From IMG/VR virus record IMGVR_UViG_3300020388_000009: a stretch of DNA of 64,000 bases. One strand, 5' to 3'. Made by a program: the position numbers and the translations under genes. The notes beneath the pieces are model-generated. The model was not told the DNA's origin. It did not search any database and worked only from the letters and a program-made list of their open reading frames with translations. The DNA is from a virus (Duplodnaviria > Caudoviricetes). Position 1 is the stretch's first letter, and each line of letters opens with the position of its first letter. Below are positions 1 through 64,000 of the stretch, piece by piece.

Positions 1-683
1 ATTACTTCTACATAATCAGGTGCATAGCCCCAATCGCGTTTAGCTTCTAAATTACCTAATGTAATATGATCTACCAATCCTAATTTAATGCGCGCCACAC
101 CATCAGAAATTTTTCTGGTTACAAATTCAATACCTCTACGTTCAGATTCATGATTAAATAAAATACCCGAGCATGCAAACATGTTATATGATTCTCTGTA
201 ATTTTTAGTTATCCAATGGCCATATAATTTAGCTACACCGTATGGACTCCTAGGATAGAATGGCGTTGATTCTTTAGCTGGATTTTCTACCATACGACCA
301 AACATTTCTGATGAACTTGCTTGGTAAAATCTAATCTTAGGATTGTATTCACGTATTGCTTCTAATATTCGCAGTACACCTATCCCTGTTACTTCGCTAG
401 TATGTTCTGGTGTATTCCAACTTTCGCCTACAAATGATTGAGCTGCTAAATTATATACTTCATCGGGATCACATTCTTTTAAACATCTTAACAATGAATT
501 CTGGTCTGTCAAATCACCATTTAATATTGTTATATCATCTTTCAAATGTTTAGTATTCACATCATTTACATTTGATGAACGACGTTCCATTCCGTATACT
601 TTATATCCTTTAGTTAATAATAAATCTGCTAGATGGCTTCCATCCATTCCATTAATACCTGTTATAAATGCTGTTTTTGTCAT
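1..683 (-). CDS. gmd: GDP-mannose 4,6-dehydratase (partial, runs off left edge; absent from ORF track)
   Basis: Manual translation from ATG at 683: [37 protein letters not shown]...[13 protein letters not shown]...[11 protein letters not shown]...[14 protein letters not shown]...GILFNHES, the hallmark GMD/SDR motifs. ATGA overlap with upstream stop. Confidence 0.95.
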
Positions 684-1663
684 ATTGTATAGTCCTTATA
701 TTCGTAAAATTTACCTTTATTTTGTATTAAACATGATATGTTATGTTGTGATAATTGTTTAAACTTTTTAAAATTATTATTTTTGTCTGGTGTGAATGAA
801 TGCGGATTGGTTTCATTTGCTATATATAATCTTTTCCTAGGATGGCGCCTCGCATGAACATGTAATATATTTTTACAAATAAATTGCTTGAATTGATCAC
901 CGAGTAATTTTTGCGCCATGATAGCCAAACCTTCATCATCATTATATATTAAACATGGCGGAATATTAATTCCTGACTTGATTAAATCAGCTGATAATAC
1001 TAAACATGCTCCGCTAATTTTTGGATATGGTATATAGCTAATCTCAAATGATGATTTAGCTTCAGAATTAATTTTATTCATCTTTTCTATAGACATTACC
1101 GACTTTGCTTGATTTGGGTTTAAATGACTATCAGGTCCATCTTTAAACTCATGATCTATAAATTTAGGATGTACTAACGGATCCCAAGAATTATCCCACA
1201 TCTTACGATCTGCAAAGCTTAAAATATATCGATGTATATTCTGCGTATCTGTATAATTAGCTAATGTTTCAATTACTTCAAATGCTTCTTTTGGAAATAA
1301 GCTATCTGTTTCTCCCCACATCACATAATCTACATGTTTACAGTAATTGTAATTTAAATCACGACGATAATCAGCATGGTAATAAACTCCATCTATAGTA
1401 TCATGATATTTAATATTCGTATTGTATTTATGTAATCGAGCTACTTGTGTTTTAAACTTTGAAATTAATTCTGATTTAGATATTTGTTCTACATCAATTT
1501 TTTCTATATGTTCAGATGTATTAAAACAAATATCAAGAATAACATTTTCATGATTATCAACGTCGGACATTAGATTTAAAATACCATCCACATATGTTTT
1601 GAAAATTTCAATTTCAAAATACATGACATGTACTCCAATTACATATTGTTTATTCAACTGCAT
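680..1663 (-). CDS. Putative GT-A-fold glycosyltransferase
   Basis: WGETD (DxD-like) after an N-terminal beta strand, late HVH, glyco-island context. Start MQLNK at 1663 preferred over 1675. Confidence 0.5.
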
Positions 1664-2397
1664 AATGCTCTCCATGTTTTTTCCATAAAATAATCTCTTT
1701 TTTCGTCCGGCATGCCGTTAAATTGGTAAATACCTTTGAAACACTTAGCAAATGTCAAATCATCGTCTAATATTTCAAATCGTGGCAAATCTACTGCACA
1801 AAATTCATACGGCAGATATGTTAACGACTCATCTGAAGCATGAGTGAGATGATTAATAATTGGCTGATCTGTTCCTACTCCATATGTTGTCTGCATATAT
1901 TGTATTTGGTCTTTATGTTCCAAATAAAAATCTAAATATCCTTTCCATATATGTTTTTGATTTTTATTAGTTATCTGAAATCCTCCACAGAAGTATTTGA
2001 AAATATCAAATGTCTTTCCATTAAACATATGTGTTGAATAATTTTCCATACTACGGCAAATCCAGTCCATGCTCCCGAAAGCTCTTGCAACTGTATATTT
2101 ATCATCAGTCATATCAAAGAAATTTGGTGTATCCGGATGAATTATACAATCAGCATCTGTTATTAATACTTGATCATATTCAATGCCACTATGATCTAAA
2201 ATATCCATAGCATAATACCGTTGCCATGTTATTTTCATTTCATCTGAAGAACATGCTAACTTATCCATGACAACCAACTCGGCATTATTTTTTTTACACC
2301 ATTGTTTCCAACTATCAATGCCATAACGATAACATTGACTTCTAGTTTCTTCGCCCGGAATTGTTACCGCGGCCATAAATACTACATTTTTACTCAT
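1654..2397 (-). CDS. Putative nucleotide-diphospho-sugar transferase (GT8/GT34-like)
   Basis: ITDAD DxD motif, YFCGGF, TDQPIIN; paralogous to 2390..3175. Confidence 0.65.
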   Translation of the reverse strand: MSKNVVFMAAVTIPGEETRSQCYRYGIDSWKQWCKKNNAELVVMDKLACSSDEMKITWQRYYAMDILDHSGIEYDQVLITDADCIIHPDTPNFFDMTDDKYTVARAFGSMDWICRSMENYSTHMFNGKTFDIFKYFCGGFQITNKNQKHIWKGYLDFYLEHKDQIQYMQTTYGVGTDQPIINHLTHASDESLTYLPYEFCAVDLPRFEILDDDLTFAKCFKGIYQFNGMPDEKRDYFMEKTWRALCS

Positions 2398-3175
2398 AAT
2401 TATGTTTTATTAAATCCCATGTCTGTTTCATTAAGGGATATCGTTGAGTTCTATCAAATCCACTAAATTTCCAAATATATCCATACTTTATAAAAAATGG
2501 AGTGGTATTAGTTTTCAATTGCCAGTTATACGAAAACCAATCAAATCGGTTTAAATGATTTAACATAAAAGCCGGAGATAATCCTAAATGAATATCAATA
2601 TCATGGATTTGTAATAAAAAGTTATATATTGGTTGATCAGTACCTCTTTTAATCGTATCCTGACATTCCATTATTGTATTAAAATTATCATCATGGTATT
2701 TTTCTAATATATCTAGGAAAGGTTTATGTGATTTATCAAATACTTGGAATCCGCAATCTATATATTTAGTTATATCAAAATCAAAATTATCGAAAACAGT
2801 TTTATATCCTTGTACACACTCATAGACCCATTTTAAATTTTCTAATGACCTATATATAGTAACCTTATCATTAGGACATTCTTTAAAGAAGTTAGGCGCA
2901 TCCCATTTAATCATAGTACTACCATCTACTACACATATTTTATCAAAATTAATATTCGCAGTTTCTAGACAAGGAAATACATCAAACCAACGAGTCCAAG
3001 TAGTTCCATTTTTTTCACTGAGAGGGGTATTATATTCGTAAAATATAATATCATTTTTCTTGCACCAATATTCCCAACATTTTTTCGAATATTGGAAATA
3101 TTCAAAACCTCCATGTTTTTTATTAAGCAAGGCATTGGAACTTTTAACTCCGACCCAAAATAATACATTTTTCAT
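2390..3175 (-). CDS. Putative nucleotide-diphospho-sugar transferase (paralogue of 1654..2397)
   Basis: WCKKN, W-x-R-W/Y, VVDGS, YIDCGF, TDQPIYN and LMKQTW match equivalent segments of the neighbour. Confidence 0.6.
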   Translation of the reverse strand: MKNVLFWVGVKSSNALLNKKHGGFEYFQYSKKCWEYWCKKNDIIFYEYNTPLSEKNGTTWTRWFDVFPCLETANINFDKICVVDGSTMIKWDAPNFFKECPNDKVTIYRSLENLKWVYECVQGYKTVFDNFDFDITKYIDCGFQVFDKSHKPFLDILEKYHDDNFNTIMECQDTIKRGTDQPIYNFLLQIHDIDIHLGLSPAFMLNHLNRFDWFSYNWQLKTNTTPFFIKYGYIWKFSGFDRTQRYPLMKQTWDLIKHNYE

Positions 3176-3178
3176 ATT

Positions 3179-4036
3179 CTACCTTCCTAAATATTTTGTT
3201 ACTACCTTGACCCAATTATAATAATAATCATCAGCTCTAACTGCTCCGCGGCCACCATGATGTATAAATGGCTTACCATTAATAAATCCTTCATCGCCAT
3301 GGCTTATATTTAATGCATGTTGTGCTTTTAAAGATCGGTCTTCTGTGCTATTTTTACAAATATAAAATGGTTGGTTAGTTTCGCGTGCCCATAACGAGAT
3401 CAAACCATATGTATCTTTATAATGACAATTAGGATATAGATCACCCTCTTCTTTAAAATAGTTATTTTCTATAGTAGACCGTTCCATCAATCCAAATTGA
3501 GGTGTAAGTGCTTGATCTATATCATGTCTCCATCGATATGATACAAATACATTTTCTTTAAGCAATGGCAATAATTCATCTACCCATGTATTTAAAAATA
3601 CACAATCATGTTCAACATGACATATATATTTGCCATTACCTTGTTTAACTCCAATTGTCATACCTGTTGATTGTAACCAACTATTAAAGCCTAATTCTCT
3701 TCTATCATATTTTGAGTAGCCATCCCAACCATAATTATCAATAAAATATTGTTGAGAATATTTTCCATGCATACCATCTGTTCTTGCAGGAACTATAGAT
3801 CCATCATCGTCATTAACTTGATTAACTCCTTTTATAACTTTCACATGTGGTTCATCTTTAAACATGTCATGCAACTTTATTAGGTCAGGACTATCATCTG
3901 AGTTATTACCATTATTGACAACATAATATGTATAAGGATACTTAACATACTTTTTAATGCTCTCATGGATTAGCTTTACATAATCTAATCGTTTATAAGT
4001 AACGGTTACAAAATCTATACTATCAATCATTTTCAT
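3179..4036 (-). CDS. Glycosyltransferase family 2-like protein
   Basis: FVTVTYKRLDYVK...YYVVNNG...YICHVEHDCVF is the GT2 N-terminal pattern. Start at 4036 (MKMIDS) avoids a long overlap. Confidence 0.65.
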   Translation of the reverse strand: MKMIDSIDFVTVTYKRLDYVKLIHESIKKYVKYPYTYYVVNNGNNSDDSPDLIKLHDMFKDEPHVKVIKGVNQVNDDDGSIVPARTDGMHGKYSQQYFIDNYGWDGYSKYDRRELGFNSWLQSTGMTIGVKQGNGKYICHVEHDCVFLNTWVDELLPLLKENVFVSYRWRHDIDQALTPQFGLMERSTIENNYFKEEGDLYPNCHYKDTYGLISLWARETNQPFYICKNSTEDRSLKAQHALNISHGDEGFINGKPFIHHGGRGAVRADDYYYNWVKVVTKYLGR

Positions 4037-4637
4037 AAATTTTATCTCCCATGGGGTCAGATTGTTTCCATGTAGCAAATACATTTTCACCTTCCACTGG
4101 TATATCTGCTTTACGACCTTCTAAATTTAATGAAATAGGGATTTCCCACGTCTCTGCTTGAGAATAATCCCATATATCACCATGTGATACTCTCCTAGGC
4201 GTCCATGGATGTACTGCTGTCAATCCAACCTTTTCTAATAATTTAGTTAACGATCTTTTATCATAAATTAAATAATGACATTCATATTCATATGATTGGC
4301 CGCCCATGACTAGACCTAATATATTTTCTATACGTTTTCCACATTTCTGATACACCTCAATTGCCTTTTCAAAATCTGGCGTTGCTATACGTAACATACC
4401 TCCTGGTTTCAGAACTCGAACCCATTCCTTTAATACTTGTTCTATTTCATCACGCTTCACATGTTCTATTACGTGTGATGCATAAACTATATCAAATGTA
4501 TTATCTGGAAAATTTAATATATCTATTCCGGAAATATGGTCTACTCCAGGCATATCTCTTCCATCTAAATTCTCCCATGGAGATGGAAATATAGTACTAC
4601 CACATCCAATATTTAAATATCTCACTTCTTTTGTCAT
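4023..4637 (-). CDS. Class I SAM-dependent methyltransferase (Methyltransf_11-like)
   Basis: LNIGCG motif I, FDIVYASHVIEH, RVLKPGG. Confidence 0.9.
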   Translation of the reverse strand: MTKEVRYLNIGCGSTIFPSPWENLDGRDMPGVDHISGIDILNFPDNTFDIVYASHVIEHVKRDEIEQVLKEWVRVLKPGGMLRIATPDFEKAIEVYQKCGKRIENILGLVMGGQSYEYECHYLIYDKRSLTKLLEKVGLTAVHPWTPRRVSHGDIWDYSQAETWEIPISLNLEGRKADIPVEGENVFATWKQSDPMGDKIYEND

Positions 4638-5785
4638 TTAAAATCCTTAATTGTTTTAATAATATACGATACATCTTCATCACTTAATGATTGATGTAAT
4701 GGAATACATAATGTATGATTAGCCGCATATTCTGTACCTGGTAGTTTATTACCAGATGTCTGAAAATATTTTACCCAATGCAATGGATAATATCTAAATG
4801 TAGTATATATACCATTTTTTCGTAAATATTTAGCTAATCTATCTCTATGTTCTGTCTGTATATGATACATATAATATGAACTGGTTACACTACGTGGCAA
4901 ATTATTTGGCACATCTAACCAATCTATATCTTTAAACATTTCTGTATATATATCATGTATTAATTTACGACGGTCTAATTGCGAATCAATTTTTTTTAAT
5001 TGTTCAATGCCTATCGCTGCTTGTATATCATTTGTAATACATCTTCTTCCTGGCACTGATATATCATATTCCCACCATTTCTGATCTACACTGTTAGAAA
5101 ATCCACTATTTGTTTTTAAACCTAAATATGTGGCATGTGTCAATCGTTGTATATCTTTTTTATCATTACAATAAATCATACCGCCATCACCCATTACTAA
5201 TTGTTTCATAGAATCAAATGACCATAAACCAATATCACCAAATGTACCAGTTGATTTACCGTAAACTTTACTAAATGGGCTATTAGCATTATCCTCTATT
5301 AATTTGATATTACGTTGACTACAAAGGTTTGTTATACGTTCGATATCACATGGTACGCCGGCGAAATGTAACACTATAACAGCTTTTGTTTTATCAGTAA
5401 TTTTACTTTCGATATGATCAAGCTCTACATTCAATGTCCTAGAGTTTACATCACAAAATACCGGCGTTGCATTTTTTGCAACAATTGCATTAGCTGCTCC
5501 TATAAAACTAACAGATGGTAATATTACTTCATCACCTTCATTTACATATAAGTCTATTGATTGGAATAATCCTTCTGTGCAACTTGATATTGTTAACAAA
5601 TTCTCTGGCGATGCAGGTGTACATGCAACGCCATGATAACAATTAGTTATTAATTTTCTGGCAAAGTCTTCTTTAAACTGATCTGTTTTAGGGCCTTTGC
5701 CTAACCAATTTGAATCAAATACTTCTTTTATCGCATTTAATTCTTCATTGCCTAAAGATGGTTGATATATATTAATTGGTTTCAT
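4634..5785 (-). CDS. DegT/DnrJ/EryC1/StrS PLP-dependent sugar aminotransferase
   Basis: SSCTEGL, GDEVILPSVSF, IEDNA, WSFDSMKQLVMGDGG (PLP lysine), LCIPLH. Confidence 0.93.
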   Translation of the reverse strand: MKPINIYQPSLGNEELNAIKEVFDSNWLGKGPKTDQFKEDFARKLITNCYHGVACTPASPENLLTISSCTEGLFQSIDLYVNEGDEVILPSVSFIGAANAIVAKNATPVFCDVNSRTLNVELDHIESKITDKTKAVIVLHFAGVPCDIERITNLCSQRNIKLIEDNANSPFSKVYGKSTGTFGDIGLWSFDSMKQLVMGDGGMIYCNDKKDIQRLTHATYLGLKTNSGFSNSVDQKWWEYDISVPGRRCITNDIQAAIGIEQLKKIDSQLDRRKLIHDIYTEMFKDIDWLDVPNNLPRSVTSSYYMYHIQTEHRDRLAKYLRKNGIYTTFRYYPLHWVKYFQTSGNKLPGTEYAANHTLCIPLHQSLSDEDVSYIIKTIKDFK

Positions 5786-5794
5786 ATTATACTT

Positions 5795-5822
5795 AATATA
5801 ACAAATTATTTTTAATTATCAA
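5795..5822 (-). promoter_or_regulatory. Sigma70-like promoter TTGATA-N16-TATATT for the aminotransferase..gmd block
   Basis: Member of the repeated intergenic motif; -10 lies 9 nt from the ATG at 5785. Confidence 0.6.
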
Positions 5823-5824
5823 AA

Positions 5825-6049
5825 TTAATCTTCTGAAAAAACTTCTATACATAATACTTTCTCATCATTAATGAATAGCCACCGGCCATCTCTTAATTTA
5901 AATTTAGTAAACTGACCTTGTTTTATTGAATCAGATTGTATGCCAGTAAACGTACGTTTAGTGCCGTCTACAAAATGAATAATTTGTGTTACAAATGTTC
6001 CTACATCATTTACTGTGGATTGTAGATCTTTTATTTTATTTGGGCTCAT
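5825..6049 (-). CDS. Hypothetical protein (74 aa)
   Basis: Fills the gap; ATGA overlap with upstream gene. Confidence 0.65.
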   Translation of the reverse strand: MSPNKIKDLQSTVNDVGTFVTQIIHFVDGTKRTFTGIQSDSIKQGQFTKFKLRDGRWLFINDEKVLCIEVFSED

Positions 6050-6711
6050 ATTGTTTTATTGTTTTTTTGTTCAGATTGTAACCTGTTAATTATTTTATTA
6101 CACATCAATGATATCGTTTTATTATATTCATAATCTGGAGTACCATATAACACTTGGTCTATCATATCAGATAACGCGTCATTACTATTTTCTGTGTTAG
6201 TAAAATCTATGTCATTAATTTTATGTATTCTATTATCTGATACGTTGTATGTAAACTTTATATCTTCGTAAGGATATTTCCAATACGGCCATAGTAAATA
6301 TAAGTCGTGATATAGCAAATCATATAACGTGTTATCACTTATCTTATTCCATCTAACGGTTATAGGTTTAGTTAAATTCTTGATATGCTTTTTTTCTGTT
6401 CTATAATTAAATACATCATCTACATATAATTTAACGCCATATTCATCTGCTAAATCAAATAATTCTTTTGATTGTTCATATGTAAGAGTCAATGGCTTTT
6501 CACAGAATACATTTTTTCTATGCATGATACATTGCTTGACTATATCATAATGTGTATTATTAGGCGTGGCAACAAATGCCCAATCAATAGAATCTAATTT
6601 AGATATATACTCATCTTTACTAGTACATATAAATACTATATTACATATAGATTTTAATTTACGTTCAAGTATCTTACCCCAATATCCATGACCTAATAAA
6701 CCTACTCGCAT
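6046..6711 (-). CDS. Gfo/Idh/MocA-family NAD(P)-dependent oxidoreductase (short)
   Basis: VGLLGHGYWG Rossmann motif, VATPNNTH, NVFCEKPL. Confidence 0.88.
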   Translation of the reverse strand: MRVGLLGHGYWGKILERKLKSICNIVFICTSKDEYISKLDSIDWAFVATPNNTHYDIVKQCIMHRKNVFCEKPLTLTYEQSKELFDLADEYGVKLYVDDVFNYRTEKKHIKNLTKPITVRWNKISDNTLYDLLYHDLYLLWPYWKYPYEDIKFTYNVSDNRIHKINDIDFTNTENSNDALSDMIDQVLYGTPDYEYNKTISLMCNKIINRLQSEQKNNKTI

Positions 6712-7679
6712 ACCATCCTCTTTATCTCTTGTCCTAATTTATGACATGTTGAAACTTTACCAGATAATACATTTATGACTTTTGGATGTTCTTTATATGT
6801 AAATATTTCTGATAACCTTTCATCGTTATTATTTATTGGCAACGCTCTTTCTGTTCTCCAATAACCTAACCGTTCTACATTTTTTAGAAATGGTAAATAC
6901 TTTTCTGACTCTGAATAAATTGTATCAATATCTAATTTTCCATTTTTCATTAATGAATGTTTAACACTGTATAATAAAAATTCGTTTGGATTATTTCCTT
7001 TTGGCATTACACTACAAAATGGCCCATCCATGATAGTTACTCCAAATGGTTTTGATTTCATTTTAAAATATGGAATAACTACATCTTGTAATTTTAATTT
7101 TAATTCAGGTACTCCTAACAATTTATTAACTTTATTTATACTTGCATATGTCGTATTTATTAAATAATCACAATCATCTATATTACCATCAAATTTAGTA
7201 TTAAATTTTATATCAATATCTTTAACAAATTCTTTTACTAATGATTTTAAAATATCATAATCAAATATACATTCGTCCGTATTAATAGATAAATCAATTA
7301 AATTGTTATTAACTAATGAATTATCTGGTATATCATATGTATAATCTATTTGAACATTATTACAGAAGTTAATATATTGATCCCGAGATATATGACTATC
7401 ATTCTTAGCTATCATATAATAGTTTGGGAAATGAGATACTATAGCTTCTTTATAGTTAGTAAGGAATGATACTAATCCATCTAAACTTTGTTCAGCAGTT
7501 TCCTTACTTCTAGGATAGTGATATCCCAGATGGAGCCTATTATGATTACATTTTGAAGCTCGTTGCATAATATCCGAGTCTTGTTCGATTATTACTACAT
7601 TATGGCCGGCTCGTTGTAATTCATATCCGATAACACATCCAAATAATCCAGCTCCTATTATTTTTATTTTTTTACTCAT
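6702..7679 (-). CDS. FAD-dependent oxidoreductase (DAO-like)
   Basis: IIGAGLFG...VIIE, ASKCNHNRLHLGYHYPRS, SGKVST. Start MSKKIK at 7679. Confidence 0.85.
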   Translation of the reverse strand: MSKKIKIIGAGLFGCVIGYELQRAGHNVVIIEQDSDIMQRASKCNHNRLHLGYHYPRSKETAEQSLDGLVSFLTNYKEAIVSHFPNYYMIAKNDSHISRDQYINFCNNVQIDYTYDIPDNSLVNNNLIDLSINTDECIFDYDILKSLVKEFVKDIDIKFNTKFDGNIDDCDYLINTTYASINKVNKLLGVPELKLKLQDVVIPYFKMKSKPFGVTIMDGPFCSVMPKGNNPNEFLLYSVKHSLMKNGKLDIDTIYSESEKYLPFLKNVERLGYWRTERALPINNNDERLSEIFTYKEHPKVINVLSGKVSTCHKLGQEIKRMVCE

Positions 7680-8697
7680 TTGATATTGAATCCATATTAC
7701 TAAAAATATTGTACCAGTACATGCATAATTTATGATAATCATATTCTAATGTATATGTACTCCTCATATTATCATTAATATAAGAAAAATTATTATAATT
7801 TACTAATACTTTCTCTAATTGTTCAATTAAATTTGAACAATCGTAATTAAATGGAATATATGTCTCATTTTCCTTCCATACATTTGAACCAAAATCGAAT
7901 CGGGACATATCTTCTTTGCAAATGATAGTACCTAACTGCATAGCTTCTCCATCACCCTGACGTATTTCTCCCATACCAAAAGGTGAGATACATATTTTTG
8001 AATTATATAAAGTTTGTATATATTCATTAAATGGTAATTGTCCAGTAACTATACGATACTTATCTGATATTTTATCTAACTCTGTAAATATATCTTTTCT
8101 ATGTGATATATACATTTCATCATTACGTACTAAATGATCATAACTTACATCTCCATCTGCTCTAAAAATAGCACAAACGTCTATTGGTTTTTCTTTACTA
8201 GGCTCATATAAATTTCTATGACTTGGAACATTACTCATCATGTTCCATCCAGTCAGTTTAATTCGATCCCATTTATCAACTGGAATATCATATGATAAAT
8301 CTAAATCAGAGTTATTCCCAAAGTACCATTTATTAAATGCTTTAGGTATTTTATAATCATTTTTATTTCTATGTAGTTGATTTTTAAATAAGTATATAGC
8401 ATTGCTCTGATCAAATACTTCATATGCGCCCATTAGCGAATGAGAATCGGATCCATCAAATAAAAAGTAATCACCGGTAATTTTTGATAAGTTTTCTAAT
8501 CCTTTATCAATGCTATCTTGTAATGAAACTCGTTTATCAATAAAATCTGACATTCCGATAAATAAATAATCATAATCATCGGATTCGGTGATATCAATAC
8601 TATAATCACGTAACATGTCTTTAACAAATAATAACGGGCGAAATGTTGGTTCATTTCTACCTACAAATGGATTTTGAATCTTTATTTTAAGACTCAT
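7672..8697 (-). CDS. Putative GT-B glycosyltransferase (CgeB-like C-terminal domain)
   Basis: YIQTLYNSKICISPFGMGEIRQGDGEAMQLG...ETYIPF; paralogue of 8687..9703. Confidence 0.7.
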   Translation of the reverse strand: MSLKIKIQNPFVGRNEPTFRPLLFVKDMLRDYSIDITESDDYDYLFIGMSDFIDKRVSLQDSIDKGLENLSKITGDYFLFDGSDSHSLMGAYEVFDQSNAIYLFKNQLHRNKNDYKIPKAFNKWYFGNNSDLDLSYDIPVDKWDRIKLTGWNMMSNVPSHRNLYEPSKEKPIDVCAIFRADGDVSYDHLVRNDEMYISHRKDIFTELDKISDKYRIVTGQLPFNEYIQTLYNSKICISPFGMGEIRQGDGEAMQLGTIICKEDMSRFDFGSNVWKENETYIPFNYDCSNLIEQLEKVLVNYNNFSYINDNMRSTYTLEYDYHKLCMYWYNIFSNMDSISNE

Positions 8698-9703
8698 TTT
8701 CAACTCCATTTAAGTTCGCGAACATGTTATACCAATACATGCATACATTTTCATATGAGTACATCTCTACTAATTTTTTTCTAGCATTTTCTAAAATATG
8801 TAAATAATCGTTATAATTTCCTAATACCTTTTCAATTGTTTCATTTAAATCTGACCAATCAGGTTTTACTGGAATATACGTTTCCCATGGTTTATAAAAA
8901 TCTGGTTTTGTTATTACTTTACTCATATCTGGCTTTATTAATAATGAACCGTGTTGAATGATTTCTAAATCACGGTAACAAACTTCGCATTGACCATATG
9001 GTGATATTCCTATTTTAGATCGACTCATTATGTCAGTCGTTACCTGTGGATGTAACTTTTCAGCTACTATTTTATATTTATTTGATATTTTATTTAACTC
9101 ATTCCATGCACCTAATCTATGATTAGTATATAATGCACCACTCTCAACAGCGTCAAACTCCCATGCTTCACCTGGATGATAAGTTTGCCATACAGCGCAG
9201 ATATCTAAATCTTTTTCTTTGATAGGCCGCAACTGTTGCATTTGTGGCCAATTATGACATACCGTATATCCTAATAAATTAATACGGGCATATTCTTCAT
9301 CGGATATATCATAACCTTTATCTAATTTAGATCCATTTCCAAAAAACCATTTACCAGCCGCAGTCGGTTCTTTATAATCTTGTTGTGATAGCATAGATTT
9401 TTTAAGCAACGATATCGCATTCGATTCTTTAAGAACTTCATAGGCACCTACTATATCAGTCGCGCCGCCGCCATGGACTAGAAAATAATCTCCAGATTTA
9501 TTAGCTAATGCATTTATCCCTAACTCTATACTCTCTTCTAATGGTTTCCTTTTAAACATCCATTGATTCATATCAATTAATTCATAATCATAATCATTAG
9601 AATTAGTTAATTGTATACTGTATTGAGGTAACATGTTTTGTGCAATTAGTAATGCACCAAAACATTTAATGTTTTTTGGGTCTGATAATTTTACTTTAAT
9701 CAT
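8687..9703 (-). CDS. Putative GT-B glycosyltransferase (paralogue of 7672..8697)
   Basis: SKIGISPYGQCEVCYRDLEII...ETYIPVKPDWSDL; shares GDYFL, GAYEV and CMYWYN with the neighbour. Confidence 0.7.
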   Translation of the reverse strand: MIKVKLSDPKNIKCFGALLIAQNMLPQYSIQLTNSNDYDYELIDMNQWMFKRKPLEESIELGINALANKSGDYFLVHGGGATDIVGAYEVLKESNAISLLKKSMLSQQDYKEPTAAGKWFFGNGSKLDKGYDISDEEYARINLLGYTVCHNWPQMQQLRPIKEKDLDICAVWQTYHPGEAWEFDAVESGALYTNHRLGAWNELNKISNKYKIVAEKLHPQVTTDIMSRSKIGISPYGQCEVCYRDLEIIQHGSLLIKPDMSKVITKPDFYKPWETYIPVKPDWSDLNETIEKVLGNYNDYLHILENARKKLVEMYSYENVCMYWYNMFANLNGVENES

Positions 9704-9716
9704 TAACTATACTTTT

Positions 9717-10349
9717 TTATATTGTATCATAAAATTTATTCTGCTCTTCTTGCCTTCCTATATCCTTTGCATGGTATAACGCATATTTTTCCTCGGCTGG
9801 TAAGTTAGCAAATTTAGTATATCCTTTCAATTGTTCATGTACGGGCTTTATCCAATATATATGTTCTGAATTTTTATATAATCGCATTTGCCAGTCCGGA
9901 AAGTTTACCCAATTGTTCTCATCTACGCGCCAGCCCCATTTTTGTATATGAGAATCTGTGATGCCTGCTACTGTATTCACTCTTGGTATCCAATAAGCCT
10001 CTGTATCTGGATTAGCTTCTAAAATAAATGGGAGTGCTTCAATGAGGTATTCGTTTGGTAGTTCATCTGCATCAATTTGAAATATCCAATCTCCTTTACA
10101 ATTTGAATTCAATTTATTTTTATATTGAGCAAAGTTTTTATTTAATGCATATGAATAATGATGATAACCGGCGTATTGAACCTTGCTTTCATGACTTTCT
10201 AATACATCATAAACTTCTACTGTAGTTTTACCGTTATCTGTCTGTACTACAATTTCATCCTGTTCTCGTTTATGTTTTATCAGAAATTGTAATAATTTAT
10301 CTAACTCTTTATGTTCATTCCAAGCAGTAATTGCATAACTAATCTTCAT
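9717..10349 (-). CDS. Glycosyltransferase family 2
   Basis: ISYAITAWNE, GDWIFQIDADE, VHEQL. Confidence 0.88.
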   Translation of the reverse strand: MKISYAITAWNEHKELDKLLQFLIKHKREQDEIVVQTDNGKTTVEVYDVLESHESKVQYAGYHHYSYALNKNFAQYKNKLNSNCKGDWIFQIDADELPNEYLIEALPFILEANPDTEAYWIPRVNTVAGITDSHIQKWGWRVDENNWVNFPDWQMRLYKNSEHIYWIKPVHEQLKGYTKFANLPAEEKYALYHAKDIGRQEEQNKFYDTI

Positions 10350-10818
10350 TATTTACCTCCAATACTATCGAATACAGTTCATCTAATGCGGCTTTAAAGT
10401 TATACTTGCCATATGTCTTAGCATTATCAACATCTAGCCTTGAAGGAAAATATTCACCAGGTTTATTTGGTATTGGATATTTTAATTGTTCTTCTTCATT
10501 CATGTCAATAACAGATGCTATTTTCCATACAAGTTCATTATCCTTAGGCTCGCAGTATATCATACCACCGGGTAAATTTATAAAAGTAGGATACCATACA
10601 CATCCCAATTCTATATCAACATGTTTCATTTCACTCATATACTCGGTAATAGTTGATTCAAATTTTGTAATATGATCAGAATTAATTTTTAGATAATCAT
10701 TAGTTGTATATCCAGATTCCATGCATATACGCGATTCAATATTTGTATTTTCATCAGCCTCTATTAATACACATTTATTACCTGTGATAGGTGATATTTC
10801 ATCGTAATTTAAATTCAT
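10339..10818 (-). CDS. Hypothetical protein (159 aa)
   Basis: Coupled ORF between glycosyltransferases; SPITG...CMESGY; no function recognised. Confidence 0.7.
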   Translation of the reverse strand: MNLNYDEISPITGNKCVLIEADENTNIESRICMESGYTTNDYLKINSDHITKFESTITEYMSEMKHVDIELGCVWYPTFINLPGGMIYCEPKDNELVWKIASVIDMNEEEQLKYPIPNKPGEYFPSRLDVDNAKTYGKYNFKAALDELYSIVLEVNNED

Positions 10819-12137
10819 GCTTCTACCTTTTTAAGTTTTGGTAAATTTATTTTTGGTGACCCTACCTTTTTAAGTTTTGGTAAATTTAAAGACATTTGTT
10901 GAGGTACTGTCTGTAATCCGGTATCTACAATCTCGCAAAATTTTTCTGACATTAAATCTAGATTAAAATTAGTTTTTACATGATGAGATTGTTTTCTAGC
11001 TTTAGTTAAATATTGCTTGTAATCAGATACACAGTCTTGTAATACACGAACTGCATAACCATAATCAACAGTAAACCACGTCGAATCTTTCAATATAAAA
11101 TTATCTATAACAGAATTATGTACTGGAGTTTGTTCACCTGGTAATAATGTACAATAATCTTTATGTAAAAAATCTAAATGACCTGACCAATTACTAGCAA
11201 TAATTGGCTTACCAGTAATACCAAATTCTAATAAAGGTCGACCAAATCCTTCACCTTTAGTAAATGAAATCATTGCATTAATCTTTGGATGATTGTATAA
11301 TGAATTCATTTCTTCATCGGTTAAGTCTCCATGCAGTAAATAAATGTTTGGAGCTTTATTACCATATGGCTCCATAATCTGCTGAACTTTTTTCATTATC
11401 TCATCACGATCAATAATTGAAAATGTTGCATGCGATGTTTTTAAAATTAATGCTGGTCTATTTTTAGGCATTTTATTTTTAAATGACTCACAGAACGTTT
11501 TGATCATCATTCCAACATCTTTTCGATCCTGCCCCATAGCACCTTTTAACCAATGCCCGGTATATAAAAAACAAAAGTCATCTTTAATATCCTTTAATTC
11601 GGATAACACTGTATCATGAATTTTAGTTGTTTTCTTGTATACGTTTAAATCTAATCCTTCAAATAAAACTTGAATAGGCTTATTTAATCGTAATTCACCA
11701 GTTTTTTGCTTTGTTTTTTCATCAATTGCATCATATACAGTGTTTACAAATCCATCTTTAGAATGTTCAGATGTTACAATATTCATATCCATACGGTTAC
11801 ATCCTTCAATCCATTCATGTGCTACTCTGTTTGTTTCTATACCAGCTGTTATGCCTATGTTATATTTTCCAAGAGCTTGAAATTCATTTGGTACAGAAAT
11901 TTGTATAAATACATCTGGCTTCCTATTAATATTTTGTGTTGCAATTCTATCAATTATTGCTTTATGATTAGGATCTTCTACAAGTAATGCATTAGTGGGA
12001 CATGATCCCCATGGCAATGATACAATTTGAATATCATATTTATTTGCTTTAATTAAAGCTGTTACTAAATCTCTTGTATGGTTTCCATAACCTGACCGAG
12101 TTGAAACTGGTCCTTGTACTACTATAAATGGTTTCAT
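10815..12137 (-). CDS. Glycosyltransferase family 4 (GT-B)
   Basis: TRSGYG, DRKD, KGEGFGRPLLE (EX7E), SGHLDF. Start at 12137 by TAATG coupling. Confidence 0.88.
   Translation of the reverse strand: MKPFIVVQGPVSTRSGYGNHTRDLVTALIKANKYDIQIVSLPWGSCPTNALLVEDPNHKAIIDRIATQNINRKPDVFIQISVPNEFQALGKYNIGITAGIETNRVAHEWIEGCNRMDMNIVTSEHSKDGFVNTVYDAIDEKTKQKTGELRLNKPIQVLFEGLDLNVYKKTTKIHDTVLSELKDIKDDFCFLYTGHWLKGAMGQDRKDVGMMIKTFCESFKNKMPKNRPALILKTSHATFSIIDRDEIMKKVQQIMEPYGNKAPNIYLLHGDLTDEEMNSLYNHPKINAMISFTKGEGFGRPLLEFGITGKPIIASNWSGHLDFLHKDYCTLLPGEQTPVHNSVIDNFILKDSTWFTVDYGYAVRVLQDCVSDYKQYLTKARKQSHHVKTNFNLDLMSEKFCEIVDTGLQTVPQQMSLNLPKLKKVGSPKINLPKLKKVEA
10823..10888. repeat. Perfect 27-bp direct repeat (10823-10849, 10862-10888) encoding NLPKLKKV twice
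   Basis: ctacctttttaagttttggtaaattta occurs twice with a 39-bp period. Confidence 0.9.
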
Positions 12138-13594
12138 TATACTACAACTCCTGGATTTTCTATTTTCTTTTCTTGTTCTATTTTGTACATGGTAAATCGC
12201 TTTCTTGGCGTCCATTTTTCTAAACATGTATTAATACAATTGGCCATTAATTTACTCATACCAGTCGCTGACATGTTTGATTCATCTCCGCAAACCCAAT
12301 CATGACCTACTCGACCATTAGACTCACGGTCTGCTTTTTCCATATCATACCAATAATACATTGCATCTGCAACATCGCGGAAATCAACTCTATCATCAAA
12401 TATATAAGGAGTCATAGGCGATCCTTGTAATGACCGATTAGTCGGGAATACTGGCTTTACCCACTCAGCATGCACTTTATATGTTCCGTCATGATTAGAA
12501 GGAAAATGAGTATCAAATTCAATCCAATCACCTGTTGCATTTTCAAATCTACAACCATCTTGCAATCCACCGGTTACATTATTAATAATCGGAGTGCCGG
12601 CATGTAATGATTCACACCAAGATATCCCAAAACCTTCATTGGATGCAATATTAACAGTTACATCGGCCATGTTATAATAATAATTTAAGACACGAGTATC
12701 CACTGCCTTATCGCTAAAGATTATTTTATAGTCTGGGCATAATGCTTTCTTAACTGCAAATAAATCAGTACCATTATCATCTCTTATCTGAGTATGCATG
12801 AACAATGCACATTTACTAGACTTTTCTTTTGGTAATTTATCACAAAATTCTTTATAAGCGATAATTAAATCACCTGGCTGTTTTCTTCTAATATTTCTAT
12901 TGTTCCAGAAAAATATAAAATCAACATCATTAGTCTTTTTAAATTCATTTGAAAATTTTTCAAATTCATTATATTCTTTATGTAATGATGTAATTGGAAA
13001 AAATTTGTTAACATTTACTCCATGTGGTACCCATTGTACAGCCCAGTCTGGTTTTGGGAATTTTTGTAATACATTTTTTACAATATTATTTGTTTGTCTG
13101 GAAATGTTCATTAACAGATCACATGATTCATAAAAAGGTTCATTCCAATGTGGATATGGAAGATCATCCCAAATATTGTAATACATGATTGGAACATGTT
13201 GCCGAATTTGATGTTCTATTTGATATAACCAGCCCCAAAACCTAGGATCGGTAAAATGTAGAATAGCATCAGGCTTCTCTATGTTCATTATCTGTTGCAA
13301 TATATTTGCATTACCATAACCATCACATGGATATATTTTTAAGTACGCATCATCAACGCCAATTTCTTTACGAACGTCATTAGATAAATCTAAAACTTTA
13401 CCAGATTCTGGATGTTTAATTGCCGCGCCAAGTTGACACCAATCATATTGGTCTAATGTGCCCATTACAAATTCACGAGACATTGTACCAATTCCGGAAT
13501 GCATTCGTAAATCATCTGATAATAATAATATTTTTTTCTTTTTTTGTTTGTTAGGATCTATCTTCCTAAGCTTAGGTAACTTTATTGGTTCCAT
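12137..13594 (-). CDS. Glycosyltransferase family 4 (GT-B)
   Basis: LLLSDDLRMHSGIG, NNRNIRRKQ, SNEGFGISWCE (EX7E), TGGLQD. Confidence 0.88.
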   Translation of the reverse strand: MEPIKLPKLRKIDPNKQKKKKILLLSDDLRMHSGIGTMSREFVMGTLDQYDWCQLGAAIKHPESGKVLDLSNDVRKEIGVDDAYLKIYPCDGYGNANILQQIMNIEKPDAILHFTDPRFWGWLYQIEHQIRQHVPIMYYNIWDDLPYPHWNEPFYESCDLLMNISRQTNNIVKNVLQKFPKPDWAVQWVPHGVNVNKFFPITSLHKEYNEFEKFSNEFKKTNDVDFIFFWNNRNIRRKQPGDLIIAYKEFCDKLPKEKSSKCALFMHTQIRDDNGTDLFAVKKALCPDYKIIFSDKAVDTRVLNYYYNMADVTVNIASNEGFGISWCESLHAGTPIINNVTGGLQDGCRFENATGDWIEFDTHFPSNHDGTYKVHAEWVKPVFPTNRSLQGSPMTPYIFDDRVDFRDVADAMYYWYDMEKADRESNGRVGHDWVCGDESNMSATGMSKLMANCINTCLEKWTPRKRFTMYKIEQEKKIENPGVVV

Positions 13595-13617
13595 TAAATT
13601 CTCCGAATAACTTTATT

Positions 13618-13625
13618 ATAAATAT
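13618..13625 (-). promoter_or_regulatory. Late-type motif ATATTTAT upstream of the glycosylation island
   Basis: Same 8-mer precedes most structural genes; 23 nt from the ATG; GGAG SD. Confidence 0.6.
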
Positions 13626-13653
13626 ACAAAAAGCGTTCTTAACCACCTTTTTA

Positions 13654-13872
13654 TTATTGCTTTTTTAAGTTAATTATCCCATATACGTTTATTGCAATTA
13701 TCACTAAACTTAATACTAAATGGCTAAAATTAGTAATGTAGAAGTCATATGTAATCCAACCAATATCACCAACTATCCATGTTATCATAGCATAATGAAA
13801 TTTACCTTTGGCATTAAGACCAAATCCTATTAACACTAACGCTGTACTTATCCAACCTAAAATTTCTATCAT
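13654..13872 (-). CDS. Small membrane protein (three hydrophobic segments, PnuC-like fragment)
   Basis: LGWISTALVLIGFGL, AMITWIVGDIGW, LVLSLVIIAINVYGI. Confidence 0.6.
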   Translation of the reverse strand: MIEILGWISTALVLIGFGLNAKGKFHYAMITWIVGDIGWITYDFYITNFSHLVLSLVIIAINVYGIINLKKQ

Positions 13873-14270
13873 ACAATAATTGTTACTGGTTTATTTAATT
13901 TTTTAGCTTTTTTAATTGCACTCATCGATCCATTAGATGATTCTTGTTCACTAATAAATGCTATCATGACATCACAATCTCGCGCAATCAACATGTTGCG
14001 ATGATGAAATTGTGATACATGATATGGTTTACCGTAATAATCATCTGACATAGCAGAGTATAAATTTTTAGTAGTATGTGCTGGATTAAATTCTTTATAT
14101 CGAATTCCAAATTCTAATGCATACTTTCTTGCAAATTTATCTGCTCCGTATTTAGCACCACCAGATATTATTATTAAATCTGAGCCAAACTTTTGTTTTA
14201 ATTGAAATAAAGTATCCTTTATACGACGTATATTTGCATAATCTCTACTTCCAATTAACGCAACTTTCAT
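13869..14270 (-). CDS. SLOG superfamily (YspA/DUF2493-like) protein
   Basis: VALIGSRDY, IISGGAKYGAD, RNMLIA, SNGSMSAI. Confidence 0.8.
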   Translation of the reverse strand: MKVALIGSRDYANIRRIKDTLFQLKQKFGSDLIIISGGAKYGADKFARKYALEFGIRYKEFNPAHTTKNLYSAMSDDYYGKPYHVSQFHHRNMLIARDCDVMIAFISEQESSNGSMSAIKKAKKLNKPVTIIV

Positions 14271-14524
14271 TATTTTTTAGGGGTAGGCTGCGGTACTTCT
14301 ACTTCTGACGTTGCTGGAGTTGCTGGTTGCATCATATTTTGCAACGTTGTTAAATAACCATCTGCATCGGATATTTGTTTTAACAACTTATCACATTCCG
14401 CTACAATATCTGGATGTTCACCAATACCAGCTGGGTTTGTTAAATAATTTTGTAAATTGGCAGCTGCTTCTAATTTACTAGCCATGTACTTTGCGTTTAA
14501 CGCTTGAACAATTTGTTGTGTCAT
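14270..14524 (-). CDS. Hypothetical phage protein (84 aa)
   Basis: YLTNPAGIGEHPDIV, recalled from aquatic myoviruses; TAATG coupling. Confidence 0.7.
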   Translation of the reverse strand: MTQQIVQALNAKYMASKLEAAANLQNYLTNPAGIGEHPDIVAECDKLLKQISDADGYLTTLQNMMQPATPATSEVEVPQPTPKK

Positions 14525-14526
14525 TT

Positions 14527-15462
14527 TTAACCTTTTATTCTATTTGACATTGGACATAGATCTTCACGATCTTTGAATTCGCAATATTTGCAATTCTTCT
14601 TATTTTTACCTGCCATTGCAGGATACTCTTTATTTAAATTATAATTGCCTTCACTATCAAAACTAGATTCTACAAAACCTTTTATAGAACGAGCTAATTT
14701 ATTTCTAGTTGGTTTACCACTTGCTGGCATAAATTCTGTTATACGTTTTTGAGGAAACATTGCACCGTCAATCAATTTACGTTTAAGAATCATATACTTG
14801 ATATCAATATTTTCTACATCATATCCATATTGTTCAGCAAAATATTTTTTATACAATACTAATTGAGATGTCTTTGTCTTATCAGCTTTCTGATATTTAT
14901 TCCATCCCATTGTACTAGTTTTAAGATCGATGATAGTTATTTTACCATCTCGTTTATCGCGAATAACAATATCTAGATAACCTAACATCATTATGTTATC
15001 ATTATCTTCATCAACTGGATGATAAATTTTAACTTCAATGCCTATCAATTCTTCATTCTTACGACTAAAATATGCTCCACGTTTTTTCTTGAACCAATCA
15101 ATAATTGCGACGCCGTCGTCATAAAATTCGTTCATTTCAAATTTATCAGAAAAATGATCATCCATCTTTGAAACAGCTTCTTTATAAAGATCCACCATTT
15201 GTTGTTTCAACATACCGTTAAGATCTAATGCATCTGCTTCTTTTACCGACTTTTCATACATTACAGTTAAATAATGTTGTAATGTTTCATGCATAGCTGT
15301 ACCAAATATGGTATGTATACTTTGACTAAATGTACGTAAACCTTTGGCATATGCCAATTCCCAATGCTTAGGACATGTTTCATACATAGCGTATTGTGAA
15401 TATGATATTCTACGCTCTCCAGGTATCGGCTCTCTCGCTCCGTATTTTAAAAATTTATTCAT
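14527..15462 (-). CDS. PD-(D/E)XK exonuclease, Cas4/AddB-like with Fe-S cysteines
   Basis: SYSQY...CP, FGTAMHE, E...GYLD...IIDLKT, QLVLY, CKYC-x8-C. Confidence 0.85.
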   Translation of the reverse strand: MNKFLKYGAREPIPGERRISYSQYAMYETCPKHWELAYAKGLRTFSQSIHTIFGTAMHETLQHYLTVMYEKSVKEADALDLNGMLKQQMVDLYKEAVSKMDDHFSDKFEMNEFYDDGVAIIDWFKKKRGAYFSRKNEELIGIEVKIYHPVDEDNDNIMMLGYLDIVIRDKRDGKITIIDLKTSTMGWNKYQKADKTKTSQLVLYKKYFAEQYGYDVENIDIKYMILKRKLIDGAMFPQKRITEFMPASGKPTRNKLARSIKGFVESSFDSEGNYNLNKEYPAMAGKNKKNCKYCEFKDREDLCPMSNRIKG

Positions 15463-15468
15463 ATACTA

Positions 15469-15497
15469 AATATAAGAAATATTTTTCAAAGTACCAA
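15469..15497 (-). promoter_or_regulatory. Sigma70-like promoter TTGGTA-N17-TATATT (probably leaderless transcript)
   Basis: -10 lies 6 nt from the ATG at 15462; no SD. Confidence 0.75.
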
Positions 15498-15498
15498 A

Positions 15499-15894
15499 TT
15501 ATTTACCCCAAATCTTTTTGGAAACTATTTGTGCTATCACTCCGTATATAGATAAATCTTGAAATGTATCTGTCTCGGCTTCTCCTACTTCGTCGCGATG
15601 TCCTAGCACAATTAACTGTTTCAGTCGTTGAACTTTATCATTAACTCTAAACCATAACCCTGTCAATGATAATTTAACATCATCATTAGTTTCTAAATTT
15701 GTACCTACAGATATATTACCAGGTCCATAATTTTTTTGTTTTTTGCAAAATAATACATATTGCTCATTCTGTATACGTTTAAATTCTGTACACGTCTTTG
15801 GATATTGGAGTTCACAATACTTAACTGCATCGGGTGTTTCAATTTCAATCGATTCTTTAAAATCTACACGAGGTCTATCTTTAATTGTTTTCAT
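15499..15894 (-). CDS. DUF1599/Nmad1-like nucleotide-modification-associated protein
   Basis: KKQKNYG...RVNDKVQRL...DTFQDLSIYGVIA pattern. Confidence 0.65.
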   Translation of the reverse strand: MKTIKDRPRVDFKESIEIETPDAVKYCELQYPKTCTEFKRIQNEQYVLFCKKQKNYGPGNISVGTNLETNDDVKLSLTGLWFRVNDKVQRLKQLIVLGHRDEVGEAETDTFQDLSIYGVIAQIVSKKIWGK

Positions 15895-16337
15895 TTCAAT
15901 AACTTTTTTATTTCTTTATCAGTATGACCATATGTTTTAAGTAACTTAATTAAGTTATCACGACCGGATACAGTAGGCAATAATATACCGATAAATTCTT
16001 CAGCATCTGTTTTACCACATTGCAGGCAATTTGCTAAAAATTTAACTAACTCAGGATTATATTTGTCCACTTTTTTTCCTTTTATGTATTTAGCAAACAT
16101 ACGTTGTTTAGGTAGTATGTCATGATATAATTGATATACATGTTTCTTACTTAATGGACCTATTGTATATTGCTGAAACATATCTACAATTTCTATTAAG
16201 TCTGGATGCATGGATAGCCACCTATTAATTAAATATGGAGAAAACGATTTACGATCTAATTCAGACAACGTACTCCATGGAGTTTTCTTATTAGTTATAT
16301 TAGCTAAATGATCAAATATAGTAGCTGGTTTCTTCAT
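15891..16337 (-). CDS. Probable clamp-loader small subunit (T4 gp62-like)
   Basis: IFDHLANIT...FSPYLINRWLS...KYIK; size and replication context. Confidence 0.6.
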   Translation of the reverse strand: MKKPATIFDHLANITNKKTPWSTLSELDRKSFSPYLINRWLSMHPDLIEIVDMFQQYTIGPLSKKHVYQLYHDILPKQRMFAKYIKGKKVDKYNPELVKFLANCLQCGKTDAEEFIGILLPTVSGRDNLIKLLKTYGHTDKEIKKLLK

Positions 16338-17984
<1,647 letters not shown>

Positions 17985-17991
17985 TTATTTA

Positions 17992-18020
17992 AATATAAGA
18001 AAAATATTTCATTGTACCAA
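17992..18020 (-). promoter_or_regulatory. Sigma70-like promoter TTGGTA-N17-TATATT for groEL
   Basis: Exact match to the repeated motif. Confidence 0.75.
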
Positions 18021-18021
18021 A

Positions 18022-18261
18022 TTATTCTTCTTTATTGTTTGTAGATATTTTTGTGTATCGGATTCCTAATTCTTTTATCTCGTAATGAAATCCTTGATTG
18101 CTATTCATATTAAGTATGTTTACCATTTCCTCTGCCGATTCTAATCTATCAAATTCTAATGGATGGTCTTCATTATCCATCATTAAAACAGGGAGAGCTT
18201 TATTTGAATTACCATCAGGATTTCGATGATATTTAATTAGTATGAATATCCGGTCTTTCAT
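18022..18261 (-). CDS. Hypothetical protein (79 aa)
   Basis: TAATG-coupled to the clamp loader; fills the gap. Confidence 0.6.
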   Translation of the reverse strand: MKDRIFILIKYHRNPDGNSNKALPVLMMDNEDHPLEFDRLESAEEMVNILNMNSNQGFHYEIKELGIRYTKISTNNKEE

Positions 18262-19190
18262 TATTTTAACTCATTTAACATTTTTACAATTGTAGACATG
18301 ACATGTAATTCCTTATCAACTGCAAATGAATCCTGGTATTGGGATTCTGCTAATATTAAAATAATACTTGCAATATGCCCAGTTGCATAATTGTCTATTT
18401 CATCAAACAAATATTTATGTAAAGCTGTAAAATCTTTGACTTTACTATCTGCAATTAATTTTCTAATGTCTTTAAATGCAGTCTTCTTATCACTTCCAGA
18501 TTTTAAAATATCTAACAACTTGGTCATATAATTTGCTTGTATAACACTAGTTGCATCTATCTTTAATTCATTATCTATTACTTGTCTCTGACAGCTATTT
18601 AATACCCGTCTTATATCCGGATAGCCGGCGTTTATAATAGTAACAAGGTCTTTGTTATCATATTTAACTTGTAATTCGTTAAGGATTTCAACTATACGTT
18701 TAGCGACTTCTTTTTTATTAGGCGGCGTTATACCAAAGACCTGACAACGTGATTGTATAGGGTCTATAATCTTTTCAACGTAATTACATGTTAAAATGAA
18801 TCTTGTAGTCTTAGAAAATGTTTCCATTAAATTACGTAATGCAGCCTGACCATTAGGAGTCATGTAATCTGCTTCATCTAATATAACAATCTTCCATTTT
18901 TTAAATCCAATAGTACTAGCATAATTCTTTATCTTAGTACGTACTGTTTCCACATTGTTTTCATCTGATGCATTAATATACATGATATCAGCATCTAACC
19001 CATTTGCTATAATCTTTGCAAGAGTGGTCTTACCAGTTCCTGCCTGACCATAAAATAATAGATGTGGTACATCACCATTTTCCAAATATAACTTAACTTT
19101 ATCTATGATATGTTCATTACCCACATATCCTTCTAACGTACCAGGTCGAAACTTTTCAACCCATAATGTATTTTCTTGATTTCCAAACAT
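18261..19190 (-). CDS. Clamp-loader AAA+ subunit (T4 gp44/RFC-like)
   Basis: WVEKFRP, GQAGTGKT, NASDE, DEAD, SRC. Confidence 0.95.
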   Translation of the reverse strand: MFGNQENTLWVEKFRPGTLEGYVGNEHIIDKVKLYLENGDVPHLLFYGQAGTGKTTLAKIIANGLDADIMYINASDENNVETVRTKIKNYASTIGFKKWKIVILDEADYMTPNGQAALRNLMETFSKTTRFILTCNYVEKIIDPIQSRCQVFGITPPNKKEVAKRIVEILNELQVKYDNKDLVTIINAGYPDIRRVLNSCQRQVIDNELKIDATSVIQANYMTKLLDILKSGSDKKTAFKDIRKLIADSKVKDFTALHKYLFDEIDNYATGHIASIILILAESQYQDSFAVDKELHVMSTIVKMLNELK

Positions 19191-19196
19191 ACTTAT

Positions 19197-19634
19197 TTAA
19201 TTACCTGTTGAACCATAACCACCTTCTCCTCTAGAACTATCAGCTAAATTATCAGCTTCTTCTAATTCTATATTTGGATATGGCATTATAACTAATTGAC
19301 CGACTCTATCACCATCTTGATATCGTTTAACATTCGCGAAATAACTATCGCTATCAAATTTATACCTGAAAGTTATTTCTCCTCTATATCCAGAATCAAC
19401 AACTCCTACACAATTTGCTAAACTCACATCTTTTTTTGATACGGATGATCTTGGAAATAATAATCCTACATGACCTTCCGGAACTTCAAATGCTAGACCG
19501 GTATGGTATTCTATAAAATTATGCTCTGTATTTATTTTATGAGCAATTGCAGTTATATCCATTCCAGCGTCTCCTGGTTTAGCATAACTAGGAGTAATTG
19601 CTGTATCAACTAATTTTTTAAATTTTACTTTCAT
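19197..19634 (-). CDS. dut: Trimeric dUTPase
   Basis: AGMD, PRSS, GVVDSGYRGEI, RGEGGYGSTG. Confidence 0.96.
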   Translation of the reverse strand: MKVKFKKLVDTAITPSYAKPGDAGMDITAIAHKINTEHNFIEYHTGLAFEVPEGHVGLLFPRSSVSKKDVSLANCVGVVDSGYRGEITFRYKFDSDSYFANVKRYQDGDRVGQLVIMPYPNIELEEADNLADSSRGEGGYGSTGN

Positions 19635-19635
19635 G

Positions 19636-20352
19636 TTATGCAGCTTGTAATTGTACTAAATAATATGTAGATGAATATGCACTTCCTTTAAAGGTTACTC
19701 TGGCTAAACCTGCTTGAGATACTTCGATATAACCTTCTTCTGCATCTTTATTTGCAGATAAAATTTCTTTAAACAAATTAGCAGAAAAACATGTTGCACT
19801 TAACTCTTCAGATTTATCAGGTGTTACTGCCCATGTAATTCTATTGGTATTCAAAGTAGAATAATTTAAAATCATTTTAGTTCCTGCCTCTCCACTTTCA
19901 ACTGCAAAGTTTTCGGTTTCTGGCAATGCATTTTTTGATTTGATAAATTTATCTGCAAAATCTTTAGTTAATTTAATTTTAACACCAAAATCAGGAAGAC
20001 CTTTCATTTGAGGAACTTGTCTAATCACAGACATGTCTGCTAACATAAACGTTACCTTTGTTGATATATCTGATATGTTAATTGAAAATGCGGCATCGTC
20101 TGCTCTATTAACTTTGATATCAATTTTATCATCTAAAGCCGTTAACAGTTTTGTTAATTGAGATGTATTATATACACCCAATCTAACGTCTTCAATATCA
20201 AAATCTTGCATTGTAACTCTACCTACAACGTTTTGATCATCTGTAATAAATTCACATGACAATACATCATCTTTAACATCTAAACCTACCGAATTAGCAT
20301 TCCCTGCTAAATGATATTTTTCAATAAAATTAGTTAGTTTTCTCTTTTCCAT
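19636..20352 (-). CDS. Probable sliding clamp (T4 gp45-like)
   Basis: About 238 aa, beta-rich, GVYNTSQL, GLARVTF...YYLV; beside the clamp loader. Start MEKRKL at 20352. Confidence 0.7.
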   Translation of the reverse strand: MEKRKLTNFIEKYHLAGNANSVGLDVKDDVLSCEFITDDQNVVGRVTMQDFDIEDVRLGVYNTSQLTKLLTALDDKIDIKVNRADDAAFSINISDISTKVTFMLADMSVIRQVPQMKGLPDFGVKIKLTKDFADKFIKSKNALPETENFAVESGEAGTKMILNYSTLNTNRITWAVTPDKSEELSATCFSANLFKEILSANKDAEEGYIEVSQAGLARVTFKGSAYSSTYYLVQLQAA

Positions 20353-20362
20353 TTGTTCTCTT

Positions 20363-21547
20363 TTATTCGAAGAATTGATTAAATACTTCATTATTTACTA
20401 AATCTCTTGTACTACCACCAAACCTATCATATAATTGTCTATTTTTATTATAGATATGAATAGCTTTATCTGGATCTTTAAACATTTCTTCCATACTCAT
20501 TAATATTGAATAGAAATCTCTAGGGACCACTGTTTGTAACAATTCGTTATGACATTTCACAATTTCTTCTACTTGTTTAACAGTATCATTAAATACAAAT
20601 AAATTGTTCAACGTCATCTTCATTGTAACATCACCTTTATAATTAGACACATCTCCAAAAGTAAATCCTTCTGATACTGGATGTCCTAATGGGTTAGGAA
20701 CTAAATCATCTGCGTTATAAGGTAGATTTTCTCCTTTAGGAAAATATAAATCCGTAAAGGTCATTTTACTTAATTGAGGAGAATGAAGATAAGTTCCATA
20801 TACAGGATATAAACCTGGTGATGATGAATCTGTTGATATCTGTATACGACCTCCATGATATTTGTTTACCATTTTCTGGAAGAAACTTAACATAAAGAAA
20901 TCGGATATCTTAGATATACCTAATACATGAATAAATTGGTTACGAGCTTTTTCAAATTCTCTATTTTTAATCATAGGAACTAATGCAGACATAAACATTG
21001 TAACACGCTTTTGAGCACCACCAATACACCATCCATTAAATTCAAAGTCTTTCATTTTCTGATACCATGCTTCATATTCTTCAACATTATTACCTTGAAT
21101 AACATTTAAGAACTTACATTTACCAGTTTGGTTATCTGCAAAGTATTTGAAATTATCATAGCTAATATCCATACATTCGTAAAACTTTCCATCATACTTT
21201 GCACGTGGTGGAATATCTAAATTTACTCCTAAATCACAATTGGCTTCTAACCAATCAAATATAGTTTTCTTGAATGATGGATCCCATTTAATGGCACCGG
21301 TAGCTAACTGGAATCCTCCAGAATCTCCTAATACTAATACATCATCTTCTAATCCATATCTATCTCTAGCATCCATCCATTTGTAATGATGTCCTGCCGT
21401 AATTAGGAAATATGGGTGTCTCCATGGTTCTGGAAACTCTTTATCATAAAATCTACATGTAAGTCCAGGCTTAACTTCTTTGTTCTTCTTGAAGTCTCCT
21501 GCACATCCTCCTGCAGATAATGATGGGTAATAAATTAAATCTTTCAT
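20363..21547 (-). CDS. dpdA: TGT/DpdA-family guanine transglycosylase (probable DNA 7-deazaguanine insertase)
   Basis: DSGGFQ, NLD, NVIQG, IGG, HVLG, STDSSS in TGT-barrel order; lies in the replication operon near folE/queD/queE. Confidence 0.82.
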   Translation of the reverse strand: MKDLIYYPSLSAGGCAGDFKKNKEVKPGLTCRFYDKEFPEPWRHPYFLITAGHHYKWMDARDRYGLEDDVLVLGDSGGFQLATGAIKWDPSFKKTIFDWLEANCDLGVNLDIPPRAKYDGKFYECMDISYDNFKYFADNQTGKCKFLNVIQGNNVEEYEAWYQKMKDFEFNGWCIGGAQKRVTMFMSALVPMIKNREFEKARNQFIHVLGISKISDFFMLSFFQKMVNKYHGGRIQISTDSSSPGLYPVYGTYLHSPQLSKMTFTDLYFPKGENLPYNADDLVPNPLGHPVSEGFTFGDVSNYKGDVTMKMTLNNLFVFNDTVKQVEEIVKCHNELLQTVVPRDFYSILMSMEEMFKDPDKAIHIYNKNRQLYDRFGGSTRDLVNNEVFNQFFE

Positions 21548-22767
21548 TAAAATAATTCCAATTGAGGTGTTCGTTCTTTTATTTTATTATCAACGTCTTG
21601 ATATAATAATTCTTCGCAATATTCTTTTTCATGCCATACATTGATCTCTTTATCATAGTCACGCGCTATAATATATCCTTCCATTTTTCTACCTAGGTCA
21701 GATGTTTCACTGATATCAAAATGTCTTCTAGGATTAGCAATTGCCGTTTCCAATGTATCTACTGCTGATTGTAAATCAAATGGTTTATACAATCTATCTT
21801 GATCGATAAATTCTGGGAAACTTCTAAAATCTGGGAACACTATATCAGCACCAAACATAGTCGATTCAATTACTGTCCATGATACATAATCTTGTAGTGA
21901 TGAATTAAACTGCACTCTACAAGTTGACAATTCTATATAATATTCTTCTTTAGTTAATCCAGATAACAATTTGAATCTAGGCTGTTCTTTTGCCATTTCA
22001 TTTAACGCATCCATAACACCGGGTAACATACTTCTAAATGATTTACCAGATGTAGTAACATGCCATTCATAATCTGGATTTTCATTTAGAAATTCTTCAG
22101 CTACACGCATCATGAAGAAAGGATTCTTTTCTTTATCTAATCGAGATGAATATACAATTACATTTTTCTTTTCTACTTCATCGCCATTAGCTGTATACCA
22201 ATCCTTTAGTACGCCACATGCTTGTTTTAAATGTATTGGCAATGATACAACATGTATAGGAGCTTCAAATCCTGCTTCACGAAGTTGTTCTTTATGAACC
22301 GTACTTCCAACAAATATACCAGTTAATCGTTTATCTAATCCTAATTCATAAGGTCGCATCCAATCACGCATTGGATAAGTGAAATCATATTCATCAACTG
22401 ATTGTGCATGACACATTGTATATACTTTTATATCTTTATAGCCATACAGGTCTAATGCATACCATATGGCTTCGACTCCTGGTGTCCAATAGTCTTGCAA
22501 GAATATTATATCACCGTCTTGTACTTTATCGTTATACAGTAGATTTAAGAAGTTTTGGCATTGAGATAAACTGTATTTACCTCTACCAATTGCATCTAAT
22601 ACCGCGCCAACTTTGATTTCACAATCTGGGTCAAAGTCTCCTTCAATATCTACAAAGTTAAGATCAGGATATTCTGCAAATGTTTTTGGCATCCATTCTT
22701 TACATAACTGATATGTATATCTAGCCTTTAAAGGTTCAAGGCCAAAATAAAATAAATTTCTTTTCAT
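21547..22767 (-). CDS. GT-B-fold glycosyltransferase coupled to dpdA
   Basis: SSRLDKEKNP, LQDYVSWTVIES (EX7E-like), FPDFRSFPE; TAATG overlap with dpdA. Start MKRNLF at 22767. Confidence 0.8.
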   Translation of the reverse strand: MKRNLFYFGLEPLKARYTYQLCKEWMPKTFAEYPDLNFVDIEGDFDPDCEIKVGAVLDAIGRGKYSLSQCQNFLNLLYNDKVQDGDIIFLQDYWTPGVEAIWYALDLYGYKDIKVYTMCHAQSVDEYDFTYPMRDWMRPYELGLDKRLTGIFVGSTVHKEQLREAGFEAPIHVVSLPIHLKQACGVLKDWYTANGDEVEKKNVIVYSSRLDKEKNPFFMMRVAEEFLNENPDYEWHVTTSGKSFRSMLPGVMDALNEMAKEQPRFKLLSGLTKEEYYIELSTCRVQFNSSLQDYVSWTVIESTMFGADIVFPDFRSFPEFIDQDRLYKPFDLQSAVDTLETAIANPRRHFDISETSDLGRKMEGYIIARDYDKEINVWHEKEYCEELLYQDVDNKIKERTPQLELF

Positions 22768-22768
22768 A

Positions 22769-23188
22769 TTACTCTTCTGTTCTATCAAATTTATAATCAT
22801 CTGGATTAATTTCCATCATATTGCATTTTGTAATCTGATGCACTCTATACCATCCAGCATCAATTGATAATGTATCTGTATTCTTTAATTTGGCAACAAA
22901 TTCATCTTGTATTCTATATATAACATGTGCTCTATTAAAGATAGACATTGGAATCTTAGCCATAGTTTTTGAATTGGCTTCAACAGTTACATATTGCCGC
23001 GTCTCTAAAATATTATGAATATCATCCCAATTACCATGGGTACAACACATTTCAATATATTCAATTGTAAAATATACATGAGGATATTCTTTATAATTTT
23101 TAGGTAATTGACCTCTAACAAAAACCGTTTCGATATCAGACAATCTGCCTTCTACCTCTTTACCATACCAGTAACTTTTTCCGTACAT
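22769..23188 (-). CDS. Hypothetical protein, first gene of the GT-dpdA cassette
   Basis: 139 aa (WYGKEVEG...ETVFVRG...HVYF); follows a promoter; 1 nt from the GT start. Confidence 0.75.
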   Translation of the reverse strand: MYGKSYWYGKEVEGRLSDIETVFVRGQLPKNYKEYPHVYFTIEYIEMCCTHGNWDDIHNILETRQYVTVEANSKTMAKIPMSIFNRAHVIYRIQDEFVAKLKNTDTLSIDAGWYRVHQITKCNMMEINPDDYKFDRTEE

Positions 23189-23207
23189 ATCTTTTTTATT
23201 TTTATTT

Positions 23208-23236
23208 AATATAAGAAATCTTTTTTAGATAACCAA
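23208..23236 (-). promoter_or_regulatory. Sigma70-like promoter TTGGTT-N17-TATATT for the unknown-GT-dpdA-clamp-dut-loader unit
   Basis: Match to the repeated motif. Confidence 0.75.
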
Positions 23237-23237
23237 A

Positions 23238-25715
23238 TTAAAATGAGAAAAACTTTCCTAAATTATTATTTTCTGGAATCAATCCCCAATTCATAGCACT
23301 ATAAAAATCATTTAACTTATTTGCAAACGCCGATTTAAATACTTTGTCATAATCTATATGACCTTGTACAAAATCTGCCAATGGTTTAGGATCATCATAA
23401 CCTTTTAATGCCATTGTATCTAATCCCATAGGATTGTTTTTAAGATATGTCCACTTAATTTTTTCTCCATTTATAATACCACGTATAGTTTTAACTTTAT
23501 GATGTTTCAACATATCATTATAATTTAATGCAGACTTCACATGGACCGGAGTTCCTTTCATACGTACTGCAAATGGTTTATCGCCCTTACGTATATACTT
23601 TTTAATATTTTTAACTCCTATAGGAAACATAACATCTATCAATTCCAACGTCTTCATATGTTCTTTAAAGTCTAATATTTTTTGATCTAATGCAGGCTTA
23701 TCAATATCATTCAACATATCTTCTAATACCTCAGCCATAAACTTTCTAAATGAAGGCGGAAATGATGATCGCACCACATCTAAGCCTTTGACATCTAGTT
23801 TTGATACTGTATGGCCTTCAACATTAATTATCCATTGAGCGTATCGTTTTTTGGCTATCCATAGACCTGCCTTTGCAACATTCTCTTTCTTGATATCAAA
23901 ACGATGTTTATCAACATTATGAAATTTCTTACCATATATATCATATGATTTATTCATAAAGCTTTGAACCTCATCTGCAATTTCAATAGTTTTATCAGAC
24001 ATCCATTTTTCATCAGTAATATCATAACCCGGATACCGTTTTTCTATTAATGGTAATGATGAAAAGAATACAGAATCTGTATCAATGTATATATTATAAT
24101 CTTTCTTTTTGCCTAACTCTTTAAAATAAAACTGGTTGCCTATATCAGCTGTGAACTTAATTAATTGCTGCCCAGTACTTGTAATTGCAATTGCATTATC
24201 TGGATCGAAGAATCGGAAACTAGGGTTACCTAATACTCCATAGAATGAATTCAAAAGAATTTTAGTTACCAACTGCATTCTATCAAAATATTCTGCCTTA
24301 GCATCATCTCCTTCCTTTTCATACTTCTTACGAAGATTTTTATATTCAACACGTTCATTGAACCATTTATCTAGTATAGATGGTAAAAATCCTTTTATCT
24401 GCGTATCATATACAACTCCATTAGCTGCTACAGAATATTTATTTGATTCCAAATAATTTCTTAGATCTTGAGATGTTTCCCAACCATTCCAGCCATCCGA
24501 ATAATGAGTACCAGTATTCTTAACGTAACCTTTAGGATCAAATTTTTCTAACTTAGTTACTTTGGTTTCTGGTGATATGTTAAGTGTCATGATGATACTA
24601 GGATATAGTGATGTTAAATCAAGGTCATATACCCATTTATAACGACCTGCATTTGGTGGTTTAACATATGCCCCTAATAAATTTAATTCTTCATTAGATC
24701 TAGGAGGACGGCTAGGTGATACAATATTCATACGTTTCATATATGTCAATGCCGCACCATCTAAGTATCTAGTTGGAAATAAGAAGTCTTCGTAAGGAAC
24801 ATGCCCTTTATGACATATACCACGAGCCAAATCAATCAGCTTCATTTTTTGATCAATTTCCCAAACCAAATCCACATCATTCATGTTATAATCAATGTAA
24901 CCTTGAATATCATTACGCATAAGATCATCTAAAGTACCTTCATACTTCATTTTACCTTTACCTAATTCTTTTTGAGATATAGCTTCTAATGAATAACTAG
25001 ATTCTTGAGAATATGTAAAGTTCTTATACAATGCCATATAATCTAAACATGATACTCCAGATATACGGTATCTATTTCTATGCTTTAGCCAAATAACGTC
25101 TTTGATAGGAGATAATGATCTTGCTTGTTCTTCACCTAATATCTGAACCATACGATTATAAAGATAAGGAATATCAAAGAAATCAATGTTCCATCCAGTT
25201 ATAATAGTAGGTTGTATTTCATAATATTTGTATAAGAATTTTTGTAATAAAGTATGTTCATTGCTACATGATACTACTTCATACCCAGGCTTAGATACAT
25301 TTTCAACTACCTGATCTTTATCCAATATCCATACATACCTTTGGTCACCAGCTTCATCATATATTGCAATTGAAGTTACTTCATTCTGAGCCTCTTCTGG
25401 AGTTGGAAATCCATTTGCAATATCTACCTCAATATCAATGAACAATGTTCTATGACCTACTGATGATTCATCTGAATCTGTATACGTATCAATTAAAGTG
25501 CGCATTTCCGGATTGATATCAGCCTCATATAATCCAGTTTCTTCGCGATCCGGATTATCAACGCGTTGCACAGTTTGCCCATCTAACGCAACCATATTTC
25601 CATATGTAGCTTTACGATATGCATATGGTTTATAATTAATAGTGAAATGACCTTTCTTATCATCCCAAATATGTACCTTATTAGTACGTTTATGATATGC
25701 TACTGCTTGATACAT
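23238..25715 (-). CDS. polB: DNA polymerase family B with 3'-5' exonuclease
   Basis: DIEVD, GWNIDFFD, YNMND, DLTSLYPS, KILLNSFYG, YIDTDS, KKRY, KGLD. Confidence 0.97.
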   Translation of the reverse strand: MYQAVAYHKRTNKVHIWDDKKGHFTINYKPYAYRKATYGNMVALDGQTVQRVDNPDREETGLYEADINPEMRTLIDTYTDSDESSVGHRTLFIDIEVDIANGFPTPEEAQNEVTSIAIYDEAGDQRYVWILDKDQVVENVSKPGYEVVSCSNEHTLLQKFLYKYYEIQPTIITGWNIDFFDIPYLYNRMVQILGEEQARSLSPIKDVIWLKHRNRYRISGVSCLDYMALYKNFTYSQESSYSLEAISQKELGKGKMKYEGTLDDLMRNDIQGYIDYNMNDVDLVWEIDQKMKLIDLARGICHKGHVPYEDFLFPTRYLDGAALTYMKRMNIVSPSRPPRSNEELNLLGAYVKPPNAGRYKWVYDLDLTSLYPSIIMTLNISPETKVTKLEKFDPKGYVKNTGTHYSDGWNGWETSQDLRNYLESNKYSVAANGVVYDTQIKGFLPSILDKWFNERVEYKNLRKKYEKEGDDAKAEYFDRMQLVTKILLNSFYGVLGNPSFRFFDPDNAIAITSTGQQLIKFTADIGNQFYFKELGKKKDYNIYIDTDSVFFSSLPLIEKRYPGYDITDEKWMSDKTIEIADEVQSFMNKSYDIYGKKFHNVDKHRFDIKKENVAKAGLWIAKKRYAQWIINVEGHTVSKLDVKGLDVVRSSFPPSFRKFMAEVLEDMLNDIDKPALDQKILDFKEHMKTLELIDVMFPIGVKNIKKYIRKGDKPFAVRMKGTPVHVKSALNYNDMLKHHKVKTIRGIINGEKIKWTYLKNNPMGLDTMALKGYDDPKPLADFVQGHIDYDKVFKSAFANKLNDFYSAMNWGLIPENNNLGKFFSF

Positions 25716-26221
25716 TAATTAATCTTATATATATTTCTATAATTTCTTTTCAACGAATTATCATCTAATCCGTACCCTACTACCCATTCTTTATCAATTT
25801 CAAAACAAAAATGATCTACTGGTGGGCTATCTTCTTTACGTTTGAGTAATGTAACTACCTTTACCTCATCAGGTGTCATATCATCGACACGTCTTAATAT
25901 TTCTGCCATAGTTGCGCCGGTATCTACAATGTCATCGATAATATAAACACGTTTACCTTTACAATGAATTTCTAAATCTTTAGTGATATTAACTCCTCCA
26001 GAATTATCTTGACCTTCATATGATTTAGCTCGAATAAAATCCATTTGCACATCAATACCCATATCTTTCATTAGGTCTGCAAAAAATGCATAACCGCCAT
26101 TTAGTACACATATCATTACAGGTGGATATGAATTTCCAGAAGCTTTATGTTCTTCCGATATTGCATGTGCTAAAGCACGAACACGACGTTCTATTTTATA
26201 TTCTGGTATTAGAATTTCCAT
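25715..26221 (-). CDS. hpt: Hypoxanthine/guanine phosphoribosyltransferase-like protein
   Basis: VLNGG..FFADL, IIDDIVDTGAT PRPP loop, VVGYGLD. Confidence 0.9.
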   Translation of the reverse strand: MEILIPEYKIERRVRALAHAISEEHKASGNSYPPVMICVLNGGYAFFADLMKDMGIDVQMDFIRAKSYEGQDNSGGVNITKDLEIHCKGKRVYIIDDIVDTGATMAEILRRVDDMTPDEVKVVTLLKRKEDSPPVDHFCFEIDKEWVVGYGLDDNSLKRNYRNIYKIN

Positions 26222-26880
26222 TAATATCCTTTTATAAATTCATAATACTCTGCTCTTGTAGAAGGATCATTTTTAAATGCACCAGTTAACTTACTAGTCT
26301 TCATACTTGCACCGCCATGTTTAACACCTCTACATTGTACACAATTATGAGATGCATCAATCATTACTGCTACACCTGCATTATCTTCGATAATAGTATT
26401 CACTGCATGATGAATTGCAACTGTCAATTGTTCTTGTATAGCACCTCTTCTACCAAAATGTTCTACCAATCTATTTAATTTAGATAAACCAATCACATGA
26501 CTATCTTTACCAGGAATATATGCAACATGTACTATACCCATAATAGTTTGATGATGATGAGAACACATCGAAGTTAATGGAATGCCACCTTCAAATACCA
26601 TACCATCATATCCATCACTTGGAAATGTTGTTATTGCAGGAGGAGCTTCATATCTTCCTGCCCATAAATCATTTACATATGCTTTTGCAACTCTATAAGG
26701 AGTTTTATCTGAATTAGGATCTTCTCTCCAATTCACTTTCAATGCATCTAAAAATTGTCCAAATGCTAATTCAGCATCGGCAATCATTGCTTGTTTTTCA
26801 CTCTCTGTTAAAGGACGTCCTTCAGCTGCTCCATTTGCATATCCGGCCTTTACTAGTTCTATATTTATCGAGTTTTTCAT
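26221..26880 (-). CDS. folE: GTP cyclohydrolase I
   Basis: TPYRVAK, SMCSHH, GLSKLNR, QEQLT, HNCVQCRG. Confidence 0.96.
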   Translation of the reverse strand: MKNSINIELVKAGYANGAAEGRPLTESEKQAMIADAELAFGQFLDALKVNWREDPNSDKTPYRVAKAYVNDLWAGRYEAPPAITTFPSDGYDGMVFEGGIPLTSMCSHHHQTIMGIVHVAYIPGKDSHVIGLSKLNRLVEHFGRRGAIQEQLTVAIHHAVNTIIEDNAGVAVMIDASHNCVQCRGVKHGGASMKTSKLTGAFKNDPSTRAEYYEFIKGY

Positions 26881-26881
26881 T

Positions 26882-27184
26882 CTAAACCTTTTCTGTTGAT
26901 ACCATTACTATTTCTGATTCTCTGAGAAGTACATATGTATCTTCTTCTAATTTAATCTGATTATGCTGTTTAGCAGATTGATTAGTTACCATAACCGTAT
27001 CACCTACTTTTACCGTTACTGGAATACGATCACCCGTCTGCGTAAATAATCCAGGTCCGGCAGCAACTACATCTGCTTGAACATGATTTGTAGTATTACT
27101 AGTTAAAATAATACCACCTTTGGTCGTTTCTTGACCTTCATGAGTTTTTAGGAGTACAAAATCTCCCATTGGTTTCATTTTCAT
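26882..27184 (-). CDS. groES: Co-chaperonin GroES
   Basis: KPMGDFVLL, TKGGIIL, VVAAGPG, VKVGD, LLRESEI. Confidence 0.93.
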   Translation of the reverse strand: MKMKPMGDFVLLKTHEGQETTKGGIILTSNTTNHVQADVVAAGPGLFTQTGDRIPVTVKVGDTVMVTNQSAKQHNQIKLEEDTYVLLRESEIVMVSTEKV

Positions 27185-27195
27185 ATAACTTTCCT

Positions 27196-27969
27196 TTAAA
27201 CTGCTCGTTCTGTATCAAATGCAATGATATGATCTCTACCTGTCATGTTATAACCATGTTCGGCACATAATTCAAACACCATTGGATACATTTTAATTAA
27301 TTGTTCTCGCGTATCACCCGCCGGCATAATATATGTTTTATTTTTAGGTATTCCTAATTCAACTCTATATGATTCTATTTCATGTAAATTTTCTTGAGTA
27401 CCATCCCATACTGGTTTATAATGGTAATCTGAATGAAAACTAATCATTTGGTTAATGGCATCCGTATTCATTCGTCGTTTATTGTGAATATCGATAAATC
27501 GTTGGTCAACAACCGTACCACCAGGAGTAACAGCCCCAATAACAGGAACGGAATTACTAAACTTAGGACTAAGGCTAATAAGATCAATAGGATAATCGGT
27601 TTCAACAAAATGTGATCCTTCAGTTTCAATAGTAATAATAATACCTCTTTCATGTGCAAAATGTGTTAATTCATTTACCAATGCAGGCTGCATTGTAGGA
27701 GATCCGCCGGTTAGCATCATTTCTTTTATATGTGGATTCTCATCATATATTTTAATTATATCATTAAAAGAATATTTACCTTTTTCTGGATGTATTGAAG
27801 AATACCAGGAATCACACCAACCTCCTTCTCCAAAATAACATCTATGAGTACAACCTGTAGTTCTGATTGCTATCGTTGGTCTACCAAATCTACTACCTTC
27901 TGATTGTACACATCTATATAATTCGTTGATAGGGAGTACCTTATCATAATTTTTTATTCGTTTATTCAT
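27196..27969 (-). CDS. queE: 7-carboxy-7-deazaguanine synthase (radical SAM)
   Basis: VQSEG, RTTGCTHRC-x7-CDS, LTGGSP, IETEG, SLSPK. Confidence 0.9.
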   Translation of the reverse strand: MNKRIKNYDKVLPINELYRCVQSEGSRFGRPTIAIRTTGCTHRCYFGEGGWCDSWYSSIHPEKGKYSFNDIIKIYDENPHIKEMMLTGGSPTMQPALVNELTHFAHERGIIITIETEGSHFVETDYPIDLISLSPKFSNSVPVIGAVTPGGTVVDQRFIDIHNKRRMNTDAINQMISFHSDYHYKPVWDGTQENLHEIESYRVELGIPKNKTYIMPAGDTREQLIKMYPMVFELCAEHGYNMTGRDHIIAFDTERAV

Positions 27970-27972
27970 AAC

Positions 27973-28461
27973 TTATTCCATGTATATTGATGAATTTCTA
28001 TCAGCTTCCCAACATTCTACTTTTACTACCTTTACTCTACCACCACCTGTTAATGCCATTCGTTCGTTAAATTTATCGTAAACTAATTTAGCACAAGATT
28101 CAGCTCCCATTTTATCCATAACTCGTAAAGATAATGTACCTAATTCTTCCATCATTTGAAACGATTCTAGTTGAGGATCATCTTTCTCTATTAAACATGT
28201 ATGATCCCACATATAGTTCATCCAATCTTTTAATCCATTACCAGGAGTTGGCTCTGCATCTGTTGATTTGAATCCACCATAATCCATAATCCAATTCATT
28301 TCATCTAATTGGTTTTCTTCTAGCGGCTCATGTGATTCAAACCATACTTTAAATTTTAAAGCATATCCATGTAATAATTCGCAATGTGAATGAGCAGCTT
28401 TATGTTGTCGCAATGCTACCGAATAATTATCGAATACTTTAGTTGATTGATACTTTCCCAT
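27973..28461 (-). CDS. queD: 6-carboxy-5,6,7,8-tetrahydropterin synthase (QueD/PTPS)
   Basis: HCELLHGY, WIMDYG, WDH, AE, VECWE..NS. Start MGKYQ at 28461. Confidence 0.88.
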   Translation of the reverse strand: MGKYQSTKVFDNYSVALRQHKAAHSHCELLHGYALKFKVWFESHEPLEENQLDEMNWIMDYGGFKSTDAEPTPGNGLKDWMNYMWDHTCLIEKDDPQLESFQMMEELGTLSLRVMDKMGAESCAKLVYDKFNERMALTGGGRVKVVKVECWEADRNSSIYME

Positions 28462-28462
28462 A

Positions 28463-28759
28463 CTATTCCTTTGAATATGTCCATGCCATCCAATACTTTT
28501 TACCATGTAATAGATGAGATGCTGTTTTAGCAATATGACCTGCAAAATCAGCCATATAATTTAATAATTCCGCTTCACTTGTAAACATAGTAAAGTTATC
28601 TGCATATGGATAATAATCTGCAAATGTAATACCGCTAAACTTTACCGATCGATCATTAACTGTTTCAAATGCCATTGTTCGTAAATACTCTTGATCGTAG
28701 TGAGCCAATTTACGAAAATCAAACGTCATTTCAACGTCTTTAAATTTAAAATTTTCCAT
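28463..28759 (-). CDS. Hypothetical protein (98 aa)
   Basis: Tightly packed between the 60-aa ORF and queD. Confidence 0.65.
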   Translation of the reverse strand: MENFKFKDVEMTFDFRKLAHYDQEYLRTMAFETVNDRSVKFSGITFADYYPYADNFTMFTSEAELLNYMADFAGHIAKTASHLLHGKKYWMAWTYSKE

Positions 28760-28763
28760 GTAA

Positions 28764-28946
28764 CTAATTGTTTTTTAAATATTCTTCTTTTGCAACTAAC
28801 TCGCCGGCAGCATGGTCATATACCATTCCATCAATAATTGATAATTCATTTAATGTTAAATCAATTTGATAATTACATTCGGTATCTGTAATTAAACCAT
28901 TTGCATAACCGTTAATTAATTCTAGTACTTGATTTTCTTTTGACAT
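28764..28946 (-). CDS. Hypothetical protein (60 aa)
   Basis: First ORF after the promoter at 28969-29000. Confidence 0.6.
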   Translation of the reverse strand: MSKENQVLELINGYANGLITDTECNYQIDLTLNELSIIDGMVYDHAAGELVAKEEYLKNN

Positions 28947-28968
28947 ATCTCTTACTTTTATAATTTAT

Positions 28969-29000
28969 ATAAATATAAGAAATATATTTGACTCTACCAA
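28969..29000 (-). promoter_or_regulatory. Sigma70-like promoter TTGGTA-N17-TATATT overlapped by ATATTTAT; heads the queD..polB unit
   Basis: -35 at 28995-29000, -10 at 28972-28977, late motif at 28969-28976. Confidence 0.75.
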
Positions 29001-29055
29001 ATCTTTTTATAGCTTTTTCCAGATAAATTCTCTATAATACAAGTCTCGAATCCAA

Positions 29056-30912
29056 TCATGTGATTTCACAACTCCCTCCAGCACATGCCAATTCACCTTT
29101 CAAATCAGTTTCATCTTCTGTTTCAATTATTTCTGTTAAATCTATAGATGTTAATGATCCCATGAGACGCTCATATTCTTCTTTGGTGATATCTTCAAAT
29201 GGTGCCTGAGTATATGTTCCTCCATTATATGGTAATACTGATAATCCATTATATGATTCTTTATTGTCCCACATCCATTCTCCGGCTGCATCCCATTCAT
29301 GATCTCGTAACGATATTGTAGCTGATACATTATGAGTATTATTACCAGATCTATGGCCAGGTTTGATCCATTCCTGTGCTACCTTTTTAACTCTTTCTAG
29401 TAATTGGAACGGGGATTCAGTTCTCATAATAGCACCATCTGGAGATTTTTGTGGTACAGAAATAACTGCGGTATCATGAGGTCTAAAGTATTCATCCTCT
29501 ACCAATTCTGGGTGATGTTCCATTAAATGTTTATAAATAGATTCATTTTTACCAACTCGTATTCTTCTGATATAATAATCGTTATGCCATGCATGAATAC
29601 CTGATGATGTTCCTAATGTTAACGAAGTTGTTCCAGCCGGTTTAACGGTAGTTGTTCTAGCCGATTTGTTTATTCCAATTAACTCAGCCACTCTTGCATT
29701 TTCTGTTTTTACAATTTTAGCGGCGGATTTCATATCATATCCTAATACTGTACCAGAACCTATACCAGTCATTGATACGCCAATCAATGCATCTTTTTCG
29801 GTTGTTCTTTGCCATACTGGTCTTAAATAATGAAAATCTGTATATCCGGCTTGGAGTGTTCCAATAAACGACGCTACTTTTACTCGAGCTTCAAAATCTT
29901 CTTGCGATTCAATATTGGATACATTTACTTCACATAAGTTACAAAATTGATATGGTCTTAATGCAATTTCACAACATGGGTTAGTTCCCCAATCTTTGTC
30001 ATTTGATAGATATATTCCAGGTTCACCTGCACCAGATAATTCAACACGTTTCCATAAATCTGTAAAGAACTCTTTGGTAATTTTATGACGCATTAAAACT
30101 GCGGAATTATTAGCTCTACCTCTTTGAGGATTCAATTCCCACCAATTACCTGACTTACATGCAATCATTTCTTCGTCATGAGCACTAAACAAGCTAATCA
30201 GAGCCGCTCTACGAATTCCGCCGGCTAATACAGCATCTGCTATATGACATACCACATCATGTGTTTCCAATGTTGATAATTTATCACCATCTGCTTTTTC
30301 TTTCAATAATCCTTCTATCTTAACTAAACATTCTTTAAGAGGTTGAGGTCCTGGAGCTTTACCACCCGAAGTTACCAATCTCGCACCTTTAGGTCGTATA
30401 TCAGAATAATCAAATTTTAAATGAGAACCGCCTGTAAAATAATTTTTCATTAATGCCTTTACTGCATCAGCCCAACCTTCAATTGAATCTGCGATTAGAA
30501 ATCTTCGAGTTCTTTTATAATTAGGTTTTCTAATTTCAGGTAATTCATCTACATGGTGTTTTTGAACCGAATATCCTACGCCTGTACCTCCTAATAACAG
30601 AAACATTGCTTCAGAAAATGCTCTCCAATCATCGATAGGAACATATGCACAATTGTAAACTCTATTTGGAGATATTTCAATAGGCTTACCTGCAAATTGC
30701 ATTGACCTCATCGATGGTAATACCTTTTTATCATATACCATTTCATACGCATCATTAATTTCTTTAGCCAATTTTGGATATTTTTTAAGATGCATTGATT
30801 TATTTCTTGTAACTAGTTCTTCCCAGGTTTCTCGTCGTTCTAGTTCTGGTATATACTTTGCATATTTCATATACACTGTAATATCTGATAAAATTTGATT
30901 TGATATTTCCAT
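29056..30912 (-). CDS. nrdJ: Class II (adenosylcobalamin-dependent) ribonucleotide reductase
   Basis: LPSMRS, VYNCAY, GTGVGYS, TNPCCEI, CNL, VKPAGT, C-terminal CAGGSC; no beta subunit nearby. Confidence 0.9.
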   Translation of the reverse strand: MEISNQILSDITVYMKYAKYIPELERRETWEELVTRNKSMHLKKYPKLAKEINDAYEMVYDKKVLPSMRSMQFAGKPIEISPNRVYNCAYVPIDDWRAFSEAMFLLLGGTGVGYSVQKHHVDELPEIRKPNYKRTRRFLIADSIEGWADAVKALMKNYFTGGSHLKFDYSDIRPKGARLVTSGGKAPGPQPLKECLVKIEGLLKEKADGDKLSTLETHDVVCHIADAVLAGGIRRAALISLFSAHDEEMIACKSGNWWELNPQRGRANNSAVLMRHKITKEFFTDLWKRVELSGAGEPGIYLSNDKDWGTNPCCEIALRPYQFCNLCEVNVSNIESQEDFEARVKVASFIGTLQAGYTDFHYLRPVWQRTTEKDALIGVSMTGIGSGTVLGYDMKSAAKIVKTENARVAELIGINKSARTTTVKPAGTTSLTLGTSSGIHAWHNDYYIRRIRVGKNESIYKHLMEHHPELVEDEYFRPHDTAVISVPQKSPDGAIMRTESPFQLLERVKKVAQEWIKPGHRSGNNTHNVSATISLRDHEWDAAGEWMWDNKESYNGLSVLPYNGGTYTQAPFEDITKEEYERLMGSLTSIDLTEIIETEDETDLKGELACAGGSCEIT

Positions 30913-30984
30913 TTTTTCCTTAAAATTATTTAGTTTAGCGTAAAAATGTAGTCTTTACGGACTACTTATTCTACGATTTCTCTT

Positions 30985-30992
30985 ATAAATAT
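30985..30992 (-). promoter_or_regulatory. Late-type motif ATATTTAT upstream of nrdJ
   Basis: Intergenic copy of the 8-mer. Confidence 0.5.
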
Positions 30993-31041
30993 ACCAGTCA
31001 GCTCAATTGCGTACCGGTTTTTGACTACTTTTTTTAAACTT

Positions 31042-32397
31042 TTATTCAAAACCTGAATTTTGAGTTTCTTGGTATTTTCTAGCTAGCATTTGCCTAGCTA
31101 ATTCATTACCATTATCCATTTGCTTTTGAGTATCTTTACCTTGTATTGACGTATCTGTATATATGTCAAATTGTCCATTTGATGTATTCATTTTACTTGG
31201 TAATGTTATTCCATCCGGACCAAAACGATTTTTAATAACATGCCAGCGACCAGTTCCTGCCAATTTATCTTGTACTTTTCTTGATAATGATAATATGAAA
31301 TCTGCAACCATTACTTTACCATATGATTCAGAAACTTTACTAGCATCAATAACATCTTCTTCTAATGCAGATCTATTTGCTTGAGATGCAGTCCAGACTG
31401 GTATTTCATATTCTCCGGCCATTCCTCGTAAATCTTCATAAATACCTTCAAGTTCATGACGTTTTTCTTGACCATGGCCTCGTAAAAGATCTGCATAATC
31501 AACAATTATAACATCTGGCTTTTTATCTTGCATTATACATTTTTCAATATGAGATCGTATACCCATTACAGATACAGATTTTGTAGGATAATGTTTAATA
31601 ATTAATTCACCATTAATTTTAGTCAATTGTTCTTTAACTTCATCCATATAATGTTTTAGGTTCTGCTGAGCTATTCCTGTTATAACAGAATCATACCGCA
31701 ATCCTACATATGCTTCATTTAACTCTAATGTATAATGCAATACAGTTTTACCTTTCTTCACTGCATTTGCTCCAATATTCATTAATGCCCAGGACTTACC
31801 AATACCTGCCGGTGCAACCATAACTCCTAACTCACCTTTACCTAATCCACCATCTGTTAATTCGTTAATTACCTCCCATGGTGTTTCTTGTACATGTCTT
31901 ACTGCCTCACTATAACGTTCTTCAATATTAGTCATATATTCATGGCCAATATCTTTATCTCCACCTGATTTTAATGCATCATCAACAGCTGCCTTTATTT
32001 CTTCATATTTACCATGTTTAAGTAATTCTACCGAAGATAATATAGCTTTTTTAATTTCTTGATTTTTACAAAAATCTAATGCCTGTTCTTTAATGAATTC
32101 TAAATCTGGTGCATCTGTATATCGCCATGCGTCTTTAAGATGCTCTACAACTTGAGTTTTTAGAACATCATGATCTAAATCTTCCATCTTCACTTTCATT
32201 ACTTCTAATGTAGGTGATGATTTATATTCTTTATGGTATTCAAGGATTATGTCAACTATCCAGTTATTAGCTTCTGATTCGAAATATTTAGGAACCATTA
32301 TATCTGATATTTGTTGTAAAAAACTTTTATCAGTTAATAAAGCCGTTATAACTTTTACTTGAAATGCATATCCGTATGAACTTAATCTATCTGTCAT
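31042..32397 (-). CDS. Replicative DnaB-like helicase (T4 gp41-like)
   Basis: APAGIGKS, YTLEL, IIVDYADL, TASQANR, KNRFG. Confidence 0.95.
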   Translation of the reverse strand: MTDRLSSYGYAFQVKVITALLTDKSFLQQISDIMVPKYFESEANNWIVDIILEYHKEYKSSPTLEVMKVKMEDLDHDVLKTQVVEHLKDAWRYTDAPDLEFIKEQALDFCKNQEIKKAILSSVELLKHGKYEEIKAAVDDALKSGGDKDIGHEYMTNIEERYSEAVRHVQETPWEVINELTDGGLGKGELGVMVAPAGIGKSWALMNIGANAVKKGKTVLHYTLELNEAYVGLRYDSVITGIAQQNLKHYMDEVKEQLTKINGELIIKHYPTKSVSVMGIRSHIEKCIMQDKKPDVIIVDYADLLRGHGQEKRHELEGIYEDLRGMAGEYEIPVWTASQANRSALEEDVIDASKVSESYGKVMVADFILSLSRKVQDKLAGTGRWHVIKNRFGPDGITLPSKMNTSNGQFDIYTDTSIQGKDTQKQMDNGNELARQMLARKYQETQNSGFE

Positions 32398-32402
32398 ACT
32401 TA

Positions 32403-32430
32403 ATTATAATAATTTTTTTTCAATAATCAA
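32403..32430 (-). promoter_or_regulatory. Sigma70-like promoter TTGATT-N16-TATAAT (probably leaderless) for the helicase
   Basis: -10 lies 5 nt from the ATG at 32397. Confidence 0.6.
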
Positions 32431-33476
32431 AGAGAAGTGTAAGCATTTAATGCATTGAATGAAGTATGTAACCAGGAATCTAAATCTTTTATTACCGTAT
32501 ACATTTTATCTGCCATGAACATTTTCTTAAACTCATATGTATTTGTACGATCAACTTTACCTTTAACTTTATCCAGAGTTAACATTTTCGCGCCACCATG
32601 TATATTAACTTCTTTTAATTGCATAAGGTCATAATTTAGTTGCAATGTTTCTTTATTTTGTAACACAGTTTCATGAACTTTATATTTCTTATCAACGTTA
32701 TCCGCATATTCAACTATTTCATCAACTGTTATCTCTCTATCTTCACATATTATAGGAAAATGTTTAATCAAACTTTTTGTTCCTACACCCTTTATGCCAG
32801 GAATATTATCCGATTTATCACCAATAAACGTTCTGTACAACAAGTAATTTTCAGGACTAAATCCAAATTCTTCTTTCATTAGACTTGGAGTATATAACTT
32901 CTTTTTTATAGGACTCCATACTGAAATACGATCATTTACCAATTGTAAAAAATCTCTATCCGTTGATACAATAGTTGCTCTATTTTCTTTTTCTGTATAT
33001 AATTCATTGGCAATATATGCCATTATATCATCCGCTTCAACGTTATCAACTGATAATGTTGTAATTGGTAAACAATTAAGATATTGAGCCAATCTTCCAA
33101 ACTGACGGCGCATACTATCTTGTTCATCTTCTAATGAAGCAAATTCTTGATATCTATTAAATGCTGTTTTATTTGCACGATTGGCTTTGTAATTTGGATA
33201 AATTGCCTTACGACGTTTTGAACCACCTTTTCCATCAAATACAATTACACATCTAGTAGGTTTTAACTGACGGATATTGGCAGCAACGGACCGTAAAAAG
33301 CCCGTTACTCCTCCAATATGTTGTCCATCATCATTTAGAGCCGGAACGGCTGAAAACACTCTAATGAATGTATTCAGTCCGTCAATGATTAAAAGATGGC
33401 TGTCTTTACTTGACCCCGTTCCTTGCTCATGCTCCCTTTCCACTTCTCGTAGTATGTTAAGATATTTAGAATCCAT
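32427..33476 (-). CDS. 5'-3' exonuclease / flap endonuclease (T4 RNase H-like)
   Basis: IIDGLN, VFDG, YKANR, EADD, STDRDF, GDKSDNIPGIKGVG. Confidence 0.95.
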   Translation of the reverse strand: MDSKYLNILREVEREHEQGTGSSKDSHLLIIDGLNTFIRVFSAVPALNDDGQHIGGVTGFLRSVAANIRQLKPTRCVIVFDGKGGSKRRKAIYPNYKANRANKTAFNRYQEFASLEDEQDSMRRQFGRLAQYLNCLPITTLSVDNVEADDIMAYIANELYTEKENRATIVSTDRDFLQLVNDRISVWSPIKKKLYTPSLMKEEFGFSPENYLLYRTFIGDKSDNIPGIKGVGTKSLIKHFPIICEDREITVDEIVEYADNVDKKYKVHETVLQNKETLQLNYDLMQLKEVNIHGGAKMLTLDKVKGKVDRTNTYEFKKMFMADKMYTVIKDLDSWLHTSFNALNAYTSL

Positions 33477-34621
33477 TAGCTTTCTTCGTTAACAAATTCT
33501 TCTGATATCGTAACATCATCTATTCCAATGTCCTCACCCGGCTTATATTTAAGTATATATGCTTCACAGATTTGAGTATATATCTCATCTTTAAGGCCGT
33601 CAAGTTCTTCTAGTTTCTTTTCAAAATCTTTTGATAAGAATTTAACTTCAGAACCATCTGCTCTAGTAAATGTATACCATGCACCTGCTGTTGCTACTAA
33701 CTTAAACTGCTTCATAATGTTTAGCCATCCACCGTAATTATCAATACCTGATTCAAAATAGATATCATAATCAACAGTTTTTAATGGCGGTCCCATTCTG
33801 TTTTTAACCACTTGGCATCTAGTCTTGATTCCGATAGCCTGATCGACTCCATCTTTCTTAACTTTGATTTGACCAACTGATTTTAATCGTAACCGTACCG
33901 AGGCATGGAATGGAATAGCTTTACCACCAGAGGTAGTATAAGGATCACCAAATGCTACTCCTAATCTAGTCCTTAATTGATTTGTAAATATTAAACAAAT
34001 CTTTTCACGGCCTATCATATTAGTAAGCTTTCGCATACCTTTTGATAAAATGATAGCTTTACTAGTTGCATAACCATCTTTATCAAATTCCTTTGCCATT
34101 TCAATTTTCGTAGAAGCACCCATTACAGAATCCACTACAATTGTAACTAAACGATCTTTATTTGATTCACGTATTTTTACAACTATACTTTCAATTGCTT
34201 CAAATATATCTTCAATAGTTTCTAATGGAACATATAACATCTTTTCAAGATCAAGTCCAATTGCTTCTAAAAACTCTCGAGAGATTGCATTTTCAGTATC
34301 AATATAAACGGCTAGGCCGCCTTCTTTTTGACAATTTGCCAATGCATGGGCTGCTAGTAACGATTTACCAGATGCTTCTAAACCTGTAATTTCAGATATT
34401 CTTCCGACTGGAAAGCCACCTTCTTTACGATTTGAAATTGCAAGATCGAGCATTGATGATCCACTACCTACCCAGCCACGTACTTCGCTAGGAGCTTTTG
34501 TATCACCGTCTAAGAAAAATGCAGTTTGATATCCTGTATTCTTAAACTTTTTATTAAGACTATCGGCTAATTCTACAGCCAAAGAGTCTGCTAACTCGCT
34601 TTTCGTTTTTGATTTTGCCAT
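33476..34621 (-). CDS. recA: RecA/UvsX recombinase
   Basis: GLEASGKS, YIDTE, VVDS, FTNQLR, TSGGKAIPF, KNRMGPP, GAWY. Confidence 0.95.
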   Translation of the reverse strand: MAKSKTKSELADSLAVELADSLNKKFKNTGYQTAFFLDGDTKAPSEVRGWVGSGSSMLDLAISNRKEGGFPVGRISEITGLEASGKSLLAAHALANCQKEGGLAVYIDTENAISREFLEAIGLDLEKMLYVPLETIEDIFEAIESIVVKIRESNKDRLVTIVVDSVMGASTKIEMAKEFDKDGYATSKAIILSKGMRKLTNMIGREKICLIFTNQLRTRLGVAFGDPYTTSGGKAIPFHASVRLRLKSVGQIKVKKDGVDQAIGIKTRCQVVKNRMGPPLKTVDYDIYFESGIDNYGGWLNIMKQFKLVATAGAWYTFTRADGSEVKFLSKDFEKKLEELDGLKDEIYTQICEAYILKYKPGEDIGIDDVTISEEFVNEES

Positions 34622-34631
34622 TTATAGCCTT

Positions 34632-35405
34632 TTAGTCGTTGAATAACTCATCAAATGCAGCAGATACATCATCTACTTTATTGACACCAGCTGGAGCCGG
34701 TTCTGGAGCTTTTTGAGTTGTAACTGGTTCTGCTGTAGCCGTTTCTGTTTCTCCTTCAGGATTCAGATACGTTTCTAGAGCAGCTTTAAGATCATCATAT
34801 GATGGTTCTTTAAAAATTACTGCCAAATCTGGTTGCTGTTTCGCAACACGTTCTGCAACATTTTTATCTTCTGTCATCATAGTGACATTAGGCTTTACAC
34901 GAATTGATGTTTTTGGATATTGACCAGGACCATCTGCTGGAGTAAATTCTACTACAATGTCACGTCCGCCACTTGGATCTGTAATATCGCCATAATCAGG
35001 ATCTGTAATAAATCCTAATAGCTCTTGATAAACAGTTTTACCAAATCCCCACATCTTAACGCCTTCAGATTCTTTACCTCTTACAATTACCGGAACATAT
35101 GTTCTCATCTTAGGTTCCATCTGTTTACCTAGTTTCCATTCATCTGAATTACCAGATGCTTTTAACTTTTCACAGAACTCCACTACTGGATCTGGTTTTC
35201 CGTTTGTAACTGGAGATAAGTAATTTTTCTTACCTAAGTTGTAATGAAAATAAAGTTCTTGGAATGGATTATCTCTATCATGCTGATAAGGTACAATTCT
35301 TACTACTTGCTTGCCAGGTTCTGGCTTCCAGAGATTGTCGCGACGAGCGCCGGTTGTTTGTAATTGATTAAGTTTCGCTTTAATTGCGTCTAAATTAATT
35401 GCCAT
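34632..35405 (-). CDS. Single-stranded DNA-binding protein (T4 gp32-like)
   Basis: LWKPEPG..VRIVP, WGFGKTVY, DITDP..GRD, acidic tail FDELFND; beside the recombinase. Confidence 0.82.
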   Translation of the reverse strand: MAINLDAIKAKLNQLQTTGARRDNLWKPEPGKQVVRIVPYQHDRDNPFQELYFHYNLGKKNYLSPVTNGKPDPVVEFCEKLKASGNSDEWKLGKQMEPKMRTYVPVIVRGKESEGVKMWGFGKTVYQELLGFITDPDYGDITDPSGGRDIVVEFTPADGPGQYPKTSIRVKPNVTMMTEDKNVAERVAKQQPDLAVIFKEPSYDDLKAALETYLNPEGETETATAEPVTTQKAPEPAPAGVNKVDDVSAAFDELFND

Positions 35406-35447
35406 TTTTTTCCTTTTTTAATTATTAATGGTTATTTATTATTTGTT

Positions 35448-35476
35448 AATATAAGAAACTTATTTCACTCTACCAA
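35448..35476 (-). promoter_or_regulatory. Sigma70-like promoter TTGGTA-N17-TATATT for ssb-recA-exo
   Basis: Exact match to the repeated motif. Confidence 0.75.
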
Positions 35477-35500
35477 AGGTTTTTTGAAAAAAGTTTAAAT

Positions 35501-35524
35501 TTATTTGTTATTTGTTATTTGTTA
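35501..35524. repeat. 7-bp tandem repeat (TTATTTG)x3
   Basis: ttatttgttatttgttatttgtta, upstream of the ssb promoter. Confidence 0.8.
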
Positions 35525-35758
35525 AGCTATTGTCCATTGTCTAACACCAGACACTACATTTACCGCAGTAACGCGCCATGGTATTTTAAATGCTTGTAAA
35601 AATTCATTTGTATCTGCGACTGTTGTTTTCATTACAAATGTTTCTGCTAAACCATATGGATAACCGAACCAAGTATCCCATTTTTCTAATGCTTGAGATT
35701 CTGTGATAATATCACCGGGATTAAATGCTTTGAAATCTGCTGAATATACATCTGCCAT
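35522..35758 (-). CDS. Hypothetical protein (78 aa)
   Basis: Late motif at 35779-35786 and GAG SD-like upstream. Confidence 0.7.
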   Translation of the reverse strand: MADVYSADFKAFNPGDIITESQALEKWDTWFGYPYGLAETFVMKTTVADTNEFLQAFKIPWRVTAVNVVSGVRQWTIA

Positions 35759-35816
35759 AACTTACTCTTTTATTTAATATAAATATAATGAATAGTTTTC
35801 AATTATCCTAATTAAT

Positions 35817-36824
35817 CTACTTTGATGTTTCTACGAATTCAACATCATCATACTTAACCTCTACACTTTCGCCGTCATCTGTAAGACCAAAAAAGGACTC
35901 TGAGTCATTTGGATCAAATCCAGTAAGTTCTAATGAGACAAAAAATCCACTTTCAACTATTTTTTCTCCTCCAACAAAAGCTAAGGCACTATCATCTTTA
36001 CGAGCAATGTCTGATAAGGTTTTATAATCGAATGGTCCATTAACTCGGTCTTCATTGATTAGGCTTGCATCATTAGACATTGGCCGGCCTTTAAAAAGTT
36101 TTGCGTACTGTTCTTTTAACATTTTCGGTTTCTTAGTCGTTCTTTTACTTTCGTTTAAATTTTGTTCGCCCATATAATCATTAATAGCATCTATAATATC
36201 TTCATATGCTTCAATACTTTCATCTTCTACATTCCCCTCGTTTGCATCATAAACAGTGGTAAATATTGCACCATCACCTAAATATTCTTGAGTCGCCGTC
36301 CATTTTTCTCCATCCCAAGTACCTTCATATTCAACTTCTCCTTCATATCCAGAATCATTATCCGAAGGCTCTCTCATATCATCATGATCTTTCACTTCTA
36401 TTTTACCAGGTCCGGAGCCGTATATCTTTAATGGTCCTTTGGTACCGGTAGTTATAGATGTTAATCCCGTATATTTATCCATTCCATATACCCGGTTTAT
36501 CTCATCCTCATTATCCTTCACATACTTTTCAATAGTCCTAAAAACATCTTTTGGATCGCGAGTTATCTGAGATGGTGAAATACTTTGATTTTGATCGTCC
36601 ATATAATGCCATTCAGCGTAATCAGTATCGCCTGTTGCAACCTTGTACGTTTTTCCATTTGCTTCAATGAAGAAAATTAGCTTCTTGTAATGATTTTCGC
36701 CATGGTCTGTAACTTTAATTGCGGCTTCTGTAATTGGGGTTTCTGTAATTAGACTTGCATCATTAGACATTGACCGGCCTTTAAATAGTCTTGCATACTG
36801 TTCTTTTAACATTTTCTTTTTCAT
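35817..36824 (-). CDS. Acidic protein with duplicated leader; possible internal head (poly)protein
   Basis: KMLKEQYA(R/K)LFKGR(S/P)MSNDASLI(T/N)E occurs twice. Confidence 0.65.
   Translation of the reverse strand: MKKKMLKEQYARLFKGRSMSNDASLITETPITEAAIKVTDHGENHYKKLIFFIEANGKTYKVATGDTDYAEWHYMDDQNQSISPSQITRDPKDVFRTIEKYVKDNEDEINRVYGMDKYTGLTSITTGTKGPLKIYGSGPGKIEVKDHDDMREPSDNDSGYEGEVEYEGTWDGEKWTATQEYLGDGAIFTTVYDANEGNVEDESIEAYEDIIDAINDYMGEQNLNESKRTTKKPKMLKEQYAKLFKGRPMSNDASLINEDRVNGPFDYKTLSDIARKDDSALAFVGGEKIVESGFFVSLELTGFDPNDSESFFGLTDDGESVEVKYDDVEFVETSK
36058..36816. repeat. 69-bp direct repeat (36058-36126 and 36748-36816), 5 mismatches
   Basis: Direct comparison of the two segments. Confidence 0.9.
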
Positions 36825-37090
36825 TATCTGTATTGTCCTGTTTTAATTGCCTTTATTTGTTGCATCATAGCAGCTTTATCATCTCCTAAATCGTAAAGAA
36901 ACTCTTTCACTTCATCGTTATAAGCAGCAAATGGTCGTTCAGCTTCTGAATCTATGTTCATGCGTATAAAGTTGCCATACTCTTGTTTGTCCATATCCAT
37001 TACCATGTCTTCTAATTGCACACTCATGGCAAATAACGGATCTGCTGAAAGCGGATTATTTTCTTTTAATAGTGATTTTAATCGTATCAT
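36824..37090 (-). CDS. Small protein with MIRLKSLLKE leader; possible internal virion protein
   Basis: Late motif at 37108-37115, AGGA SD, leader ending in L-x-E. Confidence 0.65.
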   Translation of the reverse strand: MIRLKSLLKENNPLSADPLFAMSVQLEDMVMDMDKQEYGNFIRMNIDSEAERPFAAYNDEVKEFLYDLGDDKAAMMQQIKAIKTGQYR

Positions 37091-37118
37091 ATGGTTCCTA
37101 ATTTAATATAAATATATG

Positions 37119-37505
37119 TTACAAATCAATTCTTTTGAATAAATTCAAATGAATATGACGCACATCATTTCCGTCATTTAACATCAGCGAATTTTCATAT
37201 ACCGGCCAATTAATAATAAACTTTTTATCTAATACACCGTTATTTGTTTTTCTGATAATTGCATTCAATGCATTTACCGTGTATAATGTGTTAGTTTCTT
37301 TTTTTCTATGTATCATTATGGTATTTGGTGTTTTACCATAATCATCTGGTTCCACGTTATAAGTTACGTATAAGTCTGATCGGTTATCCGCATCCTCAAA
37401 CACAAATAATCTCTTTTCTGAAATAATATATGACTTTGCCACATAATCTGCCACCAACTCCAAATCTCTTTTATGTGCAAAAGTGCATAATAATTGTGTT
37501 TTCAA
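37119..37505 (-). CDS. Hypothetical phage protein (128 aa, TTG start)
   Basis: KTQLLCTF...HRKKETNTLYTVNALN; AAGGA SD before the TTG. Confidence 0.75.
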   Translation of the reverse strand: MKTQLLCTFAHKRDLELVADYVAKSYIISEKRLFVFEDADNRSDLYVTYNVEPDDYGKTPNTIMIHRKKETNTLYTVNALNAIIRKTNNGVLDKKFIINWPVYENSLMLNDGNDVRHIHLNLFKRIDL

Positions 37506-37508
37506 ATT

Positions 37509-38795
37509 TTATCCTTGTACTGCTAAATATTTGTATTTAGACATATTCATTTTTTCTTTCAAAGCAAATCTATAATTACCTCTAGTAACATGTGTTATAA
37601 CCCACTTTGACCAATCACCTTTATCTGTAAAATTAGGTTTTGGATTGCCCATAGAATACCATATCAATCCTTTTACATTATCAAAAAAGTCTTTTGTAAT
37701 AGTATTAAGTTCTTGTACCATTTGATTAGGATCTTTGACAAATGGATGTCTTTCTAATCTTTTAAACCAAATCATAGCATTTTGACTTTCATTATCAATC
37801 ACATCACCAACATTTATAGAAATTGCCTTGTCAGCACCAGATGATTTTGTAATTTTTTCGGCATCATCTGGTGATATAAAAAAGCTAGTTTTTTCTCCGT
37901 CTTGATTAACAGTAACACGCGCATCTTGTACATCTGTGTCTAATTTAGATTTATAAAAGATTTGATTCAATAAAACAAAACCTTGATACATATTTGACAT
38001 TGGCACATATGATACTTCTCTAAATATTCGTATTTTCTCATCAGGTATAGGTATAAAATATTCTTGTAATGTATCAACTAATTTTTCTAACGAATCCAAA
38101 GAACTTTCTTCAACTAACGGTTTTAATGTTTCAAATAAATCTGGACCTAATGGATCTGTTCTCATAGGCGAAACTGTGTCTCTGAAAAAATCTTGTAATG
38201 TATATGTTAAATCAAATTTTGTTGCCATACCATCTTTCGCAGGATCAAAATTAAAGTTTTTGGTTAATTCTTTAACTTCATAATCTCCATCTGCCATTAC
38301 AATATCTTTTTTACCAGTACCTCCTGTTTTAGTTTTATCAATCGCTAATAGGATCTGCATTTCTCCTCTACCTAATCCTTTAGTTTCGCCAATTGGTGCA
38401 AAAAACTTTTCATAAACTTTCCATCCATTACTTAAAAATTTAGATAAATTTTGTTTACGTAAATTATCTTGGAAATCTTGTTTTTCTTTTTCATTTAATT
38501 TTTCATAGGTAGCTAAAATTGTATTTACTTGAGCTTGTGCTAGACCCGCTTCTTTAGACATAACATCGGATAAATACGGAACAAATTCTTCATCAGCAGT
38601 TGCCTCTTTAACTGGCTTTGCATCATGAAATGCTTGATCTAACTGATCTACTTCTTTTGCAAATATAGAACCATTCACATCATTCTCTGTGAGAACTTTA
38701 TGTAATACGTCCATTTCTTTTTTTGAATAAGGGGCTGTTGCATATCCATTAGGAAGTCGGTAAAACCATTCGCGTATAATGCTTTCTTTATTCAT
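37509..38795 (-). CDS. Hypothetical protein with a possible PD-(D/E)XK nuclease motif
   Basis: GRGE...KDIVMADGDYEVKE; late motif at 38812-38819. Start MNKES at 38795. Confidence 0.5.
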   Translation of the reverse strand: MNKESIIREWFYRLPNGYATAPYSKKEMDVLHKVLTENDVNGSIFAKEVDQLDQAFHDAKPVKEATADEEFVPYLSDVMSKEAGLAQAQVNTILATYEKLNEKEKQDFQDNLRKQNLSKFLSNGWKVYEKFFAPIGETKGLGRGEMQILLAIDKTKTGGTGKKDIVMADGDYEVKELTKNFNFDPAKDGMATKFDLTYTLQDFFRDTVSPMRTDPLGPDLFETLKPLVEESSLDSLEKLVDTLQEYFIPIPDEKIRIFREVSYVPMSNMYQGFVLLNQIFYKSKLDTDVQDARVTVNQDGEKTSFFISPDDAEKITKSSGADKAISINVGDVIDNESQNAMIWFKRLERHPFVKDPNQMVQELNTITKDFFDNVKGLIWYSMGNPKPNFTDKGDWSKWVITHVTRGNYRFALKEKMNMSKYKYLAVQG

Positions 38796-38818
38796 AAACA
38801 CTTTCTTTTAAATAAATA

Positions 38819-40168
38819 TTAAACAATTTTAGAAGTCATGTCTGTCATGGCATGGTAATTTACCCCAGCTTTAATTTTAACCGGGAATTTACCAGCTTTA
38901 CTCATTACTGTACGTAACTTTATTAACAAATCTTTACCATCTGATACGTCGTAGTCAAATAATAACGAATCATAGGTATATAAAATTAATTTTGTGTTAT
39001 ATTCTGATAACAATTCATTTACTTCATTAATCACTGATAAATTATATTCTGTTTCAGATGCTTGAAGCATATAATTAAACAATTTATTAGGATTCATTTC
39101 ATGCAAATGTTTTTTATATAAAGGCCGTTTCATTAACGGAGTTTTAATATAACCTTTTGCTTTAAATATCTTCCATAAGAACTCTATAAACTGCTTTGTT
39201 TTTCCAAAAAACGGTACTTTTGCAAAGTCTTTGTCAATACCTCCATATAATAATCGGAATGTAATTTTTTTGGAGTCTTCATATTCTTGTTCTGATATAT
39301 CTTCTTTACCAAAATATTGTCGTGCAAAATATTCATGTATAGACCCTGCAGGTAAATCATATCCTATGATATCAGCAATAAGTCTAGGGTGATATGCATC
39401 AAAGTCCATTTCAATCAACATACCACGTTCCCATCGACTTACAAATGATTCACGGCATCCATCATCTTTATTCAATGCAGCATAATTTACTCCACCAAAT
39501 TTATTGGATGGTCTACCAGTAGTAGTCCATATATTATATTCTGTCTGTGCTTTATTATATTTTATACCATTTGCTTTGAAATGTGATACAAATTTTCCAT
39601 AATCTACTTGCAATCCAGATCTTTCAATTGATGCAAAATTATCCGTTACTACCTGTTCATATTCTTCAAAATCTTTTGTCTTTTCAAATGTATTATATGA
39701 CTTCATAAACTCTTCACGCATTGCAATACACCGTTCTATATGGCATGTCATTGGCAACCAATCATATGTATTAGTTTCATTATGCCACCACCGGTTCCAA
39801 ACATCATGAGCAACTGTATTTGTTTCGTTTAGCGGTAACATTCGATGAGATTGCCACCATTCTACCATATCCGCATCATAACACTTTATACCGGTAAAAT
39901 TAACGAATCGCTTTTTGGCTAAAACATAGATATCATGAAGACTAGTAAGGTCTTGTAGACGTTCGATATTGAGGTTTAAACAATCCATATGATGGAATGG
40001 AACAATATAATCAACGTCATTTACAATTGAATAAATGTATATAAAACATATGCGAGTATTTGTATAATGCTGAAAAGGATCTGAATATATTGGTATCCAG
40101 AATGATGCTCCGGCTTCAAGTGATATTAATACTTGTTGTAACTCTATTTCATCTTCGATTATCTGCAT
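38819..40168 (-). CDS. Divergent compact family-A DNA polymerase-like protein
   Basis: TTTGRPS, motif A DFDAYHPR, motif B SKKITFRLLYG, NYMLQASE, motif C YTYDS. Start MQIIED at 40168. Confidence 0.8.
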   Translation of the reverse strand: MQIIEDEIELQQVLISLEAGASFWIPIYSDPFQHYTNTRICFIYIYSIVNDVDYIVPFHHMDCLNLNIERLQDLTSLHDIYVLAKKRFVNFTGIKCYDADMVEWWQSHRMLPLNETNTVAHDVWNRWWHNETNTYDWLPMTCHIERCIAMREEFMKSYNTFEKTKDFEEYEQVVTDNFASIERSGLQVDYGKFVSHFKANGIKYNKAQTEYNIWTTTGRPSNKFGGVNYAALNKDDGCRESFVSRWERGMLIEMDFDAYHPRLIADIIGYDLPAGSIHEYFARQYFGKEDISEQEYEDSKKITFRLLYGGIDKDFAKVPFFGKTKQFIEFLWKIFKAKGYIKTPLMKRPLYKKHLHEMNPNKLFNYMLQASETEYNLSVINEVNELLSEYNTKLILYTYDSLLFDYDVSDGKDLLIKLRTVMSKAGKFPVKIKAGVNYHAMTDMTSKIV

Positions 40169-40175
40169 GTATAGC

Positions 40176-40204
40176 AATATAAGAAAAATATTTCATATAA
40201 CCAA
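40176..40204 (-). promoter_or_regulatory. Sigma70-like promoter TTGGTT-N17-TATATT (probably leaderless) for the polA-like gene
   Basis: -10 lies 7 nt from the ATG at 40168; sits at the structural/replication boundary. Confidence 0.75.
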
Positions 40205-40210
40205 ATGTAA

Positions 40211-40765
40211 TTACTTATAAAATTCTATTAAATCTGTTAAATAAAAACTTAATTCTGGAATATTTGAATTAAATATAACTCTTTCATTAGCTGCGCGTAC
40301 TGAATCTATAGGTCCGGATATTGACCATATAATTAACGCTTTATTATATAATCCAGCATCAATGCCAATTTTATTTCCAGCATTTATTGATTTATACGAA
40401 TCTTTATTAATTTCTATAATTTCAGATAAATCATTTTTTTGTTGTACAAAATACCTAGTAAAATTAGCTAATTCATAATCAGCATTTGTCAATTCCGGAT
40501 AATGATATTTTGGAGCTTGATAATTATTAAATCGTGCACCAGTTAGTTCAAAATATATACCAGTTTTTTCTGATTCTGTTGCCTGAGAATATTCTAAAAG
40601 TTCAACACTATAATCATTAAATGTTGCTTCTGAATATACTGCACCATTAGGATATCGATGATATACACCTATATATTCCTCATTATCTAAAGTCATATAT
40701 TCTTTGCCTTTAGTATAAAATCCGGTTTCTATTTTAAATTTAGGTGTATATACAGGTCGTTTCAT
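40211..40765 (-). CDS. Hypothetical protein, last gene of the baseplate cluster
   Basis: YTKGKEY...YIGVYH...RYFVQ; position. Confidence 0.6.
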   Translation of the reverse strand: MKRPVYTPKFKIETGFYTKGKEYMTLDNEEYIGVYHRYPNGAVYSEATFNDYSVELLEYSQATESEKTGIYFELTGARFNNYQAPKYHYPELTNADYELANFTRYFVQQKNDLSEIIEINKDSYKSINAGNKIGIDAGLYNKALIIWSISGPIDSVRAANERVIFNSNIPELSFYLTDLIEFYK

Positions 40766-40766
40766 A

Positions 40767-42650
40767 TCAATCTCCTACTATACGTGATACAGTTTTTAGT
40801 TGTGTTTTCCAATCATTGCCAGATATGGTATGTGTATATTCAGTTACAGTGAACACTATTCTCATTCCGCTATTTTTTGTGTATCTGGCTGGTAAATAAT
40901 CTGATGTTATAGTATCTCCAAAATTAAATCCTTCAATACCATCAATAGTAAGTTCCAATGTTAATGGATATGGAATTGGTGCTAATAATTTATTTTCTTT
41001 AGCAAATTCTTCCGGAGTTAATGTATTTACCATCGATTTTATTAATCCTTTTGCAGCAGTAATAGAATCTTGTGCATATGATTTTTTATGAATATCTTTT
41101 TGGCCTGGATCTAATTTAGTAATTAATTCTGCTTTTTGATTTTCGTATTTAACTTCCGCTTCTATTAAAGCTACTTTATTTTCTGCTATAATATCAGCTG
41201 CTGTTTTATTTTTATTAAGTGATGGCGCGCCACCAAATGCTTCTGCCTGTACATCGCTTGGTACTGCACTACTCAATGACATTTCACGTATACCATTTTT
41301 ACCTATTGTTGGTCGTAATATTAATGCCTTTACCGGATCTTTCCCTGGAGCATTTTTATTTACTATGGAAATTGTCCCAGCTGGCTTTGATTCATCTACT
41401 TCCAAAGTAAAATCCCAATCTCCACCGCTATTATCACGTATAGATGCAAATATTTTTCTAAAAAATTCAGAAAGATTTAATTTTGATTTTGCCTTTTCTG
41501 TTTCTTCTGTGGAATCATCTTCCTTTAACGCCTTTTCATCAAATTCACGTTGAATGTCACGTAATAAATCACGCGATACTAATATTCCTTCAGCTCCTGA
41601 TCGATTGTATGAAGATTGGTTATCTATACGGAAATTATCATATATATCGCCATCTTCTTCTGCAAATGCATCGCAATTTATTCCATCATCTGTTTCTGAA
41701 TAATTGTTTTCTGGCGATCCTTTTTTATATGGAAATAATAATAAAAATGGAGATGGGCTCCATATCTTTCCTAATGTCTTACAGTCATATTTTATATCAG
41801 AATAATTTTTATCAAATTCTATCTGATAATTATTTTCATTATCAGTAAGTATGTATCTATTAACCATCGATACTATCCCACCTAAAGTTACATATATTAT
41901 ACGAGGGCCACCAGTAAACCAACCATTCGGTAATTTTGTAGGCGGATCATAATCATCTGGGGCTTCTAAAACTCCAAAATATCCATCAATACCATCTCCT
42001 ATTTCCCCACATGTACCGTTATCTGGATCAAAATCTGAATCTTCAATTTCGCCAGTTTCTAATTGTACTCGATAGTCAATATAATCAAATATATTTTTTA
42101 CTTCTGATGTTTCGTTTCCTAAATCATAATCAGTTACAAATGTTTCAGCTGGAAATGACTGTTGACCGTTTATATCTAATTTATCAAAAAATGCACCGGA
42201 TTGCCCTTTTGCGACAGCTTTAAGAGAACATTCAAAATAATTTTGTTTTGTAATTTTAAATGAATAATCATATACTCGAAATTCATATTCACCAAAATCG
42301 GATGGTTTTTCAGGTCCTACATAACCATATTTAATTGTAATTTCAGATCCAGGTGTTAACAATGCTTCTTCTGCCTTTTCAAATGATGTGCGATCAAAAC
42401 ATACAAATGATAATTCAGCTTTACGTAATGATGCAGCTTCGCCTAGCAAAGAAATTTTCACATCTTTTAAAATTGGTGCTGCTCTTCCTGTACCATTTGG
42501 ATTATACGTTGATTTCCAACTAGTACCATCTATAGGTAATTTAAAATCTCCGCTAGAAACTGTTACAAATGCATTATTACGAATACGTGAATTTGTTTCT
42601 ATTTGTGATTGTTTAATTTTAGATTGTCTATAAAAGAAGTTACCTGCCAT
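40767..42650 (-). CDS. Probable baseplate hub protein
   Basis: Follows TMP, tube initiator and LysM genes; ITIKYGY, C-terminal LELTIDGIEG..GD..VTEYTHTISGNDWKTQL. Confidence 0.6.
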   Translation of the reverse strand: MAGNFFYRQSKIKQSQIETNSRIRNNAFVTVSSGDFKLPIDGTSWKSTYNPNGTGRAAPILKDVKISLLGEAASLRKAELSFVCFDRTSFEKAEEALLTPGSEITIKYGYVGPEKPSDFGEYEFRVYDYSFKITKQNYFECSLKAVAKGQSGAFFDKLDINGQQSFPAETFVTDYDLGNETSEVKNIFDYIDYRVQLETGEIEDSDFDPDNGTCGEIGDGIDGYFGVLEAPDDYDPPTKLPNGWFTGGPRIIYVTLGGIVSMVNRYILTDNENNYQIEFDKNYSDIKYDCKTLGKIWSPSPFLLLFPYKKGSPENNYSETDDGINCDAFAEEDGDIYDNFRIDNQSSYNRSGAEGILVSRDLLRDIQREFDEKALKEDDSTEETEKAKSKLNLSEFFRKIFASIRDNSGGDWDFTLEVDESKPAGTISIVNKNAPGKDPVKALILRPTIGKNGIREMSLSSAVPSDVQAEAFGGAPSLNKNKTAADIIAENKVALIEAEVKYENQKAELITKLDPGQKDIHKKSYAQDSITAAKGLIKSMVNTLTPEEFAKENKLLAPIPYPLTLELTIDGIEGFNFGDTITSDYLPARYTKNSGMRIVFTVTEYTHTISGNDWKTQLKTVSRIVGD

Positions 42651-42943
42651 TACTTAGCCTCTTCTACATCACGAAGATTTTCAAGTAGATTTGTAATTGG
42701 AAATGGAATACGAATTTGTTTACCGGGAGGTATTAACATGGAACCATTATTTAATTTATTTGCATCTGCTAAAACCCACCAATATCGTGGATCTTTGTAA
42801 AATTCATTTGCCAATAAATCTAAGCGATCTGTTTCGCGTGAAATTATATATAAATCTGATTGTTGTTTTGGAAATGATGGATATCTAGTCGTTTGATATC
42901 TATCTTGATTTTTTTTAGTAAATTGATATCGGTCAATAGCCAT
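42650..42943 (-). CDS. LysM-like baseplate protein (gp53/tail X-like)
   Basis: DRLDLLANEFYKDPRYWWVLADAN...PGKQIRIP. Confidence 0.8.
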   Translation of the reverse strand: MAIDRYQFTKKNQDRYQTTRYPSFPKQQSDLYIISRETDRLDLLANEFYKDPRYWWVLADANKLNNGSMLIPPGKQIRIPFPITNLLENLRDVEEAK

Positions 42944-44865
42944 TATTCTAATCCTGTTATATCATATAATTTATTATCATTTTGAGGTCGTTTTTTTCCT
43001 AATACAATACAAGACATAATTACATTAGTATATAATGGTGATTGATAATCTGGGTCTATTTCCCATGGTGTTTCGTTATCCCAATCAAAACCTAAATCTG
43101 TAATTATCATTGGTGTTGCGTTAAATAATTTTCCTATTGTTACATCAACTTTTTGTCCGTAAAATCCTTCTGATCCATATACTGGATGTGTCATTCGACC
43201 TAAATTTTGTAGCTTATTCCATATGGCTTTAAAGCCATCCGGGGAAGCAGTATCGCCAGATTTACCTTGTTCCGCTACCACTTTAAAATCTAATGATATT
43301 GACCGTTCAAATGCAGAATATTGATATCGAGAATCTGCTCGTCCTTGATCCGCAGTGCCTTCCCAGCTAGGAGCAAATTGATCAGACAATGTTCCTAGAT
43401 ATGCTTTTAATATTACTTCATGATCATCACTTTTAAATTTAAAATCTATTAACGATTTTTCTGGATCTTTATCAATTTTATTTAACAATTCTAAATTAGT
43501 ACCAAAATTACTTTTGCCTTCATATGATTCACTTTTACCATCCTTTGTTCTAATTATTGCGGTAGTTCCGATTGGCCTGACAGGAATATCATTGTATGGA
43601 AGTAATGTATAATCTAAACCCTTTTCTTTTTCTGTGTTTTTAGCAATACCACCACCCTTAGGTCCTTTGAAAGGACGTGTAACTTCAGTTTCTCCAAATT
43701 CACTTTTGATTTCATTAGACGACTCAGTTGCATCTTGTTTAGTTATGAATGGTTTTTCATATGAATACCGATGATATACATAATCTGCTGGAAGATTTGG
43801 AAATAAACGATTTAATATGGCATTAATTTCAGTTAAGGTACCAGCTCGTGTTCCAATCAATTGTGTTGCAAGACTAGTGTCTTCATATCTTCTTATAATA
43901 GTTCCACCAATACCTAAAACCGATCCAGGACCTCCTATTTTGGAACTTAATTGAGAAATTTGTGAACCAATTGATATTGAATTATTTGAACTATTCCCGT
44001 CAAAGTTTTTAAATAAATTTTTTCTTAATGATGCATGTAGATCTGTCTTTGTTAATTCACTGACTAAACCACCTATAAGAGCATTTGATGCTCCAGCGTG
44101 TCTATTAATATGTACTATTGGCGCTAATGAACCTAATGATAATGGATTATATATTCTTGTTTCTGCTTTTGGATTCATTAATTGATATCCGACTTGTTTA
44201 GCTAGGAATCCTATACCTTTTGGTGATGCTAAAAATTTACCTATCCTAGCTGTATCTATCAATGTTCTGTTTGTGGCGGTTAATATGCCGCCTCGAGGTA
44301 TATCAAATGCTCCACTTAATCCAGGGCCTACATTTATTCCCCAATGCTGTGGATCAGATGATCCATCTCTTTGAATACCTCTTAAAATTAAAGGATGTTT
44401 TATATACGAATTTGGAGTAGCATCATCTCGTAGATTAAATTTATTGTACATATCATCAATTGGAGAATTGGTGGTATATGTATTTGCTAATCCTGCTTTT
44501 TTAAATTTAACTCCGTATTGATCACCGTATTTAGATTCTGGAGTAAATCCTATTCTTACTTTATCAAATTCATGAATCTGTCCTTCTGGACCTATAGGAA
44601 ATTTTGATCCGGCTCCTAATTGAGTATTTCTACTTGCAAAACCTCGACCCGAATATGTAACATCATCTATTAAAAACGAGTCCGCGGCTTGTAATTGACG
44701 ACGACTAAATAATTTACTTTCATTATCATACACTAACACATTGGATGTGCTTAATCCATCCGACGAAAAGTTTGTATCAGTTTTATCACGATTCGGTTTG
44801 TAATTCATGGCTTGACCTTTTTTGCCATAAAATGATAAATCAGATTTTAGATCCATTAATGCCAT
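42943..44865 (-). CDS. Baseplate / tail-tube initiator-like protein
   Basis: C-terminal KAYLGTLSDQFAPSW...GRAD...YSAFERSISLDF...TPWEID; directly after the TMP. Confidence 0.6.
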   Translation of the reverse strand: MALMDLKSDLSFYGKKGQAMNYKPNRDKTDTNFSSDGLSTSNVLVYDNESKLFSRRQLQAADSFLIDDVTYSGRGFASRNTQLGAGSKFPIGPEGQIHEFDKVRIGFTPESKYGDQYGVKFKKAGLANTYTTNSPIDDMYNKFNLRDDATPNSYIKHPLILRGIQRDGSSDPQHWGINVGPGLSGAFDIPRGGILTATNRTLIDTARIGKFLASPKGIGFLAKQVGYQLMNPKAETRIYNPLSLGSLAPIVHINRHAGASNALIGGLVSELTKTDLHASLRKNLFKNFDGNSSNNSISIGSQISQLSSKIGGPGSVLGIGGTIIRRYEDTSLATQLIGTRAGTLTEINAILNRLFPNLPADYVYHRYSYEKPFITKQDATESSNEIKSEFGETEVTRPFKGPKGGGIAKNTEKEKGLDYTLLPYNDIPVRPIGTTAIIRTKDGKSESYEGKSNFGTNLELLNKIDKDPEKSLIDFKFKSDDHEVILKAYLGTLSDQFAPSWEGTADQGRADSRYQYSAFERSISLDFKVVAEQGKSGDTASPDGFKAIWNKLQNLGRMTHPVYGSEGFYGQKVDVTIGKLFNATPMIITDLGFDWDNETPWEIDPDYQSPLYTNVIMSCIVLGKKRPQNDNKLYDITGLE

Positions 44866-47222
44866 TATCGTCTCCTATATGAATCTGTTGTTCGTATTGC
44901 TTGGGCTACAACTCTTCCGTCCATTTCCACTACAGTACCGACTGATATCAATTCACGTAACAAAGCATTTGTTGTTTCCAATGCTTTAACTACGCCATCA
45001 CCTCCGCCACCGCCATTGGCTCCATGTGAAGGGCTCATTGAAACGCCATCATTTTTTGTGCCTTGGAATATTCCACCTTCGCGAGGTGATGCTACAACCG
45101 GACCGCCGTTTGGATCAATACTTAGGTCACCTGTTTGTTGTGCTTTTTTGTACATTCCAAATGCTCCTCCAATTGTTGCAATTGCTATTGGTATTCCAAT
45201 TCCAAATGGTATTTGAGCAAATGTTGAAAATATAGAACCAACTGCTTTGGCCATTGATGCAGCTGCTCCGGCTAGGGCTTTTCCTATACCTGTAGTCATT
45301 AATGCATTACCTACACCTAAAGCTACATTTTTTGCCAATGTAATTGCTAGTCCGGCATTTTCTGCTACATTCATTGCTGTTTGCCTTAAAAAGGCCAGGC
45401 CTCTTGTTACCAAAGATTTCTTTTCTTCTACGCCTTGAGCTTGTTTAGTTCCTAACCCTATAAAATCTAAAGCATTTTGAGCTATTTGTTGTGCTTTATT
45501 TTTTGCTCCTATTATGAATCGCAGCTTTTGTTGTTTAGTACCCATTACTTGCGTTAAATAATTATTTAGTAATAAAGCACCAATAGTACCAATTATACCT
45601 TGTACGACAAGACTAGCTTTTTTGAACTGTTCTATAGCCGCAACCGCTAATGTAATTGGTAAAAATGCAAGTTTTAATGTAAATCCAAGTGCTTTAAATA
45701 TAGGTGATAATGCAGAAAATACTTTTACAAGTGCTTCACCTGCAGGAACTAATGCTTTTGTTAAATCATCTTTTATCGCGGAAAATGAAGCACTTAATTT
45801 ATCCGTTGCCTGTTGTTGAGCCAATCTATCTTTTAACTCTTCCGAGCTCATACTTTTTATTTCTGCTGCAGATAATCCCATGTTTGCCATAGCAGCTTGT
45901 TGGTCTGCAGTTAAGTCTCCTAACTTGCTTTGAATTGTTAATGATTTTTGTAGTTCATCAACACTCATACCAGTTGCTTCCGCTAATTTTTTACGAGCTA
46001 AATAACTCATGTTATCAAATTCTGCAATACTACCAACTTCGCTTAACACGGCTGCTGTTGCTTCTCCAATTTTTCCTTGCAATGCCAATTGCCTAGCAGA
46101 ATCAAGATTCATTTGTTTACCAGTTAATGCCTGTAATTCAAATTGAGCAGATATTGAGTCTTCAAATTTTAATAATCCTTCTGCTACAGATGCCATTGTT
46201 TTTAAACTAACACCTAACTTGGCAGCCTGTACCGCAGCTTTTTGTAACGCTTTAACATTACCTCCAAAGAATTTGGCAACGTCTTTTGCATTCGCTGCTA
46301 TATCCGCGGTAACTGTACCTACTGATACTCCAGCTTTTAAAGCATCGGCTGATACATCTTGTAATGCATTTGCTGCTTCGGTTCCGCCTAGGCCCATTCG
46401 CATAAATTCATTGGTAACGCCTGAAGCTGCTTTAGCACCTATTCCAAAGGCTTTACCTATTTCTGCTACATTACCGGCTTGTTTTGCCGTTAACATGTTG
46501 GCTATACCAAATTCTTTAACAGTTGCTTTTTGAACATCTAAAATATCTCCGGAAGTTGCTAATTGTGATCCAAATGACTTTGCCACTGCCTTTGCTTCAT
46601 TTACCATTGCCTTAGATTGCTGCAATGTAAGGCCGGTTGCTTCGGCTACGCCTTTTGCTTTCTTTTCAAAGTCTACAAATACCATGGCTAAGCCGGCTGC
46701 GATTGCAGCAATAATAGTAAACGGATTGATAAGTCCTATTATAGATGAGTTAAATGCAGACATAGCTTGTCCAAGAGTGCCCTTCTTTGCTATTACTGCT
46801 CCAGCTTTATTTAAACTTGTAGTAAATGCCTTGCCTAATTTATCTATTCCAAATGCCTTTATTAGCGCTGCGCCGCCAGGTAATTTTTTTACAAAATTTT
46901 GTACATTTGTAACTAAATCTTGAGCTTGATCATTTATTGCACCCATTTGTTTAGAAATGGCATTATTTAATTTTTCTTGATCTTTTAGTTTTTTAAGTAC
47001 AGTTTCGTACAATTTTGCTTCAGCTGCTAATTCTGTGTTTCCAGCTTTTTTAGCAGCATTACTTAATTCAATTGTTTTTGTTAAATCTTGTTGAATTTTA
47101 AGATGTTGAGAATTCATGCCAATTAATTTATCGGCATTGGCAATAGTTTGTTTATTATACTGTTCTACTTTATCGCCTAGGCTTGCCCACTGATCTTCTA
47201 ATTCTTTTGGATCTTTTGCCAT
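44865..47222 (-). CDS. Tail tape-measure protein
   Basis: 785-aa Ala/Lys/Gly-rich helical protein with hydrophobic stretches, downstream of tube and chaperone. Confidence 0.85.
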   Translation of the reverse strand: MAKDPKELEDQWASLGDKVEQYNKQTIANADKLIGMNSQHLKIQQDLTKTIELSNAAKKAGNTELAAEAKLYETVLKKLKDQEKLNNAISKQMGAINDQAQDLVTNVQNFVKKLPGGAALIKAFGIDKLGKAFTTSLNKAGAVIAKKGTLGQAMSAFNSSIIGLINPFTIIAAIAAGLAMVFVDFEKKAKGVAEATGLTLQQSKAMVNEAKAVAKSFGSQLATSGDILDVQKATVKEFGIANMLTAKQAGNVAEIGKAFGIGAKAASGVTNEFMRMGLGGTEAANALQDVSADALKAGVSVGTVTADIAANAKDVAKFFGGNVKALQKAAVQAAKLGVSLKTMASVAEGLLKFEDSISAQFELQALTGKQMNLDSARQLALQGKIGEATAAVLSEVGSIAEFDNMSYLARKKLAEATGMSVDELQKSLTIQSKLGDLTADQQAAMANMGLSAAEIKSMSSEELKDRLAQQQATDKLSASFSAIKDDLTKALVPAGEALVKVFSALSPIFKALGFTLKLAFLPITLAVAAIEQFKKASLVVQGIIGTIGALLLNNYLTQVMGTKQQKLRFIIGAKNKAQQIAQNALDFIGLGTKQAQGVEEKKSLVTRGLAFLRQTAMNVAENAGLAITLAKNVALGVGNALMTTGIGKALAGAAASMAKAVGSIFSTFAQIPFGIGIPIAIATIGGAFGMYKKAQQTGDLSIDPNGGPVVASPREGGIFQGTKNDGVSMSPSHGANGGGGGDGVVKALETTNALLRELISVGTVVEMDGRVVAQAIRTTDSYRRR

Positions 47223-47234
47223 TACATTACTTTA

Positions 47235-47501
47235 TTATTTTTCCCATGGAAATTTTGCATACTTTGCAGCTGATGGTTTTTTACCATATTTTTTTTCAAA
47301 ATCTTTAATCTGCTTTTTAAGCTCTTTGCCATGGTATTCTATGCCCTGAACTGCAGACTGTACTTCTGGGTCATCTTTCATTATCTTAAGTGCTTTTTTA
47401 ACTTTTGATTTAAAAAAGAATTTAAGTAAAGTAAGACCTAATCCTTCATTAAGTTCATTGATTTGATTTAACGCACGTTTTTCAAATTTATTTGTAGACA
47501 T
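47235..47501 (-). CDS. Basic hypothetical protein (88 aa)
   Basis: Own late motif (47520-47527) and AAGGA SD; INELNE leader. Confidence 0.7.
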   Translation of the reverse strand: MSTNKFEKRALNQINELNEGLGLTLLKFFFKSKVKKALKIMKDDPEVQSAVQGIEYHGKELKKQIKDFEKKYGKKPSAAKYAKFPWEK

Positions 47502-47526
47502 ATTATGATATCCTTTTTAATAAATA

Positions 47527-47760
47527 TCAACGTCTTTTCGTTTTAGGGGCTTTAGCGTGAGATTTGGAACGCATATTTTTCATGGCTTTATCATGTTCTT
47601 TGTTCTGATCATCAAATAATTTATTTAATTTACGTATATAATAGGATCTCATATATACAGGCATATTATATACTTCAGTATATGAAAATGCACCTTTACT
47701 GTGATACGTTAAATCGAATATCTGATCTGCTTTATGTAATTTATAGCTCGGCGTCAGGCC
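47527..47760 (-). CDS. C-terminal extension of the tail assembly chaperone, probably made by frameshift
   Basis: 77 codons (GLTPSYK...IFDLTYH...EVYNMPVYMRSYYIRKL) open in the +1 frame after a T7 run; no good start of its own. Confidence 0.65.
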   Translation of the reverse strand, partial: GLTPSYKLHKADQIFDLTYHSKGAFSYTEVYNMPVYMRSYYIRKLNKLFDDQNKEHDKAMKNMRSKSHAKAPKTKRR

Positions 47761-48601
47761 AAAAAAAGTCCAATCCGATGGCAACCGGACTGCGAAAGGT
47801 ATCACCGGACTCTCCATCCGGTACTTGAACAGATAAATCTATTTCTGGAGTAATTGTTTTAAGATGTATTCTAATAGCTCTGGAATCTATAGCTAATAAT
47901 TCATTATCAATAAATTTACGTACTTTATTGTTATCTGTTTCTCCATCAACTGATATAATAACATGTTTCAATGTGGTAGTTAATGTGGCATTGCGTTTTA
48001 ATTTAGCTAAACCTTTTAATTCAGCATCTATTTTTCGTTGTTGACCTTGAGTTAATAAACGTAATGCCACTACTCGTTTACTGGCAGGTAATTCTAAAGG
48101 AAATTCATTTTTTCCGGATGTATGGGCAGACCAATCAATTTCTGCTTCTTGTAATTTTGTTAAGTCAACATTTACCTTTTGATCCTCACCTGTATTTGGA
48201 TTTGTAGCAGTTATTTCATAATCTTTACCATAACCTAATACTCTAGCTGCAATCATGATTGCATTTTTATCACATAACAATAAATCGTTATAATCAACCG
48301 GAGTTACAATCAATGCTTTAAATAATTTGTCTAATACAACTCCTTGTTTAATAAATGATTGATTAGTAAGAATATCTTCTTCCTTTGCTGTCATATATTT
48401 CATTTCAATCTTTCCAGAACTTAAAGGATGTCCTTCAGGGTATAATCTACCTTTTGAAGGTAATTCTACTATTTCAGTTGGAAAATCGTATACTGTGGTA
48501 TCATCAGTGGCTTTGGATTCATATTTTGCAGTTGCAATATCTTTTAATTGTTTATCCGATAACGGCTTTGTTGGATAATCATCGTTAACTTGTTGTGACA
48601 T
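47741..48601 (-). CDS. Tail / baseplate-hub assembly chaperone (T4 gp26-like)
   Basis: PTEIVELPSKG, MTAKEEDIL, ARVLGYG, ends DFFWPDAEL; between tube and TMP. Confidence 0.75.
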   Translation of the reverse strand: MSQQVNDDYPTKPLSDKQLKDIATAKYESKATDDTTVYDFPTEIVELPSKGRLYPEGHPLSSGKIEMKYMTAKEEDILTNQSFIKQGVVLDKLFKALIVTPVDYNDLLLCDKNAIMIAARVLGYGKDYEITATNPNTGEDQKVNVDLTKLQEAEIDWSAHTSGKNEFPLELPASKRVVALRLLTQGQQRKIDAELKGLAKLKRNATLTTTLKHVIISVDGETDNNKVRKFIDNELLAIDSRAIRIHLKTITPEIDLSVQVPDGESGDTFRSPVAIGLDFFWPDAEL

Positions 48602-48629
48602 AATGTTCCTTTAATAACTTTTATTTAAT

Positions 48630-48637
48630 ATAAATAT
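48630..48637 (-). promoter_or_regulatory. Late-type motif ATATTTAT just downstream of the tube terminator
   Basis: Positioned to restart transcription for the chaperone gene. Confidence 0.65.
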
Positions 48638-48642
48638 GGGTA

Positions 48643-48679
48643 TAGTAAAAAAGTCCTAATTTCTTAGGACTCTTTACTA
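48643..48679 (-). terminator. Intrinsic terminator after the tail tube gene
   Basis: Minus strand AGTCCTAA-GAAA-TTAGGACT-TTTTT, with an outer TAGTAAA/TTTACTA extension. Confidence 0.85.
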
Positions 48680-48692
48680 AATATAAAATTAA

Positions 48693-49181
48693 TTAGAATT
48701 GTAATATTGCATAATCATATTTCAATGTTAATTCAATTTGAACAGGATCTTCTGTTGCCCAATCCATATCGCCAAATGTTGCTGCTGATATAAATGCTCC
48801 TTTCAAAGTCCATTCTTCAACTTTGTCCCCAACCGGACCTAAAGTATTAAAAGTAATATCCTTTTTATAGAAATCTGAATATCCATCTCTACCTGTCACA
48901 GACTCATGATGTAAACGTACCCATTCCATTACTGCTTGCGCTCCGGATGGAACAACTGGATCATATAATGTTACGGTAACATCTTGCCATCTTGTCTTAC
49001 CTTTCAATTTACGTTCAACATTAATATGATCAAGAATAACTTCTCCTTGGTCTAATGATGGACGTGATGCGGCTTTAACTAGGTATGAAGGGATACCTTC
49101 AATATACATAATGAACCGGTTTGCCATTTTTGGTTCATATGCTGTATAAAATATTTCAGTTGGGTCAAGTAATTCTGCCAT
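48693..49181 (-). CDS. Tail tube protein (T4 gp19-like)
   Basis: EPKMANRF, WQDVTVTLYD, WTLKGAF, LTLKYDYA; follows the sheath gene. Confidence 0.9.
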   Translation of the reverse strand: MAELLDPTEIFYTAYEPKMANRFIMYIEGIPSYLVKAASRPSLDQGEVILDHINVERKLKGKTRWQDVTVTLYDPVVPSGAQAVMEWVRLHHESVTGRDGYSDFYKKDITFNTLGPVGDKVEEWTLKGAFISAATFGDMDWATEDPVQIELTLKYDYAILQF

Positions 49182-49200
49182 CTTTGTTTTCCTCTTTTAT

Positions 49201-49208
49201 ATAAATAT
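49201..49208 (-). promoter_or_regulatory. Late-type motif ATATTTAT before the tube gene
   Basis: 19 nt from the ATG; GAGGA SD. Confidence 0.65.
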
Positions 49209-49224
49209 CATGCTTTATTAATTT

Positions 49225-51369
49225 CTATTCCGGAAATGATGCTCCAGTCGGCATAATATTAAAGTCAACTACAATAAATTCAGCCGTTTTAGCAGGTTGA
49301 AGGAATATTTGTCCTCGCATTTCATTTCTATCAATTACATCCGGAGTATTATTTGTTTCATCCATTACCACTTTAAACGCATACAACCCTTGTCTTTGCT
49401 GTATATTTTCAAAATATGGATTCACAATACTTAAGAATCTGTTTCTAGTCGCTGCCGTATTATTTTCAAATATCAAGAATTTAGTTGTACTAGCAATAAA
49501 TTTCTTAGATGCTATTAATAATCTTCGCACATTTACTCTATCCAATGCAGATGCTTTTTTCTGTAATGTTTTTTGTCCAAATACGGTAACACCTGCATTA
49601 GGGAACGTTGCAATTGGATTCACATTACTTTCATATAATGTATCTCTATTAGCATGAGTTAATTTTCTTTCTGTCTGAACTGCAATATCAATTCCACCTC
49701 TATTTAAACCAGCTGGTGCAAACCATGGAGCGGCTACTCGATCATTAAATGCATATACACCTGGTATCACTGTAGATGCAGGAACCCAAACATTTTTTCC
49801 TAATTCATTATCAGGTATTTTAACCCATGGCCAATACTCAGCTACATAATTTGAATCTCTTGATTCTGCTTTAGCAGTTGCTTGCGATATTGATTGTCCA
49901 TATTCAACTGGATCGATTACCAAGAAACAATCACCCCGATCCTCTACCATACTCACTGCTTCTGTTAACACTGTAGCATGGTTTGGATGATTATCGACTA
50001 GACCAGGCAATGACAATAAATTGATATCATATTCATCTTGATTTTTTAATAAACGAATTGCATCAATATATGCATTTTTACCATTAGCTGCTACACCTAA
50101 ATTATATCCCTGTACATTGGCATCAGTTACATTTTCATAAAATTGCTGTGGATGCTGTAAATTACCATCCGATGCTCCGGAGAATGAACCGGAACTAACT
50201 ACAGGTAAACTATCTTCAGATCCGGCAACTCTTTTGTTTCCATTTGCATCTAAATAATTTAAAGTATTTTTTGCAACTGCAATTCTAACATATTTAGATC
50301 TATTTGGGAATGACCCAGATAATTGAAGGAATGGATCGACACCACCTGCCCCTCTAACGGTAAATACTTGATCGCCAATAACTTTTGCAGCATAATTTGA
50401 TGAATTAGGATCTAATGTTAAATTATTATATTGCTCAACAATGGATTTTCTATTACTTGTATCATCACCTCTTCGTATAATTAAATTGAAAGTACCTTTG
50501 TTTTCATTTTTAGATGTCACTTCCCATCTAATGTTATTTTCAGATCCGGATGCTAATGAATTATTTGTTCCTTGAGGTCCAACACTATTTTGGTCAGCAC
50601 CTTCAGATAATGTTGTTAATGTAAATACTGGTTCAGCTGTTGATGAATTAGCACCACCTGCCATTGTAAATTTATTCGTTCCGGCTGTAGTTCCAAATAC
50701 CGATGGAGCTGCGGCAGATGCAGTTGCAAATACAATTCCATCTGGTCCTGTTCCTAATGCTGAACCTGAAAGTTGTAATATTGCGCCGGCATTGTCGGCA
50801 TTAATACCTGTCAATGTCCCGTTAGCAACCACTGCATCAATTTCTGTTGCCAAAGCTGCTGCTGTATTTGCAATTGCTGCTCCTTTTGCAAAGAATCTAA
50901 TTGAATCATCTGATGCATCAACATTTGGTGTTGTCTGTGCTACAAATGTTACTTCAGTTGTTCCTTGCGTAATTTTATACGATTCATTACTTGCATGAGT
51001 TACTAATGTTAATGATCCAGTTGAACGAACTGTTCCAGTTTCTACTGCATTGTTAACAGTAGCAGTAGCTGGTGTCATTTCTGCTCCAATACGTACAACT
51101 GTTAAAGTATCAGCATATTTCAAATACTCTTGTGCTGCATAATTAGTTAAATATTTATACGAATTTTCATATGCTCCAGAACCGGATGAAAACTTTCCAC
51201 CAAATATATTAACGAATTCTGAATAACTTGATACCACAGTAGGTATTCCAGTTGGGCCTTTAGATGTCGGTCCTACTACGGCAGCTCCAATTGCTTGGAC
51301 TCCAGCTGGTAGAAACGATTGGTCAATTTCTTTAGTAAAAACGCCAGGCGATACTATTTTTTCAGCCAT
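49225..51369 (-). CDS. Tail sheath protein
   Basis: SPGVFTKEID, PWFAPAGLNRG, GQKTLQ, RVNVRRL, DETNNTPDVIDRN, PAKTAEFI. Confidence 0.96.
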   Translation of the reverse strand: MAEKIVSPGVFTKEIDQSFLPAGVQAIGAAVVGPTSKGPTGIPTVVSSYSEFVNIFGGKFSSGSGAYENSYKYLTNYAAQEYLKYADTLTVVRIGAEMTPATATVNNAVETGTVRSTGSLTLVTHASNESYKITQGTTEVTFVAQTTPNVDASDDSIRFFAKGAAIANTAAALATEIDAVVANGTLTGINADNAGAILQLSGSALGTGPDGIVFATASAAAPSVFGTTAGTNKFTMAGGANSSTAEPVFTLTTLSEGADQNSVGPQGTNNSLASGSENNIRWEVTSKNENKGTFNLIIRRGDDTSNRKSIVEQYNNLTLDPNSSNYAAKVIGDQVFTVRGAGGVDPFLQLSGSFPNRSKYVRIAVAKNTLNYLDANGNKRVAGSEDSLPVVSSGSFSGASDGNLQHPQQFYENVTDANVQGYNLGVAANGKNAYIDAIRLLKNQDEYDINLLSLPGLVDNHPNHATVLTEAVSMVEDRGDCFLVIDPVEYGQSISQATAKAESRDSNYVAEYWPWVKIPDNELGKNVWVPASTVIPGVYAFNDRVAAPWFAPAGLNRGGIDIAVQTERKLTHANRDTLYESNVNPIATFPNAGVTVFGQKTLQKKASALDRVNVRRLLIASKKFIASTTKFLIFENNTAATRNRFLSIVNPYFENIQQRQGLYAFKVVMDETNNTPDVIDRNEMRGQIFLQPAKTAEFIVVDFNIMPTGASFPE

Positions 51370-51400
51370 TTGTATACTCCTCTTTTATAATCAATTTCTT

Positions 51401-51408
51401 ATAAATAT
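51401..51408 (-). promoter_or_regulatory. Late-type motif ATATTTAT before the sheath gene
   Basis: 31 nt from the ATG; GAGGAG SD. Confidence 0.65.
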
Positions 51409-51428
51409 TAACATGAAATGCCAAACTA

Positions 51429-51701
51429 TCAATTTTCAGCGACAAACTCTCCAGTATTTATATCAACAGTTCCTTTACCGTATTTATCATTTAAAGCAGT
51501 AACTAACTCAGTTTCTGTTGCTTGTAAATTTTTGAACTGTATCTGCAAAGTAGATTTCATTTCTTCAAGTTTTTTAAGTTCTTCGGTGACCAAAAATACC
51601 TGTAACTCCACTTCACCTAAGCCTGTTATTATTTGTACATTTTCATCTCTAACTTCGGTAATGTTTTTTAATTCTTCTTCTGTAAACTTTTTTGCTGTCA
51701 T
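51429..51701 (-). CDS. Coiled-coil phage protein (90 aa)
   Basis: Heptad-rich, ends KYGKGTVDINTGEF; AAGGA SD. Confidence 0.75.
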   Translation of the reverse strand: MTAKKFTEEELKNITEVRDENVQIITGLGEVELQVFLVTEELKKLEEMKSTLQIQFKNLQATETELVTALNDKYGKGTVDINTGEFVAEN

Positions 51702-51717
51702 AACTTATCCTTTAAAA

Positions 51718-52536
51718 TTAATACCCATCTGGTGGTGGGTCGGTTATATTTGTATTATCTGTTTCATATTCTCCGTTAAATGTAACACGTTTAACTGAAT
51801 ATTGTTTTTGTATTGTGGACCGGCGTAATTCGTTTGGCATTAATAATGTTGCCTTTGTAGTTAATGGCAATGTAGCTCTTACCATTCGATCTTCGCCAGT
51901 TGCATTTGTAGTTTCAAATGTATAATCTTGAATAAATGTCGGAAATTTAAATGTGGTTCCCCATGCAAATCCACCTAAAGGCATAATCTGTTCTACCAAT
52001 GAATTCATTTGTTCTGTATATTCAGTCCAGAATAACAAATCATATGTCACGTCAATATATTCTGGTATTGCTGATACATAATATTCGTTAAGTCGTTTAG
52101 TACCTTGTTGCACAGAAAATCGGTCATATCGATTAACTTTGGTATGTTTATTTTGTAATATTTGTGCATTACCACTAGGATTATGATTCACATCCAATTT
52201 TTTTAACTGATCTCTTTCAGTAATCGAATTTCGGCGCAAAGTAATTACAGGAGTCATAATTTTACCTTTACGATCTCTCATATATCCTTTTGCTTGCACC
52301 TGTGCCCATTTTTCACCGCTAGCATACATTATTGGAACATCAATAACAGATTCATTTTCTACGATTTGTGGTTTTACTATTTCTCGTAAATATGACATTA
52401 TTGCCCAATCAACATCTTCAATAGTACATTTAGGTGTTTTAATAATATCATTATCACGTCGTACATGAGCTGCTCGATTAGTTTCTGCATTTCTAGAAAA
52501 ACTACTATATGTCTGTTTAATTTCTTTTTTAGCCAT
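51718..52536 (-). CDS. Probable tail terminator / sheath stabiliser (T4 gp15-like)
   Basis: VPIMYASGEKW, PEYIDVTYDL..WT...MNSLVEQI; between neck and sheath genes. Confidence 0.65.
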   Translation of the reverse strand: MAKKEIKQTYSSFSRNAETNRAAHVRRDNDIIKTPKCTIEDVDWAIMSYLREIVKPQIVENESVIDVPIMYASGEKWAQVQAKGYMRDRKGKIMTPVITLRRNSITERDQLKKLDVNHNPSGNAQILQNKHTKVNRYDRFSVQQGTKRLNEYYVSAIPEYIDVTYDLLFWTEYTEQMNSLVEQIMPLGGFAWGTTFKFPTFIQDYTFETTNATGEDRMVRATLPLTTKATLLMPNELRRSTIQKQYSVKRVTFNGEYETDNTNITDPPPDGY

Positions 52537-53063
52537 TATAAGTTCCTAGGTATATTATTTGGTTTATTTATTCCGGATCTCACTTCTTGAATATTTAATC
52601 GATTTCTTCTTGTTACATGAGCAGTTACTTTAATTGCAACTGATAATCCAAATTCACCATGTTCAGTTTTTCCTAAATCTGTATCTGGATTTCTACCTGT
52701 CCAATACTGTGATGAACCTACTCCGTCAATTTCATAGAATTCATTATCCCATTCCAGTATATCACCTTCTTCTATTATAATATTTTTAGATTTAATATCA
52801 TCTCGTAAAAAATTAAACTCACCTAATCGACTTGAATCATATTGATCTTCGCCTATATAACTTTTATCCTCTTTAAGTGCAAGGCAATTAATTCGTATAG
52901 GCGAATAATATGTCTTGCCATCAGCCTCGTCATACATATTAGCTTTTGTATCATGTAGACTTAATTTATAAAATGCAATTTCTGTGTCAATAAATCGATT
53001 TATCAATTCACGATTAATTGATTTAATTAAACTTGCATCTCTTGCCGAACCAAATAAAGCCAT
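52536..53063 (-). CDS. Probable neck / head-closure protein (gp14-like)
   Basis: NMYDEA..K.Y, EGDILEWDNEFYEI; position. Confidence 0.6.
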   Translation of the reverse strand: MALFGSARDASLIKSINRELINRFIDTEIAFYKLSLHDTKANMYDEADGKTYYSPIRINCLALKEDKSYIGEDQYDSSRLGEFNFLRDDIKSKNIIIEEGDILEWDNEFYEIDGVGSSQYWTGRNPDTDLGKTEHGEFGLSVAIKVTAHVTRRNRLNIQEVRSGINKPNNIPRNL

Positions 53064-53065
53064 TA

Positions 53066-54229
53066 TTATCCTATATAAATTTTAAGTGGTATTTTATTCA
53101 TTTGCTGTTGCATTGCATCAGATTCCGCCTGTTTACGTTCCAATTGTGCTTGTCTAGACATTGTATCAAGCGTATCTTTAAGTTCTGTTATAAGGGCCTC
53201 TTTTTCGGTTTGTCCGGCTGATAATAAGTCGCTTCCGTTCAATGTTACTTCTGCGTTTGGTATTGGTATAGAAGAATATTTGCCTCTAATAAATCCTAAC
53301 ATTTCTTTTGCTAAAGCTAGTGTATATTTACGAATCCATTGTTTTCCAACATCGTTAACATTTTTATAAATTACATTATTATATGGAACATTTGAAAAAT
53401 CGGAAATTGTACCAGTTGCTCCTTTCAAAGGATTACTACGATCTGATTTTAAAATATAATGAAAGTATACTTTTGTAAAGTTTGCACCATTTGGTATAGG
53501 AAAGAACTTTATACGGTTATTGATAAGCTCGAAAGAATATGCAGACTTTCGTATTTGATCGTTAAGTTCAATTGCCTGCATTCGTAATATATCTGCATAT
53601 ACAGGCATCATCATAAATGATACTCCTGGTGAATATTGTCCCCAGCCAAATGTATCCATCATTTGTTGAGTTCCTAAACCTGTACCTACAAATGGATCAA
53701 AATATTTTACAATGGCAGGTGGGGGATCATGAAGTAATTTTTTTATTTCTATGGCATCGGTTCCTGGTGTTCCAGACTCTAATGAAACAATTGAAGAATC
53801 GGTTAAATCATATATCTGTTGTCCAGATGTAACTGTGATAGATCCAGTATAATATGTAACATTTCCTCCAGAACCTGCTTCTACACCATACTCTTCTGCT
53901 AGTTCAATTATTCCGCCATGGCTAGGTGATACCTTTTGTCCAGTTAAATTACTTGAAGTACTAGAACCGTATAAATTTAACATGTTATCACGTATGTTAT
54001 ATGTGTTTAATTGAGCTCCATATTCTGATACCGATTCTTCAAAACAGGCAAAGAAATTGATTGGCTGTAATTCAATATCATTGATAGGATATCCCATACG
54101 TTTGGCACACCAATCAGCTATTTTATCTGCATCAGACTGAAATTGAGTATCTGCGTCATATAATCCGAATGGTGTATCTCCACTAAAAAAAGATGAAGAA
54201 CCTGGCCATATTGGTATCTTTTGTGCCAT
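53066..54229 (-). CDS. Probable neck / head-tail adaptor (gp13-like)
   Basis: GYPINDIEL, WIRKYTLALAKEMLGFIRGKY, VTLNG. Confidence 0.75.
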   Translation of the reverse strand: MAQKIPIWPGSSSFFSGDTPFGLYDADTQFQSDADKIADWCAKRMGYPINDIELQPINFFACFEESVSEYGAQLNTYNIRDNMLNLYGSSTSSNLTGQKVSPSHGGIIELAEEYGVEAGSGGNVTYYTGSITVTSGQQIYDLTDSSIVSLESGTPGTDAIEIKKLLHDPPPAIVKYFDPFVGTGLGTQQMMDTFGWGQYSPGVSFMMMPVYADILRMQAIELNDQIRKSAYSFELINNRIKFFPIPNGANFTKVYFHYILKSDRSNPLKGATGTISDFSNVPYNNVIYKNVNDVGKQWIRKYTLALAKEMLGFIRGKYSSIPIPNAEVTLNGSDLLSAGQTEKEALITELKDTLDTMSRQAQLERKQAESDAMQQQMNKIPLKIYIG

Positions 54230-54245
54230 TAGAATTCCTTTTTAT

Positions 54246-54253
54246 ATAAATAT
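54246..54253 (-). promoter_or_regulatory. Late-type motif ATATTTAT before the neck operon
   Basis: 16 nt from the ATG; AAGGA SD. Confidence 0.65.
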
Positions 54254-54257
54254 TGAG

Positions 54258-57200
54258 TTATCCACAATGATAAGTGCATCCTACAAAAGCTTTTCTGTAA
54301 GTGGAGCCGGACCATTCAAATTCTATACAATCGTAATTATCAGAATCTATTTGGAAATCACAGTCTTGAGTTATTTTGGCAACTGTGTAATTATGAAGTA
54401 AATCATCATCTTGTTTCATTCCTAGGCCCGGAATTGGCGATGTTGTGATATAATCACCATTTTCTAAATTACCAGAGGCATTTGTAACCCAGATAGCACC
54501 TTCTCCTAATGAATTAACAAAGATTCTATCTTCCGAACCGGTTCCCATAAAAGAACATATATTTCCAGTAGGCTCATCTAAGGATTCTCCTTTGTATTCA
54601 TACCTCCATACAACACCAAATACTTTCTTATCTTTGGCAATATTAGACATTTCAATAACAGGAACTGCTTCGCTGATATTAGGTCTTGATGAACTTATAG
54701 GTCGTTTTCTACTATTAGGATTATTATAACTACCATTAGAACTAACAATAGTCCCTATAGGATATAAATTAGTATTACCATCGCCTTCTTTTGGAACTGA
54801 TCTATGGTATCCAGTAAATGAAGTTAATAAATTTCTGAAATCGTCGTCACCACCATCGAAATCAGGGTGTAATTTTATACCTTGGTTACTGGAATCATCT
54901 TCTATATAAAGTGCTCCATTCGTTCCATATGTATTGGAAACACCAAATTGCCATTGTAATGCATTTCCGGTTGAAGTTAGTCCAAGAACGGATGTTGCTA
55001 AAGTTGCGTTATAATCTGGCCCAACTATATCTAATCTAGCAGCTGGAGAATTTTTTGATATTCCTACATCACCATTAGTATCAATTGTTAATCTGTCACT
55101 GCTTCCTAATTGCCCACCGTCGGAAATTTTAAATTTATCGCCATCAGAATGATCAATTCCCATGGCATATTCTTGTATTCCTGTCAATCTGAATGTTTGC
55201 GTAGCATCACCGTCACCATCCTGGTTAATGCTGAACTGTTTATCAGTATCGCTGTTATTTCTATATACTTCCAAGTTTGCTGAAGGAGATGATGTTCCAA
55301 TACCTACATCACCATTACTGTTTATAACAAGATCAGTGCGACGATTGTCATTACCCATCATGATTTTACGAACTGATGAATTAGTAAATATTTCCATTCC
55401 ATCAGTAGATAAATATATATTACCATTGTATGTGGAATTATTACCTGATTCAACATGAAAAAGGAATTTAGTAGAATCAGAACTGTTTTCGTTCTGTATC
55501 TGGAAGTAATCTGTGTCCATTATTACATAATCTGTACTAGAGTTTTCATTTAAACGTAACATCTTACGATTACCGGCATAGAATTCTATATCATCTGAGG
55601 TAAATTCTATTTTGGTATCGGAATCACCAATATGTCCTATCTCATCCATTATATTAACACTGGTTGCATATATTTGGCCACTAGCGCTAATATCATTACC
55701 ACATGATACTTTTCCAGATATATGAGCTTCACCTGCGACCTCTAATGCAAAGCTTGGATTACAATTAATACCTAATTGGTGGTTTGTACCATCCCAAAAT
55801 AGGGCATCTTCTCCGTACACTTGTTTATATCCATCTTGCGAGCCTACAAAATTATCGCCTGGATGATCGGCTACTAATAATCGCGCAATGCCGGAAGTTA
55901 TTGTATCAATATCAACATGATCTGCGTTAGTGGCATTTGCCATTGTAACCGTTTGTATGTCCGGTGTTTTAACCCATAAGGTATTATAACTATAAGTGCT
56001 CCAATTAAGCACTACCAAACTCACATATCCATCCGCGGTTGCCGTATAATCATATTCATAAGTTACCCATGATGTGGATACAGCTCCATTATCATGCCAG
56101 TTTTCGATGCCAGTATCATCTTCTTGCACAAATGGCGATGATGATCCGGCATTATTGGACACATGAGTCTTACCATTTGGCATGTCACCGTTATGTTGAT
56201 ACAGTCGTAAATATGCTCCATTGGTATCCACAACAGAACCTTTGATCATTGTGGTGAATCGTTTTGTTTCACCGGATTTCATGTACACTGCACGGAATGC
56301 AGCTCCAATTGCATTGTCAGTCGCGCTGTATATTTTTATGGCATCTTCGGACTGATCCCATATCACATTGGCTTCTGTAGCACCGCCGAATGCTGGTTCC
56401 CATCCAGCTTCGCGTGCCATTGTGATCTCTATTTCTGTTTCTGTGAATCCATCGACATCTGCGGAAGTTATGTAACCAGCACCATTTGTTAACTGATTGT
56501 TATTGGTTGGTATAGTGGTTGAATTAAATGCATTAGAGCCTAATTCTCTAGTACCAACGTTACCGGAACTATCTATCATCAATGAAGTGTTTTCAGAATT
56601 TTGAGTAGAAAGAGCTGTTAATTGCAAATCTCCTACTGATAATATTCCTGATTCATTTAAGGTAAGCAATGTGTTTGCAGTTCCAGTTGTATGTTTACCA
56701 ATACTAAATGTATTTGTGCCATTATTATTACTATCAATATTAATTCTAACATGACCATAACTGTTTATAGTAATGTTATCATTATAGGTACCATTATTTG
56801 TGGATGTTATGGAATGGTTAAAATTGGTTCCGTAATTATCAGAATCCCATGTAAAGAATATGCCGCCCATTCTATATAGCTTGGTGCTTTGATTATTCAC
56901 ATACCTACCATAAATGTCCCCTGCAAATGTTATATCACCAGTTGCTGTATCATCCTGATCTGATCTTAAGAATTGCAGAGAATCTATTCCGTCCAATGTA
57001 TCAGCGTTAGTTGCAGAAGTAGCTGTGTCTGCATTTCCAGTTAAGGTACCTACTATATTTGGCACTGTTAATGTGTTTGAACTCGGATTATATGTTAAAC
57101 TATTTACCGAATCCTTTGCCATTGCAAAGTTTCCGGCTGCAGTACTAGTGCCAAACTGAAAAGGTATTGGATAATTATCGTTATTCGTAGTGGTAGATAA

Positions 57201-60200
57201 ATTAACATGTAGCGCATTTGTAGCCTGTCCGGCAAACTGAGAAGCTAAATTTCCATCACCATCAGTAGTTAATAAATTTGCAGTTTTTAAATTTCCAGAT
57301 GAATCTTGCACCACAATTAAATCTGAGGAGCTTCCGGCTACTAAACTGTTTAACAGCAACTTACCAACCGTTAACGTGTCTGTGCCAGGGTTATATTTGA
57401 AGGCTGCATCTGCTTTTAAACTTTCATTACCACCATCCGGAGATGTATCATCAATAAATGTTATTGGATGTTCGGCATTGCCGGAATCTGCAGTTACTTT
57501 CACGTTACTAGCGTTAGTAGCAGTTCCAGTTAACGCGCCAGAAAATGTAGTGGAATAAAGTATATTATTTGTAGCATTGAAATAAAGCGCGCTATCTTCA
57601 AAAACAGATTTGAATCCGGCTGAGCTATCCAACGTGAATAGTATTGGACAGTTTGTATCACCGGTATCTTTATTGTTTATGTTAACCTTGGTGGCATTGG
57701 TGGCGTTAGTGGCGTTAGTTGCATCTAATGCGTTTTGGGCGAAATTTGCAGAGTCTGCATTTCCAGTTAAATCTCCTGTTACATCACCTGTTAGATTAGC
57801 AGAGATATTAGGAACTGTTAATGTGTTAGTGGAAGGATTATATTGTAGACCACCGTTATTATCTACCATCATATATTGGTTACCAGATGTGCCGGCGAAC
57901 ATACCAATATTAAAGTCCATGGCAGTATTATTTGTCGGTGTTGTACCAACTGTAACAGCTGATGTCGCTGTATCAGCATTTCCGGTTAATGTTCCTATAA
58001 ATCCGGTGGCAGTAACGTTTCCTGTCGAAGGATTATATGTTAAAGTACCATCTGATTCTAAACCTAAGTTACCACCTGCCACAGCTCCTCCGGCTGTAAA
58101 TATAAGTGCATTATTTTCATTTGTAGATTCATTATCAGTTATAGTAACAGTAGTTGCAACAGTAGCTGTGTCAGAATTTCCAGTTACATTGCCAGTTACA
58201 ATTAAACTACCGGTTATGGAAACTGATCCTGTAAATTGATGAAATGCTTCAGCTGGGTCTGTATCGTGACCAAATATAGATGACCCAGAACGCACTACTA
58301 TTTGATCTTCTATTATTTGGTATCCATTATGAGCCGTACTACCACCAATAATATGATTACCTGCGGTATATAAATCTCCGGAACCACTTATATCTCCTTG
58401 CACTGTCAATGCTTTTGGTGGAGTTGTAGTTCCTATACCTAAGTTAGTATTATCAAAGTAACTTATGTCTTTACCAACTTTTAATACTTTAGTTCCTGCA
58501 TTTGCCGTGGCACTACCATAACTAAAAAAGGCTATTGGTTGATCGGTGCTTGTATTGGCAGATTGCACATAAAGCGGTGAATTACCTGCACTATTTCTTG
58601 TTATCAAACTGTAATCAGTAGTGCTTGTGTCAGTACGGAATGCATCGCTAGTTGTTATTCCATTCACATCTAATTTTGTAGCTGGAGAAGTAGTTCCAAT
58701 ACCGACATTACCAGATGCGGAAACAAACATTCTGGTTGTGTTATTAGTTTCAAGAAATATAGAAGCATTATCTACTTTCAATTTAATATCTTTATTACCA
58801 CCGCCATCTGTTAAAGTTACTGCACTATCTATCCATCCAATATGCGCTCTACTTCCATTGAATGATATTTTAGCAGAATCTCCAATGGCATTGTCATCGG
58901 TGTCTATATAAACAACAGTATCATTGGTAGAACCTTTTACATGGAGCGGGCCACTTGGTGTAGATGTTCCTATACCAACTTTACCATCTCCTTTTATTGT
59001 TAATCTATCTTCATTAGCAGTTTTTAAATTTATAGCTCTTCCATCACTATTATGGCCAATATCAAGACCTGTATCATCCATATCAATTGATGTAACATAT
59101 CCTGAATTCTTTGTAAGTTCTAATAAATTAGTTCCTGATGAGGCTGATATATGTAATTTTGCTGATGGTGATGTAATTCCTATACCAACATTACCACCAT
59201 TATAATATGAATCGCCGGCGGCGGATATCTGTACTTTAGAAGTGGTGTCGCTATATAGTTTTAATAAACCAGGATTAGTATTTCCATAATTAATAGCAAC
59301 ACCAGATGCATGATCGGCATGTAAGTGGAAATTACCACCTCCTTGATTTATACTAGATTCCCTTCCATGAGAGCTTTCAAATTTTATAGTAGATTCAGGG
59401 GCATAAACATGCAATGGTGTGTTAGGAATATTAGTTCCTATACCAACGTTAACAGATGAACTTAAATATGTGGTACCATTGTACCAAAGATTGGATTGAG
59501 ATAAAAGAGTTGCATCTGTAACAGAATCGGCTACCAATGCATGAGATACACTTCCAGATAAACTTCCGGTAAATGATATAGCTTTAACATTGCCGGCAAC
59601 TTCTAAAGTTGCATCAGGAGTAGCTGTTCCAATACCAACTTTACCATCTTTGGTAATACGCATTTTTTCGGTATTACCAACAACTTCTTTGTACGTTTTA
59701 AAGGCTATATCTCTACCAGTAGTACCATCAGCATCATTATAATGAACTCCTATGCCTCCATCACCATTGTTGAAAGTTAACAAGCATCCATCACCACCTC
59801 TAACATCAATATTACCATTTACAGTAAACTTTTGATATAATGTAGTATTAAGTCCAATACCAACTTTACCACCGTTGTTTATATAGCTATCAGTACCATT
59901 TTCGCCGTATAGACTAATTTTATTATTACCGGCAGAATCTCTTATTATAAGTGAACCATCTCCGGAACTATCTGATCCTAATACGGCTACCTTTTTATTA
60001 CTAGTGTTTTTTACACTTATATAAGTAGCGTTACCATACACTTGTAATTTATCGTTAGGAGTAGGAGTTCCAATACCTACGTTACCAGTTGAAGTAATAC
60101 GTGCAAATTCGTTAGGCCCATTTTCAAATCTGATGATAGCACCATTAATTTCTACATTACCCCATTTGCCTCCGTTATAACCTATATTAAGAGTAGAAGT

Positions 60201-60548
60201 GTTATCAGTTAAAGGAGATAAGTAGGAATCAGTTCTATTAAAAAATACACCATTCCCCCTATAGTTTGCATAAGAATCGTCTGTATGTACTACTTTTATA
60301 ATACCATCAACTTCTAATTTTTCTCCTGGTGCATTAGTTCCTATACCAACATTACCATCAGGTTTAATTCTTAGTTTTTCTGAGCCATCAGTCGTAAATG
60401 CTATACCATTAGTCTCCGGTTGAAATATACCGGTATCGGTATCATCGATAAATGAATAGGCTGGGACGCTGGCTGTACCATCGTCCGTACGTATTCGTAT
60501 TAAATCTGCAGAACTTCCGCTATGTATTATTTTTTTCCATCCAGCCAC
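54258..60548 (-). CDS. Giant mosaic tail fibre (2096 aa, GTG start) with probable C-terminal chaperone domain
   Basis: About 12 G(N/K/D)VGIG-type repeats, LxYNPS and GNADTAT repeats, C-terminal SFTGYH...GEGAIWV...AFVGCTYHCG. Confidence 0.82.
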   Translation of the reverse strand: MAGWKKIIHSGSSADLIRIRTDDGTASVPAYSFIDDTDTGIFQPETNGIAFTTDGSEKLRIKPDGNVGIGTNAPGEKLEVDGIIKVVHTDDSYANYRGNGVFFNRTDSYLSPLTDNTSTLNIGYNGGKWGNVEINGAIIRFENGPNEFARITSTGNVGIGTPTPNDKLQVYGNATYISVKNTSNKKVAVLGSDSSGDGSLIIRDSAGNNKISLYGENGTDSYINNGGKVGIGLNTTLYQKFTVNGNIDVRGGDGCLLTFNNGDGGIGVHYNDADGTTGRDIAFKTYKEVVGNTEKMRITKDGKVGIGTATPDATLEVAGNVKAISFTGSLSGSVSHALVADSVTDATLLSQSNLWYNGTTYLSSSVNVGIGTNIPNTPLHVYAPESTIKFESSHGRESSINQGGGNFHLHADHASGVAINYGNTNPGLLKLYSDTTSKVQISAAGDSYYNGGNVGIGITSPSAKLHISASSGTNLLELTKNSGYVTSIDMDDTGLDIGHNSDGRAINLKTANEDRLTIKGDGKVGIGTSTPSGPLHVKGSTNDTVVYIDTDDNAIGDSAKISFNGSRAHIGWIDSAVTLTDGGGNKDIKLKVDNASIFLETNNTTRMFVSASGNVGIGTTSPATKLDVNGITTSDAFRTDTSTTDYSLITRNSAGNSPLYVQSANTSTDQPIAFFSYGSATANAGTKVLKVGKDISYFDNTNLGIGTTTPPKALTVQGDISGSGDLYTAGNHIIGGSTAHNGYQIIEDQIVVRSGSSIFGHDTDPAEAFHQFTGSVSITGSLIVTGNVTGNSDTATVATTVTITDNESTNENNALIFTAGGAVAGGNLGLESDGTLTYNPSTGNVTATGFIGTLTGNADTATSAVTVGTTPTNNTAMDFNIGMFAGTSGNQYMMVDNNGGLQYNPSTNTLTVPNISANLTGDVTGDLTGNADSANFAQNALDATNATNATNATKVNINNKDTGDTNCPILFTLDSSAGFKSVFEDSALYFNATNNILYSTTFSGALTGTATNASNVKVTADSGNAEHPITFIDDTSPDGGNESLKADAAFKYNPGTDTLTVGKLLLNSLVAGSSSDLIVVQDSSGNLKTANLLTTDGDGNLASQFAGQATNALHVNLSTTTNNDNYPIPFQFGTSTAAGNFAMAKDSVNSLTYNPSSNTLTVPNIVGTLTGNADTATSATNADTLDGIDSLQFLRSDQDDTATGDITFAGDIYGRYVNNQSTKLYRMGGIFFTWDSDNYGTNFNHSITSTNNGTYNDNITINSYGHVRINIDSNNNGTNTFSIGKHTTGTANTLLTLNESGILSVGDLQLTALSTQNSENTSLMIDSSGNVGTRELGSNAFNSTTIPTNNNQLTNGAGYITSADVDGFTETEIEITMAREAGWEPAFGGATEANVIWDQSEDAIKIYSATDNAIGAAFRAVYMKSGETKRFTTMIKGSVVDTNGAYLRLYQHNGDMPNGKTHVSNNAGSSSPFVQEDDTGIENWHDNGAVSTSWVTYEYDYTATADGYVSLVVLNWSTYSYNTLWVKTPDIQTVTMANATNADHVDIDTITSGIARLLVADHPGDNFVGSQDGYKQVYGEDALFWDGTNHQLGINCNPSFALEVAGEAHISGKVSCGNDISASGQIYATSVNIMDEIGHIGDSDTKIEFTSDDIEFYAGNRKMLRLNENSSTDYVIMDTDYFQIQNENSSDSTKFLFHVESGNNSTYNGNIYLSTDGMEIFTNSSVRKIMMGNDNRRTDLVINSNGDVGIGTSSPSANLEVYRNNSDTDKQFSINQDGDGDATQTFRLTGIQEYAMGIDHSDGDKFKISDGGQLGSSDRLTIDTNGDVGISKNSPAARLDIVGPDYNATLATSVLGLTSTGNALQWQFGVSNTYGTNGALYIEDDSSNQGIKLHPDFDGGDDDFRNLLTSFTGYHRSVPKEGDGNTNLYPIGTIVSSNGSYNNPNSRKRPISSSRPNISEAVPVIEMSNIAKDKKVFGVVWRYEYKGESLDEPTGNICSFMGTGSEDRIFVNSLGEGAIWVTNASGNLENGDYITTSPIPGLGMKQDDDLLHNYTVAKITQDCDFQIDSDNYDCIEFEWSGSTYRKAFVGCTYHCG

Positions 60549-60604
60549 GTATTGATTGTCCTTTTATAATATATAATATAATAAAACTTTGCCAGATAAC
60601 AAAA

Positions 60605-60769
60605 TTATTCTACTAATAAGTTTTGTAATTTTACTGCGGATGTGTATACTACTTGCACATCTTTTCCTTCAAATGTTGAATCTGCAATCAGTTTCAATAA
60701 AAATTCTAATTCTTCTTTTTCTAATGGTTTTGATTTTGGTGATTTTTTTTGTTTGTCTAATAAACCCAT
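60605..60769 (-). CDS. Small protein (54 aa) between fibre genes, absent from the ORF track
   Basis: MGLLDKQKKSPKSKPLEKEELEFLLKLIADSTFEGKDVQVVYTSAVKLQNLLVE; AAGGAG SD at 60775-60780. Confidence 0.75.
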   Translation of the reverse strand: MGLLDKQKKSPKSKPLEKEELEFLLKLIADSTFEGKDVQVVYTSAVKLQNLLVE

Positions 60770-60785
60770 TGTAACTCCTTTTTAG

Positions 60786-63137
60786 TTATGCGTATATCCA
60801 TATTTCTTCTGTTGATCTGTTAACCCACATTTCTCCATGACGAGCATTGGCAGTACTACCAAATGTCGGAAAATTGCTTCCACCAGGATTGGTGGTTTCA
60901 ATTTGAGTGGAAGTAATGAAAGTGCTTGGCGTTTCTGATGTATCAGTTAAACTAATATTTGCTAAATTTAATCCCCATCTACCTGAACCTTCATCCCAGA
61001 AGAGATTGGCATCCGCGGCAGACCCTCTTTTAATACTTATACCAGCATCTTGATCAGGAGCATCAGAAGCATTTGTTCCATTTGCTCCAAAATTGGCATT
61101 CAGATCAATAAAATTGTCATCTATTGTCAATGTTTCAGTGTTAATGAAAGTTGTGGTTCCTTGAACGGTGAAGTTTCCGGCTACTGTTAAAGCACCTGGT
61201 ACAGAAATAGTGGTATCAGAAGTACCCATTGTTAATGTGTTGTTACCAACTGTAGCAAATATGGTATGACTTGCAGCTGTTAAGTCTAGGCCTTCTAAGC
61301 CGGCCAAGTTGGTTTCGGTGGTTCCTAATGTAATAGTGGTGGAACCAATTGTTATGGCATCCTCTGCCAAAGATGCAAGAGTTACTGTGCCCTCACCAAA
61401 CGTTGATGGATCTAATGTTATAACTGATCCGTCAATACCAAAACCGGTACCTAACACATCAACAAGTGCATTAATTATAGTTGTTTTCTTATGAAGATTA
61501 TCAGAAACATCGTATATTGCAATGTAATCGCCATCTGCAACAGTGCTTTCATTTGACAATCCATTGATATCTAATGCCAAGTTTTCTGAGCCGTCATCTT
61601 TTAAACCAGTTCCGGCAAAATCTGAAACATCTACTTTAAATACACCGCCGGCGGCAGCTATACCATTACCGGCCATAAAAGCTGCTAGATCTACAACAGA
61701 TTCTTTTTTAGTGTCGTTATCAGTAGCGCTAGTGTCTATAAATGCTATATAATCATTAGCAACATCAATAGGAACTTCAGCAACTTCAGATAAATCAACT
61801 TTTAATGCAGAATTACCGCCGCCAGTTAAACCGACACCTGCTACTGCGGTGGAAATTTCGGCTACGCCAACTGAATTGTTGGCTAATGTTATTGCTCCGC
61901 CGGCTGCAACTGCCACATCTGTAGATGCTGCATCTATATTGCTAAATATCTGATCTTCTAAATTGCTGAACTGAATTTTCTTTTCAGCACCATTATCTGA
62001 ATATATTAATAAATCGGTTTGGTCAATAGTAGTTCCTGAGTTAGACAATCCATCAATATCTAATCCAGTTGCAGAAACATTTTCTAATCCGCTACCATCA
62101 CCAGTAAATGTACCAGCTGTAATATTATCACCAGTAGTTAAACTTCCTGTAATTGTTACAGATCCAGTAAACTGATGTGATATTTCGGATGGCATTGAAC
62201 CTGAACCAAATATAGTTGAACCAGAACGAACCACTATCCGATCTTCAAATAATTCTACACCGTTAAATATAAGACTTCCGTTAACAACGGTATCTGTATT
62301 TAATTCTGTTAAAGTTTCAATGTTTAATTTAGAAGCTGTTATAGTATTAAATGTGGCTGTACCACCAAATGTATGAACGCCATTGTCTCCGCTTGCGCTC
62401 ACATTGCCAGTAGCAGTGATATTATCAAAGTTAGCTGAATCGGCTGGAGAAAATGCAGTTGATGATATACTATATACTGTACCGCCATTCGAGTTAACGG
62501 TTGGTGTTACAGTAATATTAGCGCCCGGAGCTACAATAGATGATGTGGCTGCTTTAATAGTGGCAATGGTATCATTAGTTCCAGAAAGTGTTACTGTAAC
62601 ATTTTCACCTCCAATTAATGATTTTGTCACAGCTGTAATTGTGGCAACGGTATCACTAGTTCCAGACAACGCCACAGTGACATTATCACCTGCAACAATT
62701 GATTTTGTTACAGCAGTAATTGTAGTGGAAGCTGCGGAAGGAGTTAATGTAATATTGTCGCCGGCAACAATTGATTTTGTTACTGCCTTTATTCCAAGAA
62801 AATCACCTTGCGTTGATCCTGAAACAGTTAAAGTAATATTACCGGTATTAACATATGTTATATTTGAATTTACTGATGCTGAAAGTACTGTTCCTACACC
62901 AGTAAATGTAGATGAATTATCAATTGATGTGGTTGCATATGCATGTGCTTGTGATATGGCACCGGCTACTGTTGCCTGAGTAGCTTTCTTTACATTACCA
63001 GATGCATCTACAACTAATACATTTTCGGTATTATCCGATGTATCTGCTATATTTGTTATTTGTATACCATGAGAAGCAGTTACGTGTGTTAATTCTGCAC
63101 TACTACCTGATACTATTACTTTTTTCCATTCAGCCAT
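60786..63137 (-). CDS. Fibre-like virion protein (783 aa)
   Basis: T/S/G/A-rich, TKSIVAGDN repeats, GNFTVQGTTT...DAGISIKRG...LFWDE; N-terminus shared with the giant fibre. Confidence 0.75.
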   Translation of the reverse strand: MAEWKKVIVSGSSAELTHVTASHGIQITNIADTSDNTENVLVVDASGNVKKATQATVAGAISQAHAYATTSIDNSSTFTGVGTVLSASVNSNITYVNTGNITLTVSGSTQGDFLGIKAVTKSIVAGDNITLTPSAASTTITAVTKSIVAGDNVTVALSGTSDTVATITAVTKSLIGGENVTVTLSGTNDTIATIKAATSSIVAPGANITVTPTVNSNGGTVYSISSTAFSPADSANFDNITATGNVSASGDNGVHTFGGTATFNTITASKLNIETLTELNTDTVVNGSLIFNGVELFEDRIVVRSGSTIFGSGSMPSEISHQFTGSVTITGSLTTGDNITAGTFTGDGSGLENVSATGLDIDGLSNSGTTIDQTDLLIYSDNGAEKKIQFSNLEDQIFSNIDAASTDVAVAAGGAITLANNSVGVAEISTAVAGVGLTGGGNSALKVDLSEVAEVPIDVANDYIAFIDTSATDNDTKKESVVDLAAFMAGNGIAAAGGVFKVDVSDFAGTGLKDDGSENLALDINGLSNESTVADGDYIAIYDVSDNLHKKTTIINALVDVLGTGFGIDGSVITLDPSTFGEGTVTLASLAEDAITIGSTTITLGTTETNLAGLEGLDLTAASHTIFATVGNNTLTMGTSDTTISVPGALTVAGNFTVQGTTTFINTETLTIDDNFIDLNANFGANGTNASDAPDQDAGISIKRGSAADANLFWDEGSGRWGLNLANISLTDTSETPSTFITSTQIETTNPGGSNFPTFGSTANARHGEMWVNRSTEEIWIYA

Positions 63138-63153
63138 TTTATTGTTTCCTTAT

Positions 63154-64000
63154 TTAACTATACTGTCCATCTGATCCTGTTATATATGCTGCTAATCCCG
63201 GGCTTACAGCACCTTTTGCAAAAGCGTCATTACCAACACCTGCATTTGAAAATGAAAATCCGTTCCACCTAGGTGCTGCGGTAATTACTTCTCTAGAGGA
63301 TGAATGTGCACTTACAAATGGATTTTCAAAATAATCGGTTCCAAAAACTGTGTTTCCTCGCATTCCATCTCCTGCTACATGCACAGTTCCTGATACAGGT
63401 AATCCACCTTTAAAATTACCATCTGATAATGTTGTCGGGTAATGAACTAATTGCATTGTATAATATCCACCAGATGCCGGTGCTGATAATTTATCATCTA
63501 AAAATATATGTGATCCAGATTTTATACCTTGAATACTATCTGCAAATGGTAACATCGTAACCGGTGTAATTGATCCAGATGTTCCGTATGGTCCCATTAA
63601 ACCTCCAGATCCAGATGCCCAGTATAATGTTGTACGTTTAATTGGAGAATATGCTGCAACGCTAATGTTATTATTATGCACACCTACCAATGTTTCAAAT
63701 CGTAACGAATGAAAAAATGATCCACTTGCCACTACTGTATCATATGGAAATGTTAATAATTCACGATTAGAAGCAAATAATCGATTGTTTACTGATGCTG
63801 AATTAAATAATCCGGTAAATTGGGCTTCATCACCGTCGCCAAATATATTTGCAGCAACTATAGTACTGTTAAACCCGGCTGAAGATTGTAATGTAATTGA
63901 ACCGGTTTTAGAAGCTGATGGCACACGATATTCATAATATTCAAATTTTCCGGCGTCGATGCGAGATGCAGTAGCTGATGCTAAACTTGGATTAGTTATA
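63154..64000 (-). CDS. S/G/T-rich putative virion protein (partial; frame open to right edge)
   Basis: Frame stays open upstream of the listed GTG (ITNPSLASATASRIDAGKFEYYEYRV), so the true start probably lies outside the window. Confidence 0.65.
   Translation of the reverse strand, partial: ITNPSLASATASRIDAGKFEYYEYRVPSASKTGSITLQSSAGFNSTIVAANIFGDGDEAQFTGLFNSASVNNRLFASNRELLTFPYDTVVASGSFFHSLRFETLVGVHNNNISVAAYSPIKRTTLYWASGSGGLMGPYGTSGSITPVTMLPFADSIQGIKSGSHIFLDDKLSAPASGGYYTMQLVHYPTTLSDGNFKGGLPVSGTVHVAGDGMRGNTVFGTDYFENPFVSAHSSSREVITAAPRWNGFSFSNAGVGNDAFAKGAVSPGLAAYITGSDGQYS

Follow-up and report, generated by a model that had tools for sequence, protein, structure and literature searches.

Genomic linkage of a phage GT-B glycosyltransferase to 7-deazaguanine DNA modification genes: a candidate route to a sugar-bearing deazapurine

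To our knowledge, eight 7-deazaguanine derivatives occur in phage DNA, none of them with a sugar, and the DNA bases described to date with a sugar attached are all hydroxymethyl-pyrimidines. The T4 enzymes alpha-GT and beta-GT, which act on 5-hmC, have the GT-B fold and decorate a base that is already modified. Among phages that use 7-deazaguanines, the closest described system is the dDG system of Cellulophaga phage phiST, which comprises FolE, QueD, QueE, DpdL, and DpdA3 (Cui, Hutinet et al., NAR 2023, PMC10516641). The DNA of phiST carries plain dDG, every deazaguanine phage has a DpdA, and insertion of the base has been argued to be post-replicative (PMC10516641). DNA of the Pseudomonas jumbo phage PA5oct (Wroclawvirus) contains an unidentified modified G and resists several restriction enzymes in a pattern that points to modified G (PMC12191111).

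Here we analyze a 64,000-nucleotide stretch of DNA (the window) from an uncultured marine T4-like phage (IMG/VR record IMGVR_UViG_3300020388_000009), in which a glycosyltransferase (GT) gene lies between a gene of 139 codons (orf139) and a gene for a protein resembling DpdA and tRNA-guanine transglycosylase (TGT), just after the DNA polymerase gene polB on the minus strand (Table 1). Our literature search found no glycosylated deazaguanine in DNA, and an earlier reading of the sequence alone named no characterized product for this trio. The junctions described in that sequence-only reading agree with the ORF calls: the GT ATG at 22767 is one base past the orf139 TAA, the TGT-like ATG overlaps the GT stop (TAATG), and genes for the sliding clamp, dUTPase, and clamp loader follow. 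A longer in-frame GT ORF starting at 22800 would overlap orf139. No terminator-like site was found on the cassette strand from the TGT-like gene through the clamp, dUTPase, and clamp loader genes. The sequence-only reading places a promoter at the head of the unit. A generic sigma-70 scan left positions 23208-23237 unflagged, but that scan is uninformative in such AT-rich DNA (75 sites vs. 70.5 expected). The motif itself is recurrent, with six copies in the window, all intergenic and all on the minus strand, and a looser pattern gives 7 matches against 2.76 expected. Moreover, TT[TA]GG-N14-20-TATA[AT]T is kept upstream of orf139 homologues in 59 of 66 distinct regions, compared with 0.7% of 70-nt pieces drawn at random from those loci. 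Judged by its sequence, the motif is promoter-like, and its next copy probably marks the end of the transcription unit. A DNA-level search of 50,697 phage records with the cassette as query returned no match.

Table 1. Positions of the cassette, its neighbors, and the 7-deazaguanine pathway genes (window coordinates, except for the DpdL homologue)
Feature	Position	Strand	Basis
GroEL	16338-17963		
Next copy of promoter motif, upstream of GroEL	17992-18021	-	motif scan
Clamp loader large subunit	18261-19190	-	PHROG 168 E 7.6e-81
dUTPase	19197-19634	-	PF00692 E 1.4e-19
Sliding clamp	19636-20391	-	PHROG 223 processivity factor, E 4.8e-8
DpdA-like TGT-superfamily transglycosylase, 394 aa	20363-21547	-	fold and Asp motifs
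GT4-type GT-B glycosyltransferase (GT), 406 aa	21547-22767	-	fold and motifs
orf139, 139 aa	22769-23188	-	ORF call
Promoter-like motif heading the unit, 30 nt	23208-23237	-	TTTGGT-N13-TTTCTTATATT
Family B DNA polymerase (polB), directly upstream of cassette	23238-25715	-	PF00136, PF03104, PHROG 262 E 3.6e-195
Hypoxanthine/guanine phosphoribosyltransferase (HPRT)	25715-26221	-	TIGR01203 E 5.6e-43
FolE, GTP cyclohydrolase I	26221-26880	-	PF01227 E 7.8e-45; NCBIfam FolE E 3.5e-44
QueE-like radical SAM protein, CDG synthase	27196-27969	-	NCBIfam QueE E 8e-15 to 1e-7, below cut-offs; Pfam Radical_SAM
QueD-like T-fold protein, CxxxHGY	27973-28461	-	PF01242 E 2.7e-10; TIGR03367 E 1e-4
DpdL homologue	G000 C1:9507-9863		LxxxHRH; DpdL profile HMM E 3.6e-28

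The genome has the gene set of a DpdL-type pathway. FolE, QueD, and QueE, which the sequence-only reading had named as makers of 7-deazaguanine bases, are encoded upstream of polB; the DpdL homologue, which that reading overlooked, lies about 41 kb from the cassette and outside the window, and in this genome is not part of the cassette. DpdL is the proposed decarboxylase of 7-carboxy-7-deazaguanine (CDG), which makes 7-deazaguanine, the base of phiST, the one to be expected here rather than CDG or preQ0. No QueC was found in the 127-kb record, although the record is 72% complete and QueC or other genes could be missing from it. The arrangement resembles that of phiST in having FolE, QueD, QueE, and a DpdL homologue, no QueC found, and the genes located beside the polymerase, and the DpdL of L081, a relative within the clade, shares 39% identity with phiST CGPG_00067 (E 8e-16). 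Unlike the window's genome, phiST has no GT of this family, as a search of it showed. There is no ThyA-like gene or hydroxymethylase in the 127-kb, 72% complete record, and hence no hmC or hmU acceptor. RNR and dUTPase genes are located in the same region as HPRT, phosphoribosyltransferase (PRTase) genes also occur within the corresponding clusters of phages BUCT-ZZ01 and PA5oct, and a large glyco island lies elsewhere in the phage.

The assignment of the third cassette protein to the TGT/DpdA group stands as to its fold and its Asp motifs, but its zinc site is lost and kinship with DpdA3 is not detectable. Its AlphaFold2 (AF2) model (pLDDT 84.6) confirms a predicted TGT-type (beta/alpha)8 barrel: all PDB matches listed by Foldseek are tRNA-guanine transglycosylases, the best being arcTGT (1j2b, E 2.9e-9, probability 1.0). 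D75 (GDSGGFQ) and D240 (TDSSSP), invariant in 16 sequences of 49-76% identity, are the presumptive catalytic Asp pair of TGT, equated by motif knowledge and not by residue-level superposition. Fold and DSGGFQ-type and DSS-type motifs are thus shared with the DpdA/TGT superfamily, from which the protein differs in lacking zinc ligands, in failing Pfam TGT, and in having a C-terminal tail that resembles the tail of polB. Where relatives carry VPCSLDCPAC...HN, all four ligands are replaced in the window's clade (N, H, and S stand in for Cys, and N for His). The identity of the protein was settled by the fold search, not by sequence profiles. The window's protein had no match to Pfam TGT (PF01702), which was matched by 9 of 16 relatives (best E 7.6e-7); it scored E 1.3e-3 and 17.7 bits against NCBIfam DpdA (cut-off 200) and weakly, about E 1e-3, against NCBIfam arcTGT. 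Single-sequence and family-profile searches of PDB sequences found no match, and hhalign with the family profile gave probabilities of 4% for E. coli Tgt and 48% for the TGT of phage X1. By sequence comparison the protein could not be assigned to any of DpdA1-4. Homology to the DpdA3 subfamily (phiST CGPG_00065, Campylobacter phages) was looked for and not detected: the 259-aa phiST DpdA3 has no detectable similarity to the 394-aa protein, the family profile aligned to CGPG_00065 with a probability of 0.1%, and tblastn at E up to 0.1 found no Cellulophaga, Campylobacter, or Flavobacterium phage.

The GT-B fold attributed to the second protein is confirmed on its AF2 model (pLDDT 93.7, pTM 0.92), which has two Rossmann-like domains and is predicted to be GT4-type. 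The top Foldseek matches are MshA, BshA, OtsA, and glycogen synthase (E 1e-14 to 1e-11). MshA and BshA are nearest (E 1e-14 to 1e-13), with sequence identity of only 12-15% and with a context of thiol biosynthesis, whereas that of the window's GT is DNA modification. Residues R209 and K214 (SRxDxEK) and E301 are invariant, and D293 (D-x7-E) nearly so, in 40 sequences 27-51% identical to the window's GT. These match the donor-binding Arg/Lys and the E-x7-E-type acidic motif, with equivalence to GT4 residues taken from motif position, and by this conservation the enzyme looks active. The window's GT scores E 3e-4 and 20.8 bits against Pfam Glycos_transf_1 (cut-off 26.4), which some relatives exceed (e.g., P0460, 27.7 bits). 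A parallel with T-even DNA glucosyltransferases had been drawn from the sequence. The GT-B fold, the T4-like phage background, and the logic of decorating a base that is already modified are common to both, but the best 50 Foldseek matches (38 of them listed) are GT4 enzymes with no T-even enzyme among them, and the partner pathway is one of purines, not pyrimidines. Neither specific structural kinship among these matches nor, in the 72% complete record, a 5-hydroxymethylpyrimidine pathway was found. With a pI of 4.8 and a net charge of -23, the GT is an acidic protein (the median pI of its family is 5.8). We rejected pI and net charge as a means of telling a DNA acceptor from a small molecule, since the presumed DNA enzyme is acidic too.

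Evidence on what the GT does comes from the company it keeps. T4-like phages of sea and fresh water carry the family in abundance, with 874 clusters at 50% identity that match the GT. The GT stands beside DpdL, DpdA-like, FolE, QueD, or QueE genes in 81 of 81 related metagenomic loci examined, and the synteny polB-orf139-GT-DpdA is kept in every IMG/VR relative whose sequence extends far enough. Beyond these relatives, deazaguanine genes are present at 71 of 71 GT loci, usually in the order polB-orf139-DpdL-GT-DpdA. The same is true of all six short contigs from metagenome-assembled genomes, each of phage-type context, that were found with a 10-sequence GT alignment, while four of four remote representatives (about 31-36% identity) have DpdL or PTPS adjacent. 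In cultured phages the GT lies next to deazaguanine genes in 18 records from six unrelated groups (the PA5oct group, ACP17, X1/BUDD, BCSR5, BUCT-ZZ01, and Phosso) with differing gene orders, such as DpdA-GT-DpdL-QueE in ACP17 and 143 aa-GT-TGT-DpdL-QueE in X1/BUDD. The PA5oct group has DpdA-like, GT (overlapping stop/start), DpdL, PRTase, and QueE genes in one cluster after the polymerase. PA5oct belongs to a different family, its GT and DpdA-like proteins are 22 and 27% identical to those of the window, and its DpdA-like protein has 540 aa. The sequence-only reading had stated that the sugar interpretation would founder if the GT did not accompany dpdA elsewhere. The outcome speaks strongly for the interpretation: at every locus with enough flank, in unrelated lineages and in several gene orders, the GT lies in a 7-deazaguanine cluster. 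DpdL is the tightest partner of the GT in other genomes: in the phage collection, 18 of 18 specific GT matches fall in DpdL-positive records. DpdL without the GT also exists, e.g., in phiST, a distribution consistent with an added step that follows the pathway. This linkage shows shared function, not which step.

Co-occurrence of all three cassette genes, a check proposed in the sequence-only reading, is only partial, because the GT accompanies deazaguanine genes throughout but no orf139 homologue was detected in PA5oct, ACP17, BUCT-ZZ01, or Phosso. None was detected in phiST either. Within the window's phage clade orf139 always stands upstream of the GT, and probable distant homologues, judged by hhalign probabilities of 39-59%, occupy this position in X1 and BCSR5. 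Every small ORF next to the GT in other phages might be taken for an orf139 homologue, a view that we rejected; most are DpdL. We found 494 homologues of orf139, with E11, E13, G14, R15, H37, E70, H88, and D105 invariant, and neither the protein alone nor a 17-member alignment matched anything in Pfam, PHROG, NCBIfam, PDB sequences, or the ESM Atlas.

Variant cassettes contain additional, sugar-handling genes. A cytidylyltransferase (PF01467) is embedded in 13 of them, including one of the window's subclade (L023), a methyltransferase in four, a second GT in BUCT-ZZ01 and L103, and an epimerase fragment in PA5oct. In BCSR5 the orf139-like gene, GT, and DpdA are immediately preceded by a gene for a PIG-L family deacetylase (PF02585 E 4.7e-5), which has a homologue in X1. 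MshA transfers GlcNAc and MshB then deacetylates the product, a pairing that the BCSR5 deacetylase and GT mirror.

We lean, with somewhat better than even confidence, toward a role for the GT in adding a sugar to the deazaguanine base or a precursor of it. The original interpretation, in which the GT decorates the inserted base, is partly supported. In our model, the promoter motif, orf139, GT, DpdA-like, clamp, dUTPase, and clamp loader genes would form the head of the replication module. FolE, QueD, and QueE would convert GTP to 7-carboxy-7-deazaguanine, DpdL would convert this to 7-deazaguanine, and the zinc-less TGT-fold enzyme would exchange guanine in phage DNA for 7-deazaguanine, probably at the replication fork, given its polB-like C-terminal tail and a gene that abuts the clamp gene. 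The GT, whose substrate, donor, and receiving atom we infer, would transfer a sugar from an NDP-sugar onto the deazaguanine, either as free base or precursor before insertion or as base already in DNA, and the glycosylated deazapurine would be expected to shield phage DNA from host nucleases. C7 of 7-deazaguanine has no hydroxyl, amine, or carboxyl and so offers no obvious handle for a sugar. It is an electron-rich pyrrole carbon, and a chemically attractive form would bear the sugar on C7 itself, freed when DpdL removes the carboxyl; alternatively, the sugar might sit on some 7-substituent. We propose only tentatively, and with somewhat less than even confidence, the fuller version in which phage DNA holds a 7-deazapurine glycosylated on C7 or a 7-substituent, lineages differ in its form, and the transglycosylase is clamp-tethered. 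The variants would arise through the cytidylyltransferase, methyltransferase, second GT, epimerase, or PIG-L deacetylase (e.g., GlcNAc to GlcN), and the polymerase-like tail would tether the enzyme to the sliding clamp so that modification keeps pace with replication.

Several features count against a sugar on DNA: the GT is acidic, MshA, BshA, and OtsA glycosylate small molecules, not DNA, no T-even enzyme is among the best 50 structural matches (38 listed), C7 offers no obvious handle, and DpdL lies outside the cassette. Together with the PRTase that recurs in GT clusters, the acidity and the small acceptors of MshA and BshA favor free CDG, 7-deazaguanine, or a pterin precursor as a soluble intermediate that is glycosylated. 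The sugar could then act as a temporary handle, give a form for storage or detoxification, or belong to a deazapurine metabolite, and the final DNA would carry no sugar but plain dDG, as in phiST. ToyH and TubE act on deazapurine bases as nucleotides when toyocamycin and tubercidin are made, and the PRTase could do likewise. We consider this unlikely, as phiST makes dDG without the GT (PMC10516641), which makes the GT dispensable for the basic pathway, and a costly side product would hardly stay tied to dpdA and dpdL across many lineages. Participation of a PRTase could also mean that a deazaguanine ribonucleotide is made, reduced, phosphorylated, and incorporated by polB, with the TGT-like protein and GT as auxiliaries. 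HPRT between FolE and polB, the PRTases of BUCT-ZZ01 and PA5oct, the neighboring RNR and dUTPase, and the lost zinc site are consistent with such a route, but it seems quite improbable to us: the TGT-like protein has both of its Asp motifs in invariant form, several close relatives (L041, L049, L057, L058, and L064) carry the cassette without HPRT, HPRT could simply recycle released guanine, and the universal presence of DpdA in deazaguanine phages and the case for post-replicative insertion (PMC10516641) speak against it.

We give a similarly low probability to a GT unrelated to the base, glycosylating a protein (e.g., of the replisome or virion) or the host envelope and merely co-expressed with early replication genes. 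Its relatives are annotated at source as 'glycosyltransferase involved in cell wall biosynthesis', the phage has its separate glyco island, and the weak GT matches of phages PhiXhv and Ep032 fall at a distance from the DpdA-like gene, within a GlmS/deacetylase cluster; yet as neighbors change among unrelated phages, DpdL, DpdA, QueE, and FolE stay by the GT, which chance or co-expression alone cannot account for. Least probable, and by our estimate very much so, is a non-catalytic GT-like partner of the transglycosylase, a scaffold or specificity factor. Translational coupling of the two genes here and in PA5oct and the sub-threshold Pfam score would suit that role, but across the 40 sequences R209, K214, and E301 never vary and D293 hardly does, and sugar-activating genes are embedded beside the GT.

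If sugar transfer to the deazaguanine is the correct reading, as the linkage of the GT predicts, DNA of these phages would contain a sugar-bearing purine. Such a glycosylated deazapurine would add a new base to those known from DNA and would matter for restriction and CRISPR, for the recently discovered glycosylases directed at deazaguanine and the END nucleases, and for sequencing chemistry and nucleic-acid biotechnology. It would explain the modified G of PA5oct, a therapy candidate, and the reported failure to reconstitute dDG from ACP17 dpdL and dpdA. Several GT carriers are in culture, making the idea directly testable. As for the architecture of the GT itself, GT-DpdA fusions were sought among 150 GT representatives and none was seen; two long GT proteins were noted, P0460 being a GT with an unexplained C-terminal extension and P0468 an intein-bearing GT.

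Deazaguanine genes (DpdL, DpdA-like, FolE, QueD or QueE) stand beside the cassette's glycosyltransferase (GT) in 81/81 further loci (summed locus sets, MAG contigs and remote representatives included), and in unrelated phages as well, in agreement with the sequence-only reading, which had linked GT and dpdA in one base-modifying system. DpdL or PTPS lies beside the GT in all four remote representatives (~31-36% identity), and in a phage collection 18/18 specific GT matches fell in DpdL-positive records. DpdL is a QueD-like T-fold protein (LxxxHRHxF) proposed as the 7-carboxy-7-deazaguanine (CDG) decarboxylase for 2'-deoxy-7-deazaguanosine in Cellulophaga phage phiST (Cui, Hutinet et al., PMC10516641). 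The order polB-orf139-GT-DpdA is universal within the window's clade, while polB-orf139-DpdL-GT-DpdA is the commoner arrangement among related loci. The homologue in the window's own genome stands alone among small unknown genes ~41 kb away, outside the window, while in most relatives DpdL directly precedes the GT; DpdL has moved out of the cassette in this subclade. PA5oct-group jumbo phages carry DpdA-like, GT (stop/start overlap), DpdL, an epimerase fragment, a purine-type phosphoribosyltransferase (PRTase) and QueE; Acidovorax ACP17 has DpdA-GT-DpdL-QueE, Xanthomonas X1/BUDD 143 aa-GT-TGT-DpdL-QueE, cyanophage BUCT-ZZ01 second GT-DpdA-DpdL-GT, and Sinorhizobium Phosso DpdL-GT...FolE...QueE, and in Burkholderia BCSR5 the GT is embedded in a deazaguanine cluster. 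DpdL without the GT was found in phiST and relatives, RHph_I1_18, Ahp1, Bakedbeans, D479 and MA9V-3. Such one-way dependence, the GT with DpdL and DpdL also without the GT, is the pattern that an add-on decoration step would give.

In the pathway we propose, CDG would be made by FolE, QueD and QueE and converted to 7-deazaguanine via DpdL, the TGT-like enzyme would put 7-deazaguanine into DNA, and the GT would add a sugar to this base or to its precursor. We regard a sugar-bearing base in DNA as narrowly probable, and no higher because 7-deazaguanine offers no obvious acceptor group for a sugar (the chemical weak point of the pathway), the GT is acidic, and its structural neighbours use small acceptors. 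The closest structures are the GT4 enzymes MshA, BshA, OtsA and glycogen synthase (12-15% identity). The remaining, somewhat smaller share of probability is divided among other roles. The GT might act on a soluble intermediate, or on an acceptor unrelated to the base; gene orders and neighbours around it vary among phages outside the clade, while the deazaguanine cluster is constant. It might instead belong to a nucleotide-pool route involving the PRTase, which recurs in GT-containing deazaguanine clusters (window's phage, BUCT-ZZ01, PA5oct), is absent in some close relatives, and may recycle released guanine or make a deazapurine nucleotide. The GT might also be a non-catalytic partner. Across 40 sequences with 27-51% identity to the window's GT, R209, K214 and E301 do not vary and D293 hardly varies, and for this reason the GT looks catalytically competent, as predicted from residue conservation. 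We found no paper on glycosylated deazaguanine in DNA. PA5oct DNA contains an unidentified modified G (PMC12191111), a gap that a glycosylated deazaguanine would fill. It would also account for a published trial in which dpdL and dpdA of ACP17, with no further genes, yielded no dDG (2'-deoxy-7-deazaguanosine).

The source record (127,430 bp, estimated 72% complete, ~31% G+C), of which the window is part, carries nearly all its genes on the minus strand. The virus is a T4-like myovirus; its gene products include a family B polymerase, a sliding clamp with its loader, gp32, UvsX/RecA, a DnaB-type helicase and an RNR. The three cassette genes and their junctions match the sequence-only reading exactly, and clamp, dUTPase and clamp loader do come next on the same strand; no terminator-like site was found on that strand from the cassette through these genes.

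Coordinates of the features discussed (window positions unless a contig or related locus is named)
Feature	Coordinates	Strand	Remarks
orf139	22769-23188	minus	ORF
GT	21547-22767	minus	ATG one base past orf139 stop
TGT-like gene	20363-21547	minus	ATG overlapping GT stop (TAATG)
TGT-like C-terminal tail	20363-20410		FN[KQ]FF
polB C-terminal tail	23238-23300		LGKFFSF
DpdL homologue	G000 C1:9507-9863	minus	118 aa, LxxxHRH
PRTase, purine-type	25715-26221; L086:90-551; L080:9769-10203
TagD/RfaE-type cytidylyltransferase	L023:1858-2286; L082:8045-8458; 11 other loci		PF01467, E 2e-11
PIG-L/LmbE-type deacetylase	L161:3821-4528 (BCSR5); L087:3882-4529 (X1)		PF02585, E 4.7e-5, below cut-off
Sugar island	680-13594		large
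Island GT2	3179-4090; 9717-10349
Island methyltransferase	4023-4637
Island DegT-type aminotransferase	4634-5785
Island GFO/IDH/MocA oxidoreductase	6046-6711
Island Rossmann oxidoreductase	6702-7742
Island GT1-type proteins (two)	10815-13594
Motif copies (six)	15469-15498; 17992-18021; 23208-23237; 28972-29001; 35448-35477; 40176-40205	minus	30 nt
YspA/SLOG-family protein	13869-14270		PF10686, E 1e-10
DUF1599 'nucleotide modification associated domain 1'	15499-15894		weak match, E 5e-4
GroEL	16338-17963		PF00118, E 1e-71
GroES	26882-27184		PF00166, E 1e-19; between FolE and QueE

The GT-B assignment is borne out by an AlphaFold model (pLDDT 93.7). The family comprises 874 clusters at 50% identity (E up to 1e-3) and is essentially viral; a prokaryote scan (one genome per species, 185,579 species) returned six short MAG contigs, all in phage context. 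In one GT homologue (P0468, 726 aa) an intein (PF14890, E 9e-6) splits the C-terminal domain; the usual sites of inteins are replication and nucleotide-metabolism proteins.

Several sugar-handling genes accompany the GT in variant cassettes, a second GT among them. In 13 related cassettes, L023 of the window's own subclade among them, the cytidylyltransferase separates orf139 from DpdL or the GT, and in four loci a class I methyltransferase stands between DpdL and GT. The deacetylase immediately precedes the set of orf139-like gene, GT and DpdA in BCSR5 and X1. Its pairing with an MshA/BshA-like GT recalls, in BCSR5, the MshA/MshB pair and is a hint that GlcNAc may be transferred and then de-N-acetylated. 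The sugar island looks like NDP-aminosugar synthesis plus transferases, and could be a donor source for the cassette GT.

The TGT-like protein had no Pfam match, no match among PDB sequences (family profile included) and poor NCBIfam matches (DpdA, E 1.3e-3; arcTGT, E 1.9e-3). Nine of 16 relatives matched PF01702 (best E 7.6e-7), and a language-model Atlas placed the protein near TGT and DpdA clusters. Its AlphaFold model (pLDDT 84.6) found tRNA-guanine transglycosylases only, among the PDB matches listed (best arcTGT 1j2b, E 2.9e-9), so the fold claimed for it is upheld. D75 (GDSGGFQ) and D240 (TDSSSP) are invariant; the zinc motif Cys-x3-Cys-x2-Cys...His is present in relatives at ~50% identity, and all four ligands are substituted in the window's clade. 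Because no similarity to phiST DpdA3 was detectable, we do not place the protein in a DpdA subfamily. Members of its family end in a disordered C-terminal tail that the polB tail resembles; within it F393 does not vary, and at least 90% have F392. T4-like phage polymerases bind the clamp through their tail, and it is the clamp gene that follows the TGT-like gene. The polB-like tail and adjoining clamp gene fit an enzyme that would act on DNA at the fork, and the tail is a candidate clamp-binding peptide that may tether base exchange to the replisome. Only the closest relatives share the GT tail, QLELF.

The 139-aa product of orf139 belongs to a conserved family in which certain acidic and histidine residues do not vary; the family is retained across the window's phage clade and had no match in Pfam, PHROGs, NCBIfam, PDB sequences or the ESM Atlas. 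In X1 and BCSR5 the GT is preceded by a small gene that is probably a homologue, judging by hhalign probabilities of 39-59% and a common EVEGR motif. No homologue was detected in PA5oct, ACP17, BUCT-ZZ01 or Phosso, and orf139 is therefore tied to the system less strongly than the GT.

A promoter had been claimed at the head of the cassette. A generic sigma-70 scan did not list the site, and was uninformative because the DNA is AT-rich (75 sites vs 70.5 expected). A copy of a conserved motif does lie there: TTTGGT-N13-TTTCTTATATT occurs six times in the window, always intergenic, with a nuclease gene, GroEL, orf139, a small ORF, gp32 and another unit downstream. Before orf139 homologues on related contigs, TT[TA]GG-N14-20-TATA[AT]T is kept in 59/66 distinct upstream regions, against a match rate of 0.7% for 70-nt fragments drawn at random from those loci, and persists even with an extra gene between polB and orf139. 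We accept it as a putative conserved promoter-type element. All six copies lie upstream of replication or early-type units.

The phage encodes a chaperonin pair, GroEL and GroES, the GroES gene being inserted amid FolE and QueE. The YspA/SLOG protein and the weak DUF1599 match stand on either side of a PD-(D/E)XK nuclease located downstream of the replication unit.
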